Source of the DNA: Vermamoeba vermiformis
Taxonomy: Eukaryota
NCBI GenBank assembly: GCA_045837725.1
Contig: JBEWZL010000077.1
Span: 434,001 to 498,000 of the forward strand
Length of the DNA: 64,000 bases
Direction: 5' to 3'
The notes below the pieces were generated by a model. It was not told the origin of the DNA. It saw only the letters and a program-made list of their open reading frames with translations, and searched no databases. Numbering within the stretch: the first letter of the stretch is position 1; every line of letters begins with the position of its first letter. Below, piece by piece: positions 1-64,000 of the stretch. A program made the translations under genes and the position numbers.

Positions 1-2200
1 TTGTTGAGGGTTGTTTTGTCCTAATAACGGTGTTTTTTCTTCTTGTCTAGGAGTTGAAACTGCTGGCGAACCGGATGCCGATCCGCTGCTGTTTTTTCGT
101 TCAGGAATGTTGAAATGCTTCGGCGAATTATTGCCAAGCCCGGGGCTGTTACTCTTTGCCGTTTTTACATCATATTCTTCGTCTATCAATAATTTCTCTT
201 TTTTGTTTCTGACTTTAATGTTCGCTGATTTAGCGGTGGATGTGACCACTACTTGTCGCTTGCCGGCATCCAATCCCGTCAACTCCCTAATATATAATCA
301 TTATACATCATACATTATAAAAATAGAGATCCGTACACTTGTCGATGGTCATGAACGACTACTGTTTGAAAAGCAGGTAGATCCAACTGTCCTTTGACTT
401 CAGCAACGCTATCGAACTAATAGTGGTAATATTAATATAGTTGTCTGTCTATACGAATATTAATCATTACGTACCGAAGAGTTGACACCGATTAAAATAC
501 AATTAATAATGTTGGTGCGCATCCAGGTATCAATTCTGTTAATGTCGACTGAATCATCTTGCAATGTGTCTTCCAAGAACTTTGGCATGAGAGGAATGCG
601 CTTGTCTTTAGTCAAGAAGCAGCTGAAGTATCGTTCGAGGATCTCCTCGCGGAACGGTACGAAGAAAGTAGGACTCGTTAACCAAACTAACGCATTAAGA
701 GCACCCTAATAATATTATTAATATACTATACTACTACTAATAATATTTTAGTACGTACTTGCGATGTAATTGAAACTACGTCAATGTAAACTAAAATTCC
801 GTTATCATCGTTCAACATATCATCAGGACTAAAAATAAAATAGTATTAATATACTATAGGCACTATAGTATTAATATACGCAATATTGCTTACGAAAAGA
901 TTTGAATGAATCGATGTACCAAAGGGCCAGTCCAAAACATAATGAAAATAAATACGTAGAGCGTCATTCTAAATGCTACGCGACGATCATTTCCAAGTGT
1001 TTTAAGTCTTTGCAAGTATACTACGAGCGATGCGAATGAGACGCCAAAGTAAGCTAATAACGGCGCAAAAAATAGCAGCTTGTAGTACGGATCTGTATAC
1101 TCGGGAAACCAGCATCTAAATCAAACAATAATATTATTATACATGATATTGGATCGAATAGATATATCTAATTAAATAAACTGGTTTTTATAAAAGGAAA
1201 AAATATTCGAATTTTCTTTCAGAATCTTTAAGGCGGATCAGAACTAGAGAAAAGTATAGAAATCGATTAAAATATGCTACTTACGTTCCGTCGCCAGATT
1301 TACCAAAGCTTTGAGTCATGACCAACGCAGCAGTAGTTAAGGACGAAAGGCCCCATACCCAAACATGATAGAACTTTTCGTAACCGGCTGAATTGGTGAA
1401 CGGTGACTTCAATTTGATGATCAAGTTGAGCGATATTATAGCGTTCCATGAGACCGATGCTAAGGCCCAGAATTGCGCCCATCCGGCTAAATTCAGAAAA
1501 ATTAATAAAAACGAAAAAAGTTAGGTTGGAGATCGAAAGAGGATCTAACGAATATACGCATAATAGTACAATATTAATATTTTCGCATTTTAGTGATTAG
1601 AAATTACCTTGAAGAATGCAGAATTCATAAATATTCTGAAGCGAGGCAGATCCAGGGTATAAAGCGGTGGCAATAAACTTCAATGATAGCATAAAGTCTG
1701 ATAATGCTAAAAATACAACGAGAGTATGCGGATTCTCTCGTAGCTTTGATATTAATAGGGCAGATAAGATTATGCCAAAAGATCCAAAAGCTGACACCGT
1801 CGCTAGAGATCCGGCAATGCGATATAAGATCTAAATATAAGAATACTATATTAGTAATTATTATTTTATTAAAACAATGATTTGTGACACGAAATATTGA
1901 AAATAGAATCAAAAGATTGGATTCACAAAAAAAAAATATAACATTAAGCAGCGTTGATGGAACAGTAGATTTGTTTGATTGGAATTTAAGCTTATTTAAT
2001 TAATTAATGGATTAAATTAGGAATTTATTTTATTGCCGCAAAAGCAAAAGTAGGTGGATTGGGAGTTGATACTTTTACTAAACAAATAAATCGAAATAGC
2101 AATATATTACAAGCAATATAAATATTTTTAGTATGCAGCAAAATAAATATTAGATTTGTTTCAATTATAATTCGATATTTTAAAATCTGCTTACCGCCAT
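1..2200 (-). CDS. cAMP-receptor-family 7TM GPCR, probably a GPCR-PIP5K fusion (RpkA-like); 3' end runs off the window, 5' start uncertain
   Basis: Spliced exons (~1830-1607, 1487-1284, 1115-894, 829-759, 706-474, 416-337, 286-1) give seven hydrophobic segments with cAR-type motifs (LVVFLALSDF, CILQAGWAQFW, GDGTCW, SQGALNALVW). These are followed by MRTNIINCILIGV and a long cytoplasmic tail. Confidence 0.75.
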
Positions 2201-2405
2201 CGCTTTTCAATCAATATCAAAGAACAGAATGTTGTAAAGCCCTTAAAAATATCAAATATACAACGTGCTCCTACAAAGCATTCCTAATAGCTGACTAACG
2301 TCAACTTACCACGCAAATCTTTACGAATACGGGTGCCCGGAATTTATTCGGGAAAACCCGAACCCGAAGTACAGTTGCAACAACGATGTACGAATTATTT
2401 ATATT

Positions 2406-2800
2406 TTACCACCCCATTTGAGATTTAATAGCGGCTGATAACTATCAGGGAATGTTAGTTTGAATTTAAGGATTCTAAGAGCGTGAACTGGCTTACCTTA
2501 GCGGCAATCTTTTGGTCTCCGATAGTACTGGCATGACCTTCGCATCCAAAATCAGTTTTAGGATCGGTCAAAGTATTAGACAAATCCACGAAGTAGACTC
2601 GTTCATTTCCTTGCGCATTCATGTCTGGTACAATTCTTCCGAGAAATTCAACTGGATCACCCGGTAAGGCTCCGATGGCACAAAATACTGCTGGTGGTGT
2701 ACTATTGTATAAAGTCAGTTAGTTTCTAACGTTTCTGAAACGTTCGTAGCTCTGACGAAAAATTTAACGTACGTTGATCGGGATTTCGGCAAGTAAGTTC
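2406..2800 (-). pseudogene. C-terminal fragment of an SGNH/GDSL-type esterase
   Basis: Exons ~2701-2497 and ~2441-2406 translate to TPPAVFCAIG...VYFVDLSNTL...DFGCEGHASTIGDQKIAAKLSAAIKSQMGW*. This resembles SGNH block V. There is no room for the N-terminal part before the gene at 3101. Confidence 0.5.
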
Positions 2801-3100
2801 GCTGGAAATCTATTATTGCGGATGTGGATAGAATTAATTTAACATTAATATTAATAATTCAATAATTGTACAAGGCTTAACTTTAATTCTCACCCAAACG
2901 TAAAATAATTAAATTTGCGCCTTAGTAGGATATTTACCGTTCTGTTATCATCCTCGTACGTCGCGTGCCAGAGTACGCAGGCGGTATGAAAAAGGAAAAA
3001 AAGTTTTTTTTTCGAAATTTCAGCACGGCAAAATCACAAGGGGTTCCGCCGTACAAATATTCGCGCTTTTTATTCATATTTTATTACACGTTAGAGCAAA

Positions 3101-5086
3101 ATGAACGCAATATTAGATTATGATATCGCTTCCGCGTTAAATCAAAGCGGCGCATGCGATTATTGTCACAAAAGGAAGATGCGCTGCGATAAGCTAAAGC
3201 CTCAATGTTTAGAGTGCTTAAAGCGAAGTATTCCTTGCAATTATGGAGTACGTCGAAAACGAGGACCTAAAGCAAAGAAACAAAAAGAGACTACAAAGCC
3301 AGCGACTCGGATTCAAAAAGCAGCTAAATCCAATTCTCAAGTTCAAGCGCTTCTATTCGAGTTAGAATTCAATAAGAAAATGGTAGAAATATGGAAGAGT
3401 ATTTCTTTGAATGAAAATGGCAATTTCAGCAATGCTAAACGATGTCGGCCAAAGTTCGATCCCGCCACTGAAGAGTTTATCAGATCACCCAATGCAGTGC
3501 AGACAATAATGGCAGAATTTGATGGAACATTCAGATTAGTATTTTATATGCCTAATTATGCAGCAAACATGGATTTTGCAACGAAGATCTGGCAAGCGTT
3601 GATTGACATTTCCGCAGGAGATTTACTTACAATGCTAAATACATTCGAATCGACACTACTAGCGTCCATATTAGAATATTACGTAGTTTTCATGCTTAGT
3701 AAGTTTTTTTGAAAGATTTTAATTTTGGATCTTTATTTGATCTGACAACAATTTAATTTCTTATAGGTCTGAAACTATCTAAATACAACGATATCGCCGA
3801 ATACGTATCAAGAATTGCCAATTATGTATTTGATTTGTTAATTTACGCCAGAGAAGATTACCTCACTTCGTACGAACAAACAGAGAAATTGCTCGCTGAT
3901 TTAGCCTTTGCTGCGCATTATTATAAGCTAACAAAAAATCACCACGCATTAACAGTCAATTCGTTCATATCGTGCGAGCTGTATAAAGATGCCAAGAAAA
4001 AATGGAAAATGCATAAAGATCTGGAAGCCAAGTAAGTCGCCCTAGTTTATAAATTAGTATAATATAACCACAATTATTGATCTATGATAATCAGTACTTT
4101 TTGCAATATCTAGCAATTATTTAAGAAATAAAATAAAAGAACTAATTGTATTATTCTTCAGGATGATCTGCCGAATGATTATGGCTGCTAAGAATGAAGA
4201 AGATCGAAAAGCATATGTTGATGCTATTAATGAATTTGATCCCGCCGAGGTCAGTCAAATTTTGATTTAATTTGTCGGATCCAGATCACTTACGCGCACG
4301 TTCTAGTTGCCAGCGCATGTACTTTTTATGGCTAATATATCCGTAACTATCGAGTCACTGCATAGCCAACAAAAGAATCTGGGGTAAGTCGCTGGATCCA
4401 GAACTTAAGTTCAATGCTAATGCGGATCTAACACGTTCTTTAGTGATGCAAATGTGGCTATTCAAAAAGCCAGTTATTTTGCCAAAGCGTTCATATTGCA
4501 AAGCAATGTCAGCGACCAAGGTCCAGTGGAACGCTATTATGATTCGTGGACTGGTGTCGTTCATTCTGAAGTTGCGATCCGGTCAGGTGACATTGAACTT
4601 TCACGAATCAAAATTGGACGACTATTAGAGTCATATTCAGTGATGCCAGCTCCTTTGCAACGATTACTCGTATCTAACATTGAAGTAAGTGTCACTTTTT
4701 GACACGTGTCAGGTGTCATCTTTTGGACTCGGATCCTGCGAACACGTTTAGCTAACGGTTGTTTCTTTTAGTTCTTCGAACACTCAATGAACGACCATAC
4801 CTTGCTAATTAAAGATTTCTTGCCGATGTTAAAAAACCAAGGCGTCTCAATGACACGAACATTGCCGTACGCGATGCTTTTGTCGACGACTTACCAACGA
4901 AAGAGCGATAGTGAAGAGGTCAGCGATAGTAGCAATGAGATCACCTCACCGTCTAATATTGAGCCACAAATGGGCAGTTCAAGCGAAGAAATTGCTGCAG
5001 TGTCAGAGTTCTATGATGTTAATGCAGATCCGTTTTTCGAATTTACTGACTTTGACAATAATATCATATTTAATACTAATTTGTAA
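3101..5086 (+). CDS. Zn(II)2Cys6 binuclear-cluster transcription factor, 5 exons
   Basis: ACDYCHKRKMRCDKLKPQCLECLKRSIPCNY matches the GAL4-type spacing. It is followed by a basic RRKRGPK segment and an acidic C-terminus; GT-AG introns link the ORFs. Confidence 0.9.
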
Positions 5087-5256
5087 ATAACTAAATAGTG
5101 TAATACTAAATTTCCAATATTTAATGTAAATAAGTCATCTACAAGAAGGTACAACTTACATTTGCAGTTCGATCTGCATCCGTAGATTAAATTTTCAGTC
5201 TTGTTGTCATTTCGATTTTTATTTACATTTAATTGAATCGTCATTAACGCGCATTG

Positions 5257-7185
5257 TTACTTGTCTTGGGATGCTTTGACCTCTTCAGACGCAGCTTTGA
5301 GCTCAGTTGAATGTTTTGGAGTTTTGGGCTTTCTGAACAGCGCTGCCAAAGCTGCAACCGAACATGCGCTGAACAAACTCAATATGGACCTTGTTGAATA
5401 GAACGTTTTTTCCGATAGAAAGCCTCTCGTCAACAGAATATCTGACGTTGATTTTGAGAGACTGTTCGAGCTGATGACTAACGCCACAATGACCACGCCG
5501 TACATGCTGACACCAGCCAATATGAGTATGTACGTCAACTACAATAAATAACGATTAGTTAATGGCGTTCATGAATCAGATTCACTGAACGGGTCACTTA
5601 CTCGCTTGGTAATCTTTCGTTTGGTTGCAACGATCTTGTTGGCTTTGTTGAGTGTTCTAATAAGAATGGCACCAATCACGATAAAGTACGTGGCAACGAT
5701 CTATAATTAGCCAAAAAACGGTTAAATCATATTTTTCCGGTTGTGATATCGTTCAATTGTAACGTACGAAAATGATGACAATGAAAACAAGTTGAAGAGC
5801 GAATGCCAAAGGCTTGAGAACCGTAATTCCCAAACTTATAGTGAACAAGATAAGCGCTGCCTGCAGGCACCAACGATAAGTCAAATCGAAGTCGAGCATA
5901 AAAACGTACAACGAAGAATGCTAGAACTGGCAAGAATACTTGTTTTCTTTTCGCTTTTTCCATTTTAGGAAATGTCAGCGCTGTCCAGTAGAGACTGATG
6001 AACACTGCTGAAAATGTAATGAAAGTCGGACCGATGAGCGCGAGAGGAGGTGGTATAGTTGATGGAACGAAGGTCGTGTAGATCATTAGAAAGACGTTGA
6101 TTCGCTCAGCGATCAAACCTGCAATATTATATTTAGAATAACCGTTAATCAATGACACGTGTCAAACGCTCTGCAGCAACTATTATCCTTATGTCGATGA
6201 CGCCTATTCGGCAAACATCACATTTAAGGCCACAGTAGGGGCTACGTGCCCCTTAGTTACATAGTGTTTGACACGTGTCAAAAGAACAGCGTAGCGGATC
6301 TACTGCAGTGACATTTCAGCACCCGGACGGGATGTTAATTCATACCTAAGTTTGCTATTAAAAGAGTGACAAGTGCTATTTTGGTGACAGTAGTGCCGTC
6401 TTTGAAGGAGTGAAGTTGATAGCCTAAATAGGAAAGTGTGACCAGCAGTATTGCCAAATTGGCGACCAGCAAGAACGTCACGCCACCTCCTCTTCCAAGA
6501 GCAATTTGACTGTTGTCATCTATTCATAGAAACATTAGAAATGAAGATGAAACACAGCTATCAACCTGAAATGATGGTAACGGTCAACGTTCGGTTTGAT
6601 TTTTCCCAAAGATCTGCAATAATAGCGGCCGCTGCGTCCTAAAAATAGAACGAATCTTGTAAGGTTCCTAATCTATTAAATAACATCATACCTTGTATGT
6701 GATGCATACAAACGGAATCGGATATATATTCCGGTAAAACATCGAACATTCTTGATAGAATCCGGCAATATAACCCTAAATTAATTAATTTAATACAATA
6801 AGGAGCAAAAATTCTTACTATGCCTCCTTGATCGTGAATATATTGGACAAATTGCAATTCGTCGTCCGTTGAGTTTGTGTAACCAAGAACAATTGCTCCA
6901 TCTAGATCTGTCACTTTCAATTCATCGATTTCGACGGTTTTCATGATATATAGTTGTCCAGTAACTTGGAAGGGATAAGGTGATGTCGGAGCAAACGAAG
7001 CCTGGAATAATAAATCGGTTTGCGAAGCGTTATTTTTTAGATGCACCACCAAAGAGGCTTTCGTCCCATATACAAAACAAACAAATATTATCCTCCATAA
7101 TAGAATTTCTGCAAAAAAATGACGTTAGGTTGTTGCATTATTGTAATTACAAAGGAATTTGTTCTTTTGTTGGTTTACCTTTCAT
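5257..7185 (-). CDS. Multi-pass (~7 TM) membrane protein with an extracellular PA-like domain
   Basis: N-terminal hydrophobic leader, a PA-like segment (ASFAP...VTGQL...LDGAIVL...HDQGG), then about seven hydrophobic helices across spliced exons. Confidence 0.6.
6153..6280. mobile_element. MITE-like 128-bp intronic element with 18-bp terminal inverted repeats
   Basis: Left end TGACACGTGTCAAACGCT versus reverse complement of the right end TGACACGTGTCAAACACT (17/18 identical). It lies in an unusually long (~226 nt) intron and is flanked by AA on both sides. Confidence 0.5.
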
Positions 7186-7304
7186 ATCTCCTTTGTACGA
7201 AGTAGTGCTCGTTCTGAGTTAAATGCGTAGAAAAATAAATCGAAAAATTAGAGGGATATTTGGGTTCCCGAATTCAAAAAAACTGACGCCACAATTTTGT
7301 TTAT

Positions 7305-7401
7305 ACTTTTTAAGGCTAATATATTATAACCATGTAGTCCGAGTCACTTCATAGCCAGAAAAAAGAATCTCGGGTAAGTCGCTGGATCCAGAACTTAAGT
7401 T
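7305..7401 (+). repeat. Intergenic partial copy of an exon of the Zn2Cys6 gene (4321-4411)
   Basis: AAAAGAATCT(c/g)GGGTAAGTCGCTGGATCCAGAACTTAAGTT is shared between 4371-4411 and 7361-7401 (40/41), with weaker similarity upstream. Confidence 0.85.
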
Positions 7402-7473
7402 AAGGAGATCATCGGATAAATCGGCAATTTAAGTTTTTTGGATTCAAATTTCATCGTTGAAGTAAAAACCGCA

Positions 7474-9518
7474 ATGGAAGACTATCCAGAGCTAAAAATC
7501 AGATATCAAGTAGCTTATGCGACAAAATCAGGAGCGAAATGTAAAACAGCTCATTGTGAGCTGCCTCCCATGCAAAAGGGCGAGTTCAGGATCGGAACGG
7601 TAAGTCTTGAAAAAGTTACATTATTTTATTGTTGGATGTTCGTCCCAATACCATCAATTATCGCTTTTTTCCTGCACAATCCTAGTGTAAATAATTTTAA
7701 ATACTTAATTTAATTTTTTAACGGCTCTTAGACTGGATCTGTTCGAAGCTGGTTTCATATAGACTGTAAGTATTATTAAAAATATTTATAATAAAATACT
7801 TACTTAATTCCGTATTATTTGAGACTGTTTTCATTTCTAGATCTAATCTGTAATGACGTTGTAGGTTTCTTCAAGCGCGTGACTGCAGATAGAATTGCAG
7901 CAATTAAAGGTGGATTTATAGGCCGTGAAAATATTAAGCCAGAGGATTTGGCAAGATTAGACGAGTTATCAAAAAAGACTTTAGATGAGTTTAGCAAAAA
8001 ACGGAAAGCAGAAAATATTGAAGAAAAAGATGACGGACGATGGCCTAAAAAACCAAAATATGATTATTTGAGTAATATAGAGCCACCGAAGTTATTAAAC
8101 GATAATTTAGTGGAGATTTTAAGTTACTTCAAATCCCACATCCACATTTTACGAGCACTGGCATTGGTCAACAAACAATTTTATCAAGTAGTGAGATCGA
8201 TCATGTATAAAGATGGAGCTGGTGTGGCTAAGCGCGTATTATGGAATATGGACGATAAATGGATGGATTTTATTCAAAATTTTCAAAAATTATCGATTCA
8301 AGAATCATCGCATATGAAACATCATTGTGACGTAGAGGAAGATGATGATTATAATCGCTATTTAAAAGTGCTAACAAAATTATCAAATTTATCGTCGTTG
8401 ACTTGGCGCGCTAGCGAATCATACAAGGTCCAAATAACAGTATCAACCCGATTAACGCAATTATCGGAGCTTATATTTGATTATTTGGATGTATCCGAAG
8501 AAGAATTGCTGCGCTTTACGACATTAACGTCATTAAAAAGTTTAAAGATTGATGGATCTGGCAATTTTCAACAAATGGACCAACTTGCGTCATTCGCGAC
8601 ACAATTGAAGGATCTAAAGATAGGTCGAGATTCTTTTAATCTGCGTAAGTAGCCTATTTTATTTAGAAACAAAAGGCTTGTTATTTATTTGTACCGGTCG
8701 TTACAAAAAATTTCCTAATTTGGAAAGTTCTTAATTTTTTGTTTCTATAGGTCTCTTTACTAATCTCGAAAGTTTGGACATATCTGGATGCAAAAGCCGG
8801 GTTGATTTCAAAGAGATGATTGAAAGCTTGCCTAAATTGGTATCGCTCGTGGCCTATAACTTCGCTAGCGATATGTCTAAATTGACTTCGGTGAGGCATT
8901 TGACTTTATTGAAGAAAACCAACACTGCGGACAAAAATCACGATATTACGGCCTTTCCACCGAACTTAGAATATTTTAAGTGCTTGTACGAGAATATTAA
9001 GTGCGAATTTCCGCCGTCAATTCAATCAGTTTATATTGGTAGAATAGAGAACGAATTATTTTGGAACGATATCGCTCCTAACGAGGCTATGTTCGAATCA
9101 GTAATGGCAGCTGTTTCAAAATTACGTAAGTACAAAAAATTACTTCCTAATTTACAAGAAATAAATTCTAATCATCGCGGTTTTTATGCTAGGCTGTCCC
9201 GTAACGCTTCAATATATGAACATTGACATATTCGACGAGAAACCGTTCGCTGTCGCAGCTACTAATCCTAATTTAATCATTATTATGGAAGAAGATCGGT
9301 ATTCCGAGAAGGTCCTTGAAAGATTTACCAAATTTGCTGCCGAAGGGCCGCTGCCAAGCAGATTAGAGATAAAATTCTACGGCTGGAAAAAAGCGGCGAG
9401 AAAGAAGAAATTTGGTAAAGTTTTGGAAGAATTAAGCCAGAAAATAACATTACGTGTCGAATATGAAGATCGTGGGCAAGTATGGCGACCGTATGTTTAC
9501 GACCCCTTTGCCTATTGA
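7474..9518 (+). CDS. PARP-type zinc finger + F-box-like + leucine-rich-repeat protein
   Basis: YQVAYATKSGAKCKTAHC...GEFRIGT...WFHIDCFF (zf-PARP); LLNDNLVEILSYF...LALVNKQFYQVV (F-box-like); then LxxLxxL repeats. An intron at ~9128-9192 joins the last two ORFs. Confidence 0.8.
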
Positions 9519-9617
9519 AAAATAAATCGACCAGATCCGGATTTGGTTTCGCAGCCGATTTTTTGAATTGAGCATTGTATTATTTACATATGTTAAGCTA
9601 CATGGGGTAGTATTATA

Positions 9618-11404
9618 TTAAAGCTTGCCAAAAACGTTCTCTTCGTCGGACAAGTCGTCTTCTTGATCCGAATCCACCATTGGCTGCGACTCAAATTGGC
9701 TTACTAATCCATATTCATTCTTCTTTTTCAATTGCGATACTCCAGCCGCGCAGAGCGTGCAAGCAAGGAATACAAAAAGTGTCAATATGACACCTAAATT
9801 GACCGCGCCTCGGATGGAGTGAGCAGGGGTGTCAAAAAACCATCCGCCGCATTGATAAATCTTATCGTCCCAACCATCAGTCGGGAACAACACTTGTGAT
9901 CTGCATCGATAGAATTGACTCAGTTGTGTTCTGCAGTGTTGATTCACGCAGCTATTTGGCGGTGCTTCGATGAAATGATCGTACTCGAATTCAATCGTGC
10001 ATTGATTCTTGGTCATACATTCTTTTAATCTCTGCAATATATAAACATTTAGTATACTTCCACAGAAAATAACAGAAGATAAGAAAAAAAATTTCGGGTC
10101 GGATGCAGATCCGGATTTAATTTGAGCTCAAACGTGATGATATTCTTATAAGAGTCATAAATTTGATTATACGATAAAGATTGTTTAGGACGTACCTTCA
10201 TATGTCCAGTGCAATAAGGACCAGCAGACGGATTGACCTCGCATTGCAGACTCTGCGTCAAAGCGTTGCACTGACAGGCAGACAGACCAAAATCACACGC
10301 AGCGTCTTTGTGTCTGGTCGTGTTGCACGTCAGACCTTGTGACTCGTAACTGCGACACACGCCTTGCACGCAGAACAATTCTGATTTGCACGTGCGAAGT
10401 GCGTGACTGCATGGCTCGCCTTGACTCAGCACTACAATAATTAAGTTAATTTTGCGCAATTTCCTAATAAGGAAATGTAGATAAGATCAAGATCAAATTT
10501 CGAGATTAAATTTGTTTTCGTGGTTTACCTTTGAGTTGTGCCTGGCATTGTGGTGCTCGTCCATAATCTCCGAAACAAATTAAATTCTCCGCGCATTGAT
10601 TCTCAGACTCGCAATTAGTGCCCTAATAAAAAAAAAGTAAGATTTTTAGGATCCAATTTTTGTAACGGATCTGGGTTGATTTGAGTTACCTCTGATAGTC
10701 TTTCTTTACATAATGCTGCCTTAGTATCGCAATATAGACCAGGTAAGCAGCTTCTTTCGTCGCCGACAAAACACGGATCGCTCAGTTTTCCGCTCTGACA
10801 TTTACCATCATTACATTTAACGTTTGACCTCGATCCTATTGGAATGTAGCATTCAGTATCATCAGAGCATGATTCACCAGGTCTATAAATAGTTTAGTTA
10901 GCCGATCAGGTTCGATTTTGAAATGTTTTTTTGTGCGTACCCAACGAATCCGAAAAATTTGCAAGTGTTTGACAGACACCGCAATGAGAATATGTTTGAT
11001 AAGCAATCGATGTCTTTAGAACATGATTGGCCAACTAGATCTTCAGCATTGATGCATTGGCCCTGATGACAAGCAAGGCCAAGTTTACATCCGGTCCTGA
11101 AAAGAAGTAGTATTTAGTAAAATCGTAAAAAAATTATGATTATAATAGAAAGTTACTTAAACAAGGATTAAACGCGAATAGAACCTTTAAAATTAATTTT
11201 AATAATTTATTTTCAAATTTTCGGAATAATCAAATGACATAAGAATGAATCTACGCACCTTAAAGGAGAAATCAAAGCTCCTGAACAATTGCTATGCCTA
11301 TCTCCACAACTAATATCACCAGAGCAAACTTCTGCCGCCCTGATGGGCTGACAAAGTATAGCGCAAATGCTCCAAAGAGCAATCAAATAAGTATATAGCC
11401 GCAT
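9618..11404 (-). CDS. Cysteine-rich type I membrane (surface) protein
   Basis: Signal peptide MRLYTYLIALWSICAILCQP; repeated GExC...C...C...C modules; TM LGVILTLFVFLACTLCAAGV; acidic tail. Confidence 0.75.
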
Positions 11405-11687
11405 TATTCCCGCATACGAAGTATCGAGGTAGATATTACTGTTGTTGTTAATATCTCGCTCTTAAAAATCAAACAACCGAGTTTTCCATCTTTTTCTTTG
11501 CCTTAAAAATACGCACCTCCAGATTCTTAGCCTTGTAATGTTTAGGGAATGCGTAGCAATAGGGGTCTTAGATAGAATCGAACTGCAATTCAGGCTCATG
11601 ACGCCTTCTGAATTTTCGTTCAGTGCGCATTAAAATCGGTTGGCTTGTTCCTGAACAATTAATTTAACATACAAAACCATAGACAAC

Positions 11688-12225
11688 ATGTCAAGTGATC
11701 CAGAATTAGTATTTAAGTTGACTTACAGGTACGTCTATTGACGCATCTTCATTGGCTTGGGCTGTATCTAATTTTCAATTTGCTCAGCCCTTCCTGAGGC
11801 GGGATCCAAGAGTACTGCGCAGCTAAAGAAGCTATTCGCAGAACATATAAGACTGCAGAAACCGAGCACGATGAGACTGGGTAAGAAAAATAGAGATGAA
11901 AAGTACATCTGCTTTACGCCGTCTCCAATAATTATGATAAGGTTACTAATATTTCTCATAGTTATGGTACATTCATAATCAGAGCTATCAAGATTAACGG
12001 TCAGGACGTAGACTTGGAAATAATTTCGCTCGATCAAAGAAGGCTTTATCGGTATGTCATAAATTGCAGCTTTAAAAATTTCATTACATGATCTAAAATA
12101 TTTCATATATTAATTATTTTTCAATTTACAGCAAGTACCCTCATTGGCGTAGCGAATCTCAAGACAAGATCGCTCAAGTAGTCAAAGAAAAGATCGAGGA
12201 GTACTTGAAAACCCATCAAAGCTAA
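11688..12225 (+). CDS. Selenoprotein, Rdx/SelW-like thioredoxin fold, 105 aa, Sec17 (not in the ORF track)
   Basis: Exons 11688-11728, 11788-11880, 11962-12051 and 12132-12225 are all GT-AG with consistent phases. They translate to MSSDPELVFKLTYSPSUGGIQEYCAAKEAIRRTYKTAETEHDETGYGTFIIRAIKINGQDVDLEIISLDQRRLYRKYPHWRSESQDKIAQVVKEKIEEYLKTHQS*. The TGA is at 11795-11797 and a SECIS lies downstream. Confidence 0.85.
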
Positions 12226-12275
12226 TGTAGATATTATATTTGTACATATTGAAGCTGTCTGCTCGTGCAGTTGAA

Positions 12276-12358
12276 GCGCATTCATAGTGGCGAATGAAAT
12301 CCGACACAAAAAGCATTATAAATGTCTGTTTCGGCATTGACAGTCCTCTATGATGCGT
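12276..12358 (+). promoter_or_regulatory. Eukaryotic type II SECIS element
   Basis: Helix I 12276-12290 / 12345-12358; ATGA core 12294-12297 opposite TGAC 12338-12341; helix II of ~10 bp; unpaired AAAA at 12309-12312; apical mini-helix GCATT/AATGT. Confidence 0.85.
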
Positions 12359-12730
12359 TGCGATTGCTATTGATGCGACGGCAATCAGTCCTATCAAATA
12401 CAAATAAAAATTCGTATTTTCGGATGCGGCCCGATCTCACCTCTACAAGCTGCCTCCATCTCTACTAGCTGCCTTGTGGTACGTATTCAAATCTATAGTT
12501 CTTCAGTGTCGTAACTAACTTTCCGTCATGATTGCGCATCTACCAGGGTCAATTACCATATTTAGCTGAGCGTACATAAAGTTTATTGTACAAAATCGCG
12601 ATTTACAAAGCATTATTGTCGACAGTATTGAATACATCATGTTCTTATTGATTCTATAGCGATTGTGAAACCAAAGATTTACTTTCGAGCTTGCGAAATC
12701 TGGAAGCCATCGATTGATCAAGACTCGAGA

Positions 12731-15700
12731 ATGAAGAAGCGTCATTTAGGCATCTTTGGATGGAATAAAAAACGGCTATCTGAAAAGAAGTCGAAGGTGA
12801 ACTCCAAAGAGCTGAAACCAACTTTGAAACAGTTGCACGATGCGATCTACGAAGAAAAGATAGCACAAGTTAAACAAATAATAGAAGCGGACGCAGAATT
12901 AATAAATCAAAAGAAAAATGCCAGGACTGCATTGCATGTTGCTGCTAGAAGCGGAAACAGCGAACTGGTGGAATTGTTACTCGCTCATGGAGCCAACCCG
13001 AATATTGCTGACGATGCGGGATGGACTGGCATTCATTGTGCAGCATTTTCTGGAAATCTAAAAACGTTGGAAGCGCTCATTAAAGACAAGAATGTGAATC
13101 TGGCCGTAAAAAATGCGGACGAAAATACCGCCTTGCATTATATAGCAAGGCATTGCATGGATGTGCCTGATTCTATCCTTAACGAGTTCATCAAGGTTCG
13201 TATTATTTCTTATATGATATTGCATTCGTTCAAAAAATCTCGATAGCAGCTAAACTTTCGGATCAGGGGGGAATCGACGTGAACGCGCGGAATTCGAGTG
13301 GCGAAACCCCGCTGCATAATTCTTGTTGGAAGGGGAATGTTAGGATAACAGAATGGCTGTAAGTAATGATTTAAAATTTTAATTTGTACTGATCTTCCGC
13401 AGCTTAAAAAATAAAGCAAACACTGAAATACGGACCGACAAGGTAATCATTTAATATTAGAGTCTGTCAAAATATTCTAAAGTAACATGCCTCTTTCATA
13501 GCAAGAGACGCCGTTGCATTGGGCTGCAAGAGCAGGGCAAACCAAAATTGCCGAAATGCTGATCGCAGTAGGTGCATCGTTAACTGCCTCTGGTAAGTCG
13601 GAATACTTTATGTGAGTATAAAATATATTTATACATATTCTTAAGGTATTGAGGGAACACCGTTTGAAGTTGCTGTACCGATCGACAAACTAAAAAAGAT
13701 GCTCAAAGTGGATCTTAGCGCAGTCGTCAAAAATACACCAGAAAGCAATGCCAACAATAATAACAGCCTAACGATAGGAAGGCGCGATGTTAAATCAAAT
13801 AGCGTTGGATGCGTCGAAGACGGTACAAATTTATTGACAAAAACGCTTGATATTCCCTCGTCAGGTTCGTATAGCATCACACTGACCTCATATCTCTATT
13901 TTACTCGTATTAACGTTAATTAGGATCCTCCAAAATCAATTTGTTGAATTCGCCAATTAAGGCAATTCCACCGTTATCACCAACGGCTCCACGAACGAGG
14001 AGTAGCAGTTTTAGCAAGGCTAGTAATAGATTATACCTTAAAGATGAGCTATCAACAAATACGTAAGTAATTTTTGAAAAAAATTGTTACAAGCAAAGAT
14101 CCGCTTCGTCATTATTTAGCCAGCTTAAGATCTAATACCAATTTTCATTTTAGTAAATCGGACAGCCGTATTAAATTAGAAGGACAAATGAGAGCCACAT
14201 TAGAGGCAGAATTAATCGACGAGCTTGTTGAATTCTGCAAGACCAACTCATTGCTAGCGATTATTTCAAAAGTATTAGAATCAAAATCGTGGAGTTGGTC
14301 AGAAAAATATGAAGACAATAAGATTGAAATGCTTAAATGGATTTGCGAGTTCGTCGAAAAAGACAAAAAATACCAGTACGTTTAAACGACTAACTATTTT
14401 TGTATTTGGCGTAGTACTAATGAAAATTATAACGATAGATATTTGGAATATTTATATCTGAAATACAAGGATAAGATCAAAATTGAAGTCAAAGATACTG
14501 ATGAGTCGTTCTCTGACTCGGATGAGCATTTAGCATTTAGCAGTGCCTCGTTCGATTCCTTGGATACTTCAGACGCAGTAAGTAGCATAAATATAACATT
14601 AATATTCCTTAGGCCTGTTATTAATGTATTTTGCTAGTTTACTTCTTCGCCTGGGACTTCAGTTTCATCGGCTGATGAAGGTTACATGAGGAAATCCAGG
14701 CGGCTGACTCTACGCGAAAAGAAATTAACGCCATATAGTTGGGAATTAGATTTGAACGAGTGTATTGCCAGCGAAGTTATAGGTCAAGGCGGATTTGGTC
14801 TCGTGTACCGGTACGAAACTTATGACCAGCATTAGATATTCAGTAATATTTAAGCTAATGATTTCTATTATTATAGAGGTTCATATAAGAACGAAGAAGT
14901 AGCGATTAAGCAGTTAAAAACCGATGAGCTGGGCGATGACGATATGATGGCTTTTCTGAAAGAAATCTCAATTATGAGCTCGTTGAAACACGAGAATATA
15001 TTGAAATTTAAGGGCGCGTGCGTGGTAGATGTTATTTGCTTAGTTACCGAGTTCGCGCACAAAGGAGATCTGCGCACGTACTTGCTGAAGAACCAAGTGG
15101 ACACGAGCAGAAAACTCGACTTTGCTCTTCAAATAGCCAAAGCGATGGTAAGTATCATAATGTTGCTATTATTGTGCATCGTTACTAAGTATTGTTCTAG
15201 CACTATTTGCATTCGCAAGATCCGCCAATCGTCCATCGAGATCTGAAATGTTCGAACGTTTTGGTCGATAAGGATGACTGTATTAAAGTGTCTGATTTCG
15301 GCCTGAGCAAGCACGCGTCGAGCGGTGGAAACACGCGAATGGGCACACTGAATTGGATCGCGCCAGAAATTCTCAGGAACGCTGGACCCTTCACTGAGAA
15401 AGCGGATGTGTTTTCCTATGGAATTGTTGTGTGGGAGATTTTCACCAACGGACAAATACCATACCAAGGGCTACAACCTCTACAAATAGTTCGAGCCATT
15501 GACGAAGGCGTACGACCTGAAATGTAAGTCACTGATTGCATCCGGACCTCGCATCTATTAATAATTGCTTTAATTTATTGGCGCATTTGATTAATGTTTG
15601 TTATTCTAGACCTAGTACGGTGGAAGAACGAACAAAGAAGTTAATAGAGCAATGCTGGGACGATGACCCAGATCAACGACCTTCGTTTGTACAGATAATT

Positions 15701-15739
15701 TCAATACTTGAAAATATTATCAAAAATACTAGGCAATAA
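12731..15739 (+). CDS. Ankyrin-repeat TKL (tyrosine-kinase-like) protein kinase
   Basis: Ankyrin repeats (TALHVAA, TGIHCAA, TALHYIA, TPLHWAA). Kinase motifs IGQGGFG, VAIK, HRDLKCSN, DFG, GTLNWIAPE, CWDDDPDQRPSF. Confidence 0.9.
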
Positions 15740-15817
15740 AATCCTCGATAAAACAATAGAAAAAGAATATTACAGATTTACTTACTGGCGTAGATCGAGA
15801 AACAAAAAAATTTTGAA

Positions 15818-15914
15818 TGGAGCGCCGCTGAGTAGAGCGGATACCTTGAGAGGTTGGCCAAGACCGCCGAAGCGGAATTCCCTTAGAAAGGGACTCTAAG
15901 TGCACGACACCCCA
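15818..15914 (-). ncRNA. Putative structured small RNA of unknown family
   Basis: GC-rich island in AT-rich intergenic DNA. Terminal stem TGGGGTG/CGCTCCA encloses four hairpins, including CCGC-TTCG-GCGG. A T7 tract follows, and TCCCACAA lies about 60-66 nt upstream. Confidence 0.6.
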
Positions 15915-15971
15915 ATAACATTGACGTTGCCACATCTAGACAAAACTGAGCGCGAATCCGTTGAAAATTAG

Positions 15972-15980
15972 TTGTGGGAC
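15972..15980 (-). promoter_or_regulatory. DUSE/USE-like snRNA-type upstream element
   Basis: GTCCCACAA on the minus strand fits the Dictyostelium DUSE consensus WCCCAYAA and the plant USE core RTCCCACA, at the expected spacing from the structured RNA. Confidence 0.55.
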
Positions 15981-16363
15981 GGATATCTGCGTCATGGTGT
16001 CAGTAAGCAAACGTTAAGTGTTATTGTTGTTTGCATTATGTTGCTTGTAAAATTGAAACTGCGGACAAAGAAAATCTTTTTTTTGTGAGTCAAGAGGAAA
16101 TTTGACCAGCGTTCAAGATCAGGACCACAGCTAGCAGTATTTAAGCTTGAAAGGTACGCGATTGAACATCTTAATTGTACTCTTGCAGTTTTCTGCCTCA
16201 TGTAATCTATTTGAAATCGTTATTGAATTGGAGTTATTATTAGATGTGGCTAATTTCACATCAAAAATATTAGTCAATCGCTTAAAATCACAACGATGCT
16301 AAATTTATTGTCAGATCATAGTTTTGCCCTGTTAGTAATTTTCTTTACAATTTTCATTACCAG

Positions 16364-19106
<2,743 letters not shown>

Positions 19107-19266
19107 AAGGTCTAACTGTAATTCTAGTACGTAAATCTACTTAAATTATCGTATTGTTTATTTATTGATAGGAATTCTCTTTATATATTAAAAAAAATTG
19201 GATTTTTTGTCGAACTATTTTCCTGGAAATTATTCTTTTATTCCTCCTTGAGTTCATACCGAATCC

Positions 19267-20712
19267 TCACCATCGCCTAAAATTCATATCAAAGCTCGTA
19301 GTTGTCTCTTTTGCATTGGTGTTAGTGAGCATAATCGCAGCGTTGAAGTAGATATTGTCGATTGCATCTGCCATTGACTCGTTGCCAGTGTGCTCAGCTC
19401 CGATTTGCTTATGTTTGTACACTTCTAAGCCCTTCTTGTTCCAAAAGAACACTGTGCCCGGTTTGTCCGTCTTAGGCACTTTTTCACCACGTATCATTCG
19501 CGCCATGTCCTCGGTTAGGAAGCGATAGACTTCGCCATGAAGGGAGTAGAAAGAATGGGATGAGCTTGAGTCGTCCGTGTAATGTTGACTGACGACCACG
19601 GGAAGAAGGTCAATAGTGAACGAAGGCTCTTTTGACAGCTCTTCTAGCAGTACTTTGTCGTTGCCTTTGAGACTCTTCAACGAGATGCCTTTCTGAATGT
19701 AATCGAACTCGGTCAAAATTCCAATATGTCTGAACGGACAACGCTTGATGTGTTTAATCAACGACGCAATATTGTGGTCCAATATGAGTGGCTTGGTGCG
19801 GTTGAGAGTGATAGCAAGTTTGGTCTTTCGAACTGAATCGTTTTCCTTGCAAATGTTGTAAGTCAATGCAACGCGGTATCCTTCAATCACTGGCGTTATT
19901 TCGTGCTCTCTGTCGCAGAAAAACGCAGTCACGCTGTTTTTTTCAGTGAAAGTCTCGCCTCCGTGACGAACGACCAATTTTCCACCTTCGTGTGCTCCAC
20001 GAAGCCTGACAACCATCGTGCCAACCATATTCGGGTACCGCGGAGTGTCTTTGTGAGGTTTGAAATGTCCTCCGACCTCGTACAAGTTCAATTTGTACGG
20101 CTCCAAGTACAGCGTGTCGTCTTGGAACTCGTCTTGCACGCGTTCTAAAAGCTTCAATAACTCTTGTTTGTGATGGTCTACGGGAGTCTTCGGGTCAGAC
20201 CGACTGTTCCATGCAAGTTTCTTGTAGAACACAATCCTGTCGTAGTCGATCGTCAGGCCAGATCGCACATCCGGATCTACTTTTGTGGTCATCGTTTTCA
20301 AGTCGCCAAATGGAGCGGGACTACATTGCTCCTTGATTTTATTGATGTTTAGCTCCCCATATCCATCGCAATCAACGAGTGTGGTTCCATCAGCGGATTT
20401 GATCTGCAAACAAAGTTCATGAAGCTCGGTATCGCCAAGATTGAAAGCGAATTCAAAAGATTTGTATGCGTTCCTAATGGCCAATCACAAAGAAGAAATT
20501 TGGGCGTCGGACGGATTGATGTATATATATTTTTGCTTCGGCGCATTTGCATATGGATCTTCTTCTTCTCCTTCCCAACGTAGGGGTCCAGATTCTTCGG
20601 CTAAATTTCCGAGGCAAGTACCATAGTCTTCGAGTTGGTTAAAGAGATTGTAGAAGGTGTGGTACTTGAGGACTTCTTCGGTCGATGCTGGATCTACATT
20701 AAAGTTCAGCAT
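19267..20712 (-). pseudogene. Intronless 2OG-Fe(II) oxygenase interrupted by one in-frame TGA (pseudogene, readthrough or sequence error)
   Basis: YKLNLYEVGGHFKPHKDT (HxD), EHEITPV and GYRVALTY are intact. ORFs 20485-20712 and 19267-20484 are in the same frame, separated only by the TGA at 20487-20485. Confidence 0.7.
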
Positions 20713-21322
20713 TTTGGGAGCTCAAACAGGGTTCTTAATTGATGATAAATTCGTAAGTATGGTGCACTGTACTGCGAAATACTAAAAATGATTTCAACCA
20801 GGAGCACAAAAAATCTTGTTTTGATGCAAATTTCCGTAGCGAAACTCGAGGAAGAATGTCTGCAAACTTTACGTTGAATTTCAGTAATGAAATGCTTTGT
20901 AAACTCGGTACTGGCAACGTCAAACTTCGAAGATTTGGCGTCGGAGCTAGAACTAGTTCTGTCCTCGATATCAGTCTACGAACTTTTAAACTTGAAGTCG
21001 CATGAAATTTCAGCCACGCTATAGGCTCAGTCATGAATTCATCGTGCATCATATTGCGACACTGAACGATACCAAATTTGGTAACTGAACAACGAATAAA
21101 TACGCTGATCGCCTTCAGTGCGTGGAAACGAGAAACCCTTTCCAAATCACGTTGACGATACCCAAGAACCAATCATACGAGTGGTGAAAGGCGTTATGAA
21201 GCTTATTTGATGCGCTTAATTAGAAGTTGTCAAAATGTCACGGAAAAACGCCCTTTCTTCTGGTAGTTCGCGGAAATTATTACAATAATCCAAGCAAAGA
21301 AGAGACAAGAAGAGCCGTATCG

Positions 21323-22417
21323 ATGAGCTATCCTTTAGAAAAAGATAAAACAGGTCGAGCTAGATGCACCGTTTGTTGCGAGAAGATTGCAGCAGGAGAT
21401 ATAAGAGTTGCGTATGGAAAAGGCAAGCACGCACATCTTACTTGCTGGAAGGTATAAAAATATAGACTAGATTAGTTAAATAAGTAGTTTTGTTGCAAGA
21501 GAATTGAGCCAAAAATTTCTTCGAATTAATTAAAGATTTGATTACAGGCAAAAGAACCGATAACCAAGAACTACTTTCACTGGAGCGATAAGGATATGAC
21601 GCCAGATGATATAAATAAAATTAACGCGTACATTGAGGCCAATCGTAAGTTGATCTGTTCTACTTTCAAAATTAACAACGTTGCATAACTAGAAAATGGC
21701 TCCAAAAAGCGCAAAGCTGCTGATAATATCGATGAGACTAAAGTTAAGAAGATGAAGACGGAGATTTTGGCGAATGATGAAGTTTGGGATCTGAACGAAT
21801 CCAAATTTTCAGCGCCGATCACTTTAATGTCAACGGAGATTATGAATATGATATTTACGGAATTAGATTATCTATCGTTATCTAATTCCTCGCTAGTCTG
21901 CAAGCAATGGCTCGTTCTAGCTACCGAAGATGATTTGTGGAAACGTAAGATCCAAATCCGCAATTCTTTCGACTAATTTCGCTCAGAAATATGCATCGAT
22001 CATAATATGGATTCTAAGAAATCGGGAGATCATAGTTGGAGAGCTCATTTCAAGGCCTGTTTGGTAAATTAGTTTCGTCGAAATTGGATCCGGTCTAAAA
22101 ATTAACTTGTTATTATTCAGTATATTTGTTACAACTGCAAGAAAATGCGTAAGGAAGGTCAAGCGGATTATAGGTTCTTTGCGCCATTAGGAGCTTATAT
22201 GTGCTTCAAGTGCATCCGCTTGAAAAAGTTCGCAATGCTCAGTAAATGGGAGTGCAGAGCTGATTACGGCTTTAAAGAAAGTGAATTGCTTAATGCGGGC
22301 TTAAAATTTGTTATTAGAGATGGCTGCAGACATTTCCTCAAGTCTCAGGTCCTTGCCTTGCATCAATTAAAATTGGACGAAGCCAACGCGCTAGATGCCG
22401 AAAGCGATGACGAATAA
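21323..22417 (+). CDS. PARP-type zinc finger + F-box + XPA-like C-terminal domain protein
   Basis: EKDKTGRARCTVCCEKIAAGDIRV...HAHLTC (zf-PARP); LMSTEIMNMIFTELDYLSLSNSSLVCKQW...DDLWK (F-box); CYNC...CFKC...MLSKWECRADYGFKESEL...HFLKSQV (XPA-like). Confidence 0.75.
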
Positions 22418-22619
22418 AAGGCCAAATGATATTTCAGTGATACATATAACGTATTACATATCATTATTATGGCTTATAATTGTAATTCTAAATTAGTTGG
22501 AGCGATCCGACTCACCTCAAAAAATAAATTTCATTCAATTCAATTCTAATCTAAAGTTCCTCATCGATATAGCATTAACAATGAATTATTTACCTTATTT
22601 ACTGATAACGAGCGCTATC

Positions 22620-23815
22620 CTAATGCTTCAACAAGAAACTAAGATCCGCGTTGACTTTGAATTGCTTCGGGACTTGATTCTTCTCGAATAGGATTGCACC
22701 AGCTTCGGTACCAATAAGCGTGAGCTTATCTCCTTCACGATGCAGGATACCTCCTTCGCGTAAGCCTAGTACAGGTGTATCATTTTCTTCATGAAATTCC
22801 TAGAACAAAAAATATAATTTAATACAGCGTTCAACGGCAATTATTAGGTGCAATTCATGTGCCATTATGAAAGTTTACGTACTCTTAATCGTTCCTCTCG
22901 TGTCTCGCCTTTGTGAGTTGAATTTGGATCCGCGTCAATGAAGTGAGGGTTGATTTGGAACGGGACAAGCTTCAACGCATCAAATGAAGGAGGATATATG
23001 ACTATACGCATAATATTAATATTAAGCGCCATTGTTAAACAAATTAATAACCTGCGCCTTAAGTTCTTTTGGCGCGAGGTCTAGTACGTACTTGGCATAT
23101 CATTTGTAGTCTTAATTGACAGTGTAGCGACATTAGTACCTGCACTAGAGCCCATATAAGGCATGCCTGAGTCTATAACGCAAATAATTATTAGAAACAA
23201 GACCAAAAAAAAAGATCCAGATCCACATCGCGCGTATTATTAATAATTAATAATTAAACAACATATAATGCAATAGTAATATATGCATTACGTACCAACT
23301 CGTTTACGAATGGATTCGATCAAATTGTTCTTGTACAAAGTGTTTAATAATCGGAATGTGTTGCCTCCACCTGCGCGAGCAATTATTACGCCGAAATAAT
23401 ATCATTATGGAATTACCGATAAATATGGCCTCGGCATTCGAAACAGCCTCGACAGGGTTGGTTTCGTGGTGAATTGAGTGGATGGTGTAGCCAATCTCTT
23501 GAAAAGGAGCTTGGACCTTTTTCTCGTACGCTATAATATTATACATAAATTAGTATAATTATTTTATACTAGAAGAAAGAGCTTAATGCGTTGCAAATTG
23601 AAAAATTAATTGAAAAATTGAATTTAAATTTGTCTCGTGCTTAGATCGCACAAAAAATTATTCTTACCATCATGATCGTGTAGTGCATAAGGAATGAATA
23701 ATACTTTTTTGATTTGTGGACCTAAAAAGCTCTTAATATGTCCCTTGGCGTATTCCAAATATCCCGTCGGATGTACCGTTGAGCTGCTAAGCAACAATAA
23801 ACGTCTCACAGCCAT
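22620..23815 (-). CDS. pepE: Alpha-aspartyl dipeptidase (peptidase E, family S51)
   Basis: [49 protein letters not shown] and GLREG across six or seven exons. Confidence 0.93.
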
Positions 23816-23999
23816 AATTAATCACGTATAATCTAGTTGTGCTTAATGTACTTAAAGAAAGAAGTATTGACGCGTCGTAACATTTTTTTACGGAGATATC
23901 TTGGGAGATCTAGATCTCGTGACCGAAAAAAAATCTCCACACCCCCGAAAGGCAGAATTTTATCTCACAAGCCAGAAGAACACCACAAGTGACACAAAG

Positions 24000-25968
24000 A
24001 TGGTTAACGTATCGTTTTCTTCCTTGCTTGTGCTCCTGTTAGTTGGATGCGCTGCCGCGCAATTTAGATTCAGCACTTCGGACACTACTTGCAGCAACTT
24101 CGTGCAATGGAATAGACTCGCCTTACCCACGACTGCAACGGCTCCCACTAGACGCTTCGATATGGCTGTTGCTGTGGATCCCAGAACAAATAATTTATTT
24201 GTGACCGGCGGAACCTCAGACACCTTCGCTGTCGCCTCTGATTTGTTTAAATTCAATCCAGGTAATATTCATGATTCCATATGTTCATTTAGATATTAGC
24301 GCGCGATCTTGCGGTAACCGTTTTGAAATCTGCTTATTTTATTCTTTACGCCAATTGCTTGCTAACCTTAATATTATCGTGTAGAAAAGTCTGAGTGGAT
24401 TGCATCGCAAGCGGAGAATGACACTACTCCTGGACCCATTTCAGACCACACCGCGACTTACTTCAACAGATCCTTGTTAATTTTTGGTGGAAAGGTCTCT
24501 GACAATGAATTAAAGAACAGCTTATATATCTATGATATTGGTAAGTATATTTACATGTAGATTTTTAATTCATTATGACATGTCATTTCGGAGCGGACCG
24601 GATGTCCTTGTGCTTTGATTCATTTTCATAATTTTTGCTTGATTTGCGTATCTCTAATTCTTTTTGTTCATATGATCAATCTTCTTAGTCTCGATTATGC
24701 ATTAATCTTGACCTAATACGTGTATTTAAAATAGATAAGGATTCTTGGACCAATCCCAATACCACCAACACTCCTGCACCCCGTTACGGTCATAGCGCTG
24801 CCATCTACAACAACGCTTTGTTCATTTTTGGCGGTAGATTCACCGATGGTTCTCAAACTAACGAACTTTGGAGCTTGAATCTGTGTAAGTCTCAACGAAA
24901 AAATGTTCTCGTTCGGCTAATGCCCGCGGATATTCATACTATATTTAAAGAATTACTTCTACTGTCAAATGCTCAATAGACAAATACTCGTCCATTTTGC
25001 CTAAAAAAGTAATTACGGATGTAGTTCCGAAATTAATGATTTGTGCTTGCAGCGACCTTCAACTGGACTCAACACTTCTCCACTAAAAACCCTATTCCTC
25101 GTTTGTGGCACACTACTGTTTTGTTGAACAACAAGTGGATCCTTTACGGAGGTTACAACGGAACATCGGGAACATCCGACGTTTGGAGCCTTGATTTTGG
25201 TACGGTATCTTACAATATGTCTTATAACATATAACATGAGCATTCTAGCGCTTTTTTAGTCCGATTAGCGCTTACACAAAAGTCTGTTACATCCGGCAAC
25301 TTTTCGAAACATTACAAACCCACCCTAATCATGATCAAAGTCGTTAACTATTATATATTAATATTTTAATATGTAGCTACCCTTCAATGGACTGAAATCT
25401 CTTCCACGTCCCCTCTGGATCCCAGATCGGGTCACGTCGCTTTTGTTTTGGAAGGAGAAATGTTTGTCGTTGGTGGCGAGTACGACGACCCTAATGGATT
25501 GATTTTGAACAACAACGACGTCTGGTCTTTTGATCCTGGTAAGTTTGAGACCTGCAAGTCTCCAATGGAATCGCATCCGCTATCGCGAGACGTTTTGACC
25601 CTTAAGATTCAATTATTTCAATTTCATACGGCCTAATTCACGTTACTATTCACATATATATACTGATATTAATTTAATTAGCCACTAACGAGTGGACTAT
25701 CTGGTGCTCCGTTGGTAACTCCATCCACCCTCGTCTCGGTGCTCGTGGTGACGTTGCTACTCTCGGTGGTGTTACTGGTGGACTTATCTTCGGTGGTCTT
25801 ACTACTGACACTGCTTTCAATGCCGTCTACGCTTACAACGATGTTTGGGCCATGAGCCTCGTGCCTAGCCCTCCTACCGCTCCTACTGCTCCTCATACTC
25901 CTCATACTAACCACGCCACTACTCTCACTTTGACCACCGCTGCTATTGCTACTGCAGCTTTGTTCTAA
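24000..25968 (+). CDS. Secreted Kelch-repeat beta-propeller protein, probably GPI-anchored
   Basis: Signal peptide; six Kelch-like blades (LFVTGG, LIFGG, FIFGG, ILYGG, FVVGG, LIFGG, with downstream W); Pro/Thr linker; hydrophobic C-terminus NHATTLTLTTAAIATAALF*. Confidence 0.85.
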
Positions 25969-26128
25969 AAAATTTGTGGATCTGCATCAAAATAAACGTT
26001 GATTGTACTCAACAAATATGAATATGACGCGCTTTAAAAGTTTATAAGGATCCATCTTAAAATAAAATATTTATAAATACATTTACACTCTTACAAAACA
26101 AAATTGAGTAAAATCTTTTGGATGCGTT

Positions 26129-29100
26129 TTAATCATCCTCAGCAACAATCAACGACTCGCGATCCTTCTTTGAAGCCTTGCTACTGGCTCGCGAAAGTTT
26201 GCCGCTCTTAGCACCACCTTCTTCAGTCAACAATTTGTCCAAGAGTTCGTTCATGGCAGCACCAGTGTCAGCCTCTTCGAATTCATTGAACGCCTTGCGC
26301 AATCTCTTTTCGCTTCGTGCGATGTGTTGTTGCATGTAGCCCAAGGCGTTGGTTTTGACGTTTTCGGGCACTTCGAGTTCCATATGCATGTGAGCGGTGT
26401 GCACTCTTTCAGGGTCCTATAATCAAATACATTAACACCTATTATTATACCAATCATACATTTTCTTAAGGCCCTCGAGTAGAATATAAATATGATAAGG
26501 CCGCATATTTTGATGATATCCTAGTATGGAAAAGTACGTACCAAGAGTGAGGTATAGAAGTTTTTGATCTTGGGAATGTTGCGGTCAACAAAGTCAGCAA
26601 CTTTCTCCATGTATTGTTCCTTAGTATTGACTGAGGCCATGTTAGCCAAGTTCTGCAACACTTTAGCGATCAAGACCAATTGTCTTTGCACGACTTCGTT
26701 GGGGTTTTGTTGCAACAGGCCGTAGTATTGAGGAGCAGTAATAGCCGGGCAAATGAATCGCAAGAACAAGAAGCCTCCGACTGCCTTGTAGACGGCGTCT
26801 TCTGAACCAAATCGCATCTTGATGGCCGATTCCATGCGCACGAAAAGATCACGGAATTCCCTGAAAAATACGTTAGCCTATTTGATCTGCTAATTTTTGG
26901 CAAGTTTCATGGTACTTACGAAGGCACGTTTTGTTCGTTCTTGATAATAGCACTCAAAATCTTTTGACAGGCAAGAGCAAGTTGAATAGCGTTAGATTCA
27001 GTATCAGCATCGGGGTTGCTCAACTTGTTCGGATCGAGCTCCATTTCAATGTTCAACAAACTAGCGCCGTTTTCAGGGTCTTCGGCGACAGGCGCATCTC
27101 CGTCAACATTGGCTCCGGGACGAGAGAAAGTCGAAAGTTCGTTGATGACGGTGGCCAAAGTAAAGTACAAGTACTTAGTACCAACCATTTTAGAGTAGAA
27201 TCTAATAATAGCTATGATTAGTAACAGCTTTCTATTGTTAAAAAAGAGTAGGTGTCACGTACTTGAACATTTTGCTGGCCATAGAGTTCTGACGGAAAAT
27301 TGTGTTTTCACTGCCAGAGTTGATAATTTCAGTCTGACAGAAGTACTGCAACACTTCGGATGAAATGCCACGTGATTGGGCCAAGAAGATGACAGCACGT
27401 GCTACAGCGTCTTGTTCCGTGGGATTGGTGATATCGAACAAAGTCGACAAGAACGTACGGTCTTTGTTGAGCAAGATATCCTCCAACAATCTACAAAAAC
27501 ATTCATTAGATCTGTTAATATCAAGATAGAGGCGTATATTACGTACTTGTTATAATCTCCGTCTTTGAATTGTTCTTTGGAGTCGGTCTTAAAGGCGACT
27601 TCAACGTAGTCAGGCTCAACGACCGTGACAACAACACCTTGTCTTCTTCTTCTGCGACGAATGAAGAAGATTGTCAAGAAGACCGCACCACCTGCAATGA
27701 CGGCAGCGGCAATGACAACACCAGCAATGAGACCAGGGTTCGTTGCGGCAATGACGCTCGGGTCTGAGCATTCACCAGAACCCCAGCTGTCAGCGGCACA
27801 TTGATCGGCTGACGAGCACTTGTTGTCAGAGAAACACCAGTTACACAAGTTCTTCTGTTGACATCTGTTACAATCCCTCTCGAGACTGCAATCTGTAGGC
27901 GAATAATTAGGCATTGGTATTATATAAACTGATTGAGTTGGATCGTACCGAGATACTGGAAGTCGATGGGACCAGCAAGAATAGTGCCGCGATAGATAAT
28001 TGTCAGCGGAACAATGCCATCAACAGCTACTGAAGGAGGTGTGCAAGTGATGCTGCTGTTTGATCCCGTAAGAGCATAAGCAGGAACGCTAGCGGTACCG
28101 AATTGGCAGTAGAACGGCGAGTCAATCGTTGATTGCAGTACACTACGACGAGACTGGGTCGTGTTAGGTTGCAACTTGTCCAAGATCTCCAAGGGTCTGT
28201 TGAAGGACACTGTGATCGGCTCAGTGCCGTTCAGAGTGACAAAGGTGGGCGTGACACTGAGAGACAAGCACGAGTCCAAGAAGATGCCTTTTGAGCTGCA
28301 TCGGGCCTCACCAACACACGTCTGATCACCGACGCACCAACCGCAGCCAGTTTGAGACATGCAAGAGTCACCGCATTGCGAGATCGACGTAGGATTGCAA
28401 CCGAAGAACGAAAAGTTAAGACTTCTTCCCGTGTAGTCTGCGTTGTTGAGCAAGACACGGAGCTCAACTGTGCCAACGGTGTTGCGCGTGCTGTTGGGAG
28501 TGTAGCACTGCACAAAAGTGTCTTCTACGGTGACGACAGGCTGGTGAATATCGCCGAAAGCGCAAGACAAGAATGCAATGTTGTTTTGGAAGAAAGGACC
28601 GCCATAGATAGTCACCAAATCGCCACCTTCAATTTCACCTCCTGTAGGACGAGAACGCTCCAAAACTAAAATAAGACATTAGTTATGTGAGCAGGAGTTA
28701 GGTTAGGTCCCTCTATTTACCTGGACAGCTAGTAAGGGCAGGGAAACCTGTTGGGTTGCAATCAAGTGCGCAAGATCTAGCGCACCAGCCGCATCTAGGC
28801 TTTTCAGCAGTGAGGCACGTGTCGCAAGTAGATGAATCAGTGCATTCTTAACGAGTGGTTAGTAATCACAAACTGATTTGATATAGTGAGAACGACTTAC
28901 TGTAGTAGTAGAAAGGAACAGGATTGGTGTAGGCAGATCCGAAGACTTGGATTAAGACTGAACCTGTGCCAGTGGTCGGTGATGCCGGTGAAATACAGAA
29001 GACGTTGCTACGAGCAATGTCAACGAATGTAGCTTGTGTCACGACAACATTATTATCTGAAAAATCGTTAGTTTTCGGATCTAAGTTAGTCGGTCAGATC

Positions 29101-32100
29101 TTACTTGGCAGAGTGAAAGAGCATGTGACGTCGGATATTTGAAGGCTGTTGAATGAAGTTAAGCTGAGCGGACCATTCAAAGCAACGTTTTGGCCGCCAG
29201 AAACTTCATCACGGTTCGGCGAGGCAGTCAACAAAACTGGGTTACTCGCGTCAGTACACGGATCCAAAATTCAAGTTTTATCACTTACTAGGGCAACTCT
29301 CGACTTGAGCAATAGCTGCTGAGCATGTACTAGTATAGAGCTTGCAGCCAATGCCATTGGCTTCAGAGCTGCACCAGCGGCACTTGGGTCTCAAGACGTC
29401 ATCAACGCACGTGTTGCAAGAAGCACCCGTGCAATCTGAAGCACGAAGAATATTTAGCCTATCGATACATAACTCGTCATTATATTGAAGCCGTACCATA
29501 AATCACGTAGCTGATATCTGGGGTCAGTCTGACTGTGTTGTCTTTCCAAACACTCAACTATAAGCAAAAGTTAGTTCAGTGAAACACAAATGTAGCTAAG
29601 TAAGAACTTACTGAGTGAGTACCGAGTGTCAAAGTCGTTGGAAGGGCACATGTAACGTTCTTAGTACCGCTGTTGTACGTCGCGGTAGTAACTTCAGATG
29701 CGGTGGACAAACCGGTCGCGTCCCACGCGCAAACTAAGCTCGCGAACTGCGCACCAGCAATCAAGAAATCTCCTGATAAAGTGACAGTAGGACCGCTAGC
29801 AACATCGTCTATGTGCGTTGAAGGAGGATAGACCGCAGTAACGACTAAAAATAGCATGGATTAGCGGATGCGAGTAGTTTTGGCGCGGATCTTTAAACTT
29901 ACCAGGGCAAACGGTTAACGCAGTGCAAGTCGTAGTGTTTTTGTAATTGCAAGCGCTATTTTGGGCGCTGGAACAGAAGACGCATTCGGGTCTAGTCGCT
30001 TCGTTACAAGCCACGCAGTATTGGTTTACCGTTGCGCAATCTAATGAATGGAATTTTCTTAACTAGGCAACAAAAAATAAACATTGAATGCAGATCCGGA
30101 ATTACCATAAAACATGAACGTTGTGTTGGTCGTAGCATAAGGAGCTCCGCTGTAGTAAAGAGTAACGGGTACATTCTTATCAACGGCTCCGTTTCTTTCC
30201 GTATCAAACGTAGTCTTGTCCATTTGAGGAGATAAGCACGAGACTTGGTTGGGCGGAGTAATTGTTGCTATAAATAGATGCGTTAATTAGGCCTAATTTA
30301 ACGTGGAAAGTTACGAAATTACGTACCTGGAACTCGTCCAATAGTAGTCAAGTTAAAATCGCATTCAATTGACTCGCTGCCAGTCAGATCTGGTTGAACG
30401 TTGAACGTTACACGAGAGCCTATCGATTAAACGTCATTAATAATTATACTTTTGTCAGATTGAAGCCTTTAGACACTTACTGGTGCGAATAGATGAGCTG
30501 GCAGGTGAAAATGAATTGACCGCTAATAAAGGAATAATTAATCAATAGTTTGATGAATATACGCTTATACGTACCAGGGCAAGTTCTCAAAAGCGAGTCC
30601 GTGCAATTAACAGCAAATCTGCATCCACCAACTGACGGGCACCATCCGCAACTTGGATGTAAGGACAAACAAGATCCGCAATCCAAATTGTTATTGCAAT
30701 CTACGGATCGAGCTGTTAGTTCGCCACTTATAAAATAATAAATATTATGCTAATCATACTTATCACTTGAACAGAGGCTGTCGTATCAAAAGGCAAAAGA
30801 GCATCAACATTGTACAATCCGGCAGTCCAAGTTTTAACGGCCGGCGATAATCCCGCTAAAAAAAAGGTTAATAAAATGGTATTTGGAATATATGATAATA
30901 GTTTCTTACAAAAGCCATTCGTTGGAAGGTCGCAAACAAGTTGAAACGGAGACAATGAAAGAACGTTCGAGAATCGTGTACCGTCACCAGTCCATCTGCA
31001 GAGAGCGCTCAATCGATCAATTCCAGGAACAGGATAACTGCCGTTGAATGTAAGGTAATTTCCTCCCACCATCGCCGTACGATTTAACGAAGGCTGATAA
31101 TCGATGGGGTTTGGTCGGATTTCGGCAGAAGCTGAAAAAAAATATTAACAAAAATGTCGCTTAGTGGTCGCTAATATTCTTACCAATGCACTGTCTGATA
31201 TCGTGTTCACCAGCACCTTTCCAATCAGGACAAAAAATACTGTCGAAGCGAGTTTTGCATTTGAGCGAGGACCAGCAATAGCCGCTACAAATATTATTTT
31301 AATAATTTTATATAGTAATAATAATATAAAGAGAGTACTAACCAGTATTCTGGATCCAATTGCGTGCATTGTGCGCAAGAATAAAAAACATTATTGACCT
31401 CAGTACTGCATCCTAGTCATGATAAAGTTATTAAGAAATGATACTAACATAGCATATTAAGCTTAATACGTACTGGTATGAGTTACGATGACCAAATTGA
31501 CAGAGGCTTGCGTACGACTTGCGCCAACGAGATAAGCGTCGGTATTCGGAATGGCGTAAAGCGCTCTAATTTCAGGATAGATCAGGACAGCGGGAGAGAC
31601 GGAAAGATATTGAACTGAGCTGAATGGCTGGAGATTTCGCAGATTGACTCGAACGACCATTGCGCGGTCTGTGGCTTGAGCTGTGTCATAGAAAGTTGCG
31701 GCCCAAAAAGAAACATCGTGGCCGTAATCTAATGAGATAATTAATTAATAAGATAACTTAGATGTATAATAATGCAATTAAGGGGTACCTATTGACGCAG
31801 CAGTGAGTTTTGTACGAGGAATGAAGGAAAAGCGAGTGAATACGAAATCAGCCGGAGAAATCTCGAAAATGAGACCAATGTCTGTGCCCATAAGAACTCT
31901 AGCGCGAGTAGGATCAAAGGCAGAGCACGTGACCTAGCAATATTATGTTATATATAAAGAACAATAAAATAATTATTATCGAAAACGCACTTGACCGAAA
32001 CCAATAGTTTTGCTTTCAAAGAAAGAGGTGATTAAGCGAGTGTTGCTCGTTGGTGTCTTCCAAATACTTCCTCCAGCTCCTCCCATTAAGATCTATAGAG

Positions 32101-32982
32101 AAATACTGTTATTGACCTTTCTTTTGGATTTAGAAATGGATCGAGAACAAAAATGTTTACCAGATCGTGAGTACTATCCAAGACAATTGTTCCGATACCA
32201 CTAGCACCAAACTCAGTATTAATTGCTTGAGGAGATGCGGCACCGAAGATATCTCCTATCACAAAAGCACCTGCATCCAACGCTGCCCAAAGGTTTCCTT
32301 TGTTGTCATAAACGCATTTCTATTTTTGTTTTAGAAAAATGAACGGTTCATTTAAACTTAATGCTGAACTTACGACAATAGCAGACGAAAGGGACACTTG
32401 AAGCGAAACTGCGGTTATTTGGACGGGTGCAGCGCCAAATGCGTCAAAGATGGCTACCGACGTTGAAGTACAATAAAAACCTTCAAATATTTAGTCAATT
32501 TATTATTGTTATTCATATAGCTTGATTACTTACCACGGCCACTTGTGGAATCCACATACAAGGAAACAATTTCGTCCGCGTTTACCGAACCAATTGTTTC
32601 TATATTGCTTTGGACTTCTGTTCCAGACTTGTAAGTGTCTTGATAAACCTGCATAATGAAATAAATAATTGAGGCTATAATTAACTGCAGATGTGCGCGT
32701 ACTCTTATCAACGTTGTTCCTCCCCAAAAGCTGTATATAGTGCCATTAGATAATTCTATATAAGTAACATCATTCATTGTTTGCGAAGCCAAAGAGACAG
32801 TTGAGCCAGAACCAGTCCGTGCCTAAAAAAAATTAATATTTAGTCCTGGATCTGATTCTTGCGTTGTATTTAATCTATCTTACTAATCCAAATGGTTGTA
32901 TAATAGGATAATCTTGTCCAATTGCAAATTGCAAAAGTAAGCTAATAAAAGTAACGATCGCGAGATGCGACTTCGTGACCAT
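26129..32982 (-). CDS. Plexin-architecture receptor A: signal peptide, probable beta-propeller, ~7 PSI, ~6 IPT/TIG, TM, RasGAP
   Basis: Signal peptide MVTKSHLAIVTFISLLLQFAIG; PSI-like CxxC...CGWC...C modules alternate with IPT-like modules (GGDLVTIYGGPF...CAFG...CYTP). TM GLIAGVVIAAAVIAGGAVFLTIFFI followed by RRRRRR. RasGAP motifs TIFRQNS, MELDP, GFLFLRFICPAI, AKVLQNLAN. Confidence 0.9.
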
Positions 32983-33304
32983 CCTCGGACCTTGATTCGT
33001 TAGCAATTATAATAATAAATACTAATATCAAGCGGGACCCCTGGTCTTATAAATAAACGCGTTGAAGATTATGATTTAATCAAATCTTTTTTCTAGACAA
33101 ACTGACATCCTGTCACCGTCCCATCACGCGTCAAAATAAATACTTTCTCGAGTCCGCAAATAAATTTAAAAGATTCTCTGTAAGTGCAACAAGAGTTGAT
33201 TAGGTGGTCGATAATTTTGCTCGTTGATTCATCGAATCCGATATCGTCCAAACCGATCCACGAAACACTCTTGTCCCAACTGCGGATTTGACATATTTAT
33301 CAAA

Positions 33305-36300
33305 ATGAAGTATTCACAGTGTATTTTTATCGCACTATGTTGTGCATCATTATGTTATTTGGCGCAAAGTCAAGATATTGGATTACCAACGGCAGGGATG
33401 AGAGTAAGTGATTTTAATCGAATCTTTGCCACCATATCGTGCACGAATATCACGTCGATGAATTAAAATTATTTGATTCATATTATTCATAATTTCACTT
33501 GCAACAAAACAAAACAAATTGGATCTATAAATAACTCCCTTTACAGTTATCACCCAAAAATTATTTGCACATACCCTTTATCTCCAAGTAATGCCTTATC
33601 GCTAATTGCACGTGTTATTAGGTCTCAAGCTATCCCACATTCCAAGGCGCCAAATCTATCAAATCCGTTCTGTCCTTCTCATTCTCAAACGGCACTCGTT
33701 TCTTCCTTTGGGGTGGCAATAAATTACATATGGTAAGCACCATGCAAATAGCATACATTTCTGTGTTGTGTACGCCAACGGTACACGCGCACATTCAAGA
33801 GCCGCAAAATTTTTATTATGTAGCCACCTCTGAATCGTAAACACCGATGGATTACATATACTCATATAATACTATAGAGCAAAGATACTCCCGATGCCGT
33901 TCCTACGGATTTATGGACCGCTCCATCTTCGTCAGACTTCATCCAGAGCATTAACTACGACGACAAACGAAGTTCAGGTAAATAACCAATTTAATTAAAT
34001 TATACAATATTATTCAAGTCGATTCGTGAGCTAGAAACACTTGGAGTAAGTTCTAACGGATTTGTTTTTTGAAATCTAGTTCTCTTCTGCACCAATGAGC
34101 GCACCTTGTGGACTTATAGCTGGCCCAACGGTCCTGCAACTCAAATTGCTTTCGACCCTGCCACTCAAACGGATCCTTTATTAGTAAGTCTCGCGCGCAG
34201 ATTCGTTCTTCAGGATCCAGTTCTGAGGCTGACTTTGTTCTAGGGATGCATCTATGATTCAACGAGAGATAATTTGTGGTTCATTGCAGGAGGAATTGCT
34301 GTTTCCAAATCGCCAGTTACGAGCAGTAAGTTGGATTCGGGATCGAGCCGTTTCGGCATTATTCGTGCCATAAGGCTTGTTTTAATAAGCATCTTCACAT
34401 AGGCGCAGGCAACACAACGGCGTTCACTACCTCTTTACCATTGAGCGGTGTCTCTTCGATTGTTCTTGACTCGCAGAATGGCAATGTATTGTGGACCTAC
34501 GGCACGGCTCAAGTTCAAATGACGCCGCTTAGCAACGCAAACTTGGACCCCTCTTTCATCTCCTCGCAGTCGTTGGGCATTGGTAACGTAAGTAACAACC
34601 ATGAGACTCGCATGCCATCGTAGAGGAGCATTTTTTGAAAGATCTGAACCAACTTTCCTTCTCGCTTAATTGTGCTCCTATACATAACTAAGCACGCTCA
34701 GAGGCCACTCTTATTAATATGGTTCTTTTATGTACAGATCTTGTCGAGCGCTTACGATCCGGTTCAACAAGTCGTCTATTTGGGAACTGACTTGGGTATT
34801 GGTATTGAAGTATTAACCGTACCGTCATTGGCATTCTCTAGATACTTCATTTTGCCCAATATGCAATACTCATCAATCACCACTGGTATGACTCACATTA
34901 TTCTTTTTTGTGGCTTCTAGAAGATTTAATTAGTTTGCTAATGCTACTTTATAGACCCCTCGCACGGAACCTCATTTTGGGCAGGCTACCAAAACACTTC
35001 CAATACTCAATTCGTTGTTAGAGTTAACGCGGATCGCTTCTCGCCTTTTTCTGCGGTTTCAGTCACTGGCACTGATAGACTTGGTCCTGCAGCTATTGTT
35101 AACAACTTGAACTCATTGTGGACACCTTTCTTCTCACCATCCAGCGCACTTTTCGCCAAAATTCAACTCACAGGTAAGTTCCGGATGCAGCAACAAAGCT
35201 GAATTTTTCCTAAACTTACGCTTTATATTTAGATTGCGGCCTTTACGTCTGCCAACAATGCCTTACAAATGACCCTCAATATTGCGGTGTTTGTTCATCA
35301 GGTCAAGTTTGCACGCTCTCATCTGCTTGTTCAGCCACCTGGCAAACTTCAGGCACGATCAGTTGTCCCGTTGCTGGTGCAGTTGTTCCGCGATCGGGCG
35401 GTACAGAAGGCGGTGATCTTATAACTATTACTGGCCAATTCTTGGACAACAACGAGCTTCTGGATGCGTCTCAAACCACGTGCACTTTTGGATCCGCTGA
35501 TCCCGTTACTGCCTCAACAGTTGCAGCTACTTTTATCCAATGCCGCTCTCCTGGTTCAACCGGTACGTAATACATTACGAAGCATTAATCAAGACGTTGC
35601 TAATAGCCAAAACTAGTCGCGGGCCAGGTCAATCTACAAGTGCGTTACAAAGGCAACAACTGGGGTTCTGCATTGAACTTCACTTATATCAGTAAGCGAC
35701 CATTAACTACGTACTATTTGAACATATTAACTAATCATTTAAAGAATGCGGTGACTTCAGCGGATGCGACGTTTGCACGCGCAATCTAGGTTGCGGTTGG
35801 TGCATGGCTAGCGGTCAATGTACTTCCTCTTCAGCGTGCAACCCCTTGTCCACATGGAGCACTGTCTGTCCTGCTATTTTGGGCATTGCTCCTGCTCAAT
35901 CTTCCATTCGTGGCAGTAAGTTTCTTAAAGTTTCAAGAACTGGCCTACGCGGAGTTTCTTATCGAATTTTGTTTTTGCAGACGTTGTCGTTCAACTTGAC
36001 GTTGTTCCGCAATTGACCAACGAAATGCAATACAGCTGCGACTTTGGATTTGGATCTGGCGCTGTTGTGCCTGCTACTTTGGTGTCTTCATCCAAGCTCT
36101 CGTGCTCGACGCCAACAATCAACTCAGCAACTTGGACAGCTATGCAAGGCAACACTAGCGCTGTGACATTAGGCGCGTACTTGACCTCCGTGTCTCTGCT
36201 TCAAGGTGGCAAATACATCACGTCCTCAGCCCCTCAAACCTTTGCCATTTATGGTAAGCTACTCGACCTCATTTTTAAAGCTTTGAACTTACCTTTCATT

Positions 36301-39300
36301 GGTAGATTGTCCCACTCAATCCAAGCACTGTGATGGATGCGGCGGTGTCGCTGGCTTCACTTTCTCCGAGTGCAAGTTCTGCTATGACTCGGCTGTCACT
36401 CAGTGTCAGTACTCCGATGGAAGTTGCACGGACTCGTCAGGCACTTGTCCCAACATTGCCTCATTGACCCCACCCAGCATGCTACAAGGAGACTCGAGTG
36501 TTACATCAGTGGCACTTAGTGGCTTGTTCTCGTTCACTGGATCTACTCCCATCACCAATCTTGTCTGCATGTGGGACGTAGAGAATACGGCTACCGCGGC
36601 CAATGCTCAAACTGCCTCGGGCATCACAGATACTTCTATCACCTGTCCTGTCCCTGCTTCGTTGCCTCTTGGCACCCATACTGTAATCCCATAATAGATG
36701 CTCTAATTGTCGCTTACTAACATTGGTACAGGTGAGTGTTTGGCGCGATGAAGGAAGTGGATCTTACTCTCGTATTACTTCGAACTCTGACTTCCTCGTC
36801 TACGGTAAGTGTTTCTATTGATAATATACTACATGGTGTCTCACATACTCCTAGATTGCTCTGCTACTGGTCCTTGTTCCTCGTGCGTGTCAGATCTCAA
36901 GCCCAAATGTTACTGGTGCAGCGCTAGCGGACAGTTATCGTGCAAACCAATCGCGGATTCATCGTGCTCGGCTAGTGCTATTACTAACAGCACTCAGTGT
37001 CCAGGTAAGTTCCGAGTTAATTAATTTTGGCGGGATTATTCCCACATCAAATCTTTTAGATTCTAGTACAAAAGTGTCAAAATTAACTTTAATTCGTCAT
37101 TAACGTCAAATCCAATCAATCTAACGCTTTTTTTCAGTCTTGACAAGTGTGACACCGGATGCTGAAGAAGTCGCCGGAGGATCTGCGCTTACTTTAAGCG
37201 GATCTAACATGAAATTGCTATCTTATTCCAATATCAAGTGCCAGTTCACCAATGACGTCGATAATTCAGTTCAATTAGTGGCGGCATCTCCTCCTGTGAA
37301 CGACAACCTTTTGCGCTGCAATGCTCCTAGCGTTAGTACTGCAGCTAACTACCACATAGACATCTTAGTTGGTACTGTGACTCACACGAATAAGATTCCT
37401 TTCATTTATTACCGTAAGTTTACTTCCACCCAGATCGAGCACGATCCGTTACAAATCTTAACTGAGCCTTATAATTCATGCCTTACAATTGATTCGCATT
37501 TTCGTTGTTATTGCGTCGTTGGAAGCTATTTTTAACTCATTTTCTATTCTAGAATGTTCTGCTGAACCTAGCTGCGCGAACTGTCTTGTTGCTCGTAACA
37601 CTCGCTGCAAATGGTGCCTTGGCTCGTGCGCGACACAATGTGCCGTGCCTACTCCTGTCACATGCCCAAGTAAGATTCAAGACTTAATTTTTCTAGCATT
37701 ACTAACGAGTTTTCTAGAAATCAACATTACGGATCCAGTCGAGTCGTACAACAAGGGCGGTCAAACCATACGTGTATATGGTGGACCGTTCGTGAGCTCA
37801 ACAAGCTTGACCTACACGTGCAACTTTGGTGGTGAATTGGGCGTTGTCACTAGTGTTTCTGACGCGCACCTTGAATGCTTGACACCGACACGTGGTGGCT
37901 TTGCTTCGTTCGAGGGTAATGTGGACTTGACTATTCTCGCCAACGGTGCGCCGTACACTGAGGACCCGTACCCCTTCAACTTCTTTGGCTGTCCTATCTT
38001 GCCTTCCGCTACTGCTTGCGGCTCTCAATGCACAGCTCGTTCTGGATGCGGCTGGTGTGTCTCGCAGTCAACGTGCACAGTCGACTTTATGTGCAACACC
38101 GAACAAGACTTCTTCATTGACAAGTGCTACAGTACGTATTAGCTTATAAGAAACCGATCCGGATCTAACTTTTTTGCCAGATGTCACTGTGACACCTAAC
38201 GTCATTCGTGCTGGCTCGAACCAAACTATCACCGTGCAGTTCAATCAGCCCTTGCCTTTCACATTCACATCTGATCCTTTCTTCGGCACGACGACCGGCA
38301 AACGCTCGATCTTGGCTAGTACTTCTACAAACCCGACGATTTCTTGCCGATTTGGCAGTGCTAGTGTTGCTGCTGTCCCGAACTTGAGCAACAACCCCGA
38401 TTCATTCACGTGTCAGTCCCCTGTCATTCTTCAAGAGGGTAACTTGCCGTTCACTGTGCTCTGGAACGGTAATCCGCTCGTCGAATCGGTCGACTTCCAA
38501 ATCACAAGTACGTATCACTTTTGACGCTACAAAGGCCGCGTATTAATCTTATTCGTTTAGACTGCGGTGGCTACAACACTGATTGCTCGCAATGTATCCA
38601 ACATCCTTACTGCAACTGGTGCTTCGAGAGCAACACGTGCTCAGAGGCAGACATTTGCGCAGCTGACAAATGGGGAGGAGCTCAATGTCCTTCAGTCATC
38701 GAAACTAATCCTCAAGCACGTGCTGGCCTCATTGCTGGTGTCGTGATTGGTGGTGTTGTGATCATTGGTGGTGTCGTCTTTTTGATCTTGTTCCTTCGTT
38801 ACCGCAAAAAGAAGCAACAGGGTCTTGTCGTCGACTTCAAAGAGCCCGATTACACCGAGGTTGCTTTCAAGAACGAAGTCACCCTGCAGTACAAGATTAC
38901 TGCTAAGGACGACTATGAGTATGTACCTAAGAGTTGTTAAATTTTTCACGTGATCCGGATCTGACTTTTGTACAGGGAGTTGGAGAACATCTTGATGAAC
39001 CGTGACCGTACCTTCCTCAAGGCTGTAGCTGCGGTGACAAGCGCTACTGAAGATGATGCTGTAAGTACAAGATACTGTTCATAGAGCCATGAGCTAACCT
39101 CGTGAAACATAGGTCTCGCGTTCTTTGACTTTCATCGCTCACAAGCGCAAGGTGGCCTCAGACATGATTCAATACTTCGCCTCCGATGAGGTTATGAAAG
39201 CTAGTAAGTAGTCTCAGTTATAATTGTCCTACTGCACACGACGCTAACTTCATTTTAGAATCCGAAAACACAATTTTCAGACAGGACAGTTTGTCCAGTA

Positions 39301-40600
39301 AGATGTTCAAGTACGTAGTAGTCACTTTCTTATACGTCAATGACTAGTATACTAACGCGTCACTCGTTCAGGTACTACTCCAAGATTGTTGGTACTCGTT
39401 ACTTGTTCTTCATGTTGGCGCGTGTCATCAACGAGTTGAACGAGTTGGCTGAAACTGCCGCAGCGGCCGAGAACAAAGAGAGTAAGTTCAATTAATTAAG
39501 CTCGAGTAGACTTATTAAGATATTAATTTTTGTTTAATAGACTTGCATGGTAGCAGCGCTAATTTGTTGTCAATGTCCGGCACCACTACGGATCCGATGT
39601 CACAAGGTACCAACGATTTGACTGCTAGTGAAGGTGGAAGCAAGAGAAAATCAACCAAGAAGAAGAGTGTCATTGTGTACGAAGGTACCGAGATTAATCG
39701 TGCCTCTGCTAGTTTGTTGAACTTCGATATGGAGGTAAGATCCAGATCTGTTTGACACGTGTCACTTTTTCCAAGTATTAATATTTTATTGTTTAGTTGG
39801 ACCCTGTCTTGCTCGAGAACAAGGAAGTCGATACTGAAGCAAACGTCTATCAGTTAGAATTGGCCTGTCAAAAGATTCTCACCGTGATCATTAACAACGA
39901 GAACAAAGTGCCTCGGTAAGTCATTTTTGAATGTCTATTGCAATAGTACAATGTATTAATATCGTTCTATCCATAGTGAGTTCCGCGAGATCTTTGTGCG
40001 TATTGAGAATGCGATCAAGTTGAAGTTTGGTAACGAGACCGCGGCTTACAAGGCAGTCGGAGGCTTCTTGTTCTTGCGATTCATTTGCCCGGCTATTACT
40101 GTGCCTCAATACTACGGCCTTATTTCTGAAATTCCTAACAAGAAGTGTCAACGTCAATTGATCTTGATCGCTAAAGTGCTGCAGAACATGGCTAACTTGG
40201 CGACTATGTCACACAAAGAGACGTTCATGAAAGACCTCGAGGGATTCATGACGAAGAACCAGCCCAAGTTCGTTGACCTTTACCAGAACTTACTCGTACG
40301 TGCATAATTATAGTGTCTTATGTGATTGTGATTAGTACTAACCTGTTTTGGTTCAAACAGAACCCCGAAAAATTGCCCGACGCCCGTGCTAGACTTTCGA
40401 TTGAAGTGCCCGAAAATGCACGATTGAACTCACTCGCGTACATGCACCAGCACATCCACCGCAGCGAAAAGAAGTTGCGCACGTACTTTGAGCACTTGGC
40501 TGAACAAGACGCTGACAAGGCGAGAGAGATGAATAAGTTGCTCGATGAGATTATGCAAAACTACGGAGAGCCGCCAAAGAAGAAGAGCGACGAGAAATAA
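33305..40600 (+). CDS. Plexin-architecture receptor B, paralog of A
   Basis: Signal peptide MKYSQCIFIALCCASLCYLAQS; same PSI/IPT order as A. TM GLIAGVVIGGVVIIGGVVFLILFL. RasGAP motifs TIFRQDS, MELDP, GFLFLRFICPAI, AKVLQNMAN. Confidence 0.9.
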
Positions 40601-40870
40601 GATTTTTATGATTGTATTATAGCAAACTTTATCTGTTCCTTTAATGAACTATTTTGTCAAAAAGCTAGCACGAGTACTGTAGTCTCGAGAACTAATTTAA
40701 CAGGGCAAATTCGAAGAAAACCGATTACATTTAAAATCGCTCAACAGCACGTCATGTGCCACTACCCTGCTAGTTAATCTTCAATATAAATAATTTTTTT
40801 AGTATCAATTACGATTTTAAAGCTTGAAGACATGCTGTTTGCCTTGTGTTGGTGTCAGCAAACCTTAACT

Positions 40871-42531
40871 TTATTGCAACAGTGCCAACAGGAAGGCAAG
40901 TACAATTACCAAAAAGGTGTTGTAAGTAACAGAAGTAGCTCTGCTAATTACAAAGTCAAATCCTGAAGGGCAGTCGTATCCAAGGGCCGGATCCATCAGC
41001 ATGTAAAATGTACCAGAGGTGGTAGGGTCTTCGGTGCTTTCACCTCCCGTCATTATAAATCGATTGTTGCTTGTGATGCGAGCAGAAAACAATCCACTAA
41101 ATAGAAGATATTAATTTAAAAGGCATTTTAAAAACAATTCGAAATGAAGATCCGCTTACATTTTGAAGTTAGAGTCGGTTATGGTACTCCAATTGCCAGT
41201 GACCATATCCAAAACATTAATCTCAGTTGATCCCTCTATAAGGTAAACATTAGCTTTAGATAATTACATGCGGATCTACTTGCTTGTTACGAAGAAGATT
41301 TTGTTGCCGGAAGCACCTCCGATAGTTCCTTTTTGTCCAGCTGGGCGAGTGGCAAGTACTGTCTCAAAATTTGAATCGAGTTCAAATAATACTACGGAGG
41401 AGCTAGCAACGAGGACGAATGAAGTCTCATTAAGCATGAAGACATCGGTTATAGATGGCGTATTTGGCGAGATCGTTGACCATGGGCTCAATAAAGCTGA
41501 AAAATAATCAGTTAAAATTAATTGTAATAAAAGAATTCTTTAATTACCCTGCGAGTTGTAAATATAAAAATTGGCGCCATCCCAAAAATAAGCGTTGGAG
41601 CTTGAGCTGCCGATAAATGACAGCGTTTTTGCTGTTGGTGCTCCGTTAGATTTATAAGTAAACGTATCTGTTTCCCATTCGTAGACATCTTGCGAGTAAT
41701 CTGAAGCAGAGCGTTAATTGGATCGGATCCAGCCGGATTTACAATCAAATTGCTAACCGTTTTGTAAGTAGCCGCCTTGTTGTTGTTGCGCTCCTCCGAC
41801 AAACAAAGAAAGCTCACCAACAGTTCCTACTGAGATATCCATTCTAAAAAAGCAATGAGAAACGGGATCTGGTTAATGCGTTGAGCAATGTTTTTTTACC
41901 TTGGCACGCCTAAATAAGTACTAGCTTTTAATGTTTCTCCGGTCTTTAAATTGATGAATGAAACATATTGGCTTGGAGAGAATCCGCTTGGGCTTCGTCC
42001 TCCAGCAATAACGAGAGTTCCTAATGTCAAAAAAAGGCTTCATTATTATTGCACTTTGAATTCAATTCATTAAAATCAGAAATTAATCGATTAAATTGTT
42101 ATTTTAGTTTATAACTTTTACCGTTATGAGCAGTAACGCCATGATCTACCAAAAAGACGTTGGCGTTGTTTAGCGTCGATACAGCGTTGCTTGAAAAATC
42201 CAAAGCCGTCACCGGATTCTGGTAGTCAACGCCAGATGCATCTCCTCCTACAACGTAAACAGTTGATTCGTAAGATACTAAAACCATGCCAGTGAATGAC
42301 GAAGAAAGTTGGTAATAGCCACCAGAAGGCGAAAAAGTTTTGTTGAAGAAAGATCTGCAGAGAATTGCATTCGCGTTCTGAAATTTCTTCATCTCAACTT
42401 TGAGTGTTCGTTGTTGAGCACCTGGAGAAAATTTTAGTATATAAATTACATGATTAACAAGAAATAAGCGACGTACTAACGACCGCTAGGATGCATAAAG
42501 CAGCCAACAAAAAAAACGTTCTGGAAGCCAT
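40871..42531 (-). CDS. Secreted Kelch-like beta-propeller protein with a GPI-type C-terminus
   Basis: Signal peptide MASRTFFLLAALCILAV; VYVVGG, LVIAGG and FIMTGG motifs; ends SRATSVTYNTFLVIVLAFLLALLQ*. Confidence 0.7.
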
Positions 42532-42861
42532 TGTCTTCAGTTTGATGAATTATAGCTGAATGGCAACACGAACTTTTTGGCTTTACTCAACCGCCGTAAA
42601 ATTTGACACCCAAAAGTTGTGTTCTCGCTAAACGCTGTAAGTTAGATCTCCGAAAAAGGCAAAGATAAAAATGGGCTGGCATAAAGATCCGCTTACTCCC
42701 GCACCGTTAAAAACTACAGCCTTGACGTCATAGATATTATAAACCTAATGACGAGTGTATCATCTATCCAAATGAGCCGGAGATCCGGATGCAACAACAA
42801 GCAACATTATGAGCGAAATGGACAAGAAAGATGTTTTTATAAAGTAAAGTAATAGTTAAAT

Positions 42862-45800
42862 CTATTTAGCATAAGACTTCTGGCACTTCTTAAGATTCTT
42901 CACTAACATAGCGAATGACGGTCGTTTGTTGGGGTTATGTTTGGTGCACAAACGGATCAGATCCACAAACGCGGGGAATTCACGCTCTAACTCAGGAGGC
43001 ACTGGAGGAGCATTACCTTCCTATAATCGAAAAATAAATCAATAAAGTTAAACTGTTCCAGCAGCAAAATCAGGAAATGAAATTTGACACTTTGACACTT
43101 AACGGATTCGGATCGATTGACAAGTAAATCGTATTGAGTTAAATATAGAAGTGATTGACAATGCGTTCTATATGAATTTCAAAGCTTACCTTGACGTCAT
43201 CAAGCGATCGATCAGGCAATCTGTTCATCAACAACTCCCACAGAATGATACCAAAGCTGAACACGTCAGCCTTCGCAGTGTAATTACGTGAAGTCAATAC
43301 TTCAGGAGCCATCCAGTTGTATGTTCCCGTAGCGATCGTCATGTTTGTTTCGGCAGTACGACTTTCACCGAAATCAGCAACTTTCACTGAAAGATTGTCG
43401 TCGACCTACAGCGGATCCGATTAGTCAGATCTAATTTTTTCACAGAACGGCAGTTTTGACGTACCAACAAGTTCAAGCTCTTGAGATCACGATGAATTCT
43501 GTTGTTGCTGTGCAAGAAACTCATACCACGAGCAGCTTCAATGGCCATTTGAATCTTTTGGCCCATTGACAACCACTTACGACCGTCCTTGCCCTTTGAA
43601 AGGTGGTTAGTACTCGACAGTTGCCATATTTGGTAATCGTACTTGTTTGCCCAAAAAGCCGTCCAAACTGCCGCCAGAAGCGAATTCAGTTAACAAGAAA
43701 GCATTGCCAGGCTCAGAAGCACCTCCGATAAACATCAACAAGTTCTCGTGGTGAAGCAATCTGTACACGTGTAATTCCGCCAAGAAGTCACGTGGAGGTG
43801 GATCTCGTTTACCCAAATCCCAATTCTTGCACGCCACTAAAAAGGTAAGTTAGATCTTAGTTGATCTGATCCACACTTTGCGTGAGATCTACATACCTTT
43901 AGCGCCATGCACACCGGCTAAAAATACAGAGGCACTAGCACCACCGCCGAGACGATTAACAATTTCAACGGCCTCTCGCGGCACGTGCCAGTAATCGTCT
44001 ACGGCACCTTGGAGAAGTTGCGTGGCTGAAGCAGATACTCGCAATGGGAGTACGAATGATTCGATCAAATCGCTTTCCTCGACTAAAAATTAAGTAGCAT
44101 TAGGCACTGTCAAGGAATGGACGAAATTTCGTGGACTTACTTTTGAATGTAAGAGTCAAAAGTTTTCGCAGATCAAGTGGTTTGTACAACACGACGGTGA
44201 CCTTGATGACAGTGTTCTTAGGATCAACTTGACCCTCGGCAGGACTAACAGCCATAAAATATGAACGATTGAAGTCTACGGAGTTAGGCACAGTGCAGGT
44301 AACTTTTCCTTTCCAAGAGTTCGTGACTTGGACCGAGAAAATAACAGGCTTGTTCAATTCGACGTTTTTCTGAATTAATTGGTACGATGATATCTAGAAA
44401 AATATTTAAATTAGTTTAGTAAATCAAGGTAAAATGTTTTTGAGATCCGGATGTACCTTGATAGATGCGGACTTTAACTTCTTCTTAGTCTTTGAATTCT
44501 CTGCGTAATAAGTCTTATGTACTTTCTTTTGAATTTTTTCGGTTTCTTCAGGGGTCATATTTAACATGGTGTCCAACAAAACCTTCGTTTCATCAGCGTT
44601 GTACTCGGACTTGCAACCCCTACACATCGAATACATTAATCAATCTATACTATCCATATCGATATTTATGTATTAGATACGTACTTGAGCAAGTATTGAG
44701 TAAGTTGTTCTTCACCTGAAAATAAGTAATGGTTAGATCTGGTTGAAAAAGTTTGGATCAAGCATTGGTGACTTACCGAGTCTTTGACTGGGACGCAATG
44801 GCGGGAAGACTTTAACGTTCTTATTGTTATTATCAAGGTCGTTGAGCAAGGCAACGGACAAGTAACGTTCGCTTTTTTCTTCGTCTTCAGTCTGAAAGTA
44901 GATGTAGTTAGTGGATGCGGAGCTCAATTGAAGCGGAATAATTTTGTTTAGCTTACCTGAGACAAAGACACAGCGTTATCGTTCTTGAAAGGATATTTAC
45001 ACCAGTTGCTATTCACACGAATAAAGTCGTCAATGTCCGCGTATCTTTTGTCTTCGAAGGCAAGTTCAGTGCCACCCACACGCTTTACATACATTAGAAA
45101 CCATATGAAAATTACTATATGGCTACGCACCTCCAAGCGGTAGTTCATGATACCCTCGGGCAAGACTACAGACAAAGTGTAACAGCCAGGCAAGCTGCTG
45201 AAGCGCACGAGGAACGTGCCAACAGGCTCGTCAGACACGAAGTACTTTGTTTCTTCGACATCAAAATCACCGAAGAAGAATCTAAGGTACATATGTATGA
45301 GTCTTAAGCACGCCATTGTAGTGAAGTGTATATGCACTTACGGCTTGCGTGCCATCTTGTCTCGGCAAGGTGTGATGAAGAACTGTGAGTAGTGCTGCAC
45401 GACGTGAGTAATGGACGGGAACAACTTCAATGTCTCGCCACCATCTCCTCCTTCACGCATACCGAACCTATTTAATAATAAGGTTAATTTTGTGGTGCCA
45501 ATTTACCTTTGCGGACGTACCCTCCAGGATGAGTTTCGACTTTCAGTGAACCGACCATTTCTCCAGTCTTGTAGTTAATGGCAAATGAACCAGGATCTGA
45601 CTTGCTGAAACGAACCAAAAATGTTCCGTGCTGCTCCGGTTCGAGCAACTTTTGAGCTTCAGCGTTGGTCAAGAAACCGTGGAACCATTCTTGTGTCATC
45701 ACACTGCGCACCTTGTCGAGCGATTGTGACAAAGGACCGAAGCCCTTGAGGAATTCAGCCCATTTGTACACGGTCACGAAGCCAGTGTCCGAGTTATCTA

Positions 45801-47950
45801 CGTAGTTGAAGTCAGCTCCGTGCACATACTTCATCGTTAAAAGTCATTAAAAGTCCATACCTAACACGCTCTTGAGACTCTGTTTCATGGTTTCGTCGAG
45901 CACACCAACGGTGGTTTCATAAACGTTCAAGAAAGAGGTCCAAGGCACGACGAATCGCTACAAAGATCATATCAGTAAGAGCTACGTATGATTGAATTTA
46001 AGGTCGTTTTTCTTACGTCAATGCCGAATCTTTCACGCCACAGGGCCTGGCCTTGTGAATCGTGTACGAGTTGAACTGTAAGTGAAGCAAAAGCCTCGCG
46101 GTTCTTGCCATCATTCTTCAATATTCCGCGGTAAAGCTCGTCAATGTAATCGCAGAACAAGTTCAATTCGTATTGCATTGAGTGTGTCAACTTGTCCAAA
46201 CCACCACTCAAACGAGAGCTCTTGAAATATCTTCCCAATCTGTTCGTCACTTGGGCTTGAATTAACAAGTCCAACAATGCCGTGCAGTACGAGAAAAATC
46301 TGTCCAAATGGTACGTGAACAACACTTGATGCGGTGTTTGCTTGTCAATTGTTTCTTTGATAGCGTTTAGCTTCTTTTCGATCAACCTCAAGTTCCATTC
46401 AAATTCAAAGTAATCGCAGTCAATCTTGTCGTTATGTAAGCTGAGAAACTCGAAGATCTTTCGCACTCTGTCAATGTTCATTTGAAGTGTTTCAATCTTT
46501 TCCGTGTTAACGCGCGTGAGCCATCGAGGAAGAGTTCTTGTCCGAGAGTCGCTGTTGCGTGCTGAAGTCACCTACAAGCATCAAAGTGTTAGATCCGCAC
46601 ACGATAGTTTGGACAATTGGGAGCGAGTTATAGAAGACACTTACGCCAAATAAATCTCTGTAGTTTTCAGCCAAAAGCAAGCACAAATCAACGGCCAACT
46701 TTTCGTTTCGCTTGAAATCGTGGATACCCTTGCGGAGAATCAAAACAGGACCTACACTCGTGACAATTAGACCTCAATTGTATAGTTATTAGTAGCACCA
46801 ACAAGTACGTACCGAAGACGTAGGCGAACTCGTACTTATTCTCGGCAACGGAAGTACTCGACAAGACGTAGTAAAACAAATCACAGAGTTCAGCAAGTGT
46901 GTCTCTGTGAACGTCCGGCAAGTAAGCCAAGACTTGGCGCAAGAAGCTCATTTGATCTTCACGCGAGTCAAAGATATTTTCTGCGTAATAAAGAATTATA
47001 ATTAGCCTCAAAATTGATTCAAAATTATGACGTAAATAGTATTTGAATCACAAGTTACGAATGCTATTAGTGAAACAATATTATATTGTTGTACTTACGA
47101 GTAGCACCGAGGAATGGGTCGCATAATTCGAAGGTCAAAAGAGGCACGGGCAATTTGTGTAAAAACGTTCGCAGAACACTCACGAGCGTTGAAAGCTTGT
47201 AATCTTTGAAATTGACATCTTTGCCTTTGACTGTTGTATAAAAGAAATGTTAGTGTCGTCTATACTAAAATAGTTATTTTAAGAATTTCTAGTATTTAAT
47301 TGTTTGGCGGTTGCGTAAAAAAGGTGCATCCAAAAATATCGGCGGCCGATGTTCCGAGTTTCAATTAAAAAAATAAAATAATTCAAAGAGATTTGAAATG
47401 AGGATAAATACATTCGATGCAGAAATAGCATAAAATCAAATGGAAAAATTCAAGATCAAATCTATTCAAAATGCTTATTAAATTCGTTTGTTTTTATACT
47501 GATAATTCAAATGGACTGGTGCTATTATTTAAAAGCATTGAGAATTAATCAGCGAAATTGATAGCGAAAATCAGAAATTTAATTGGAACGTAAAAACAAT
47601 TAATTTAACTATCAAATAGTATTTTGCACCTAATAAATGGCATTTTGGTCTTATTTACTCGAGTAATTCTTACCTTTTAAATGATCCTTTAATTTTTGAA
47701 CTTCAATCCGACTGAGTGAATTTCCAGTGTTCCACAAAGAAGGCGTATTTTTGGCTATTAGGCAGTAAAATTAGTATTTTGCAATAAATTATTATTATTG
47801 GCACGAGGAATAAGCTAGTATACCTTCTTTTAAGAACTTGCAGATCTCTGAAAGCCAATCTGGAACTTGCTTAACACCCAAATCTGAGCTACGCTCGGCT
47901 AAAATTTGCTGTAAACTAGAGCCAAATATATGACGATTTGTAGCAGCCAT
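42862..47950 (-). CDS. Multidomain TKL kinase: RhoGAP-like, helical bundle, EF-hand, SH2, SH2, linker, kinase
   Basis: IFGSSL...VPDWL...LRTFLHKLPVPLLTF...LPDVHRDTL (RhoGAP fold). LWRERFG...VPWTSF...GFVTVYKW...FGP...WFHGFL...GTFLVRFS (Cbl-TKB-like EF+SH2). Second SH2 FFGDF...GTFLVRFS. Kinase HRDLKSLN, DFG, GTYNWMAPE. Confidence 0.88.
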
Positions 47951-48135
47951 ATTGAATTGTGAGAGATAAAAATAAATTTTCAACGTCCTGTTACCAAAAG
48001 CAACAAAAAATCTCGTCAGCAATCTCCGACAAACGCAGTATTTCCACTGAATCAATTAACACAAGAGATACAAGTACCTTATGTAAATATGCGTCTATTA
48101 ATCAAAAACATGGACGGGATCGGGTAAATTTTTGT

Positions 48136-50010
48136 TCAGACATCTTTTATCAAGTTACGAATAGTTACAAATGTACAAGTTAGCATAGAGATTGCTCCAA
48201 TTATTATAAGGATAAAATCCTTAATTAATATGAAATATTTCTTCGTGGTCCTTGCATTTTCTTTTCGAATCTGATCCAGAATTACTTTGAAGTGGAGCAA
48301 CGGCGGAACCTATTAAAGTAAGTCAAATATACCCATGTTAAATTATTCTATCGTTACTTACAATTAACATTAAGGCGATACCGAAAGTCGATCCGATAAA
48401 CGCAATTGCGATCGTAAACGAAGGAACGCCAATTGCAAGTATCTCTGTGCCTATAACTAGCCCAATACGCGCCATATTCCTCTTAAGATTCAGGCCTGAG
48501 CAGTACTTTTCGTTTTCTAACGAGGCGTAGTCTTTGCCGATGTGCTCATCTGCTGTTTTCACCAGTGGCGTTTCTTCATCGTTTACGCTTAGTACTTTAG
48601 GCGCACTCAAACTACGCTGAATAATAATACTCTCTATTCTTCTCGTCACGGACCACAAGGACAACGGATAGCTGAACAACGCGCCAAAAGTGAATCCGAG
48701 CACCAACGCCTTTTTGATTACAGTGAGTACCATAGATTGTTGCACAGTATCATCTAAGTTCATTAATATGACTAAAGACGGCAGTTAGATACGAAGAAAG
48801 CGAGTGTAATGGCGCGTACTTCCGTCGAGGTTTATACCAAAAGACAAATAGCCAACGGATCCAAAAGTGATCAAAAGCATCGCCGAGATCCATGTGCCAG
48901 CTGAGAAGATAATAGGGACTATAACAAAGGTAAGGTTAGAGATCTGTAGCGTCCGAACATTAGATCGGATCTAGACTGCTTACAGCGTTGGTTGTCATGA
49001 GCGGCCTCTTCCATAGGCATAACTACTGCTACTAAGTCGTAACAATAAACAGCGAGAGAAACAGTTTCGACCCAGCCAAAGTCTTCTGTATCAAAAAATC
49101 GGATCGTGAATGCATCATCAGGCAATCCAAGTCTATAATCCATGGCTAAATGCGATAGTTTAACAATATATATTATATGTAAGTATTTCAGATTAATTTC
49201 TTACCGAAATAAAGGATAATAATAAAGCCGGTACAAAAAATCGCTAGTGCGATCAGGTTAATCGGAGTCAACTTCTTGATATTCCTTATCAACGCCAGCC
49301 ATATGAATATCGGCACGGTAATCAATGCCCAAACGAGTTTCTGCTGGAGCTCAGTGAATCCCAAAGGCCAGCCCGTCAACATTGTCATGTTGTTGACCAC
49401 AAAAATAACGACTGATGTCGCGTAAGCGGCCTATAAAGTTTAGTCGCCATATCCAACAGTTTGGAAACTTACTTGCGACAGTATTAGCAAGACGTCGATT
49501 GCACTGCTTCCGATCTTGCCATACAACGTTCGGCCCTGATGAAATAGCAATTAGACATCAGATTGATCGCTCAATATTACGAAAAGAAACTGTCGTAATT
49601 ATATAGAGGATAATTAAAGGTTTGCAACTCTTTCTTCGGTTATTCCTCCAGAGAACTTACCAAATCTGAAAAAGTATCTATGCTATGATTCCTCGCTTGT
49701 AGTTCGTGTTTGCAATCCACCACTAAAAGCATTGAATGTAAAGATAATATGCAGACCGTCAAAAAGATGCAGATCGCCAACTGTAAAGTCGATTAATAAA
49801 ATTAAAATTAATTTTAAATCTTACTATTAATCCTGCTTGCTCGAATGCATAAGGCACTGCTAATATACCGACGCCAATATAAGCTTTACATGTAGTAATC
49901 AGATTAGCTACCGTTCTAAATCGTAGATCCATTAATACCTCATACGTAAGTACTAAATCGGATTAAAATTCTTACCCGGTCCTATGTACAGCCTTGATTG
50001 TCTTAGCCAT
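48136..50010 (-). CDS. Amino-acid transporter, AAAP (SLC36/SLC38-like) family
   Basis: KAYIGVGILAVPYAFEQAG, ALIRNIKKL, FGSVGYLSFG, LFSYPL, FIGST; about 11 TM segments. Confidence 0.88.
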
Positions 50011-50233
50011 CGTTCATTCAGTATGACAAACAACTTTCCGGGTGCATTGGAACTTGTTGTGCACAATAATCAAATCAAGAGTTTTACTTCAACCTTTCGT
50101 GCCTTCCCGAAGAAAATAAAAATTTTTGACGCGACTTAAAACCACATAAGGTAAGTATTACTTAAATATTGTTTGTAAACATTAATGAGATTAATCATTC
50201 CGAGAAGAGCGTGCGAAGGTAGATCCTGATCTG

Positions 50234-53200
50234 ATGCACGCGATCCAGACACAGCCGTTGGCGACTGTTAATCCGCTAGCAACTAGTATTTTAGCTCCAG
50301 GTATGCTAATTTCAGCAATTCAAGTTGAACAAATGCCAAATCTGAGTCAAATTTTCGTTTTTCCTATATTTTCAATTATAATTAATTATCAAATCTATTT
50401 TTAGCGGTCCAGCCAGCGCCTATATATCAAGCATTGGTACCTCTCCCAGCACCTATTTTTTCGGCATTTGTTTCGACGTCAAGTGACTCAGATGTGCCCA
50501 AAGAAGAAAAACAAGCACAGAAGCCTTCAGAAAATTTGATAGAATTTTTAGATGATAACCCGCAGCAAGTTATCTCGAGCAGCGCTGTTGCGCAGGTAAT
50601 TAATCCATTTTAACAATAGTTTTGTAAATTTAATTAAGCGAACTCGCTTGAATTATTGATAATGCGCAAGACAAGAATTAAAATTAATACAACATGATTA
50701 TAGGACCATTTATTGGGCCAATCTTCGGTTCCTATTGGTCAAACAATCGCAGATCTGACACGTAGTGGTTCAATACATCATATCGCTGCTGTATCGAAAC
50801 AAAAAATGGAGGCAGAAATTCAAGCAGTATTAAATACATTATGGACATTTCAAACGACGCAAGAACAAGCACGAGCTGTTTGCGGATGCGCTAACGAAGT
50901 TAGTTATTCCTACAGCTATCAGACTGCTTCATTGAACGAAGCAAATCTAAAAAATCTACGCCAATTAATCAAAAATCTTTATAACCTCAATGTTAGGTAC
51001 GTACTTATAAAATCAATTGAAAATGCTCGATCCATTTTAATTTTTTTATTTTTTCAGAGGCATGTGGCTCAGTTTATTCGAACAAACAGTCGCAGAAATT
51101 GGTTTAGAAGTTAATATATTGAATAACGTAGAGACATTAGAGACAGCAATTGACGAGTTGAAATCATTGTTTGTTTTACTCGTGGATCTGTTGCGACCTA
51201 CGACGATTAAGCCGCTCAGCACACACGCCGCAGGAGTCGTGCGAGGCTTGACTATGATAGTGGGCCTCAAGCTCTTAGATGTCATGCACTCGCCACAAGC
51301 CAACGCTGTTATAGGACAGGGCAGTGCCTTGCCGAACACGCTGTTTGACTTGGGTGATATTTTGCAATCAAACTCCACGAGCAATACTCGCAACGAGTTC
51401 ACTTTGCGCCAACAAATCATGTCCATGATCATCGATAAATTGCTGGAAAATGATGCCAGTTATTGGGCCAAGGCTCTCGTGCACGTAAGTCAAAAGTGAT
51501 ACACTAATTTTTTTGTTATTTTTTACCGTTATTGTATGATTTAATTCTAATTATTTTATTTAGCCCACTGTGAGTGATATTCGCAGCGATTGGCTGCTGA
51601 GAGTTCTAGCGCCAAACAGCAACGCTAAAGAAATCGAAATCACTTCTTTATTGGCTCAAGTCAGTTGGGATCTGTTGCCTCAATTGACTTTGGACCAAGC
51701 CAAGCAATCCATATTATTGCCTATTCAAAACTTTATGGAGACAGCTGTGGCCAAGAACTATTTGTCACTGTTGACTTTCTTGTCGAAAATTCTTCTGGTA
51801 CGTTATAGATATATCAAGCACTATTGCAAAAAATAATATGATAACCCATTTAATTTTTTGCCTTAGTTAACTAGCCATTATTTCCCTGTCCTTACCGTTA
51901 ATTGCGTTGCAATTCTATTGCGCAGCCCTTGGCCAGCCAAAATGTAAGTCCAAAATCGAAATTAGTACTTTAGGTAGTGATTAATAATATAATATATTTA
52001 GGGCTTGCCAGCCAGTTTTACAATTGATGAACTGGAGCGGACTCAATGCCGACGAAACGATCACGTTGTTCGGTGAATTATATCACTTCTTCCAAATTCA
52101 AATGAAGCCTATAGAATTCGTGCAATCACCGTGGCAAACAAAAGTCTCGAACCGTGATTGGTTCGTGAACTATTTGCTGACCAATCATGCGATCGTTGCT
52201 GCTGTTTATCAAATCGATACTATCCTCGGACAAAAAGTAACTCCTATTGGGTTCCCAATATTGAACACCTTCACAAAGCTAGCATTACATTATAGAAAAC
52301 TGAGGTATGATAACAATCAATGAATATTCAAATTGATACAAAAATTAACGGTTTTTGTAGATCCACTCAAGCAGTGACTTTTGACCTCGAAAAATTAATT
52401 GTCAGCGAGTTGTTTTACATCGCATTTGTGCATCGTATTCAACAAGGCCAAGGAGTACAAGTCTATACTCAGCTCAAGAACGAGGCATTCCAAGCAGTAC
52501 GTACAGGTCATTCGAAAGTTAACGTGTATAACATTCTTTTCAGATGGTCAAACTTGTGAACAGCGAGCCACAATATCTATCACACATTATGACTGAACTA
52601 GGGTCCACTTTGGCAGTTGTTAATCCTGATATTTTGAAGCTGTTGGACTCGTGTCAATACGCTTTAGACAAATGGATCGTTGATGACGCGAGCATTCACA
52701 TCATCTCGTACTTCTTGAACAGAAAGTAAGTGAAGTGGAACGCATGATATTATGATTTCATTACTAAGATATCTTGTATGTGCAGATCCATGCAACCAGC
52801 ACAAGGAGTTGACACTATCGATTACAGTTTGACAGTTTATTTATGCACAGATAACAAGGGTAAGTTAATATAGGTGATGTAATGTGTTAAATATACTAAT
52901 GTGCCACCGTAGTTCAATTCTCACAGGTCATTAGTGAGTTGGCCGCGAACATCGCTACGCGCATCATTTCGTCCGTTAATTGGATGAATTGCATGCCTGC
53001 TGTTCGTGCCAAGGTTATTTTGAGCGTAGTTGCAGGCAAGCACGTAATTGCAACCAATTGGCTCATTCAAACGATCAAGAAACTCGTCGAGAAAAGTGTC
53101 ATTTCAGCTTCTGCCCTCGACCCTCAAACTACCTTCAAGTTCTTGAATTTGCCTGAAACCAAGGTTGTTTCGCTTTTAGTCGACGAGTTTTCAATCATCA

Positions 53201-56200
53201 AGTTATTGTTGGCTATTAGTCTCGTGGACATGTCGAACAGTGCTGAAGTACAAGGCCAGTACAACGTCGCGTGGGCTAAGCAATGGGGTGTCTTTACGCG
53301 CTTGCACAGATTGATAACTGAACGAATTGATGACGATTCTTATCGTGGCTTAATCACCGAAGTTATTGGCGCCTTAGTCATAGCACTATCAAAGGTAAAG
53401 CCCGCCCTGATTGATTTTTTTCGTTTGGTACTAATTTTTTCTTTCTTCAGAAACCTGTCCCGCCTGATGCTTGGAACGACATTACAAATGTGATTGGTAT
53501 ATTGTGCAACATGAACAATCAAGCCCTTATTGGCGATGCAATGACTTCATCGCTCACGAGACAAGTCACCACGCCAAACTTCTACAACTGTCTCAACTTC
53601 TGGGCCAGACTGTTGATTCCATTGGTAAGATCTTTATTGTGCTTATATCTGTCCAATTACTAACTTTAACTTAGTTGGGAGGCAAGAACAAGAGAACTGA
53701 AGAGCTGGTCAATCAATTCTTGCACGGTGCTTTTATTCAACAAGCTAACTTCTCTGAGTACATTAATTTGTTCCCACTGAAGATTCTGCCATTCAAAGAT
53801 ATTCAACGATACGTTCAGTCCAATGGTACGTTCTAAGAGCCAGTACAACCTATTTAAAGTTTGAAACTGATGTTCTTTTGAAGTCCCATGGGTTGCTTAT
53901 CTTGCGTTGTTTGCATTTGACGCAGTACCAGCCCCTCGTAGAAATGGATCGGAAGAAGCGCAAATTAAGAACTCAAACTTGGGTAATTGGAAAGACATGG
54001 CTCTGTACCTCGGTGATGCTGTGATTGCCATTCCTTTCTGGGAACAATTTTTCCGCATTTATTTTGCCACTCAAGAGCGGTACAATGATAGCTCGTATTT
54101 CACACAACAAACCAAGCAGCCTTTGAGCGATCATTTCATGGCGATGGCCTCACGATTCCAAGGCGATCATACTAAGCCATTTTATCAAATGTATTACTCT
54201 TTCACTACTTGGGCCAAAGACGTTGTTTTGTAAGTAGCCCGCAACACGCAAAAACTTACCATGGAAAACGAGTTCTAATGTCTTTTTGTAGCTCGACAAA
54301 CTTGCTGAAAGATCGAGCGTCAGAAGTGTTCCAAACATTCGTCAAGTTGATGCCACCAACGTTCCCGTTAGGTTCAAACCAACAAACACTTGTGCGTCCT
54401 CCAGTTGACGCAGATCTTACACACGACGAGCAGACCAATTTCTTGGTGTCGTTATTGCCGTCAAAGACACCTGCTCCGACTCAAGTGTTTGACGAAGAAA
54501 AGAAACGATTTGAAGGGTTCAGAAAAGAATTCAATTCCAATCTTAAAGCACTGCTCGAGTACGCCAAGCGTCCTGAAGGCTCGAGCATTCCTGCCATTGA
54601 AGACTTGTCCGTGTGCTTGAGCCATTATTACGAGGTCGTTGACTCGTTGTGGATCTACGAAAAGTCATTCTTGAACCTCATAGAGCAACAATATCAAAAT
54701 ACTCCGCAAATGTCAACAGGTACGTTGTGTTTTAATAATGCAAAAAAGCACGTCTAATCTCGTTTTGCAGTTGCAATTCCTTGTTACCAAGGTGAAGACT
54801 GTGTTAGTCCTGCCTTAGTTCAGCTTCAAATCTCGCGAATTACATCGCCCTACCCGAACATTCGTGATGATTTGACTGTGAACAGACAACAATTCACGCG
54901 TGCCTTGACAGAGTTCTTCGAAATGTCGCGAACTGTCGGTAACGCTGTCGTTATCCTCGATCACGTTAAGAATCATCTGCTGTTGCAAGGTAATATTTCC
55001 AAATTAGGAAATATTATTTTTGGTATTAATATCTTGTCTACTAGAAACTGCGGAAGCGAAGTTTATGGCCCAAGTCTTGTTCTTCAAATTACTGCCACTT
55101 ATTTTGAATCAAGAAGCCCCGCCATTTTCACCGATTCACACAGCGTTGATTCGTCTCGCCGTGGAGATTGGTGAAAAGTACATCAAGCACGGTGGACCTC
55201 ACCCACAATTAGCCTTGTTGAAGATGGTTCTTGAGGCCAAGAAAGTTTCTATTGACGTGCCCTCACCAGTGCTAAGTGCTTCAAACAACAATTTGATGAT
55301 GAGCACTCGTAGTTCCGGCGACTTTGGCTTGAAGACTTTGTCCCTCAGTCAATCAACCAATGAACAAACTTCATCGGTCGGAGCTCCTGTGTTCACAGAA
55401 ACACGACAAGATTTGTTCAAACTCATCTCACCTCATCATTTCTTGAACGCAGAAGGCTGGCCTACTTACACTCAAATGTTGAATATGTTCCTTAGTTCAA
55501 CCACTGAGCTCTCTTTGAACGAAGAGAAGATAATCGCCGAACAATTTGAGTTCGCGAAGTGCATTTCGATCGTAAGTCTAGACACGCCTAGATATTTAGC
55601 AGTCGCCTAACAAGTGCATTTGTAGCTGTTGGCCAGTCCAAATGGAACCGATGAACTTTATCGCATGTTCGAGTTGAGCTTGAAGAAGCCTGGCTTGGTT
55701 GAAATCGCCACGCACTTGTTCAACCAGCTCATCAACTTCGATTTCCCGAACAACGTATCTCGTGTTCTCACTATTGCATTGAAGCAAACAGGTGGCAATA
55801 ACTCTCACATTATTACCATCGTTCAGTCATGGTCCAGCGGAATAATTCAAAGCGGATCTTTCACTTTGGATCTCGCGACAACATTGCTTCGAACTCTCCG
55901 TACTGTCTTCCCCTTGCCTACCGAGCACGCAAATGCAGCAGCCATTCACATCTTCAAGCAAGTTCTGTTGTGTAAGTGCACTAATGACAACGTACGACGA
56001 TCATTGTTAACTTTCGTTTGGTAGTTTCGCCGTTCAAGTCAAGCCTGTTGGAAGAGAATCAAAATATCTTCCAACACCCACCCGCACTAGCTCCTAGCGC
56101 AGCTTGGGACGAAGTTGAACGAATAACTAAATCGGCGCTAACGAACAACTTGCCCGTGAGTCAGTTTGACAGTTTGCTGAATGTCATTGCCGAGACTATC

Positions 56201-59200
56201 TTTGGCGCGTGTCCAAAGTTGATCGACAGATTTTGGTACCTTTATATTGACGCTATTGCTCCTTACGTTGTCAGACACCAAGACGCAATCAGTAAGTCCT
56301 AAACTCAACTTCTAACTTTTGGTACTAACGCAGATGTCAATTAGACTATGCTCAAGTGTCATCAACAATCACTCGACTACCGTGGCAAGATGCGACGTTC
56401 CATATCAAAGACCCGTTTGTTCTTGTGCACATGAGCAAGCACTCGGATCTGATCCCACAAATCGTCCAAGCAATCTTTGTTCGGTTGGATTGGAACGCAT
56501 TTGCAAAGTCACTCGAGCCAGTTAGCCTTCCTGTAAGTTCTTACATGATTGGGCCTCTTTGTATAAGCACATTATTAATCCTATCTTTTAGTTGTTGACG
56601 GGTGAGGAGGCTCAAGAAGTGTCGTACACGTACAGAGACAAACACGTTTTACACTTCTTGAAGATGCTCATGGACTTCAATTTGATGGCGCCAGAATCCA
56701 TCCCTGAATCTCTTCGACGAGTTAACTTTGCACTGTCGCACAATCCTAATGCAGTCAAAGATAAGATTTACATGTTTGATTGGCGAAAAGTTCCGTTGAA
56801 GGAGTTCAGAGAAGTTTTCACGGGCGAGACTTTGATCCGATTGGTCAAAGACGTGAAAATGAGTCAAGACCCTTCGAAGCAATTGATCGAGAACTTGCTC
56901 TTGCTGAAGGACATTGCTAAGTTCGTCGGTCATGCTGAGCCAATGTTTGCTTGTTTCCGTGAAGCCAAATCCATCTTGTTCTTCCACATGCAGAGCGTTG
57001 AAACAGGTACGTCATTATATTATTGGAAAGTCACTCTTTGAAGTGTCAAACGGGTTGAAAATTTTTGAAAAAAAAAATATATAAACAAAAAATGACACGT
57101 GTCATTTCTAACTAATTTTCTTTCACAGAGGAACATTGGTTGATTCCGTACCAAGATCAGATTAAGATCGTTGGTGCAGTGCTGGTTCCATTGACCACAC
57201 AGTACTACGAGATCCAAGAAAACGAAGATCACGAAGTACATTTGCAGCAGCTGAATATGGGCCAAGCGTTGTTATTCGAAGACAAAGACATTACAGCTGA
57301 TGTCAGGGATTACGAGCAAGAACAAGAAGAAGAGCCCATGGTGATGTTGTTGTCGTGCATTAAGGGCACTGAAGGCGAGGCTGCTTCGTGGAAATGGGGT
57401 AATTCGTACTTGGCACCGCTTAAGTTTGCCAACACGAGATTGCCGCCTCAAATTATTCCGCTGGTCGGCCACTCTGAGAGCGACAAACTTATCGCAGAAC
57501 ATAACCAAGAGTTTGAAGTAAGTCAAAAACAACACTTGGTGAAATTTCACAGTTCACTGAACCGCGCGGCACAGCGATCACGTGCCTCGGTCTGATCGAG
57601 TTTGTGGTGAACGTGAGCTAATTTTTTTTGTTTCAGTCTTTCCACGAGAAGTTGTATTCGTTGATCGTGCACTACAGCAACTCTGTGCCGTCATTCGTGT
57701 GCCTCAAAGTGTTCAACTATGCTTTCACCTCGTTAAGCTCAAAGCCTAAAGTCCTCGTTCAAATTATTGAAAACACTTTGCACAATTACTTTGGTGCAAG
57801 TTTGAACGAAAAGTCGGTATTCAAACACGCGGCTATTGCTTTCAAGTTCCCAATCAGCAAATGGGTTGCCATCGCTCAAGTACGTCAATTTCAAAACTTT
57901 TTTTTAAAGTCACGTGCTTATTTATTTTTTCCTTTTTAGGCTGCTGCTGAAAATAGCTGCGCTTTGACATTGCGATTATTGTTCGAGAAGATGAAACTGT
58001 TCATTCAATCGCTCAAACAAACCGGTCAAAAGGCACCTCTCGAATGGTCTAGCATTGAATTGTTCTACGAGGTGGCTTTAGAATTAATTTTGAAGTTCAA
58101 ACCACACGAGACAAAATCGTTTGACATGTTGTGCTTGTGGTTCTTTGCGATAGAAATGGTCAGCGAAGAATTGACACCTGTCAACATGACCAACGAAATC
58201 ATTGACTTGGTAAGCTAAAATCAAAGTTTATATGAAATTAAATGTTCTAATAATGTTTTAGTTGATTTTATTGCGAAGTCAATGGCAGTTGTACACTGGA
58301 TCTGTGTCGATGTTTTCCAAAAGAAAAGTTGTCAATTCATTAACAACAAATCCACGCAACATCAAAGCACACGTGCCTGAAGGCGAGGCAGGTAGTGACG
58401 ACTACTACAAGATGGTCACCGAACTTGCGACCAAGTCGTGCGAGATCTACTTGTTGCGCACATTCATCTACAGAACGAAGAAACAAAACATTTGGCCGAT
58501 CGATCGCGCTATGGCCAATGAAAATAGTTTGATCGTCAATGAATCAGATTTGAAGAAAATGTACGACAGCTTGATGAACGTTCGCAATAAGGTACGCGAA
58601 AAAAGTTTTTTTCCTTTTATGGAAGGTCAAGTCATTCTAACATACTTTTAGGATCGATACAACCGATTTAGCACGTTTTTCTCAGAAATGGAATCGTTAT
58701 TAGCGCCGCTGAATGACATTGCGCATTTTGAACAATCGTTGATCAAGGTAGGTTTTCGATCAATTTACTTTCTTCTAGCGAAACTTTTTTTGACACGTGT
58801 CATTTGCAGACTTTAGCAGCCATCGCCCCATACTTGGCCAACATGGTGCCAGTCGTTGATGAGTCGGAACAACGTGCTCCGAGATCTCCGATCATGTCAC
58901 CTTTGCGCGGATCCGCCAACGAATTACGAAAGAGCGTCAATTTGTCACTAAGCAATAACAATGCAATTGTTAATACTGGTCTTAATATGAACAATGGCGT
59001 GCCTACGATTGACGAGCCACTGCTTGACTTTGGAAATTTGACGATGAGCGGAAGTAGCAATGACATGGGCAGTAGTGCTAAAAATAGCAGCAATAATAAC
59101 AGCGGACCTAGCAGCATGCACGAATTAGACATCATATTCGGAAGTTCACCGCCTGTCAGCAATCCGGCGATTAACACGAACACTTCTAATAGCAGCAATC

Positions 59201-59232
59201 AAAGTGAAAAATTGATTGATTTCGATTTGTAA
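50234..59232 (+). CDS. Very large alpha-helical protein, probable EPG5-like autophagy tethering factor
   Basis: About 25 or more exons, over 2000 aa, helical composition. Motifs reminiscent of EPG5: PFWEQFFRIYF, IPCYQGEDCVSPALV, LPWQD. The start codon is uncertain. Confidence 0.55.
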
Positions 59233-59444
59233 TAAATACTATTGTTTTTACCTGTATTAGCGTTACTAACAGATATTTATCGATATCAAAGTAAAATGGA
59301 TCGCTATCGATAAATGCTCTAGTTACTAACTGGATCCTGTAATAAGTATTCAAATTCTAGAATTTTTTTTTAAGGGTTATGTAAAATAAACGAAGTGCAT
59401 AGCTACTTAAATTCGTAAATTTTGTCAATTTATTGTTTTTTTGA

Positions 59445-60986
59445 TCAGTGAGACGTTGATTTTTTGTGCTGAATTAACGAGCCAATATTACTCCAAGATT
59501 TGCCGCATTTGTTACATTCGTAAGGCGTTTCAACGACAGTTATAGTATTATTAACATAAATAGGAGTATTGTTATTATTATTAGTATTGCGTGCTCTAAA
59601 TTGTCTATTATTGTAATTCGTATTATTTGGGCTTGATCCGCCGAGATTTGCTAATTGAGCCCGTAGACTGGCTACTTCTTCTTCGAGGGACTTAATTCGA
59701 TTATTTTTATATTCAATCATACTATGTACTTCGGCAGGAATAATATGAAACTCCGTAACTTCTCCTGGCTAAAAAAAATGTTTTGTTAGCTCCGTCTGAG
59801 GAAATTAACTTGCGCAGTATCATTAATAATGTGATGCTTTTATCTTTAATAAATATTGTTGTATACTTACAGGATGGATATACGGCTTATTTTTCTTTTT
59901 GGGAGGTGGTTCTAGTACCTTTTAGGAAAAATATTAGATCCCTTCTAGTATTGAACGATGCAAAAGCCATTTAAACCGTTACCTTTTCGTTATTTTCTTT
60001 AATTTCCATTAGTTCTTGATAAATTCGTTGATGAAGATAAGCGTCTGTTGCTGCATAATTGACTTGTTCATCGGTCAAAGGATTTCGAGACCAATTAGAT
60101 GTTGCCAGCTTCTTATCGATGGCATAACCTTAAATAATATAAAGGGATTAGTATTGCTTAAATAGATGCTACAGAAACGATGCAGACCGAATTGTAGATC
60201 TGATCGAAAAAAGATCTCGAAACAAAAATAAGTGTTTTGGCGATCGCTAGCGTTATTAAGCAACTGATTATATTATTCATATAGTACGGCATAGATAATT
60301 TACTTACCAAACAAATTAGCTGCCAAGTGTTTCAATGAACTCCGTCTGAACCCCAATTGTTTAGCGCAGGCAGAAATGTCAAAAACTGGCTCTATTTTTA
60401 GCTTTAAAGAGCTTAATTTCTTAAAATCATTTTTATCGTGGCTATGCCCGATTTTCAAAATATTTGGATCCGTTAGTAGATCTGATAAGATCCTGGGCAC
60501 GTGTCTATACAGTTGTAATGGGCGTACTATTAATAATACGCATACTTCTTCTATAATCAAACAAATGTTAGTGAACGAAACACGTCGATCGGGATCGAAG
60601 CACAAAAATCTGATTACAAAATTAAACACGCCGTGCTTGGCTGCAAAAATGCAAATAAAATATTATTATTGTGAGGTAATATTAATGTATCTGTAGAAGC
60701 CATTTAACGCCGTATCTTGTCGTGAAAAATTGAAGAAAATAAATAAAATCAAATTAATTTAACTCCGACTTATTTTTCGTATTTAAATGGATTTACCTGT
60801 AGCCAGTTGTATAATTTCAATTGGATTATTGTCGCCTGAATTAAAATCAGGCCTCCATTCAAGATCTATACCAATGTATTCCGGATCGCTTTCGAGTAAT
60901 TTGCCAATCGCAATAGGCAGGAAGTTAACCGACGTGACCTTATATATTGTGCCTTCAAATATATAAGGCTCGAGTTTTCGTTCCAT
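59445..60986 (-). CDS. WRN/EXD2-like DEDDy 3'-5' exonuclease with a C-terminal coiled coil and C2H2 zinc finger
   Basis: IGIDLEWRP, IIQLAT, LLTDPNILKIG...NDFKKL, SLKHLA, SNWSRNPLTDEQVNYAATDA. C-terminal YECNKCGKSW...LIQHKKSTSH. Confidence 0.88.
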
Positions 60987-61345
60987 TTCTGTTGTGTTCG
61001 AGTCACGCCGTGTGAAAAGTCTTGAACTCCGCCAAAAATCACTTTTAAATAGCTCAAAACAACACAGCGACGTGTTAGAATAGGGACATATGTATTATTC
61101 TCTTAAATTAAACCAAAATAGGAAGCTGCTTGTTAAATTAAGTCAAAATTCGATTTTTGTGAACGGATTTCTTTACCTGATCGACTATTGATGACCGAAA
61201 CAAGTCAACAAGTTTGAAATAAATATCGGTAAGTTGTTCTTTTTGGATTTCTCTCTCGCGAATATTCTTGTTCGGTTACAAAGAAAAAACATTTTGTACT
61301 TATTAAATGTAATTATGTGTAGAAGGCCAACATAGCTGGCTAGCC

Positions 61346-64000
61346 ATGGCATCGAACACAAATATTCAACCTCGCAGAAGGTGTGTAAATTCCTTCCATT
61401 CGTAATTTATCTGGAGCTGAAATTACAAATTAATTACTAATCCTAAATAATTAGTGAGCAAATTACACCGCCGCTCCAAGCAACTTCCGTACACGGAAAA
61501 ATTGTGGAGAGGCTGATGGGCATCAAGCTTGGTTCCAATTTACTTCCGCCTTTTGAATACACCAGACCCTACCCTGGATTCGAACTGCCAAACACACTCG
61601 CAGTTACTTTCGGAGACAAATGGCCTAATATTGAAGCATTAACGGTACGAAACTAATGGGATGCTTTTGCGTCAGCCCGCTAAATTTTCTTTCTAGGAAT
61701 CCGCTGATCCGCAAATTGCCGCCAAACGCCGATCCGCGCCAAACGCGCAGTTGAATACATCTCTGTCCGAAGAAGGTATCATTGGAGCGCTATTGGTGGA
61801 TACTGTTGTTAATGTCTCATTATAGGCACCTTACCGCACGATGCTCTCGCGATCGAGCGATTTTGGTCTGCCGTTCTGTCCGTGAAAGACAGAACTCGTA
61901 ATCTAGACGAAGAAGCGACCGACAGCACATACCGCGTAAGTGACATATGTTTTGTTTCTCCGAATTCAGCTAACGAGCCTTTAGGATTACATTCACGCCT
62001 ATCTTGCTACTCAGCTCTGTCCGTTCATGCCCAATGCTGTTTGGGGTACCGAGTACGTACTTGGCTAGTGAACTGAATTTGCGTCTCGCTTACTAATGAT
62101 CATTAACAAAAGAATTAGTGTTGACTTGAAAGTGATACAGAAACTTGTGCAGAACGATGCAGATTGGAAGAATTCGATCGACCATGTACTTAACATGTTT
62201 GAAGACAACCTGGAATCAAAGAAAAGAAAAAAGAATAATACCGACGATGGCCCTAAAACGAAAAAACAAAAGCTCTTAGATTCTTCATCGATGCCGGCTC
62301 CTATTGACAAAAGATGGATTCGAATGAGCAATTTCCAATTATTTTAACGCAAGCAGACAGTGCCACGCAAGATGAGGGCCAGACAGGCAGCAATCCTGGT
62401 CTCCAGACTACTGTGATGAACAAGGGAATTGCAGAAATCAAAGCAAAAAAGGGGCGCATGGACGGTTGTTTCCATCTTACAAAGGAGATTTATGGAACAA
62501 CAGTTATTTTCGAATACAAATCTGAACTGAAAGGCACAACTGACACAGCAATGAGAGAAGCAGAATTAAGTGCAAGGCTGCAAACCTCATTCTATGCAAT
62601 ACTTTGTCTTCTCTATCGTGCCTTCACGTACCCTAATGTCACTCACAACATCATTGCATTCATCTGCTTTGGCTGGGTTGTGCATGTTGTGCACTATCAG
62701 ATTGACACACAGAAAAAAATTAAGCATAATCAAATTGAAATTTTTGATCTCAAGCAAGACAAAGAGTACTTGAAATATTGCTGCCTTCTGACACATCTTC
62801 CGCACTTCATTGAGGCTGAGAGTGAAAAAATGAAGAGGTCTGGAGATGAAGAAAATAGTAATAACAACAGTGAAGACCTACAATCAAGCCAGCCTGTTGC
62901 CTATAGTTCAAACAGCACAGGTCAATCAGAAAAGCCAGAACCAAGGGAAAACAAAAAGGACAACACTAATCAAGGTACATCTGGTGAAAGCTCAGCTGGA
63001 CCTCCAACAGGTGAGTACTTGGGTTGCACTAATCACCAAACTCACCTACTTTGATGCAGACAATTTGTTGTGTGTTCCTTTTGTGCTACAACCACCACAG
63101 GGACTGTTAGGCTCCCACCTGCAAGTGGATGACTTTGCACCTGAGTATAACAAAGACTTGGTTGAATGGCCCTCCAAGGTTGGGTACCGAGGCTACACAA
63201 CAAAAACACAATTTGGTGCTAATGTGGAGGTTCGAAAGACTGAGGGTTTTCACTTTGAAGTTCAAGTGCTGCGCAAGATGCAAGGCAGACTTGGTGTGCC
63301 AGAGTTGGTTGCCTATTACAGCAAGAAGTCTGATCGGTTCCAACGCACTGTGCATGTCTATGCCACCTTAGAGTATCAACTAACACCCTCAACACTTACT
63401 ATAAAAGGCAAGATTCGAAGTCTCCTCCAAGCTCTTCATGTGCTTCATGCAGAGGGTGTCCAGAATGGTAGAATTCGAGCAGATTCAATACGGTGGAGTG
63501 GTGATGAAATTAAGGTAAGTGCAATTCACAATTGCAGTCTGGGCAGTTTTGACAATATTTGCAGTTTATATCATGGTCTAATTGTAGAATTCGACAAGAA
63601 GCATTTGACTTTGACGAAGCATACCCTGGATATGACCTCTTGGGTGCAGGTCAAGTCATCAAGACATGGTGTTCACAAGCTTCTGAAACTGAGCGAGTGC
63701 AGTTCAATCGCCTTGCTGATGCATTGGTGAGTTCAAATTCATATTGTAATGTATCTGTCGCTAATTGGACCTCAGATGGGTCCCTGCTCGTATCGCAGAA
63801 TATCACTTGAAGCAGCTCTTGAGTCCATTGATGACCTGAGTGTGTTGGACAGATTCTTCGACAAGTATGGCACCATTGATACCATGACATTTGAGTAAGT
63901 GAATATACTTGACTACTGTGTTAATGCATCCCTCAGGGAAAGATTGAAATGCTGCAATGATTGCGAGTTGGCAACCTACGTAAACAAAGTAACTGCACAA
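61346..64000 (+). pseudogene. PD-(D/E)XK nuclease + degenerate kinase fusion (Crinkler/CR-effector-like) with apparent frameshift; runs off the window
   Basis: RMDG...IFEYK...ARLQTSFYA (REase-like core). FEVQVLRKMQGRLGVPELV, LLQALHVLHAEGV, FDFDEA, RRISLEAAL (kinase fold). The frame changes near 62310 with no GT donor available. Confidence 0.6.

Follow-up and report, generated by a model that had tools for sequence, protein, structure and literature searches.

A candidate SxxU selenoprotein gene with a type II SECIS-like hairpin in Vermamoeba vermiformis

Introduction

Annotation regularly overlooks genes for selenoproteins by taking UGA for a stop, as is noted in the available passages of PMC3753652, and the locus considered here raises the question of whether an in-frame TGA conceals such a gene. 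A preliminary description, made from the letters alone, had proposed that it does: four exons would give a 105-residue protein if one TGA is read through, and a type II SECIS element would follow the stop codon. We have followed up this proposal by asking whether the exons look like coding sequence, whether the hairpin looks like a SECIS, whether relatives can be found, and how well other readings of the TGA and of the locus account for the same observations. Throughout, "the window" refers to the whole stretch of 64,000 nucleotides that was analysed, and all positions are counted from its first letter.

Results

Gene model

The plus strand from 11688 to 12225 can be read as four exons (Table 1), whose joined coding sequence of 318 nt comprises 105 codons and a TAA. 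A script working on the window coordinates thereby reproduced the four phase-consistent GT-AG exons of the preliminary description and its 105 residues with the TGA read through. The motifs quoted there (LTY, PSUGG, YGTFII, and QRRLY with KYPHW across the exon 3/4 junction) are all present in the exon translations, and the translation of exon 2 contains both the Ser in place of the resolving Cys (S-P-S-U) and the Cys seven residues past Sec.

Table 1. Features of the candidate gene and its presumed 3' UTR, in window coordinates
Feature	Position	Strand	Description
Exon 1, coding part	11688..11728	+	41 nt; codons 1-13, the last three reading LTY, and 2 nt of codon 14
Intron 1	11729..11787	+	59 nt, phase 2; donor GTACGT; CTAAT-like motif upstream of CAG
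Exon 2	11788..11880	+	93 nt; SxxU motif, Cys at +7, predicted helix after Sec
In-frame TGA, proposed Sec codon	11795..11797	+	Codon 17
Intron 2	11881..11961	+	81 nt, phase 2; donor GTAAGA; TACTAAT before CATAG
Exon 3	11962..12051	+	90 nt; N-terminal YGTFII; probably a beta hairpin
Intron 3	12052..12131	+	80 nt, phase 2; donor GTATGT; 18.8 % GC
Exon 4, coding part	12132..12225	+	94 nt; KYPHW and a charged C-terminal stretch; TAA at 12223-12225
SECIS-like hairpin, type II	12267..12367	+	Presumed 3' UTR; from the fold, a pattern-energy scan and the alignment to Rfam RF00031
AATAAA, possible polyadenylation signal	12403..12408	+	Read from the sequence; putative function

The TGA is the sole internal stop of the spliced frame, and the start codon at 11688-11690 is the earliest ATG downstream of an in-frame stop in the same frame. 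The three introns are all GT-AG and all in phase 2 (59, 81 and 80 nt), and intron 2 contains TAA, TAG and TGA in frame. Each of them matches a loosely defined intron pattern in which a YTRAY branch-like motif precedes YAG. This pattern, which matches stretches of up to about 130 nt only, occurs 181 times in the window and 95-138 times in block shuffles, a modest enrichment of about 1.6-fold. Downstream, the AATAAA lies 36 nt beyond the hairpin and about 330 nt upstream of the first ATG of the next gene, the next plus-strand ORF spanning 12632-13246. No paralogue or repeat copy of the gene was found within the 64-kb window.

Coding signal and composition

Coding potential was scored with a table of codon log-odds trained on 18 long ORFs of the window (3809 codons). 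The proposed frame is the top-scoring frame in all four exons, and the whole coding sequence reaches 0.224 bits per codon, as against 0.012 and -0.070 in its two remaining frames and no more than 0.029 on the reverse strand. For reference, in-frame pieces of the training ORFs score 0.176 +/- 0.049 and out-of-frame pieces -0.035 +/- 0.069 bits per codon; just 1.1 % of 5000 random 318-nt pieces of the window equal the score of the candidate. Exon 2 scores 0.235 bits per codon in frame versus 0.054 and -0.189 in the other two frames, and exon 4, at 0.308, has the highest in-frame score among the four. As would be expected of a selenoprotein gene, the UGA thus interrupts an otherwise open frame that keeps its coding character downstream. 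The translations of exons 2, 3 and 4 contain no Met codon 3' of the TGA in this frame, so that these well-scoring 88 codons would be out of reach for internal initiation. By the same codon log-odds, the overlapping minus-strand ORF at 11768-12109 scores as non-coding.

Base composition separates the exons (42.5 % GC) from the introns (29.1 %). The 54 nt around the TGA, from 11788 to 11841, have a GC content of 55.6 %, which falls inside the range of the long ORFs and is higher than in all 177 of the 177 54-nt windows taken from intron-like stretches (mean 33.9 %).

These 54 nt bear directly on one alternative, namely that the gene is real and its main product bypasses the TGA by splicing, the hairpin having some other role or none. 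Brute-force enumeration yields 229 stop-free upstream structures that lead into the frame of exons 3 and 4, and the two best of them reuse the strong donor at 11729. Skipping of exon 2 would join exon 1 to exon 3 through a 233-nt intron and give 74 residues, a change that is frame-neutral because exon 2 is 93 nt long and the introns flanking it are in phase 2; an in-frame AG acceptor at 11841 would remove the first 54 nt of exon 2 and give 87 residues. However, the sequence to be bypassed is exon-like in its GC content, and its best coding score is in the frame of the TGA. The acceptor at 11841 has no branch-like motif, and the 233-nt intron would be longer than all of the intron-like stretches found, though the upper limit of the pattern itself tempers this comparison. 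Bypassing the TGA also gives no account of the SECIS-like features of the hairpin described below. On the strength of the exon-like GC and the in-frame coding signal of the 54 nt, we therefore keep exon 2 in the model, and we regard a main product that avoids the TGA as unlikely.

A second alternative leaves the exons as they are and has the TGA read as a standard amino acid, either under a variant genetic code or by programmed readthrough that does not involve selenium. If TGA is treated as sense, the window contains 186 ORFs of at least 100 aa; if TAA is treated as sense it contains 215, and under the standard code 83. TGA as a general sense codon in the window was rejected on this comparison, as it lengthens ORFs no more than TAA does. 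Several long ORFs, two of them with a Pfam match, are moreover bounded by TGA, and we consider decoding as a standard amino acid to be very improbable at this locus.

The SECIS-like hairpin

Folding of 12255-12375 gives a single long stem-loop with a minimum free energy of -34.8 kcal/mol. In its core, AUGA (12294-12297) faces GA (12339-12340), and a small internal loop separates the core from helix I, a long helix in whose 5' strand 27 positions are paired. Helix II (12298-12308 / 12327-12338) extends over 11 nt with one mismatch and one bulge. Above it, the apical adenines AAAA (12309-12312) are unpaired, and a helix III of 5 bp (12313-12317 / 12321-12325) is closed by a loop of 3 nt. The fold is present where the preliminary description had placed a SECIS, but its boundaries differ: it starts 42 nt after the stop codon rather than 50, and it ends at 12367 rather than 12358.

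How distinctive this layout is within the window was assessed with a pattern-energy scan of both strands, in which ATGA had to be followed 9-13 nt on by an unpaired AA, a closing pair had to stand beside the 3' GA, helix II had to have at least 8 pairs, and the lower helix had to lie within 9 nt. The pattern was found at 18 sites on the two strands, and the hairpin at 12267-12367 ranks best by a wide margin, with energies of -6.1 kcal/mol for the upper part and -30.1 kcal/mol for the lower helix; the total of the best rival is -22.7 kcal/mol. In dinucleotide shuffles of the whole window, with 8-20 pattern matches per shuffle, none of the 30 reaches either the two energies of the hairpin or their total. 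The hairpin is present in a single copy in the window, with no repeat.

The Rfam model SECIS_1 (RF00031) aligns to 12285-12350, from 60 nt after the stop codon, over model positions 1-64 of 64, with AUGA, AAA and UGA on the consensus positions. The score of 19.9 bits, obtained with the hairpin alone as the query and laxer filters, is below the curated gathering score of 35, with an E-value of 0.058-0.076 over all 4227 families; by our own arithmetic from the tool's definition, the single-family expectation is about 0.01 matches for the whole window on both strands. SECIS is not reported when the whole window is searched at gathering scores, and an E-value run of Rfam on a 1.2-kb stretch gave no SECIS match. 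Under the same small-stretch settings as for the hairpin, neither of the two next-best pattern sites (minus strand, ATGA at 17710 and 34559) matches SECIS_1.

Three further features can be set against the SECIS reading or qualify it. The z-score of the fold relative to shuffles is just -1.87. A helix I of such length and stability is unusual for a SECIS. The third is in the core: the available text of PMC3753652 gives the SECIS core consensus as UGAN/KGAW, together with apical adenines and the extra helix of type II elements, and the 3' core here reads UGAC, while KGAW wants A or U in the last place. With this one deviation, we find past the stop codon a stem-loop that has the core, the helix II length and the unpaired apical adenines of a SECIS. 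The claim of a type II SECIS past the stop is thus upheld in its layout, in its rank among the pattern sites and against the shuffles, and falls short at the gathering score of SECIS_1. Its distance from the stop codon lies within what is found in fungi, whose SECISes begin about 40-420 nt past the stop according to the available part of bioRxiv 10.1101/314781.

The position of the hairpin also bears on the possibility that the locus has decayed into a pseudogene, or that a gene with a Cys codon has recently acquired a nonsense allele in which TGT or TGC has become TGA, so that translation ends after 16 residues. It takes a single base change to turn a Cys codon into TGA. However, the locus has no second defect: beyond the TGA, the splice junctions, the frame and the coding score are all preserved. 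Nor would a Cys gene be expected to carry a correctly placed SECIS-like element, and a decayed or newly broken gene seems to us quite improbable.

Searches for relatives

Protein searches were made with the peptides of single exons, with the ORFs in which these exons lie, and with one exon 2-3 read-through. In the latter, intron 2 is translated in frame between the two exons and its stop codons are written as X. Each query had at most 60 real residues, therefore only fairly close relatives were detectable and the negative results are weak.

At E-values up to 10, Pfam returned no family for the partial queries exon 2, exon 3 and the exon 2-3 read-through, and just two unrelated weak matches for exon 4. 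NCBIfam and the PDB sequences gave nothing relevant for the exon pieces or the read-through, exon 4 resembling no more than designed helical repeats and similar helices. In a word-indexed protein search, the 63-aa ORF that holds exon 3 gave no candidates, and the 42-aa ORF that holds exon 4, compared with longer proteins only, gave four candidates, none of them at an E-value up to 10. In an exhaustive phmmer search of 1.84 billion representatives, the sole match of the read-through was a 1908-aa repeat protein, which we rejected, as the match covers query residues 28-57, nearly all of them translated intron. Bacterial and archaeal genomes contained 73 pattern matches, of which none was confirmed, and the protein atlas held no usable match to exon 3 alone. 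In sum, the partial queries, with their at most 60 real residues, found no homologue that has Sec or Cys opposite the UGA and is conserved past it.

AlphaFold2 was run on the exon 2-3 read-through and returned an unusable model, with a mean pLDDT of 43.9. This low-confidence model places a helix immediately behind Sec and two strands in exon 3, which agrees with the earlier picture of the protein and proves nothing.

That no homologue was detected for any exon favours the view that there is no gene here at all, and that short open stretches have lined up by chance beside an unrelated stable hairpin, for instance a small-RNA precursor or a regulatory stem ahead of the next gene. A weak match of the hairpin to a plant miRNA precursor model (20.6 bits versus a gathering score of 70) points in the same direction, as does the small size of the excess of GT-AG intron-like patterns in the window over shuffles. 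Against a chance origin stand the agreement of all four exons on the required frame, the clear contrast in GC between exons and introns, the occurrence of AUGA, AAAA and GA at exactly the places that a SECIS requires, and the non-coding score of the overlapping minus-strand ORF. We consider the absence of any gene improbable in the light of these features.

Genomic surroundings

The window is eukaryotic and its introns are short. A Pfam scan of 48 of its ORFs identified Zn2Cys6, ankyrin, TKL kinase, IPT/TIG, PSI, RasGAP, SH2, amino-acid transporter and 2OG-Fe(II) oxygenase domains; no domain of the Sec machinery (EFSec, SBP2, PSTK, SecS, SPS2) was found among these 48 ORFs, and no tRNA gene, tRNA-Sec included, within the 64-kb window. 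With its SH2, TKL kinase/ankyrin and IPT/TIG-PSI genes, the mix of domains suggests an amoebozoan-like or some other unicellular eukaryote more than a fungus; Zn2Cys6 is compatible with fungi without being confined to them.

Directly downstream of the candidate, the plus strand encodes ankyrin repeats (12632-13246) and a TKL kinase domain (15201-15527), and the two ORFs are possibly parts of one gene (12632-15527). A search with the kinase ORF returned generic clusters only; for the 405-aa oxygenase ORF nearby, relatives with 67, 58 and 56 % identity were found. Upstream, the minus strand carries Cys-rich ORFs at 9618-11461, one of which weakly matches the EB module, with an E-value of 9e-4 that does not reach the cut-off. 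Between this Cys-rich minus-strand gene and the ATG of the candidate lie 226 nt that may serve both as a promoter region.

Farther away, the regions 26255-30650 (minus strand) and 35792-40522 (plus strand) contain divergently oriented multi-exon paralogues with pieces of IPT/TIG, PSI and RasGAP domains. They are 30-60 % identical by tblastx over many collinear blocks, and one DNA block of 228 nt is 78.5 % identical; to all appearances, a receptor-like RasGAP gene has undergone inverted duplication here. On the minus strand, neighbouring ORFs of one gene at 44948-45843 encode two classical SH2 domains (PF00017), which would be unusual in a fungus. The plus-strand ORF at 17958-18908 (316 residues) is rich in Glu, Gln, Arg and Ala, its antisense frames are open too, and it probably encodes a coiled coil or a stretch of low complexity. 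On the plus strand, 4320-4411 and 7304-7401 form a direct repeat of about 99 nt with 85 % identity.

Discussion

The proposal of a hidden selenoprotein gene is supported by the coding potential of all four exons, the exon-like GC content around the TGA, the lack of a downstream in-frame ATG and the SECIS-like hairpin; set against it is that the partial queries found no homologue. Weighing these, we think it probable that the locus is a real four-exon gene, so far without annotation, for a selenoprotein of 105 residues that is decoded through a SECIS of the canonical type. Such a gene is plausible as an addition to a known kind of gene, and calls for no new mechanism.

In the selenoprotein reading, selenocysteine would be inserted at the UGA of codon 17 owing to a type II SECIS hairpin in the 3' UTR, and the core of this hairpin would lie about 335 nt beyond the UGA once the mRNA is spliced. 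Its role would be to bring in the SECIS-binding protein and the Sec-specific elongation factor, the established mechanism in eukaryotes, which we assume to operate here as well. To judge from its predicted features, the product is most likely a small redox protein with a thioredoxin-like fold, in which Sec would occupy the loop between the N-terminal strand and the helix, as it does in the Rdx (SelW/SelH/SelT) group. With Ser in place of the partner Cys of a CxxU motif, an intramolecular CxxU selenenylsulfide would be impossible, which would leave Sec as a lone nucleophile. Glutathione, a partner thiol or the Cys at +7 could resolve it, the last of which would be placed roughly two helical turns further along and possibly on the same face of the helix.

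If confirmed, the gene would add one more selenoprotein to the proteome of a microbial eukaryote, and the organism would be shown to have the Sec trait. It would also provide a natural SxxU variant with which to probe the second redox residue of small thioredoxin-fold selenoproteins. New selenoprotein families still turn up in protists, 3 of 42 families in algae being new in the available text of PMC7539508, and the find would therefore be useful rather than startling.

Comparison with known systems

The hairpin shares with eukaryotic type II SECIS elements, as represented by RF00031 and by the available text of PMC3753652, the AUGA/GA kink-turn core, a helix II of about 11 nt, the unpaired adenines, the extra apical helix and the location in the 3' UTR. 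It differs from them in its sub-threshold Rfam score, in the C after the 3' GA and in its very long helix I.

An active site of the form T/SxxU is known from selenoproteins of the peroxiredoxin/AhpC type (PMC1794560, in the part of that source available). The candidate has in common with these proteins a hydroxyl residue three positions before Sec, but it has only 105 residues, and its pieces gave no Pfam match of this kind. Peroxiredoxins are clearly longer, at about 160-200 residues, and neither a peroxiredoxin-type profile match nor the larger domain size is found here. In the passages available from the literature on SxxU selenoproteins, the motif is discussed for bacterial families, namely peroxiredoxin and a putative mercuric transport protein, and by title and abstract we found no paper on point about the selenoproteome in Amoebozoa.

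The preliminary description had pointed to the Rdx group (SelW/T/H/V), an assignment that we could not confirm: the pieces match nothing in this group in Pfam, NCBIfam or the PDB sequences, and the Cys of CxxU is a Ser. Rdx is reportedly a thioredoxin-like selenoprotein family comprising SelW, SelV, SelT, SelH and Rdx12, and we take its Pfam model to be PF10262. The fold is thioredoxin-like and two-layered, with the order strand, helix, three strands, helix. The candidate follows what we take to be the Rdx pattern, with a strand ending in Tyr, xxU-G, a helix, a later strand of the form G-x-F-hydrophobic, and an aromatic-Pro motif before the presumed C-terminal helix, a qualitative rather than a computed likeness. 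Both are small proteins with Sec near the N-terminus between a hydrophobic strand and a helix. In contrast to Rdx proteins, the candidate has SxxU for CxxU, so that the position between first strand and helix fits a CxxU/CxxC motif and the Cys itself is absent (S-P-S-U); it has a Cys at +7, a longer strand hairpin, and a C-terminal block without a recognised match. Rdx/SelW-like membership is thus best treated as a lead. A bolder proposal is that the protein is the founding member of an undescribed eukaryotic selenoprotein family, that is, an Rdx-like single-selenol enzyme of about 105 residues with an SxxU site, which lacks the partner Cys of CxxU and is resolved by the Cys two helical turns downstream or by an external thiol. 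We offer this as a tentative possibility and are inclined to doubt it.

Two likenesses to members of the Rdx group concern the gene rather than the protein. In mammalian SelW, exon 1 ends immediately 5' of the CxxU motif (PMC3316567, in the available passages), and intron 1 of the candidate is likewise located right before the SxxU motif. The other is with SelenoH, an Rdx-type protein, of the Sec-using early-branching fungi, likened here by description rather than by sequence comparison: as portrayed in the available part of bioRxiv 10.1101/314781, its gene shares with the candidate a small product, a microbial eukaryote as host, short introns, and a history of being missed by annotation.

Follow-up and report, generated by a model that had tools for sequence, protein, structure and literature searches.

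The 64-kb stretch of DNA analysed here (the window) is eukaryotic, with a GC content of about 40% and short GT-AG introns, and the candidate RNA gene described below lies in a spacer of about 1 kb that extends from an ankyrin/TKL-kinase gene to the next plus-strand gene. The former is a multi-exon ankyrin-repeat TKL-type protein kinase gene (12632-15739, plus strand) whose last intron (15525-15609, GTAAGT...TAG) measures about 85 nt and whose product ends in ...CWDDDPDQRPSF...TRQ*, with an AATAAA overlapping the stop codon; a homolog search with a kinase exon returned one match, which carried no name. Its stop codon (15737-15739, plus strand) is 65 nt from the T-run of the candidate, to which the kinase gene is convergent, and the ATG of the next plus-strand gene lies at about 16752. 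The candidate fold is on the minus strand, opposite to both neighbouring genes, in a spacer in which the longest stop-to-stop frame is at most 68 aa. The predicted RNA body has a GC content of 0.577 and the flanking spacer 0.308 and 0.354; over the whole stretch from upstream motif to terminator (15804-15980) the value is 0.48, against 0.31 and 0.35 outside, and the GC island as such covers about 190 nt (15804-15990), which is longer than the 97-nt fold. No target-site duplication or direct repeat was found to flank the candidate, so there is no sign of a retroposed copy, and no paralog was found within the 64-kb window.

Elsewhere in the window, a Zn2Cys6 binuclear-cluster transcription factor is encoded at 3095-3709 (plus strand), an F-box/LRR-like protein at 7795-9223 (plus strand) and an intron-free, 405-aa 2OG-Fe(II) oxygenase (PF13640) at 19270-20484 (minus strand). 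The oxygenase has 11 homolog matches (best 67% identity), only three of which are close (56-67%) among 5.8 billion proteins; these matches are annotated as 'hypothetical protein' or have no annotation. Its neighbours in the protein atlas are fungal clusters of similar length. Together, the Zn2Cys6 factor, the F-box/LRR protein and the oxygenase (the nearest atlas clusters of the latter two being mostly fungal) may give the gene content a fungal flavour, which we treat as a weak lead. Two large cysteine-rich genes in opposite orientation (27405-31144, minus strand, and 35929-38937, plus strand) contain IPT/TIG and PSI (plexin-repeat) domains and probably both encode surface proteins. A series of exons at 50704-60693 (plus strand) apparently forms one large gene, with a Pfam match in none of the seven exon fragments scanned.

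The features of the candidate, all on the minus strand, are as follows.

15971-15980, minus strand: DUSE/USE-like putative promoter element GTCCCACAAC, a pattern match that contains TCCCACAA
15818-15914, minus strand: predicted RNA body UGGGGUG...CGCUCCA, 97 nt, GC 0.577
15904-15914 (5' strand) and 15818-15828 (3' strand), minus strand: predicted terminal helix of 11 bp, on which the minimum free energy (MFE) and centroid structures agree; 4 of the 11 pairs are G-U
15880-15892, minus strand: predicted hairpin 1, CCCUU-UCU-AAGGG (MFE/centroid)
15864-15875, minus strand: predicted hairpin 2, CCGC-UUCG-GCGG, with a C(UUCG)G tetraloop (MFE/centroid)
15839-15859, minus strand: predicted hairpin 3, GG-CCA-ACCU-CUCA-AGGU-AU-CC, interrupted, with a CUCA loop (MFE/centroid)
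15804-15810, minus strand: T7 run, 7 nt beyond the terminal helix; putative Pol III terminator or, alternatively, U-tract of an Sm-like site (AAUUUUUUUG)

On the minus strand, the body begins with TTGGGGTG and ends with CGCTCCA, the closing elements TGGGGTG and CGCTCCA occupying 15914-15908 and 15824-15818, respectively. Its MFE structure, which is identical to the centroid structure, runs from the 11-bp terminal helix through a 5/4-nt internal loop and a second helix of 6 bp to a four-way junction with three hairpins, and the inner junction resembles a cloverleaf. The predicted free energy is -37.7 kcal/mol, against -27.6 kcal/mol for the plus strand over identical coordinates (a second folding run gave -38.5 for the body), and 5 of the 32 pairs in the minus-strand structure are G-U. 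Given the greater stability of the minus-strand fold and these five G-U pairs, any RNA made here would be a minus-strand RNA. The preliminary description of the locus had proposed a multibranch fold closed by TGGGGTG/CGCTCCA and bearing four hairpins (TCCCTT/AAGGGA, CCGC-TTCG-GCGG, ACCT/AGGT and CCGCT/AGCGG); all of these elements are present, but the five-way arrangement is not the best one (-30.3 against -37.7 kcal/mol), as the CCGCT/AGCGG hairpin gives way to long-range pairs in the MFE structure. A longer stretch of 187 nt also folds, at -52 kcal/mol.

The body is followed, on the minus strand, by TTCAAAA and the T7 run. The terminator-like or Sm-site-like sequence that had been described after the fold is indeed found there, as AATTTTTTTG at 15812-15803 (minus strand), with the T7 run within it at 15810-15804. 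Such runs are common, as the two strands of the window together hold 40 runs of at least seven T and 117 of at least six.

Upstream, TCCCACAA is located at 15979-15972 (minus strand), that is, at positions -58 to -65 if counted from T15914 or -59 to -66 if G15913 is taken as +1, which agrees with the earlier placement of an element 59-66 nt upstream; the spacer between GTCCCACAAC and the RNA body is 56 nt. The octamer fits WCCCAYAA, the consensus of the dictyostelid DUSE, which may not be that of the present host. In dictyostelids, snRNA and Class I genes have the DUSE ([AT]CCCA[CT]AA) some 60-63 nt upstream; the element is used by Pol II as well as Pol III genes, and many Class I genes are followed by T-runs (PMC7919456, PMC3188802). 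The window contains four matches to WCCCAYAA where 6.13 are expected (85 of 100 shuffles gave at least four), and the other three sites fall in coding/exon or intron sequence. From this density, the chance of meeting the motif within the required spacing window of about 16 nt is estimated at about 1 in 1000 (<1e-3), a value that carries meaning only on the premise that this organism uses the motif as a promoter element. The plant snRNA USE reads RTCCCACATCG, and plant snRNA promoters require a TATA box at about -30 (10.1101/2025.01.12.632625). With this USE, GTCCCACAACT agrees at 9 of 11 positions, the whole RTCCCACA core included, and, as the core is common to the plant element, TCCCACA is not peculiar to Dictyostelium. 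No TATA box was found in the 126 nt upstream of the candidate, and no internal A or B box within it (the best matches had at least four and at least three mismatches, respectively). At vertebrate SNAPc promoters, a TATA box selects Pol III and its absence goes with Pol II (PMC6004067). Of the snRNA-type promoter that had been proposed, the motif match at the right spacing thus stands, but its density in the window is that of chance, the 126 nt upstream have no TATA box and the host is probably not a dictyostelid.

The searches for known RNA families returned nothing that would name the candidate. With Rfam 15, no match was obtained at the gathering score or at E ≤ 1 in the window, or at E ≤ 10 in the 126-nt candidate, and the three weak rows obtained (E 1.2-9.1) belonged to other positions or to the opposite strand; ARAGORN called no tRNA or tmRNA gene. 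The hallmark single-stranded motifs of the major spliceosomal RNAs are ACUUACCU for U1, GUAGUA for U2, the loop GCCUUUUAC for U5 and ACAGAGA for U6, and these are absent from the candidate, the best matches having 2-4 mismatches. A box C/D snoRNA would call for a C box (RUGAUGA), which is matched with three mismatches at best, and for CUGA, of which the candidate has no exact copy; as to H/ACA snoRNAs, no ACA was found near the candidate 3' end, and Rfam gave no snoRNA match. The best match to the Class I motif (CCTTACAG or CTTACAGC) is ACTTAGAG, with two mismatches, which is at chance level (expected about once in two tries, by estimate).

Several specific identities were considered and set aside. 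For a tRNA or a tRNA-derived SINE, ARAGORN and the Rfam tRNA models gave no call, and neither A/B boxes nor flanking direct repeats were seen. For tRNA-Sec, there was no Rfam match, and inspection by eye found a 9-bp acceptor-like stem, but neither a D arm nor a UCA loop of 7 nt, and the arms are in the wrong order. The spliceosomal snRNAs (U1, U2, U4, U5, U6, U11, U12, U4atac and U6atac) had no covariance-model match, E ≤ 10 included, and loose resemblances to U5, U1, U11/U12, the TPP riboswitch, HDV-like ribozymes and the CR-I region of RNase P were likewise accompanied by no model match. Given that no Rfam, tRNA or hallmark-motif match was obtained, no spliceosomal snRNA fits the candidate, nor do U6, 7SK, Y, vault, RNase P/MRP or tRNA-Sec. 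The preliminary description, made by eye, had left the gene unassigned after comparison with U1-U6, U11/U12, tRNA, tRNA-Sec and Class I RNAs and had called for an Rfam search; both the search and the motif comparison leave it unassigned.

How far these features depart from chance depends on the comparison. Shuffling gave the candidate fold a z of -3.65 (0 of 200 shuffles equally stable) in one test and -3.29 (1 of 200) with independent shuffles. We scanned the window in 12,782 segments of 100 nt (step 10, both strands). Nine of the 30 best-folding loci elsewhere in it, mostly coding or intron sequence, reach a lower shuffle z than does the candidate. The better 100-nt folds (z -3.9 to -4.5) include those at 57081-57180 (plus strand), 9321-9420 (plus strand), 43821-43920 (minus strand, spanning an intron of a minus-strand gene), 22421-22520 (plus strand) and 59231-59330 (minus strand). 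After GC correction, the candidate scores -3.09 in its best register, a value equalled or undercut by 19 of the 12,782 segments, the candidate being register-optimised in this comparison and the segments not. A scan anchored on runs of at least six T, with the same register choice at every site, places the candidate first of 115 for how stably the 100 nt upstream fold (z -3.09, next -2.61); among the best 15 of these sites it also has the highest GC content. The window has 36 CTTCGG sites, three of which, that of the candidate included, form C(UUCG)G hairpins with a stem of at least 4 bp. The fold alone, the motif alone and the UUCG hairpin alone are each within chance in this window; their combination with the other features exceeds chance and is unusual.

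Two cDNA RNA-seq runs labelled as being from the same species (about 13 million records each, roughly 46-48% of the run) yielded no read on 15700-16150. The sole reads obtained were six partial matches of less than 90% identity over a conserved kinase motif (15652-15689), which probably derive from paralogs, and the neighbouring kinase exon likewise had no well-matching read. As this exon is equally uncovered and the libraries (151-nt cDNA) are poorly suited to a 100-nt RNA and would lose it, the result weighs weakly against a polyadenylated transcript of high abundance and is hardly informative on a small RNA. A lookup of sequencing runs for the locus listed no RNA run, and the DNA runs that it listed are metagenomes and what is probably the source sample.

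Near-identical DNA (at least 99% over most pieces) for 15550-16131 was found in contigs of water and freshwater metagenome runs (X5 and X6), which indicates that the organism or a very close strain was present in those waters. The X5 and X6 contigs show a single polymorphism within the RNA body, 15856 G>C (plus strand), which falls in the unpaired CCA bulge of hairpin 3. Because the flanks are as near-identical as the body in both copies, there is no sign of selective conservation. One metagenome contig has 15969-16049, motif included, replaced by 83 other letters (81 in the window); a further contig lacks 2 nt at 16033 and has flanks that differ. Exact-pattern scans of metagenome, prokaryote-genome and viral collections found no homolog, the sole metagenome match (L001) sharing only the pattern and being unrelated; as such scans need about 21-24 exact bases and eukaryotes are absent from two of the three collections, these blanks carry little weight. 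For the proposal of a structured RNA gene, the strand asymmetry, the GC island, the paired ends and the T7 run thus remain in its favour, but the fold is not exceptional in the window, and the searches yielded neither a transcript nor a paralog or homolog.

Comparison with known systems shows partial likeness in several directions. Dictyostelid Class I RNAs are 42-65 nt long and have a short terminal stem. The candidate is like their genes in having a DUSE-type motif about 60 nt upstream (a match only, at chance density in the window), but differs in its length of 97 nt, its 11-bp terminal helix and, in contrast to the clustered Class I genes, its occurrence as a single copy in 64 kb. It also resembles dictyostelid DUSE-driven non-coding RNA genes in being intergenic, with paired 5' and 3' ends and a T-run downstream (PMC7919456, PMC3188802), but lacks the conserved motif of about 11 nt, of the CCUUACAGCAA type, that is described next to the 5' stem of Class I RNAs (PMC3188802). 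Dictyostelids other than D. discoideum are reported to be only about 10% richer in GC than D. discoideum, itself notably low (PMC12929561). The window differs from dictyostelids in its GC content of 40% and in the possible fungal flavour of its gene content, and on this basis we consider that the host is probably not a dictyostelid.

In plant Pol III-type snRNA genes, the USE is spaced at about -60. The candidate is like plant U-snRNA genes in combining a nine-of-eleven match to the USE (GTCCCACAACT) with this spacing, but, unlike these genes with their TATA box at about -30, it shows none over the 126 nt upstream; nor does the window contain anything that points to a plant or an alga. A broader likeness is to the RNAs with type 3, gene-external Pol III promoters (for example, Y, vault, 7SK, U6 and tRNA-Sec), which have a terminal stem, a length of about 100 nt and a T-run terminator that leaves an oligo-U tail. 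The candidate shares this length, a helix that pairs the 5' and 3' termini, a T7 run 7 nt after that helix, a putative upstream promoter and the absence of internal boxes. It departs from type 3 genes, which combine a PSE/USE with a TATA box at about -30, in having a PSE/USE-like motif and no TATA box, and from Y, vault, 7SK, U6 and tRNA-Sec in having no Rfam family match at E ≤ 10.

The sequence features, the bias of the fold towards one strand and the lack of a known-family match are all observed. From them we suggest, at somewhat less than even confidence, that the locus is an independent, minus-strand gene for a stable orphan small RNA, non-coding and about 100-107 nt in length. This proposed gene, which is single-copy in the window, would most likely be terminated by Pol III at the T7 run, and its RNA would serve as an RNP scaffold. 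Transcription, the polymerase, the RNA ends and any function are what we infer in this proposal, which can be laid out as a series of steps. A SNAPc-type factor would bind the GTCCCACAAC element at about -60, transcription would start at G15913 or T15914, and RNA polymerase III would stop in the T7 run, leaving a 3' oligo-U tail. The RNA would then fold as a rod (that is, the 11-bp terminal helix joining its 5' and 3' ends, the internal loop and the 6-bp helix) capped by the four-way junction with its three short hairpins, one of which carries the C(UUCG)G tetraloop, and by analogy with Y, vault or Class I RNAs it may be the scaffold of a small RNP.

The most serious competing explanation, which we hold to be quite possible though well short of even, is that there is no RNA gene, and that a GC-richer intergenic piece happens to fold near a common T-run with a common 8-mer at the right distance. 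That 9 of 30 other loci beat the fold, that the motif has four sites where 6.13 are expected, that the window holds 117 runs of at least six T and three UUCG hairpins, and that no TATA box, internal promoter, Rfam match, paralog, homolog or RNA read was found are all in keeping with chance; moreover, the candidate was singled out by eye in a scan of very large extent, which can be expected to bring up rare conjunctions. Chance accounts less readily for the first rank among the 115 T-run-anchored folds, for the presence of the motif in a spacing window of about 16 nt (estimated probability <1e-3 from its density), for a strand asymmetry of 10 kcal/mol that is carried by G-U pairs and for a GC island closely bounded by motif and terminator (0.48 against 0.31 and 0.35).

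Two further alternatives would assign the locus differently. The island could be part of an antisense or upstream transcript, a GC-rich protein-binding promoter or insulator for the downstream gene, or a decayed tRNA- or SINE-like relic, and its extent of about 190 nt beyond the 97-nt fold, the folding of the 187-nt stretch at -52 kcal/mol, its position about 770 nt upstream of the ATG of the next gene and the cloverleaf-like inner junction would suit one or other of these; we nevertheless judge such an origin improbable, since there is no tRNA call, A/B box or flanking direct repeat, the strand of the fold is opposite to that of both neighbouring genes, and no RNA-seq read covers 15700-16150 in the two runs. 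A Pol II gene of the Sm class, in which a TATA-less PSE-like element would drive a very divergent minor or major spliceosomal or U7-like RNA that extends further, with AAUUUUUUUG as an Sm-binding site and not a terminator, seems to us very improbable. The Sm consensus is RAU(3-6)GR, to which AAUUUUUUUGU is close, and in U1 and U11 a closing helix that bears three hairpins precedes an Sm-like site, a layout that the candidate resembles. The lack of an upstream TATA box, which goes with Pol II at vertebrate SNAPc promoters (PMC6004067), also fits such a gene. Against it, no snRNA family was matched at E ≤ 10 in the 126 nt searched, and the U1, U2, U5 and U6 hallmarks are absent (2-4 mismatches at best). 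Inspection by eye found no convincing 3' stem-loop after AAUUUUUUUGU, the only possibilities being a hairpin of 7 pairs that is AU-rich and contains a mismatch, and a stem of 6 bp around some 47 nt. A longer transcript would enter the 3' end of the convergent kinase gene.

In its present standing, the proposed orphan small RNA gene is a lead and not a finding, and, should the conjunction prove to be one of chance, it would illustrate that a fold seen by eye and an 8-mer are insufficient as evidence. A wider claim, which we regard as rather doubtful, is that the candidate is the first example to be seen of a family of RNAs of about 100 nt that is specific to its lineage, probably made by Pol III from a TCCCACA-type upstream element, in a poorly sampled and possibly fungus-related microbial eukaryote. 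If this were so, the DUSE/USE-type snRNA promoter would work outside dictyostelids and plants, could do so without a TATA box and would serve an RNA class absent from Rfam. If the gene itself is real, it would provide a small orphan RNA whose architecture is clean (terminal rod, four-way junction, UUCG hairpin), together with a hint that the TCCCACA-type element is common to a third eukaryotic lineage, and the combination of motif, spacing and T-run would offer a handle for further small RNA genes in this genome, the same approach by which the dictyostelid Class I RNAs were found.

Follow-up and report, generated by a model that had tools for sequence, protein, structure and literature searches.

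Plexins are Sema-PSI-IPT-TM-GAP receptors of animals and choanoflagellates with three PSI and six IPT modules, and they serve in textbooks as the example of a receptor with a GTPase-activating domain of its own. Sema is a seven-bladed propeller of approx. 500 aa whose disulfides are conserved. The GAP of plexins is distantly related to the RasGAPs; it acts on Rap, and its Rho-binding domain (RBD) lies between the arginine finger and the FLR motif. Met and RON are built as Sema-PSI-IPT-TM-kinase receptors. Both Ras and Rap are substrates of SynGAP and of the GAP1 family, and the RapGAP activity of SynGAP depends on its C2 domain. Two surveys (PMC6374515, PMC10084454) regard plexins as having arisen in the lineage of choanoflagellates and animals, and found neither plexins nor semaphorins in Creolimax, Capsaspora and other unicellular eukaryotes. 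Within the 64,000-nucleotide stretch analysed here (the window), an earlier note had described two RasGAP receptors of plexin architecture and offered two origins for them, namely, an ancient pre-plexin class or convergent assembly. The genes have the plexin layout with a canonical RasGAP, in a family that is expressed in free-living amoebae. They probably encode type I single-pass receptor-RasGAPs with a propeller and a PSI/IPT stalk, most likely assembled independently of plexins.

The coding region of gene 1 (26129..32982, minus strand) has 29 exons and encodes 1728 aa from the signal peptide to the RasGAP domain. Gene 2, its paralogue (33305..40600, plus strand), has 28 exons and encodes 1732 aa. 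Both gene models are predictions of this analysis, made with a custom splice-aware dynamic programme, after which the 5' ends were adjusted by eye and by comparison with the gene 1 orthologue P0001. The genes were located at 26129-40600 as the earlier note had placed them, with the last base of the stop codon at 26129 in gene 1 and at 40600 in gene 2, and the spliced proteins were assembled from them. They are divergent neighbouring paralogues with 35.5% identity across ∼1650 aa. The spacer between their ATGs, as given by the start-codon coordinates, measures 322 bp (32983..33304) and is possibly a shared promoter. Every intron of both genes has GT at its 5' end, and the median intron length is 57.5 nt in gene 1 and 60 nt in gene 2. 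The confirmed introns of Physarum are given as repeat-rich with a median of 231 nt (PMC4758236), and Physarum was discarded as a source on this account. Twenty of the 28 introns of gene 1 occupy an identical column and phase in gene 2, which indicates an old duplication inside this genome. Introns within the stalk are mostly in phase 1 and lie at module borders.

Elsewhere in the window, an SH2-SH2-kinase gene and TKL kinases were observed, and a neighbouring gene encodes a 2OG oxygenase to which fungal clusters are the closest in the Atlas. Scans of the window with Rfam and for tRNAs were empty and so provide no taxonomic marker. A non-animal genome, as had been supposed, is indirectly suggested by an ORF for a Zn_clus transcription factor, by introns that are short and have CTAAC-like branch sites, and by the named relatives of the two receptors, all of which are amoebae. 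The Zn_clus ORF, the CTAAC-like introns and the fungal clusters near the oxygenase would also fit a fungus, but the SH2-SH2-kinase gene, the TKL kinases and the amoebal relatives render this less likely.

Both proteins begin with a hydrophobic, signal-peptide-like leader that was read directly from exon 1 (32884..32982, minus strand, in gene 1; 33305..33403, plus strand, in gene 2). The leader of gene 1 is 80% identical to the N-terminus of P0001, and exon 1 of gene 2 matches that of gene 1 in length and phase. The head is encoded at 31474..32822 (minus strand, approx. aa 34-367) in gene 1, where a seven-bladed β-propeller is predicted, and at 33622..35173 (plus strand, seven exons) in gene 2, with 30% identity between the two. 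The peptides that had been quoted for this β-rich region were found, SAFDPTRARVLMGTD in gene 1 exon 31790-31933 (minus strand) and SAYDPVQQVVYLGTD in gene 2 exon 34738-34884 (plus strand). Between head and membrane, seven PSI-like modules alternate with six IPT-like modules (27735..31412, minus strand, in gene 1; 35233..38724, plus strand, in gene 2), and Pfam PSI, TIG and TIG_plexin were matched on window exons, including those of the gene 1 stalk, and on P0001. Single-exon searches of gene 1 (25 exons, E ≤ 0.1) gave PSI in four exons and TIG in one (7.8e-12), and those of gene 2 (26 exons, E ≤ 0.01) gave PSI in six, TIG in three and TIG_plexin in one. A regular expression for PSI-like Cys modules found seven in gene 2 and six in gene 1, where the seventh was recognised by eye. 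The stalk cysteines are invariant across seven family members.

By hydropathy, each protein has a single 19-mer above 1.8 on the Kyte-Doolittle scale. The TM helix of gene 1 (27660..27734, minus strand) is followed by RRRRRRQ (27639-27659); that of gene 2 (38725..38796, plus strand) is rich in Gly/small-xxx-small patterns and is followed by RYRKKKQ (38797-38817). The juxtamembrane motif reads EPDYVEVAF in gene 1 (27591..27617, minus strand) and EPDYTEVAF in gene 2 (38842..38868, plus strand). In both genes, one continuous exon encodes PSI7 together with the TM helix and the juxtamembrane segment. The RasGAP domain and the C-terminal tail are encoded by four exons in gene 1 (26129..27490, minus strand; Pfam RasGAP 3.8e-18 on exon 26542-26859) and by eight in gene 2 (38976..40600, plus strand; 2.3e-16 on exon 39978-40295). 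All parts listed in the earlier note, namely, signal peptide, β-rich head, about seven PSI-like and six IPT-like modules, one TM helix and a RasGAP domain, are present in both genes.

P0001 matched Pfam RasGAP PF00616 with 6.8e-31 and 108.2 bits against a gathering cut-off of 28.3. Single window exons scored 66.6 bits (gene 1) and 60.7 bits (gene 2), and all six further members tested scored between 93 and 118 bits. The tested catalytic signature, which consists of the arginine finger (FRxxxxxxK), the FLR motif and a conserved Lys, was found in both window genes; finger and FLR are intact, as the earlier note had stated. The motifs are FRQNS (27283-27297), FLFLRF (26755-26772) and IAKVLQN (26650-26670) on the minus strand in gene 1 and FRQDS (39276-39290), FLFLRF (40065-40082) and IAKVLQN (40167-40187) on the plus strand in gene 2. 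In seven out of seven aligned full-length members, neither the finger Arg nor F-L-R nor the Lys of IAKVLQN varies, and FRQNS aligns with FRENT/FRGNS and FLFLRF with FLRF of SynGAP and NF1. The segment between finger and FLR holds no more than a low-complexity insert, which measures 25 aa in gene 1 and ∼70 aa in gene 2. Plexin_cytopl PF08337 and the plexin RBD PF20170 were absent from P0001 and six other members in the same Pfam library that detected them in the plexin P0054 (1.3e-171 and 9.5e-39). Likewise, none of these seven proteins contained a Sec14-PH/CRAL_TRIO_2, C2, PH or SH2/SH3 domain, while the NF1-like protein P0007 carries PF13716. In a GAP tree with two NF1-like proteins as its only outgroups, the nine receptor GAPs stood apart from these two with 100/100 support; branching within the family was unsettled. 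The GAP therefore appears conventional and free of an RBD, as the earlier note had read it, and by its intact motifs it is predicted to be a catalytically competent domain of the SynGAP/NF1/p120 kind.

The substrate of such a domain would be Ras. That it is physiologically Rap instead, as for plexins, is possible but unlikely. SynGAP was the best PDB match of the P0001 GAP (1.8e-24), and SynGAP is described as accelerating GTP hydrolysis on both Ras and Rap (PMC13634398). The score of NF1 is practically equal (6.8e-24), however, and no C2 domain was detected in P0001 and six members.

Six out of eight matches found share TIG and RasGAP. The named relatives are all amoebae, including Vermamoeba and Echinamoeba, and the named members are tubulinean. 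The two genes thus probably belong to a small, unnamed amoebozoan family of type I receptor-RasGAPs. No description of a TM receptor with a PF00616 RasGAP was found in the literature covered, outside of which lie subscription journals and supplements. A metagenome locus scan with P0001 gave no relative. A profile search with seven members, for which 7999 candidates were scored, was flooded by TIG-repeat proteins and did not recover the known members, so that it is uninformative on the taxonomic range; the plexin P0054 that serves as control came from it. Identity between gene 1 and P0001 rises from 71% for the head and 79% for the stalk to 96% for the GAP, and this faster divergence of head and stalk would be the selection pattern that receptors typically show. 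All ten family rows contain EPDYxxVA[F/Y], and the TM/juxtamembrane segment shows 56% identity between the paralogues versus 34% in the stalk. Taken together, motif invariance and segment identity point to a conserved coupling or regulatory element.

From these features we infer GAP activity, ligand dependence, substrate and cellular role as follows. The propeller would bind an extracellular or cell-surface ligand, and the resulting clustering or conformational change would be relayed via the stalk and the small-residue-rich TM helix, so that the GAP is positioned or activated. It would then turn off Ras, possibly Rap, locally below the point of contact. Protrusions or cups that an amoeba forms by way of Ras would thereby be damped where contact is made.

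The proteins may also be adhesion or recognition molecules (cell-cell, cell-prey or substrate) with a constitutive tethered GAP that lowers Ras wherever the protein accumulates; in Dictyostelium, the IPT/TIG-rich Tgr proteins have such an adhesive function. We regard this as doubtful, a little more so than a preference for Rap. Recognition proteins show the same fast divergence of head and stalk compared to the GAP, and searches of P0001 and six members gave neither an autoinhibitory element nor a switch resembling the RBD. TgrB1/TgrC1 are described as polymorphic recognition receptors (bioRxiv 10.1101/2025.08.01.668227). The invariant EPDYxxVA[F/Y] and the conserved TM/juxtamembrane segment argue against a passive tether; beyond these, the evidence fits the tethered GAP and the signalling receptor alike.

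The head structure was predicted on P0001 with a nine-row alignment, and the orthologue thus stands in for the window protein. The model is a compact all-β seven-bladed propeller with a mean pLDDT of 59.8 and a pTM of 0.67, in which residues 1-73 and 300-342 have a pLDDT below 50. Its best structural matches among the best 50 from each of Foldseek-PDB, VIA-wide and BFVD were YncE, YVTN and WD40 propellers, and no Sema or semaphorin entry was among them at this query pLDDT. YVTN/YncE matches share 8-9% sequence identity with the head. Since many WD40 propellers lie no more than 1 Z unit apart from these matches and count as ties, the fold class alone is established. Look-alikes in the Atlas were generic propeller families (NHL, Ldl_recept_b, SGL and Reg_prop) with scores ≤0.91, which serve as leads only. 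A second AF2 model (P0002 residues 22-532, covering head, PSI1, IPT1 and PSI2) was unusable for the head-PSI geometry with a pLDDT of 52.8 and a pTM of 0.35.

Sema PF01403 was not matched on P0001 (E ≤ 0.1) or in six further family members (E ≤ 0.01) by the Pfam library that detects Sema in P0054. The six head exons of gene 1 (E ≤ 0.1) and the seven of gene 2 (E ≤ 0.01) matched neither Sema nor any other Pfam family. With phmmer, the head found seven matches among 1.84 billion representatives, none of them a Sema protein, and hhalign gave its profile a probability of 1.1% against plexin-B2 residues 1-482, the Sema region. Of the propeller-like N-terminus claimed earlier, the propeller stood, on the model of the orthologue, while a Sema signature was not found. 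The head is accordingly modelled as a seven-bladed β-propeller that is not recognisable as Sema by sequence.

The stalk was the sole part that aligned with a real plexin. In P0001 it is collinear with plexin-B2 from PSI1 to IPT3 (hhalign probability 96%, E 3.5e-9; BLASTP 2e-7), and TIG_plexin PF17960 matches family members, with 1.9e-10 in P0002. No alignment between the cytoplasmic parts of P0001 and P0054 was obtained with BLASTP or hhalign. These matches, the same order of parts, the seven blades of Sema and the distant RasGAP kinship of the plexin GAP would fit a common ancestor of the entire architecture. Propeller-PSI-IPT receptors with an intrinsic GAP would then be older than the split of Amoebozoa and Opisthokonta; the amoeba family would have kept the ancestral plain propeller and contiguous RasGAP, and plexins would have derived their Sema head, split RBD-bearing GAP and Rap specificity later. 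The variable insert between finger and FLR would in this case mark the later site of the RBD, provided that the plexin RBD occupies the same interval. Such an ancestry is improbable. The head, with ∼340 aa and three cysteines in P0001, differs from the larger, disulfide-bonded Sema domain, its sequence carries no Sema signal, and YVTN/WD40 propellers were its best structural matches among those shown. The GAP is close to SynGAP/NF1 (1e-24) with no plexin match and no RBD. PSI and IPT are mobile modules, so that a periodic array is collinear in any register, and a shared ancestor would need many losses given the surveys cited above. Between the two origins proposed in the earlier note, the evidence leans to convergent assembly; a shared old PSI-IPT receptor scaffold is possible. 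Independent assembly from phase-1-exon PSI and IPT modules plus a pre-existing RasGAP would be feasible in view of the phase-1 stalk introns at module borders and of PSI in amoebozoan proteins; a preprint reports such domains for the integrin-beta homologues of amoebozoans (bioRxiv 10.1101/2020.04.29.069435).

Ectodomain and GAP lie on one ORF and one transcript. Spliced contigs of the sequencing run X6, whose RNA nature is a guess, chain exons of ectodomain, TM helix and GAP. In gene 1, their joints 26415/26541, 26859/26920, 27201/27263, 27892/27949 and 28665/28721 equal predicted introns, as do ten listed joints from 37413/37553 to 40295/40361 in gene 2. The latter include those flanking the PSI7/TM exon (38507/38561 and 38918/38976) and run onward to 39481/39541. 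For gene 1, the joints listed (15 of 50) did not include the one that links the TM exon to the first GAP exon (27490/27547). RNA-seq of a diverged strain, which at a 95% identity cut-off covers the GAP exons alone, gave the joints 26415/26541 in gene 1 and 39310/39372 in gene 2. Transcriptomes contain full ORFs with TIG and RasGAP from Vermamoeba (P0002, 1668 aa) and Echinamoeba (P0042, 1689 aa), and P0001 (1719 aa) sits on contigs of just 5.3-6.2 kb. A false fusion of two genes, one for the ectodomain and one for the GAP, or a contamination by animal DNA is hardly credible. The models are predictions, but the exons are chained in spliced contigs, relatives have full-length transcripts, the TM exon is a single ORF with PSI7 and the juxtamembrane segment, and the paralogues agree in most intron positions and share their intron style with the few neighbouring-gene junctions inspected.

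Either a direct, contact-driven switch-off of Ras-family GTPases evolved repeatedly, or it goes back much further than assumed. The catalytic domain is of a biochemically well understood kind. Through this family, recognition at the surface could be linked directly, and in a testable way, to the Ras patches behind pseudopods, macropinocytosis and phagocytosis in amoebae.

Compared to known systems, the catalytic domain is most similar to those of SynGAP, NF1 and p120GAP (1.8e-24, 6.8e-24 and 1.1e-19), with FRxxS finger, FLR and Lys in register. It differs from them in that C2, PH, SH2 and Sec14-like domains are missing and membrane targeting would be provided by a TM helix and a large ectodomain; from NF1 it is further set apart as an own clade against the two outgroups. 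YVTN/YncE propellers, e.g. the archaeal S-layer YVTN-PKD protein 1l0q, resemble the head in fold class without a relation at sequence level. TgrB1/TgrC1 of Dictyostelium are likewise amoebozoan single-pass surface proteins of IPT/TIG repeats, but are not known to have a propeller head, PSI alternation or a GAP. Met (IPT match 2.2e-4) and RON likewise place a propeller head and a PSI/IPT stalk before a single TM helix; the family has a GAP as its output domain in place of their tyrosine kinase, and its head is not recognisable as Sema. Plexins differ in their Sema head, in having three instead of seven strictly alternating PSI modules next to six IPT modules, and in a GAP (PF08337) split by the RBD (PF20170) where the family has a contiguous, SynGAP/NF1-like PF00616; moreover, the juxtamembrane segment of the family is short and its named members are amoebae. 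Judged from sequence, plexin architecture is thus an analogy and not plexin membership. It comprises the type I topology, a propeller head, alternating PSI and IPT modules, a single TM helix, an intrinsic GAP that belongs to the RasGAP superfamily and has an arginine finger, and probably also the signalling logic, by which contact outside turns a small GTPase off inside.

The window is eukaryotic DNA whose GC content lies at about 36–48% (2-kb bins), close to the 41.7% published for Vermamoeba (PMC10980511). Introns are short and show GTAAGT/GTACGT donors together with CTAAC-like branch sites. The genes were modelled with a splice-aware dynamic programme, and the 5' ends were mended by comparison with the orthologue and by frame reading. 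Gene 1 (32982..26129, minus strand) has 29 exons and encodes 1728 aa, while its neighbour gene 2 (33305..40600, plus strand) has 28 exons and encodes 1732 aa. They are divergent, with 322 bp between their start codons, and their proteins share 35.5% identity across approx. 1650 aa. Since 20 of the 28 gene 1 introns match a gene 2 intron in alignment column and phase, the pair is an old local duplication and not a retrocopy. No third copy of the receptor gene was found in the window by tblastn with P0001, a full-length database orthologue of gene 1.

Four sequencing runs were compared with positions 25900–40800. Contigs of run X6, which is RNA by guess, span 30 of 30 bins of this region and omit precisely the predicted introns at at least five joints in gene 1 and at least ten in gene 2 (15 listed of 50). 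In gene 2, a chain of them from 37413/37553 to 39481/39541 leads from the IPT modules via the exon of PSI7 and the transmembrane (TM) helix into the GAP, the cytoplasmic RasGAP domain (PF00616). In three RNA-seq runs that share one species label, reads fell on the conserved GAP exons only, with 95–99% identity, and these runs therefore derive from a diverged strain; 13 of their reads cross the predicted joint 26415/26541, and 7 cross 39310/39372. P0001 (1719 aa) was found by database search with the longest exon, is 88% identical over that exon and sits on contigs of just 5.3–6.2 kb. Complete ORFs exist in the transcriptome assemblies of V. vermiformis (P0002, 1668 aa) and Echinamoeba exundans (P0042, 1689 aa). 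Separate transcripts for ectodomain and GAP, named in the earlier note as one finding that would overturn its reading, are thus contradicted by the joints, the contigs and the relatives' ORFs.

Both proteins have a hydrophobic N-terminal leader and one TM helix with a basic stop-transfer stretch behind it, in agreement with the signal peptide and one TM segment noted before. The ectodomains carry 13 (gene 1) and 10 (gene 2) N-glycosylation sequons. In each protein, segments of about 90–100 aa separate seven cysteine-rich modules (C..C..C..CxWC type), a number that matches the roughly seven PSI-like modules described earlier. Pfam was applied exon by exon to 25 exons of gene 1, giving PSI in four, TIG (7.8e-12) and RasGAP (3.8e-18), and to 26 exons of gene 2, giving PSI in six, TIG in three, TIG_plexin in one and RasGAP (2.3e-16). 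The arginine finger (FRQNS in gene 1, FRQDS in gene 2) and the FLR motif (FLFLRF) are intact as claimed, and both genes also have IAKVLQN. Introns of the stalk exons (27949–31412, minus; 35233–38507, plus) are mostly in phase 1 and lie immediately ahead of a PSI module's first Cys, the pattern that would be expected of modules spread through exon shuffling. The TM helices (38725–38796, plus; 27660–27734, minus) are Gly/Ala-rich at i, i+4, and the family consensus starts with GLIAGVV; small-xxx-small motifs of this kind often mediate TM helix pairing.

Searching with the whole of P0001 brought up eight proteins, six of them with TIG and RasGAP. In six of these, Pfam detected RasGAP (1e-26 to 1e-34), TIG in all six and PSI in four, but no Sema, Plexin_cytopl or RBD. 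Named relatives are tubulinean amoebae only, and the window genes share just ~38% identity with P0002, the sole Vermamoeba family member found. An alignment of seven full-length members shows no variation in the cysteines of the PSI modules, in the finger Arg, F-L-R and the Lys, or in a juxtamembrane EPDY..VA motif. Between gene 1 and P0001, identity is 71% for the head, 79% for the stalk and 96% for the GAP; a fast ectodomain next to a constrained enzyme fits a receptor. Stalk module counts differ among family members: in P0003, P0029, P0005/P0039, P0006 and P0042, the last PSI and the TM helix are separated by an additional IPT-like module of ~100 aa, which is absent from the window genes, P0001 and P0002. 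Eight of ten family rows show a second [D/N]YxxL about 18–21 residues after the invariant EPDYxxV, and together these motifs resemble a long-spaced ITAM.

A putative tandem SH2-kinase gene (43142–45843, minus) lies ~2.5 kb past the end of gene 2, with two SH2 domains (45487–45843, 2.3e-13; 44951–45337, 1.1e-6) followed by a Tyr/Ser-Thr kinase domain (43142–43849). A tie between it and the ITAM-like segment would be pure speculation. Outside the two receptor genes, 112 of 150 ORFs of at least 75 aa were scanned. An ORF at 3095–3709 (plus) carries a fungal-type Zn(2)-Cys(6) binuclear cluster domain (Zn_clus, 3.5e-10), a non-animal marker; Zn_clus speaks against animals and SH2-kinases against fungi. 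The source is judged to be probably an amoebozoan, less likely another non-animal member of Amorphea, and very unlikely a holozoan. The region 12632–15524 (plus), with ankyrin repeats (12632–13243) and a TKL-type kinase domain (14854–15524), resembles an ankyrin-TKL kinase gene, of a type common among amoebozoans. A single-exon 2OG-Fe(II) oxygenase of 405 aa (19270–20484, minus) has mostly fungal closest Atlas clusters (score 0.97, Basidiomycota being the commonest phylum), in conflict with the receptor genes, whose affinities are amoebal. A gene at 16250–19000 (plus) combines a LIM-like double zinc-finger motif (by eye) with a stretch rich in Pro/Ala/Ser and a long segment rich in Glu/Arg/Lys/Gln. 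An F-box ORF (8.9e-9) lies at 21689–21973 (plus). The gene at 23871–25965 (plus) encodes a Kelch-repeat propeller protein whose N-terminus has a hydrophobic leader (by eye); it is convergent with gene 1 and ends ~160 bp from the latter's stop codon. A series of long plus-strand ORFs at 50386–59229 is probably one very large gene; the pieces scanned gave no Pfam match.

Against PDB sequences, the cytoplasmic domain matched SynGAP (1.8e-24), NF1 (6.8e-24), p120GAP (1.1e-19) and IQGAP1 (3.4e-06), but no plexin cytoplasmic domain. With the Pfam results above, this bears out the conventional GAP without RBD proposed in the earlier note. The control P0054, a fish plexin-B2-like protein, has Sema, Plexin_cytopl (1.3e-171) and Plexin_RBD (9.5e-39) by Pfam, and it aligned with the family by BLASTP and hhalign only in the PSI/IPT stalk (P0054 residues 483–993). 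In a small tree, nine receptor GAPs stood apart from two NF1-like proteins (support 100/100), with the branching within the family unsettled.

No Pfam family matched the 13 head exons scanned in both genes. With P0001 residues 23–364, phmmer found seven matches among 1.84 billion representatives, five of them short pieces of closely related proteins and the other two unrelated. The AF2 model of this head (9-row alignment) is all-beta with a mean pLDDT of 59.8 and a pTM of 0.67, confident at residues 120–300. Foldseek returned YVTN/WD40 propeller classes from both PDB and BFVD (best 50 rows), and the head profile showed weak repeats against itself at offsets of ~45 and ~90 residues. The head is thus modelled as a compact seven-bladed propeller, as the propeller-like N-terminus claimed earlier would have it, while its identity as Sema found no support: Pfam gave no match, and with P0054's Sema region the hhalign probability was 1.1%. 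A relation at fold level is possible, as Sema is likewise a seven-bladed propeller.

Both proteins are best read, from their predicted domains, as receptor-type RasGAPs. The propeller would be the extracellular recognition part, and recognition outside would switch off Ras (or Rap) locally inside the cell. No description of a propeller-PSI/IPT-TM-RasGAP architecture was found in the literature searched, and databases list such proteins only as hypothetical proteins. Between the two origins offered before, pre-plexin and convergent, three observations favour assembly independent of plexins: the phase-1 introns at the stalk module borders, the PSI domains that a preprint describes in amoebozoan integrin-beta homologues (bioRxiv 10.1101/2020.04.29.069435), and published surveys in which protists other than choanoflagellates lack plexins and semaphorins (PMC6374515, PMC10084454). 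An ancient PSI-IPT receptor scaffold common to plexins and the window receptors is possible. Two defining plexin features are missing from the proteins encoded here, which would therefore not be plexins; in the outline of their working, however, these receptor-type RasGAPs and plexins are alike.
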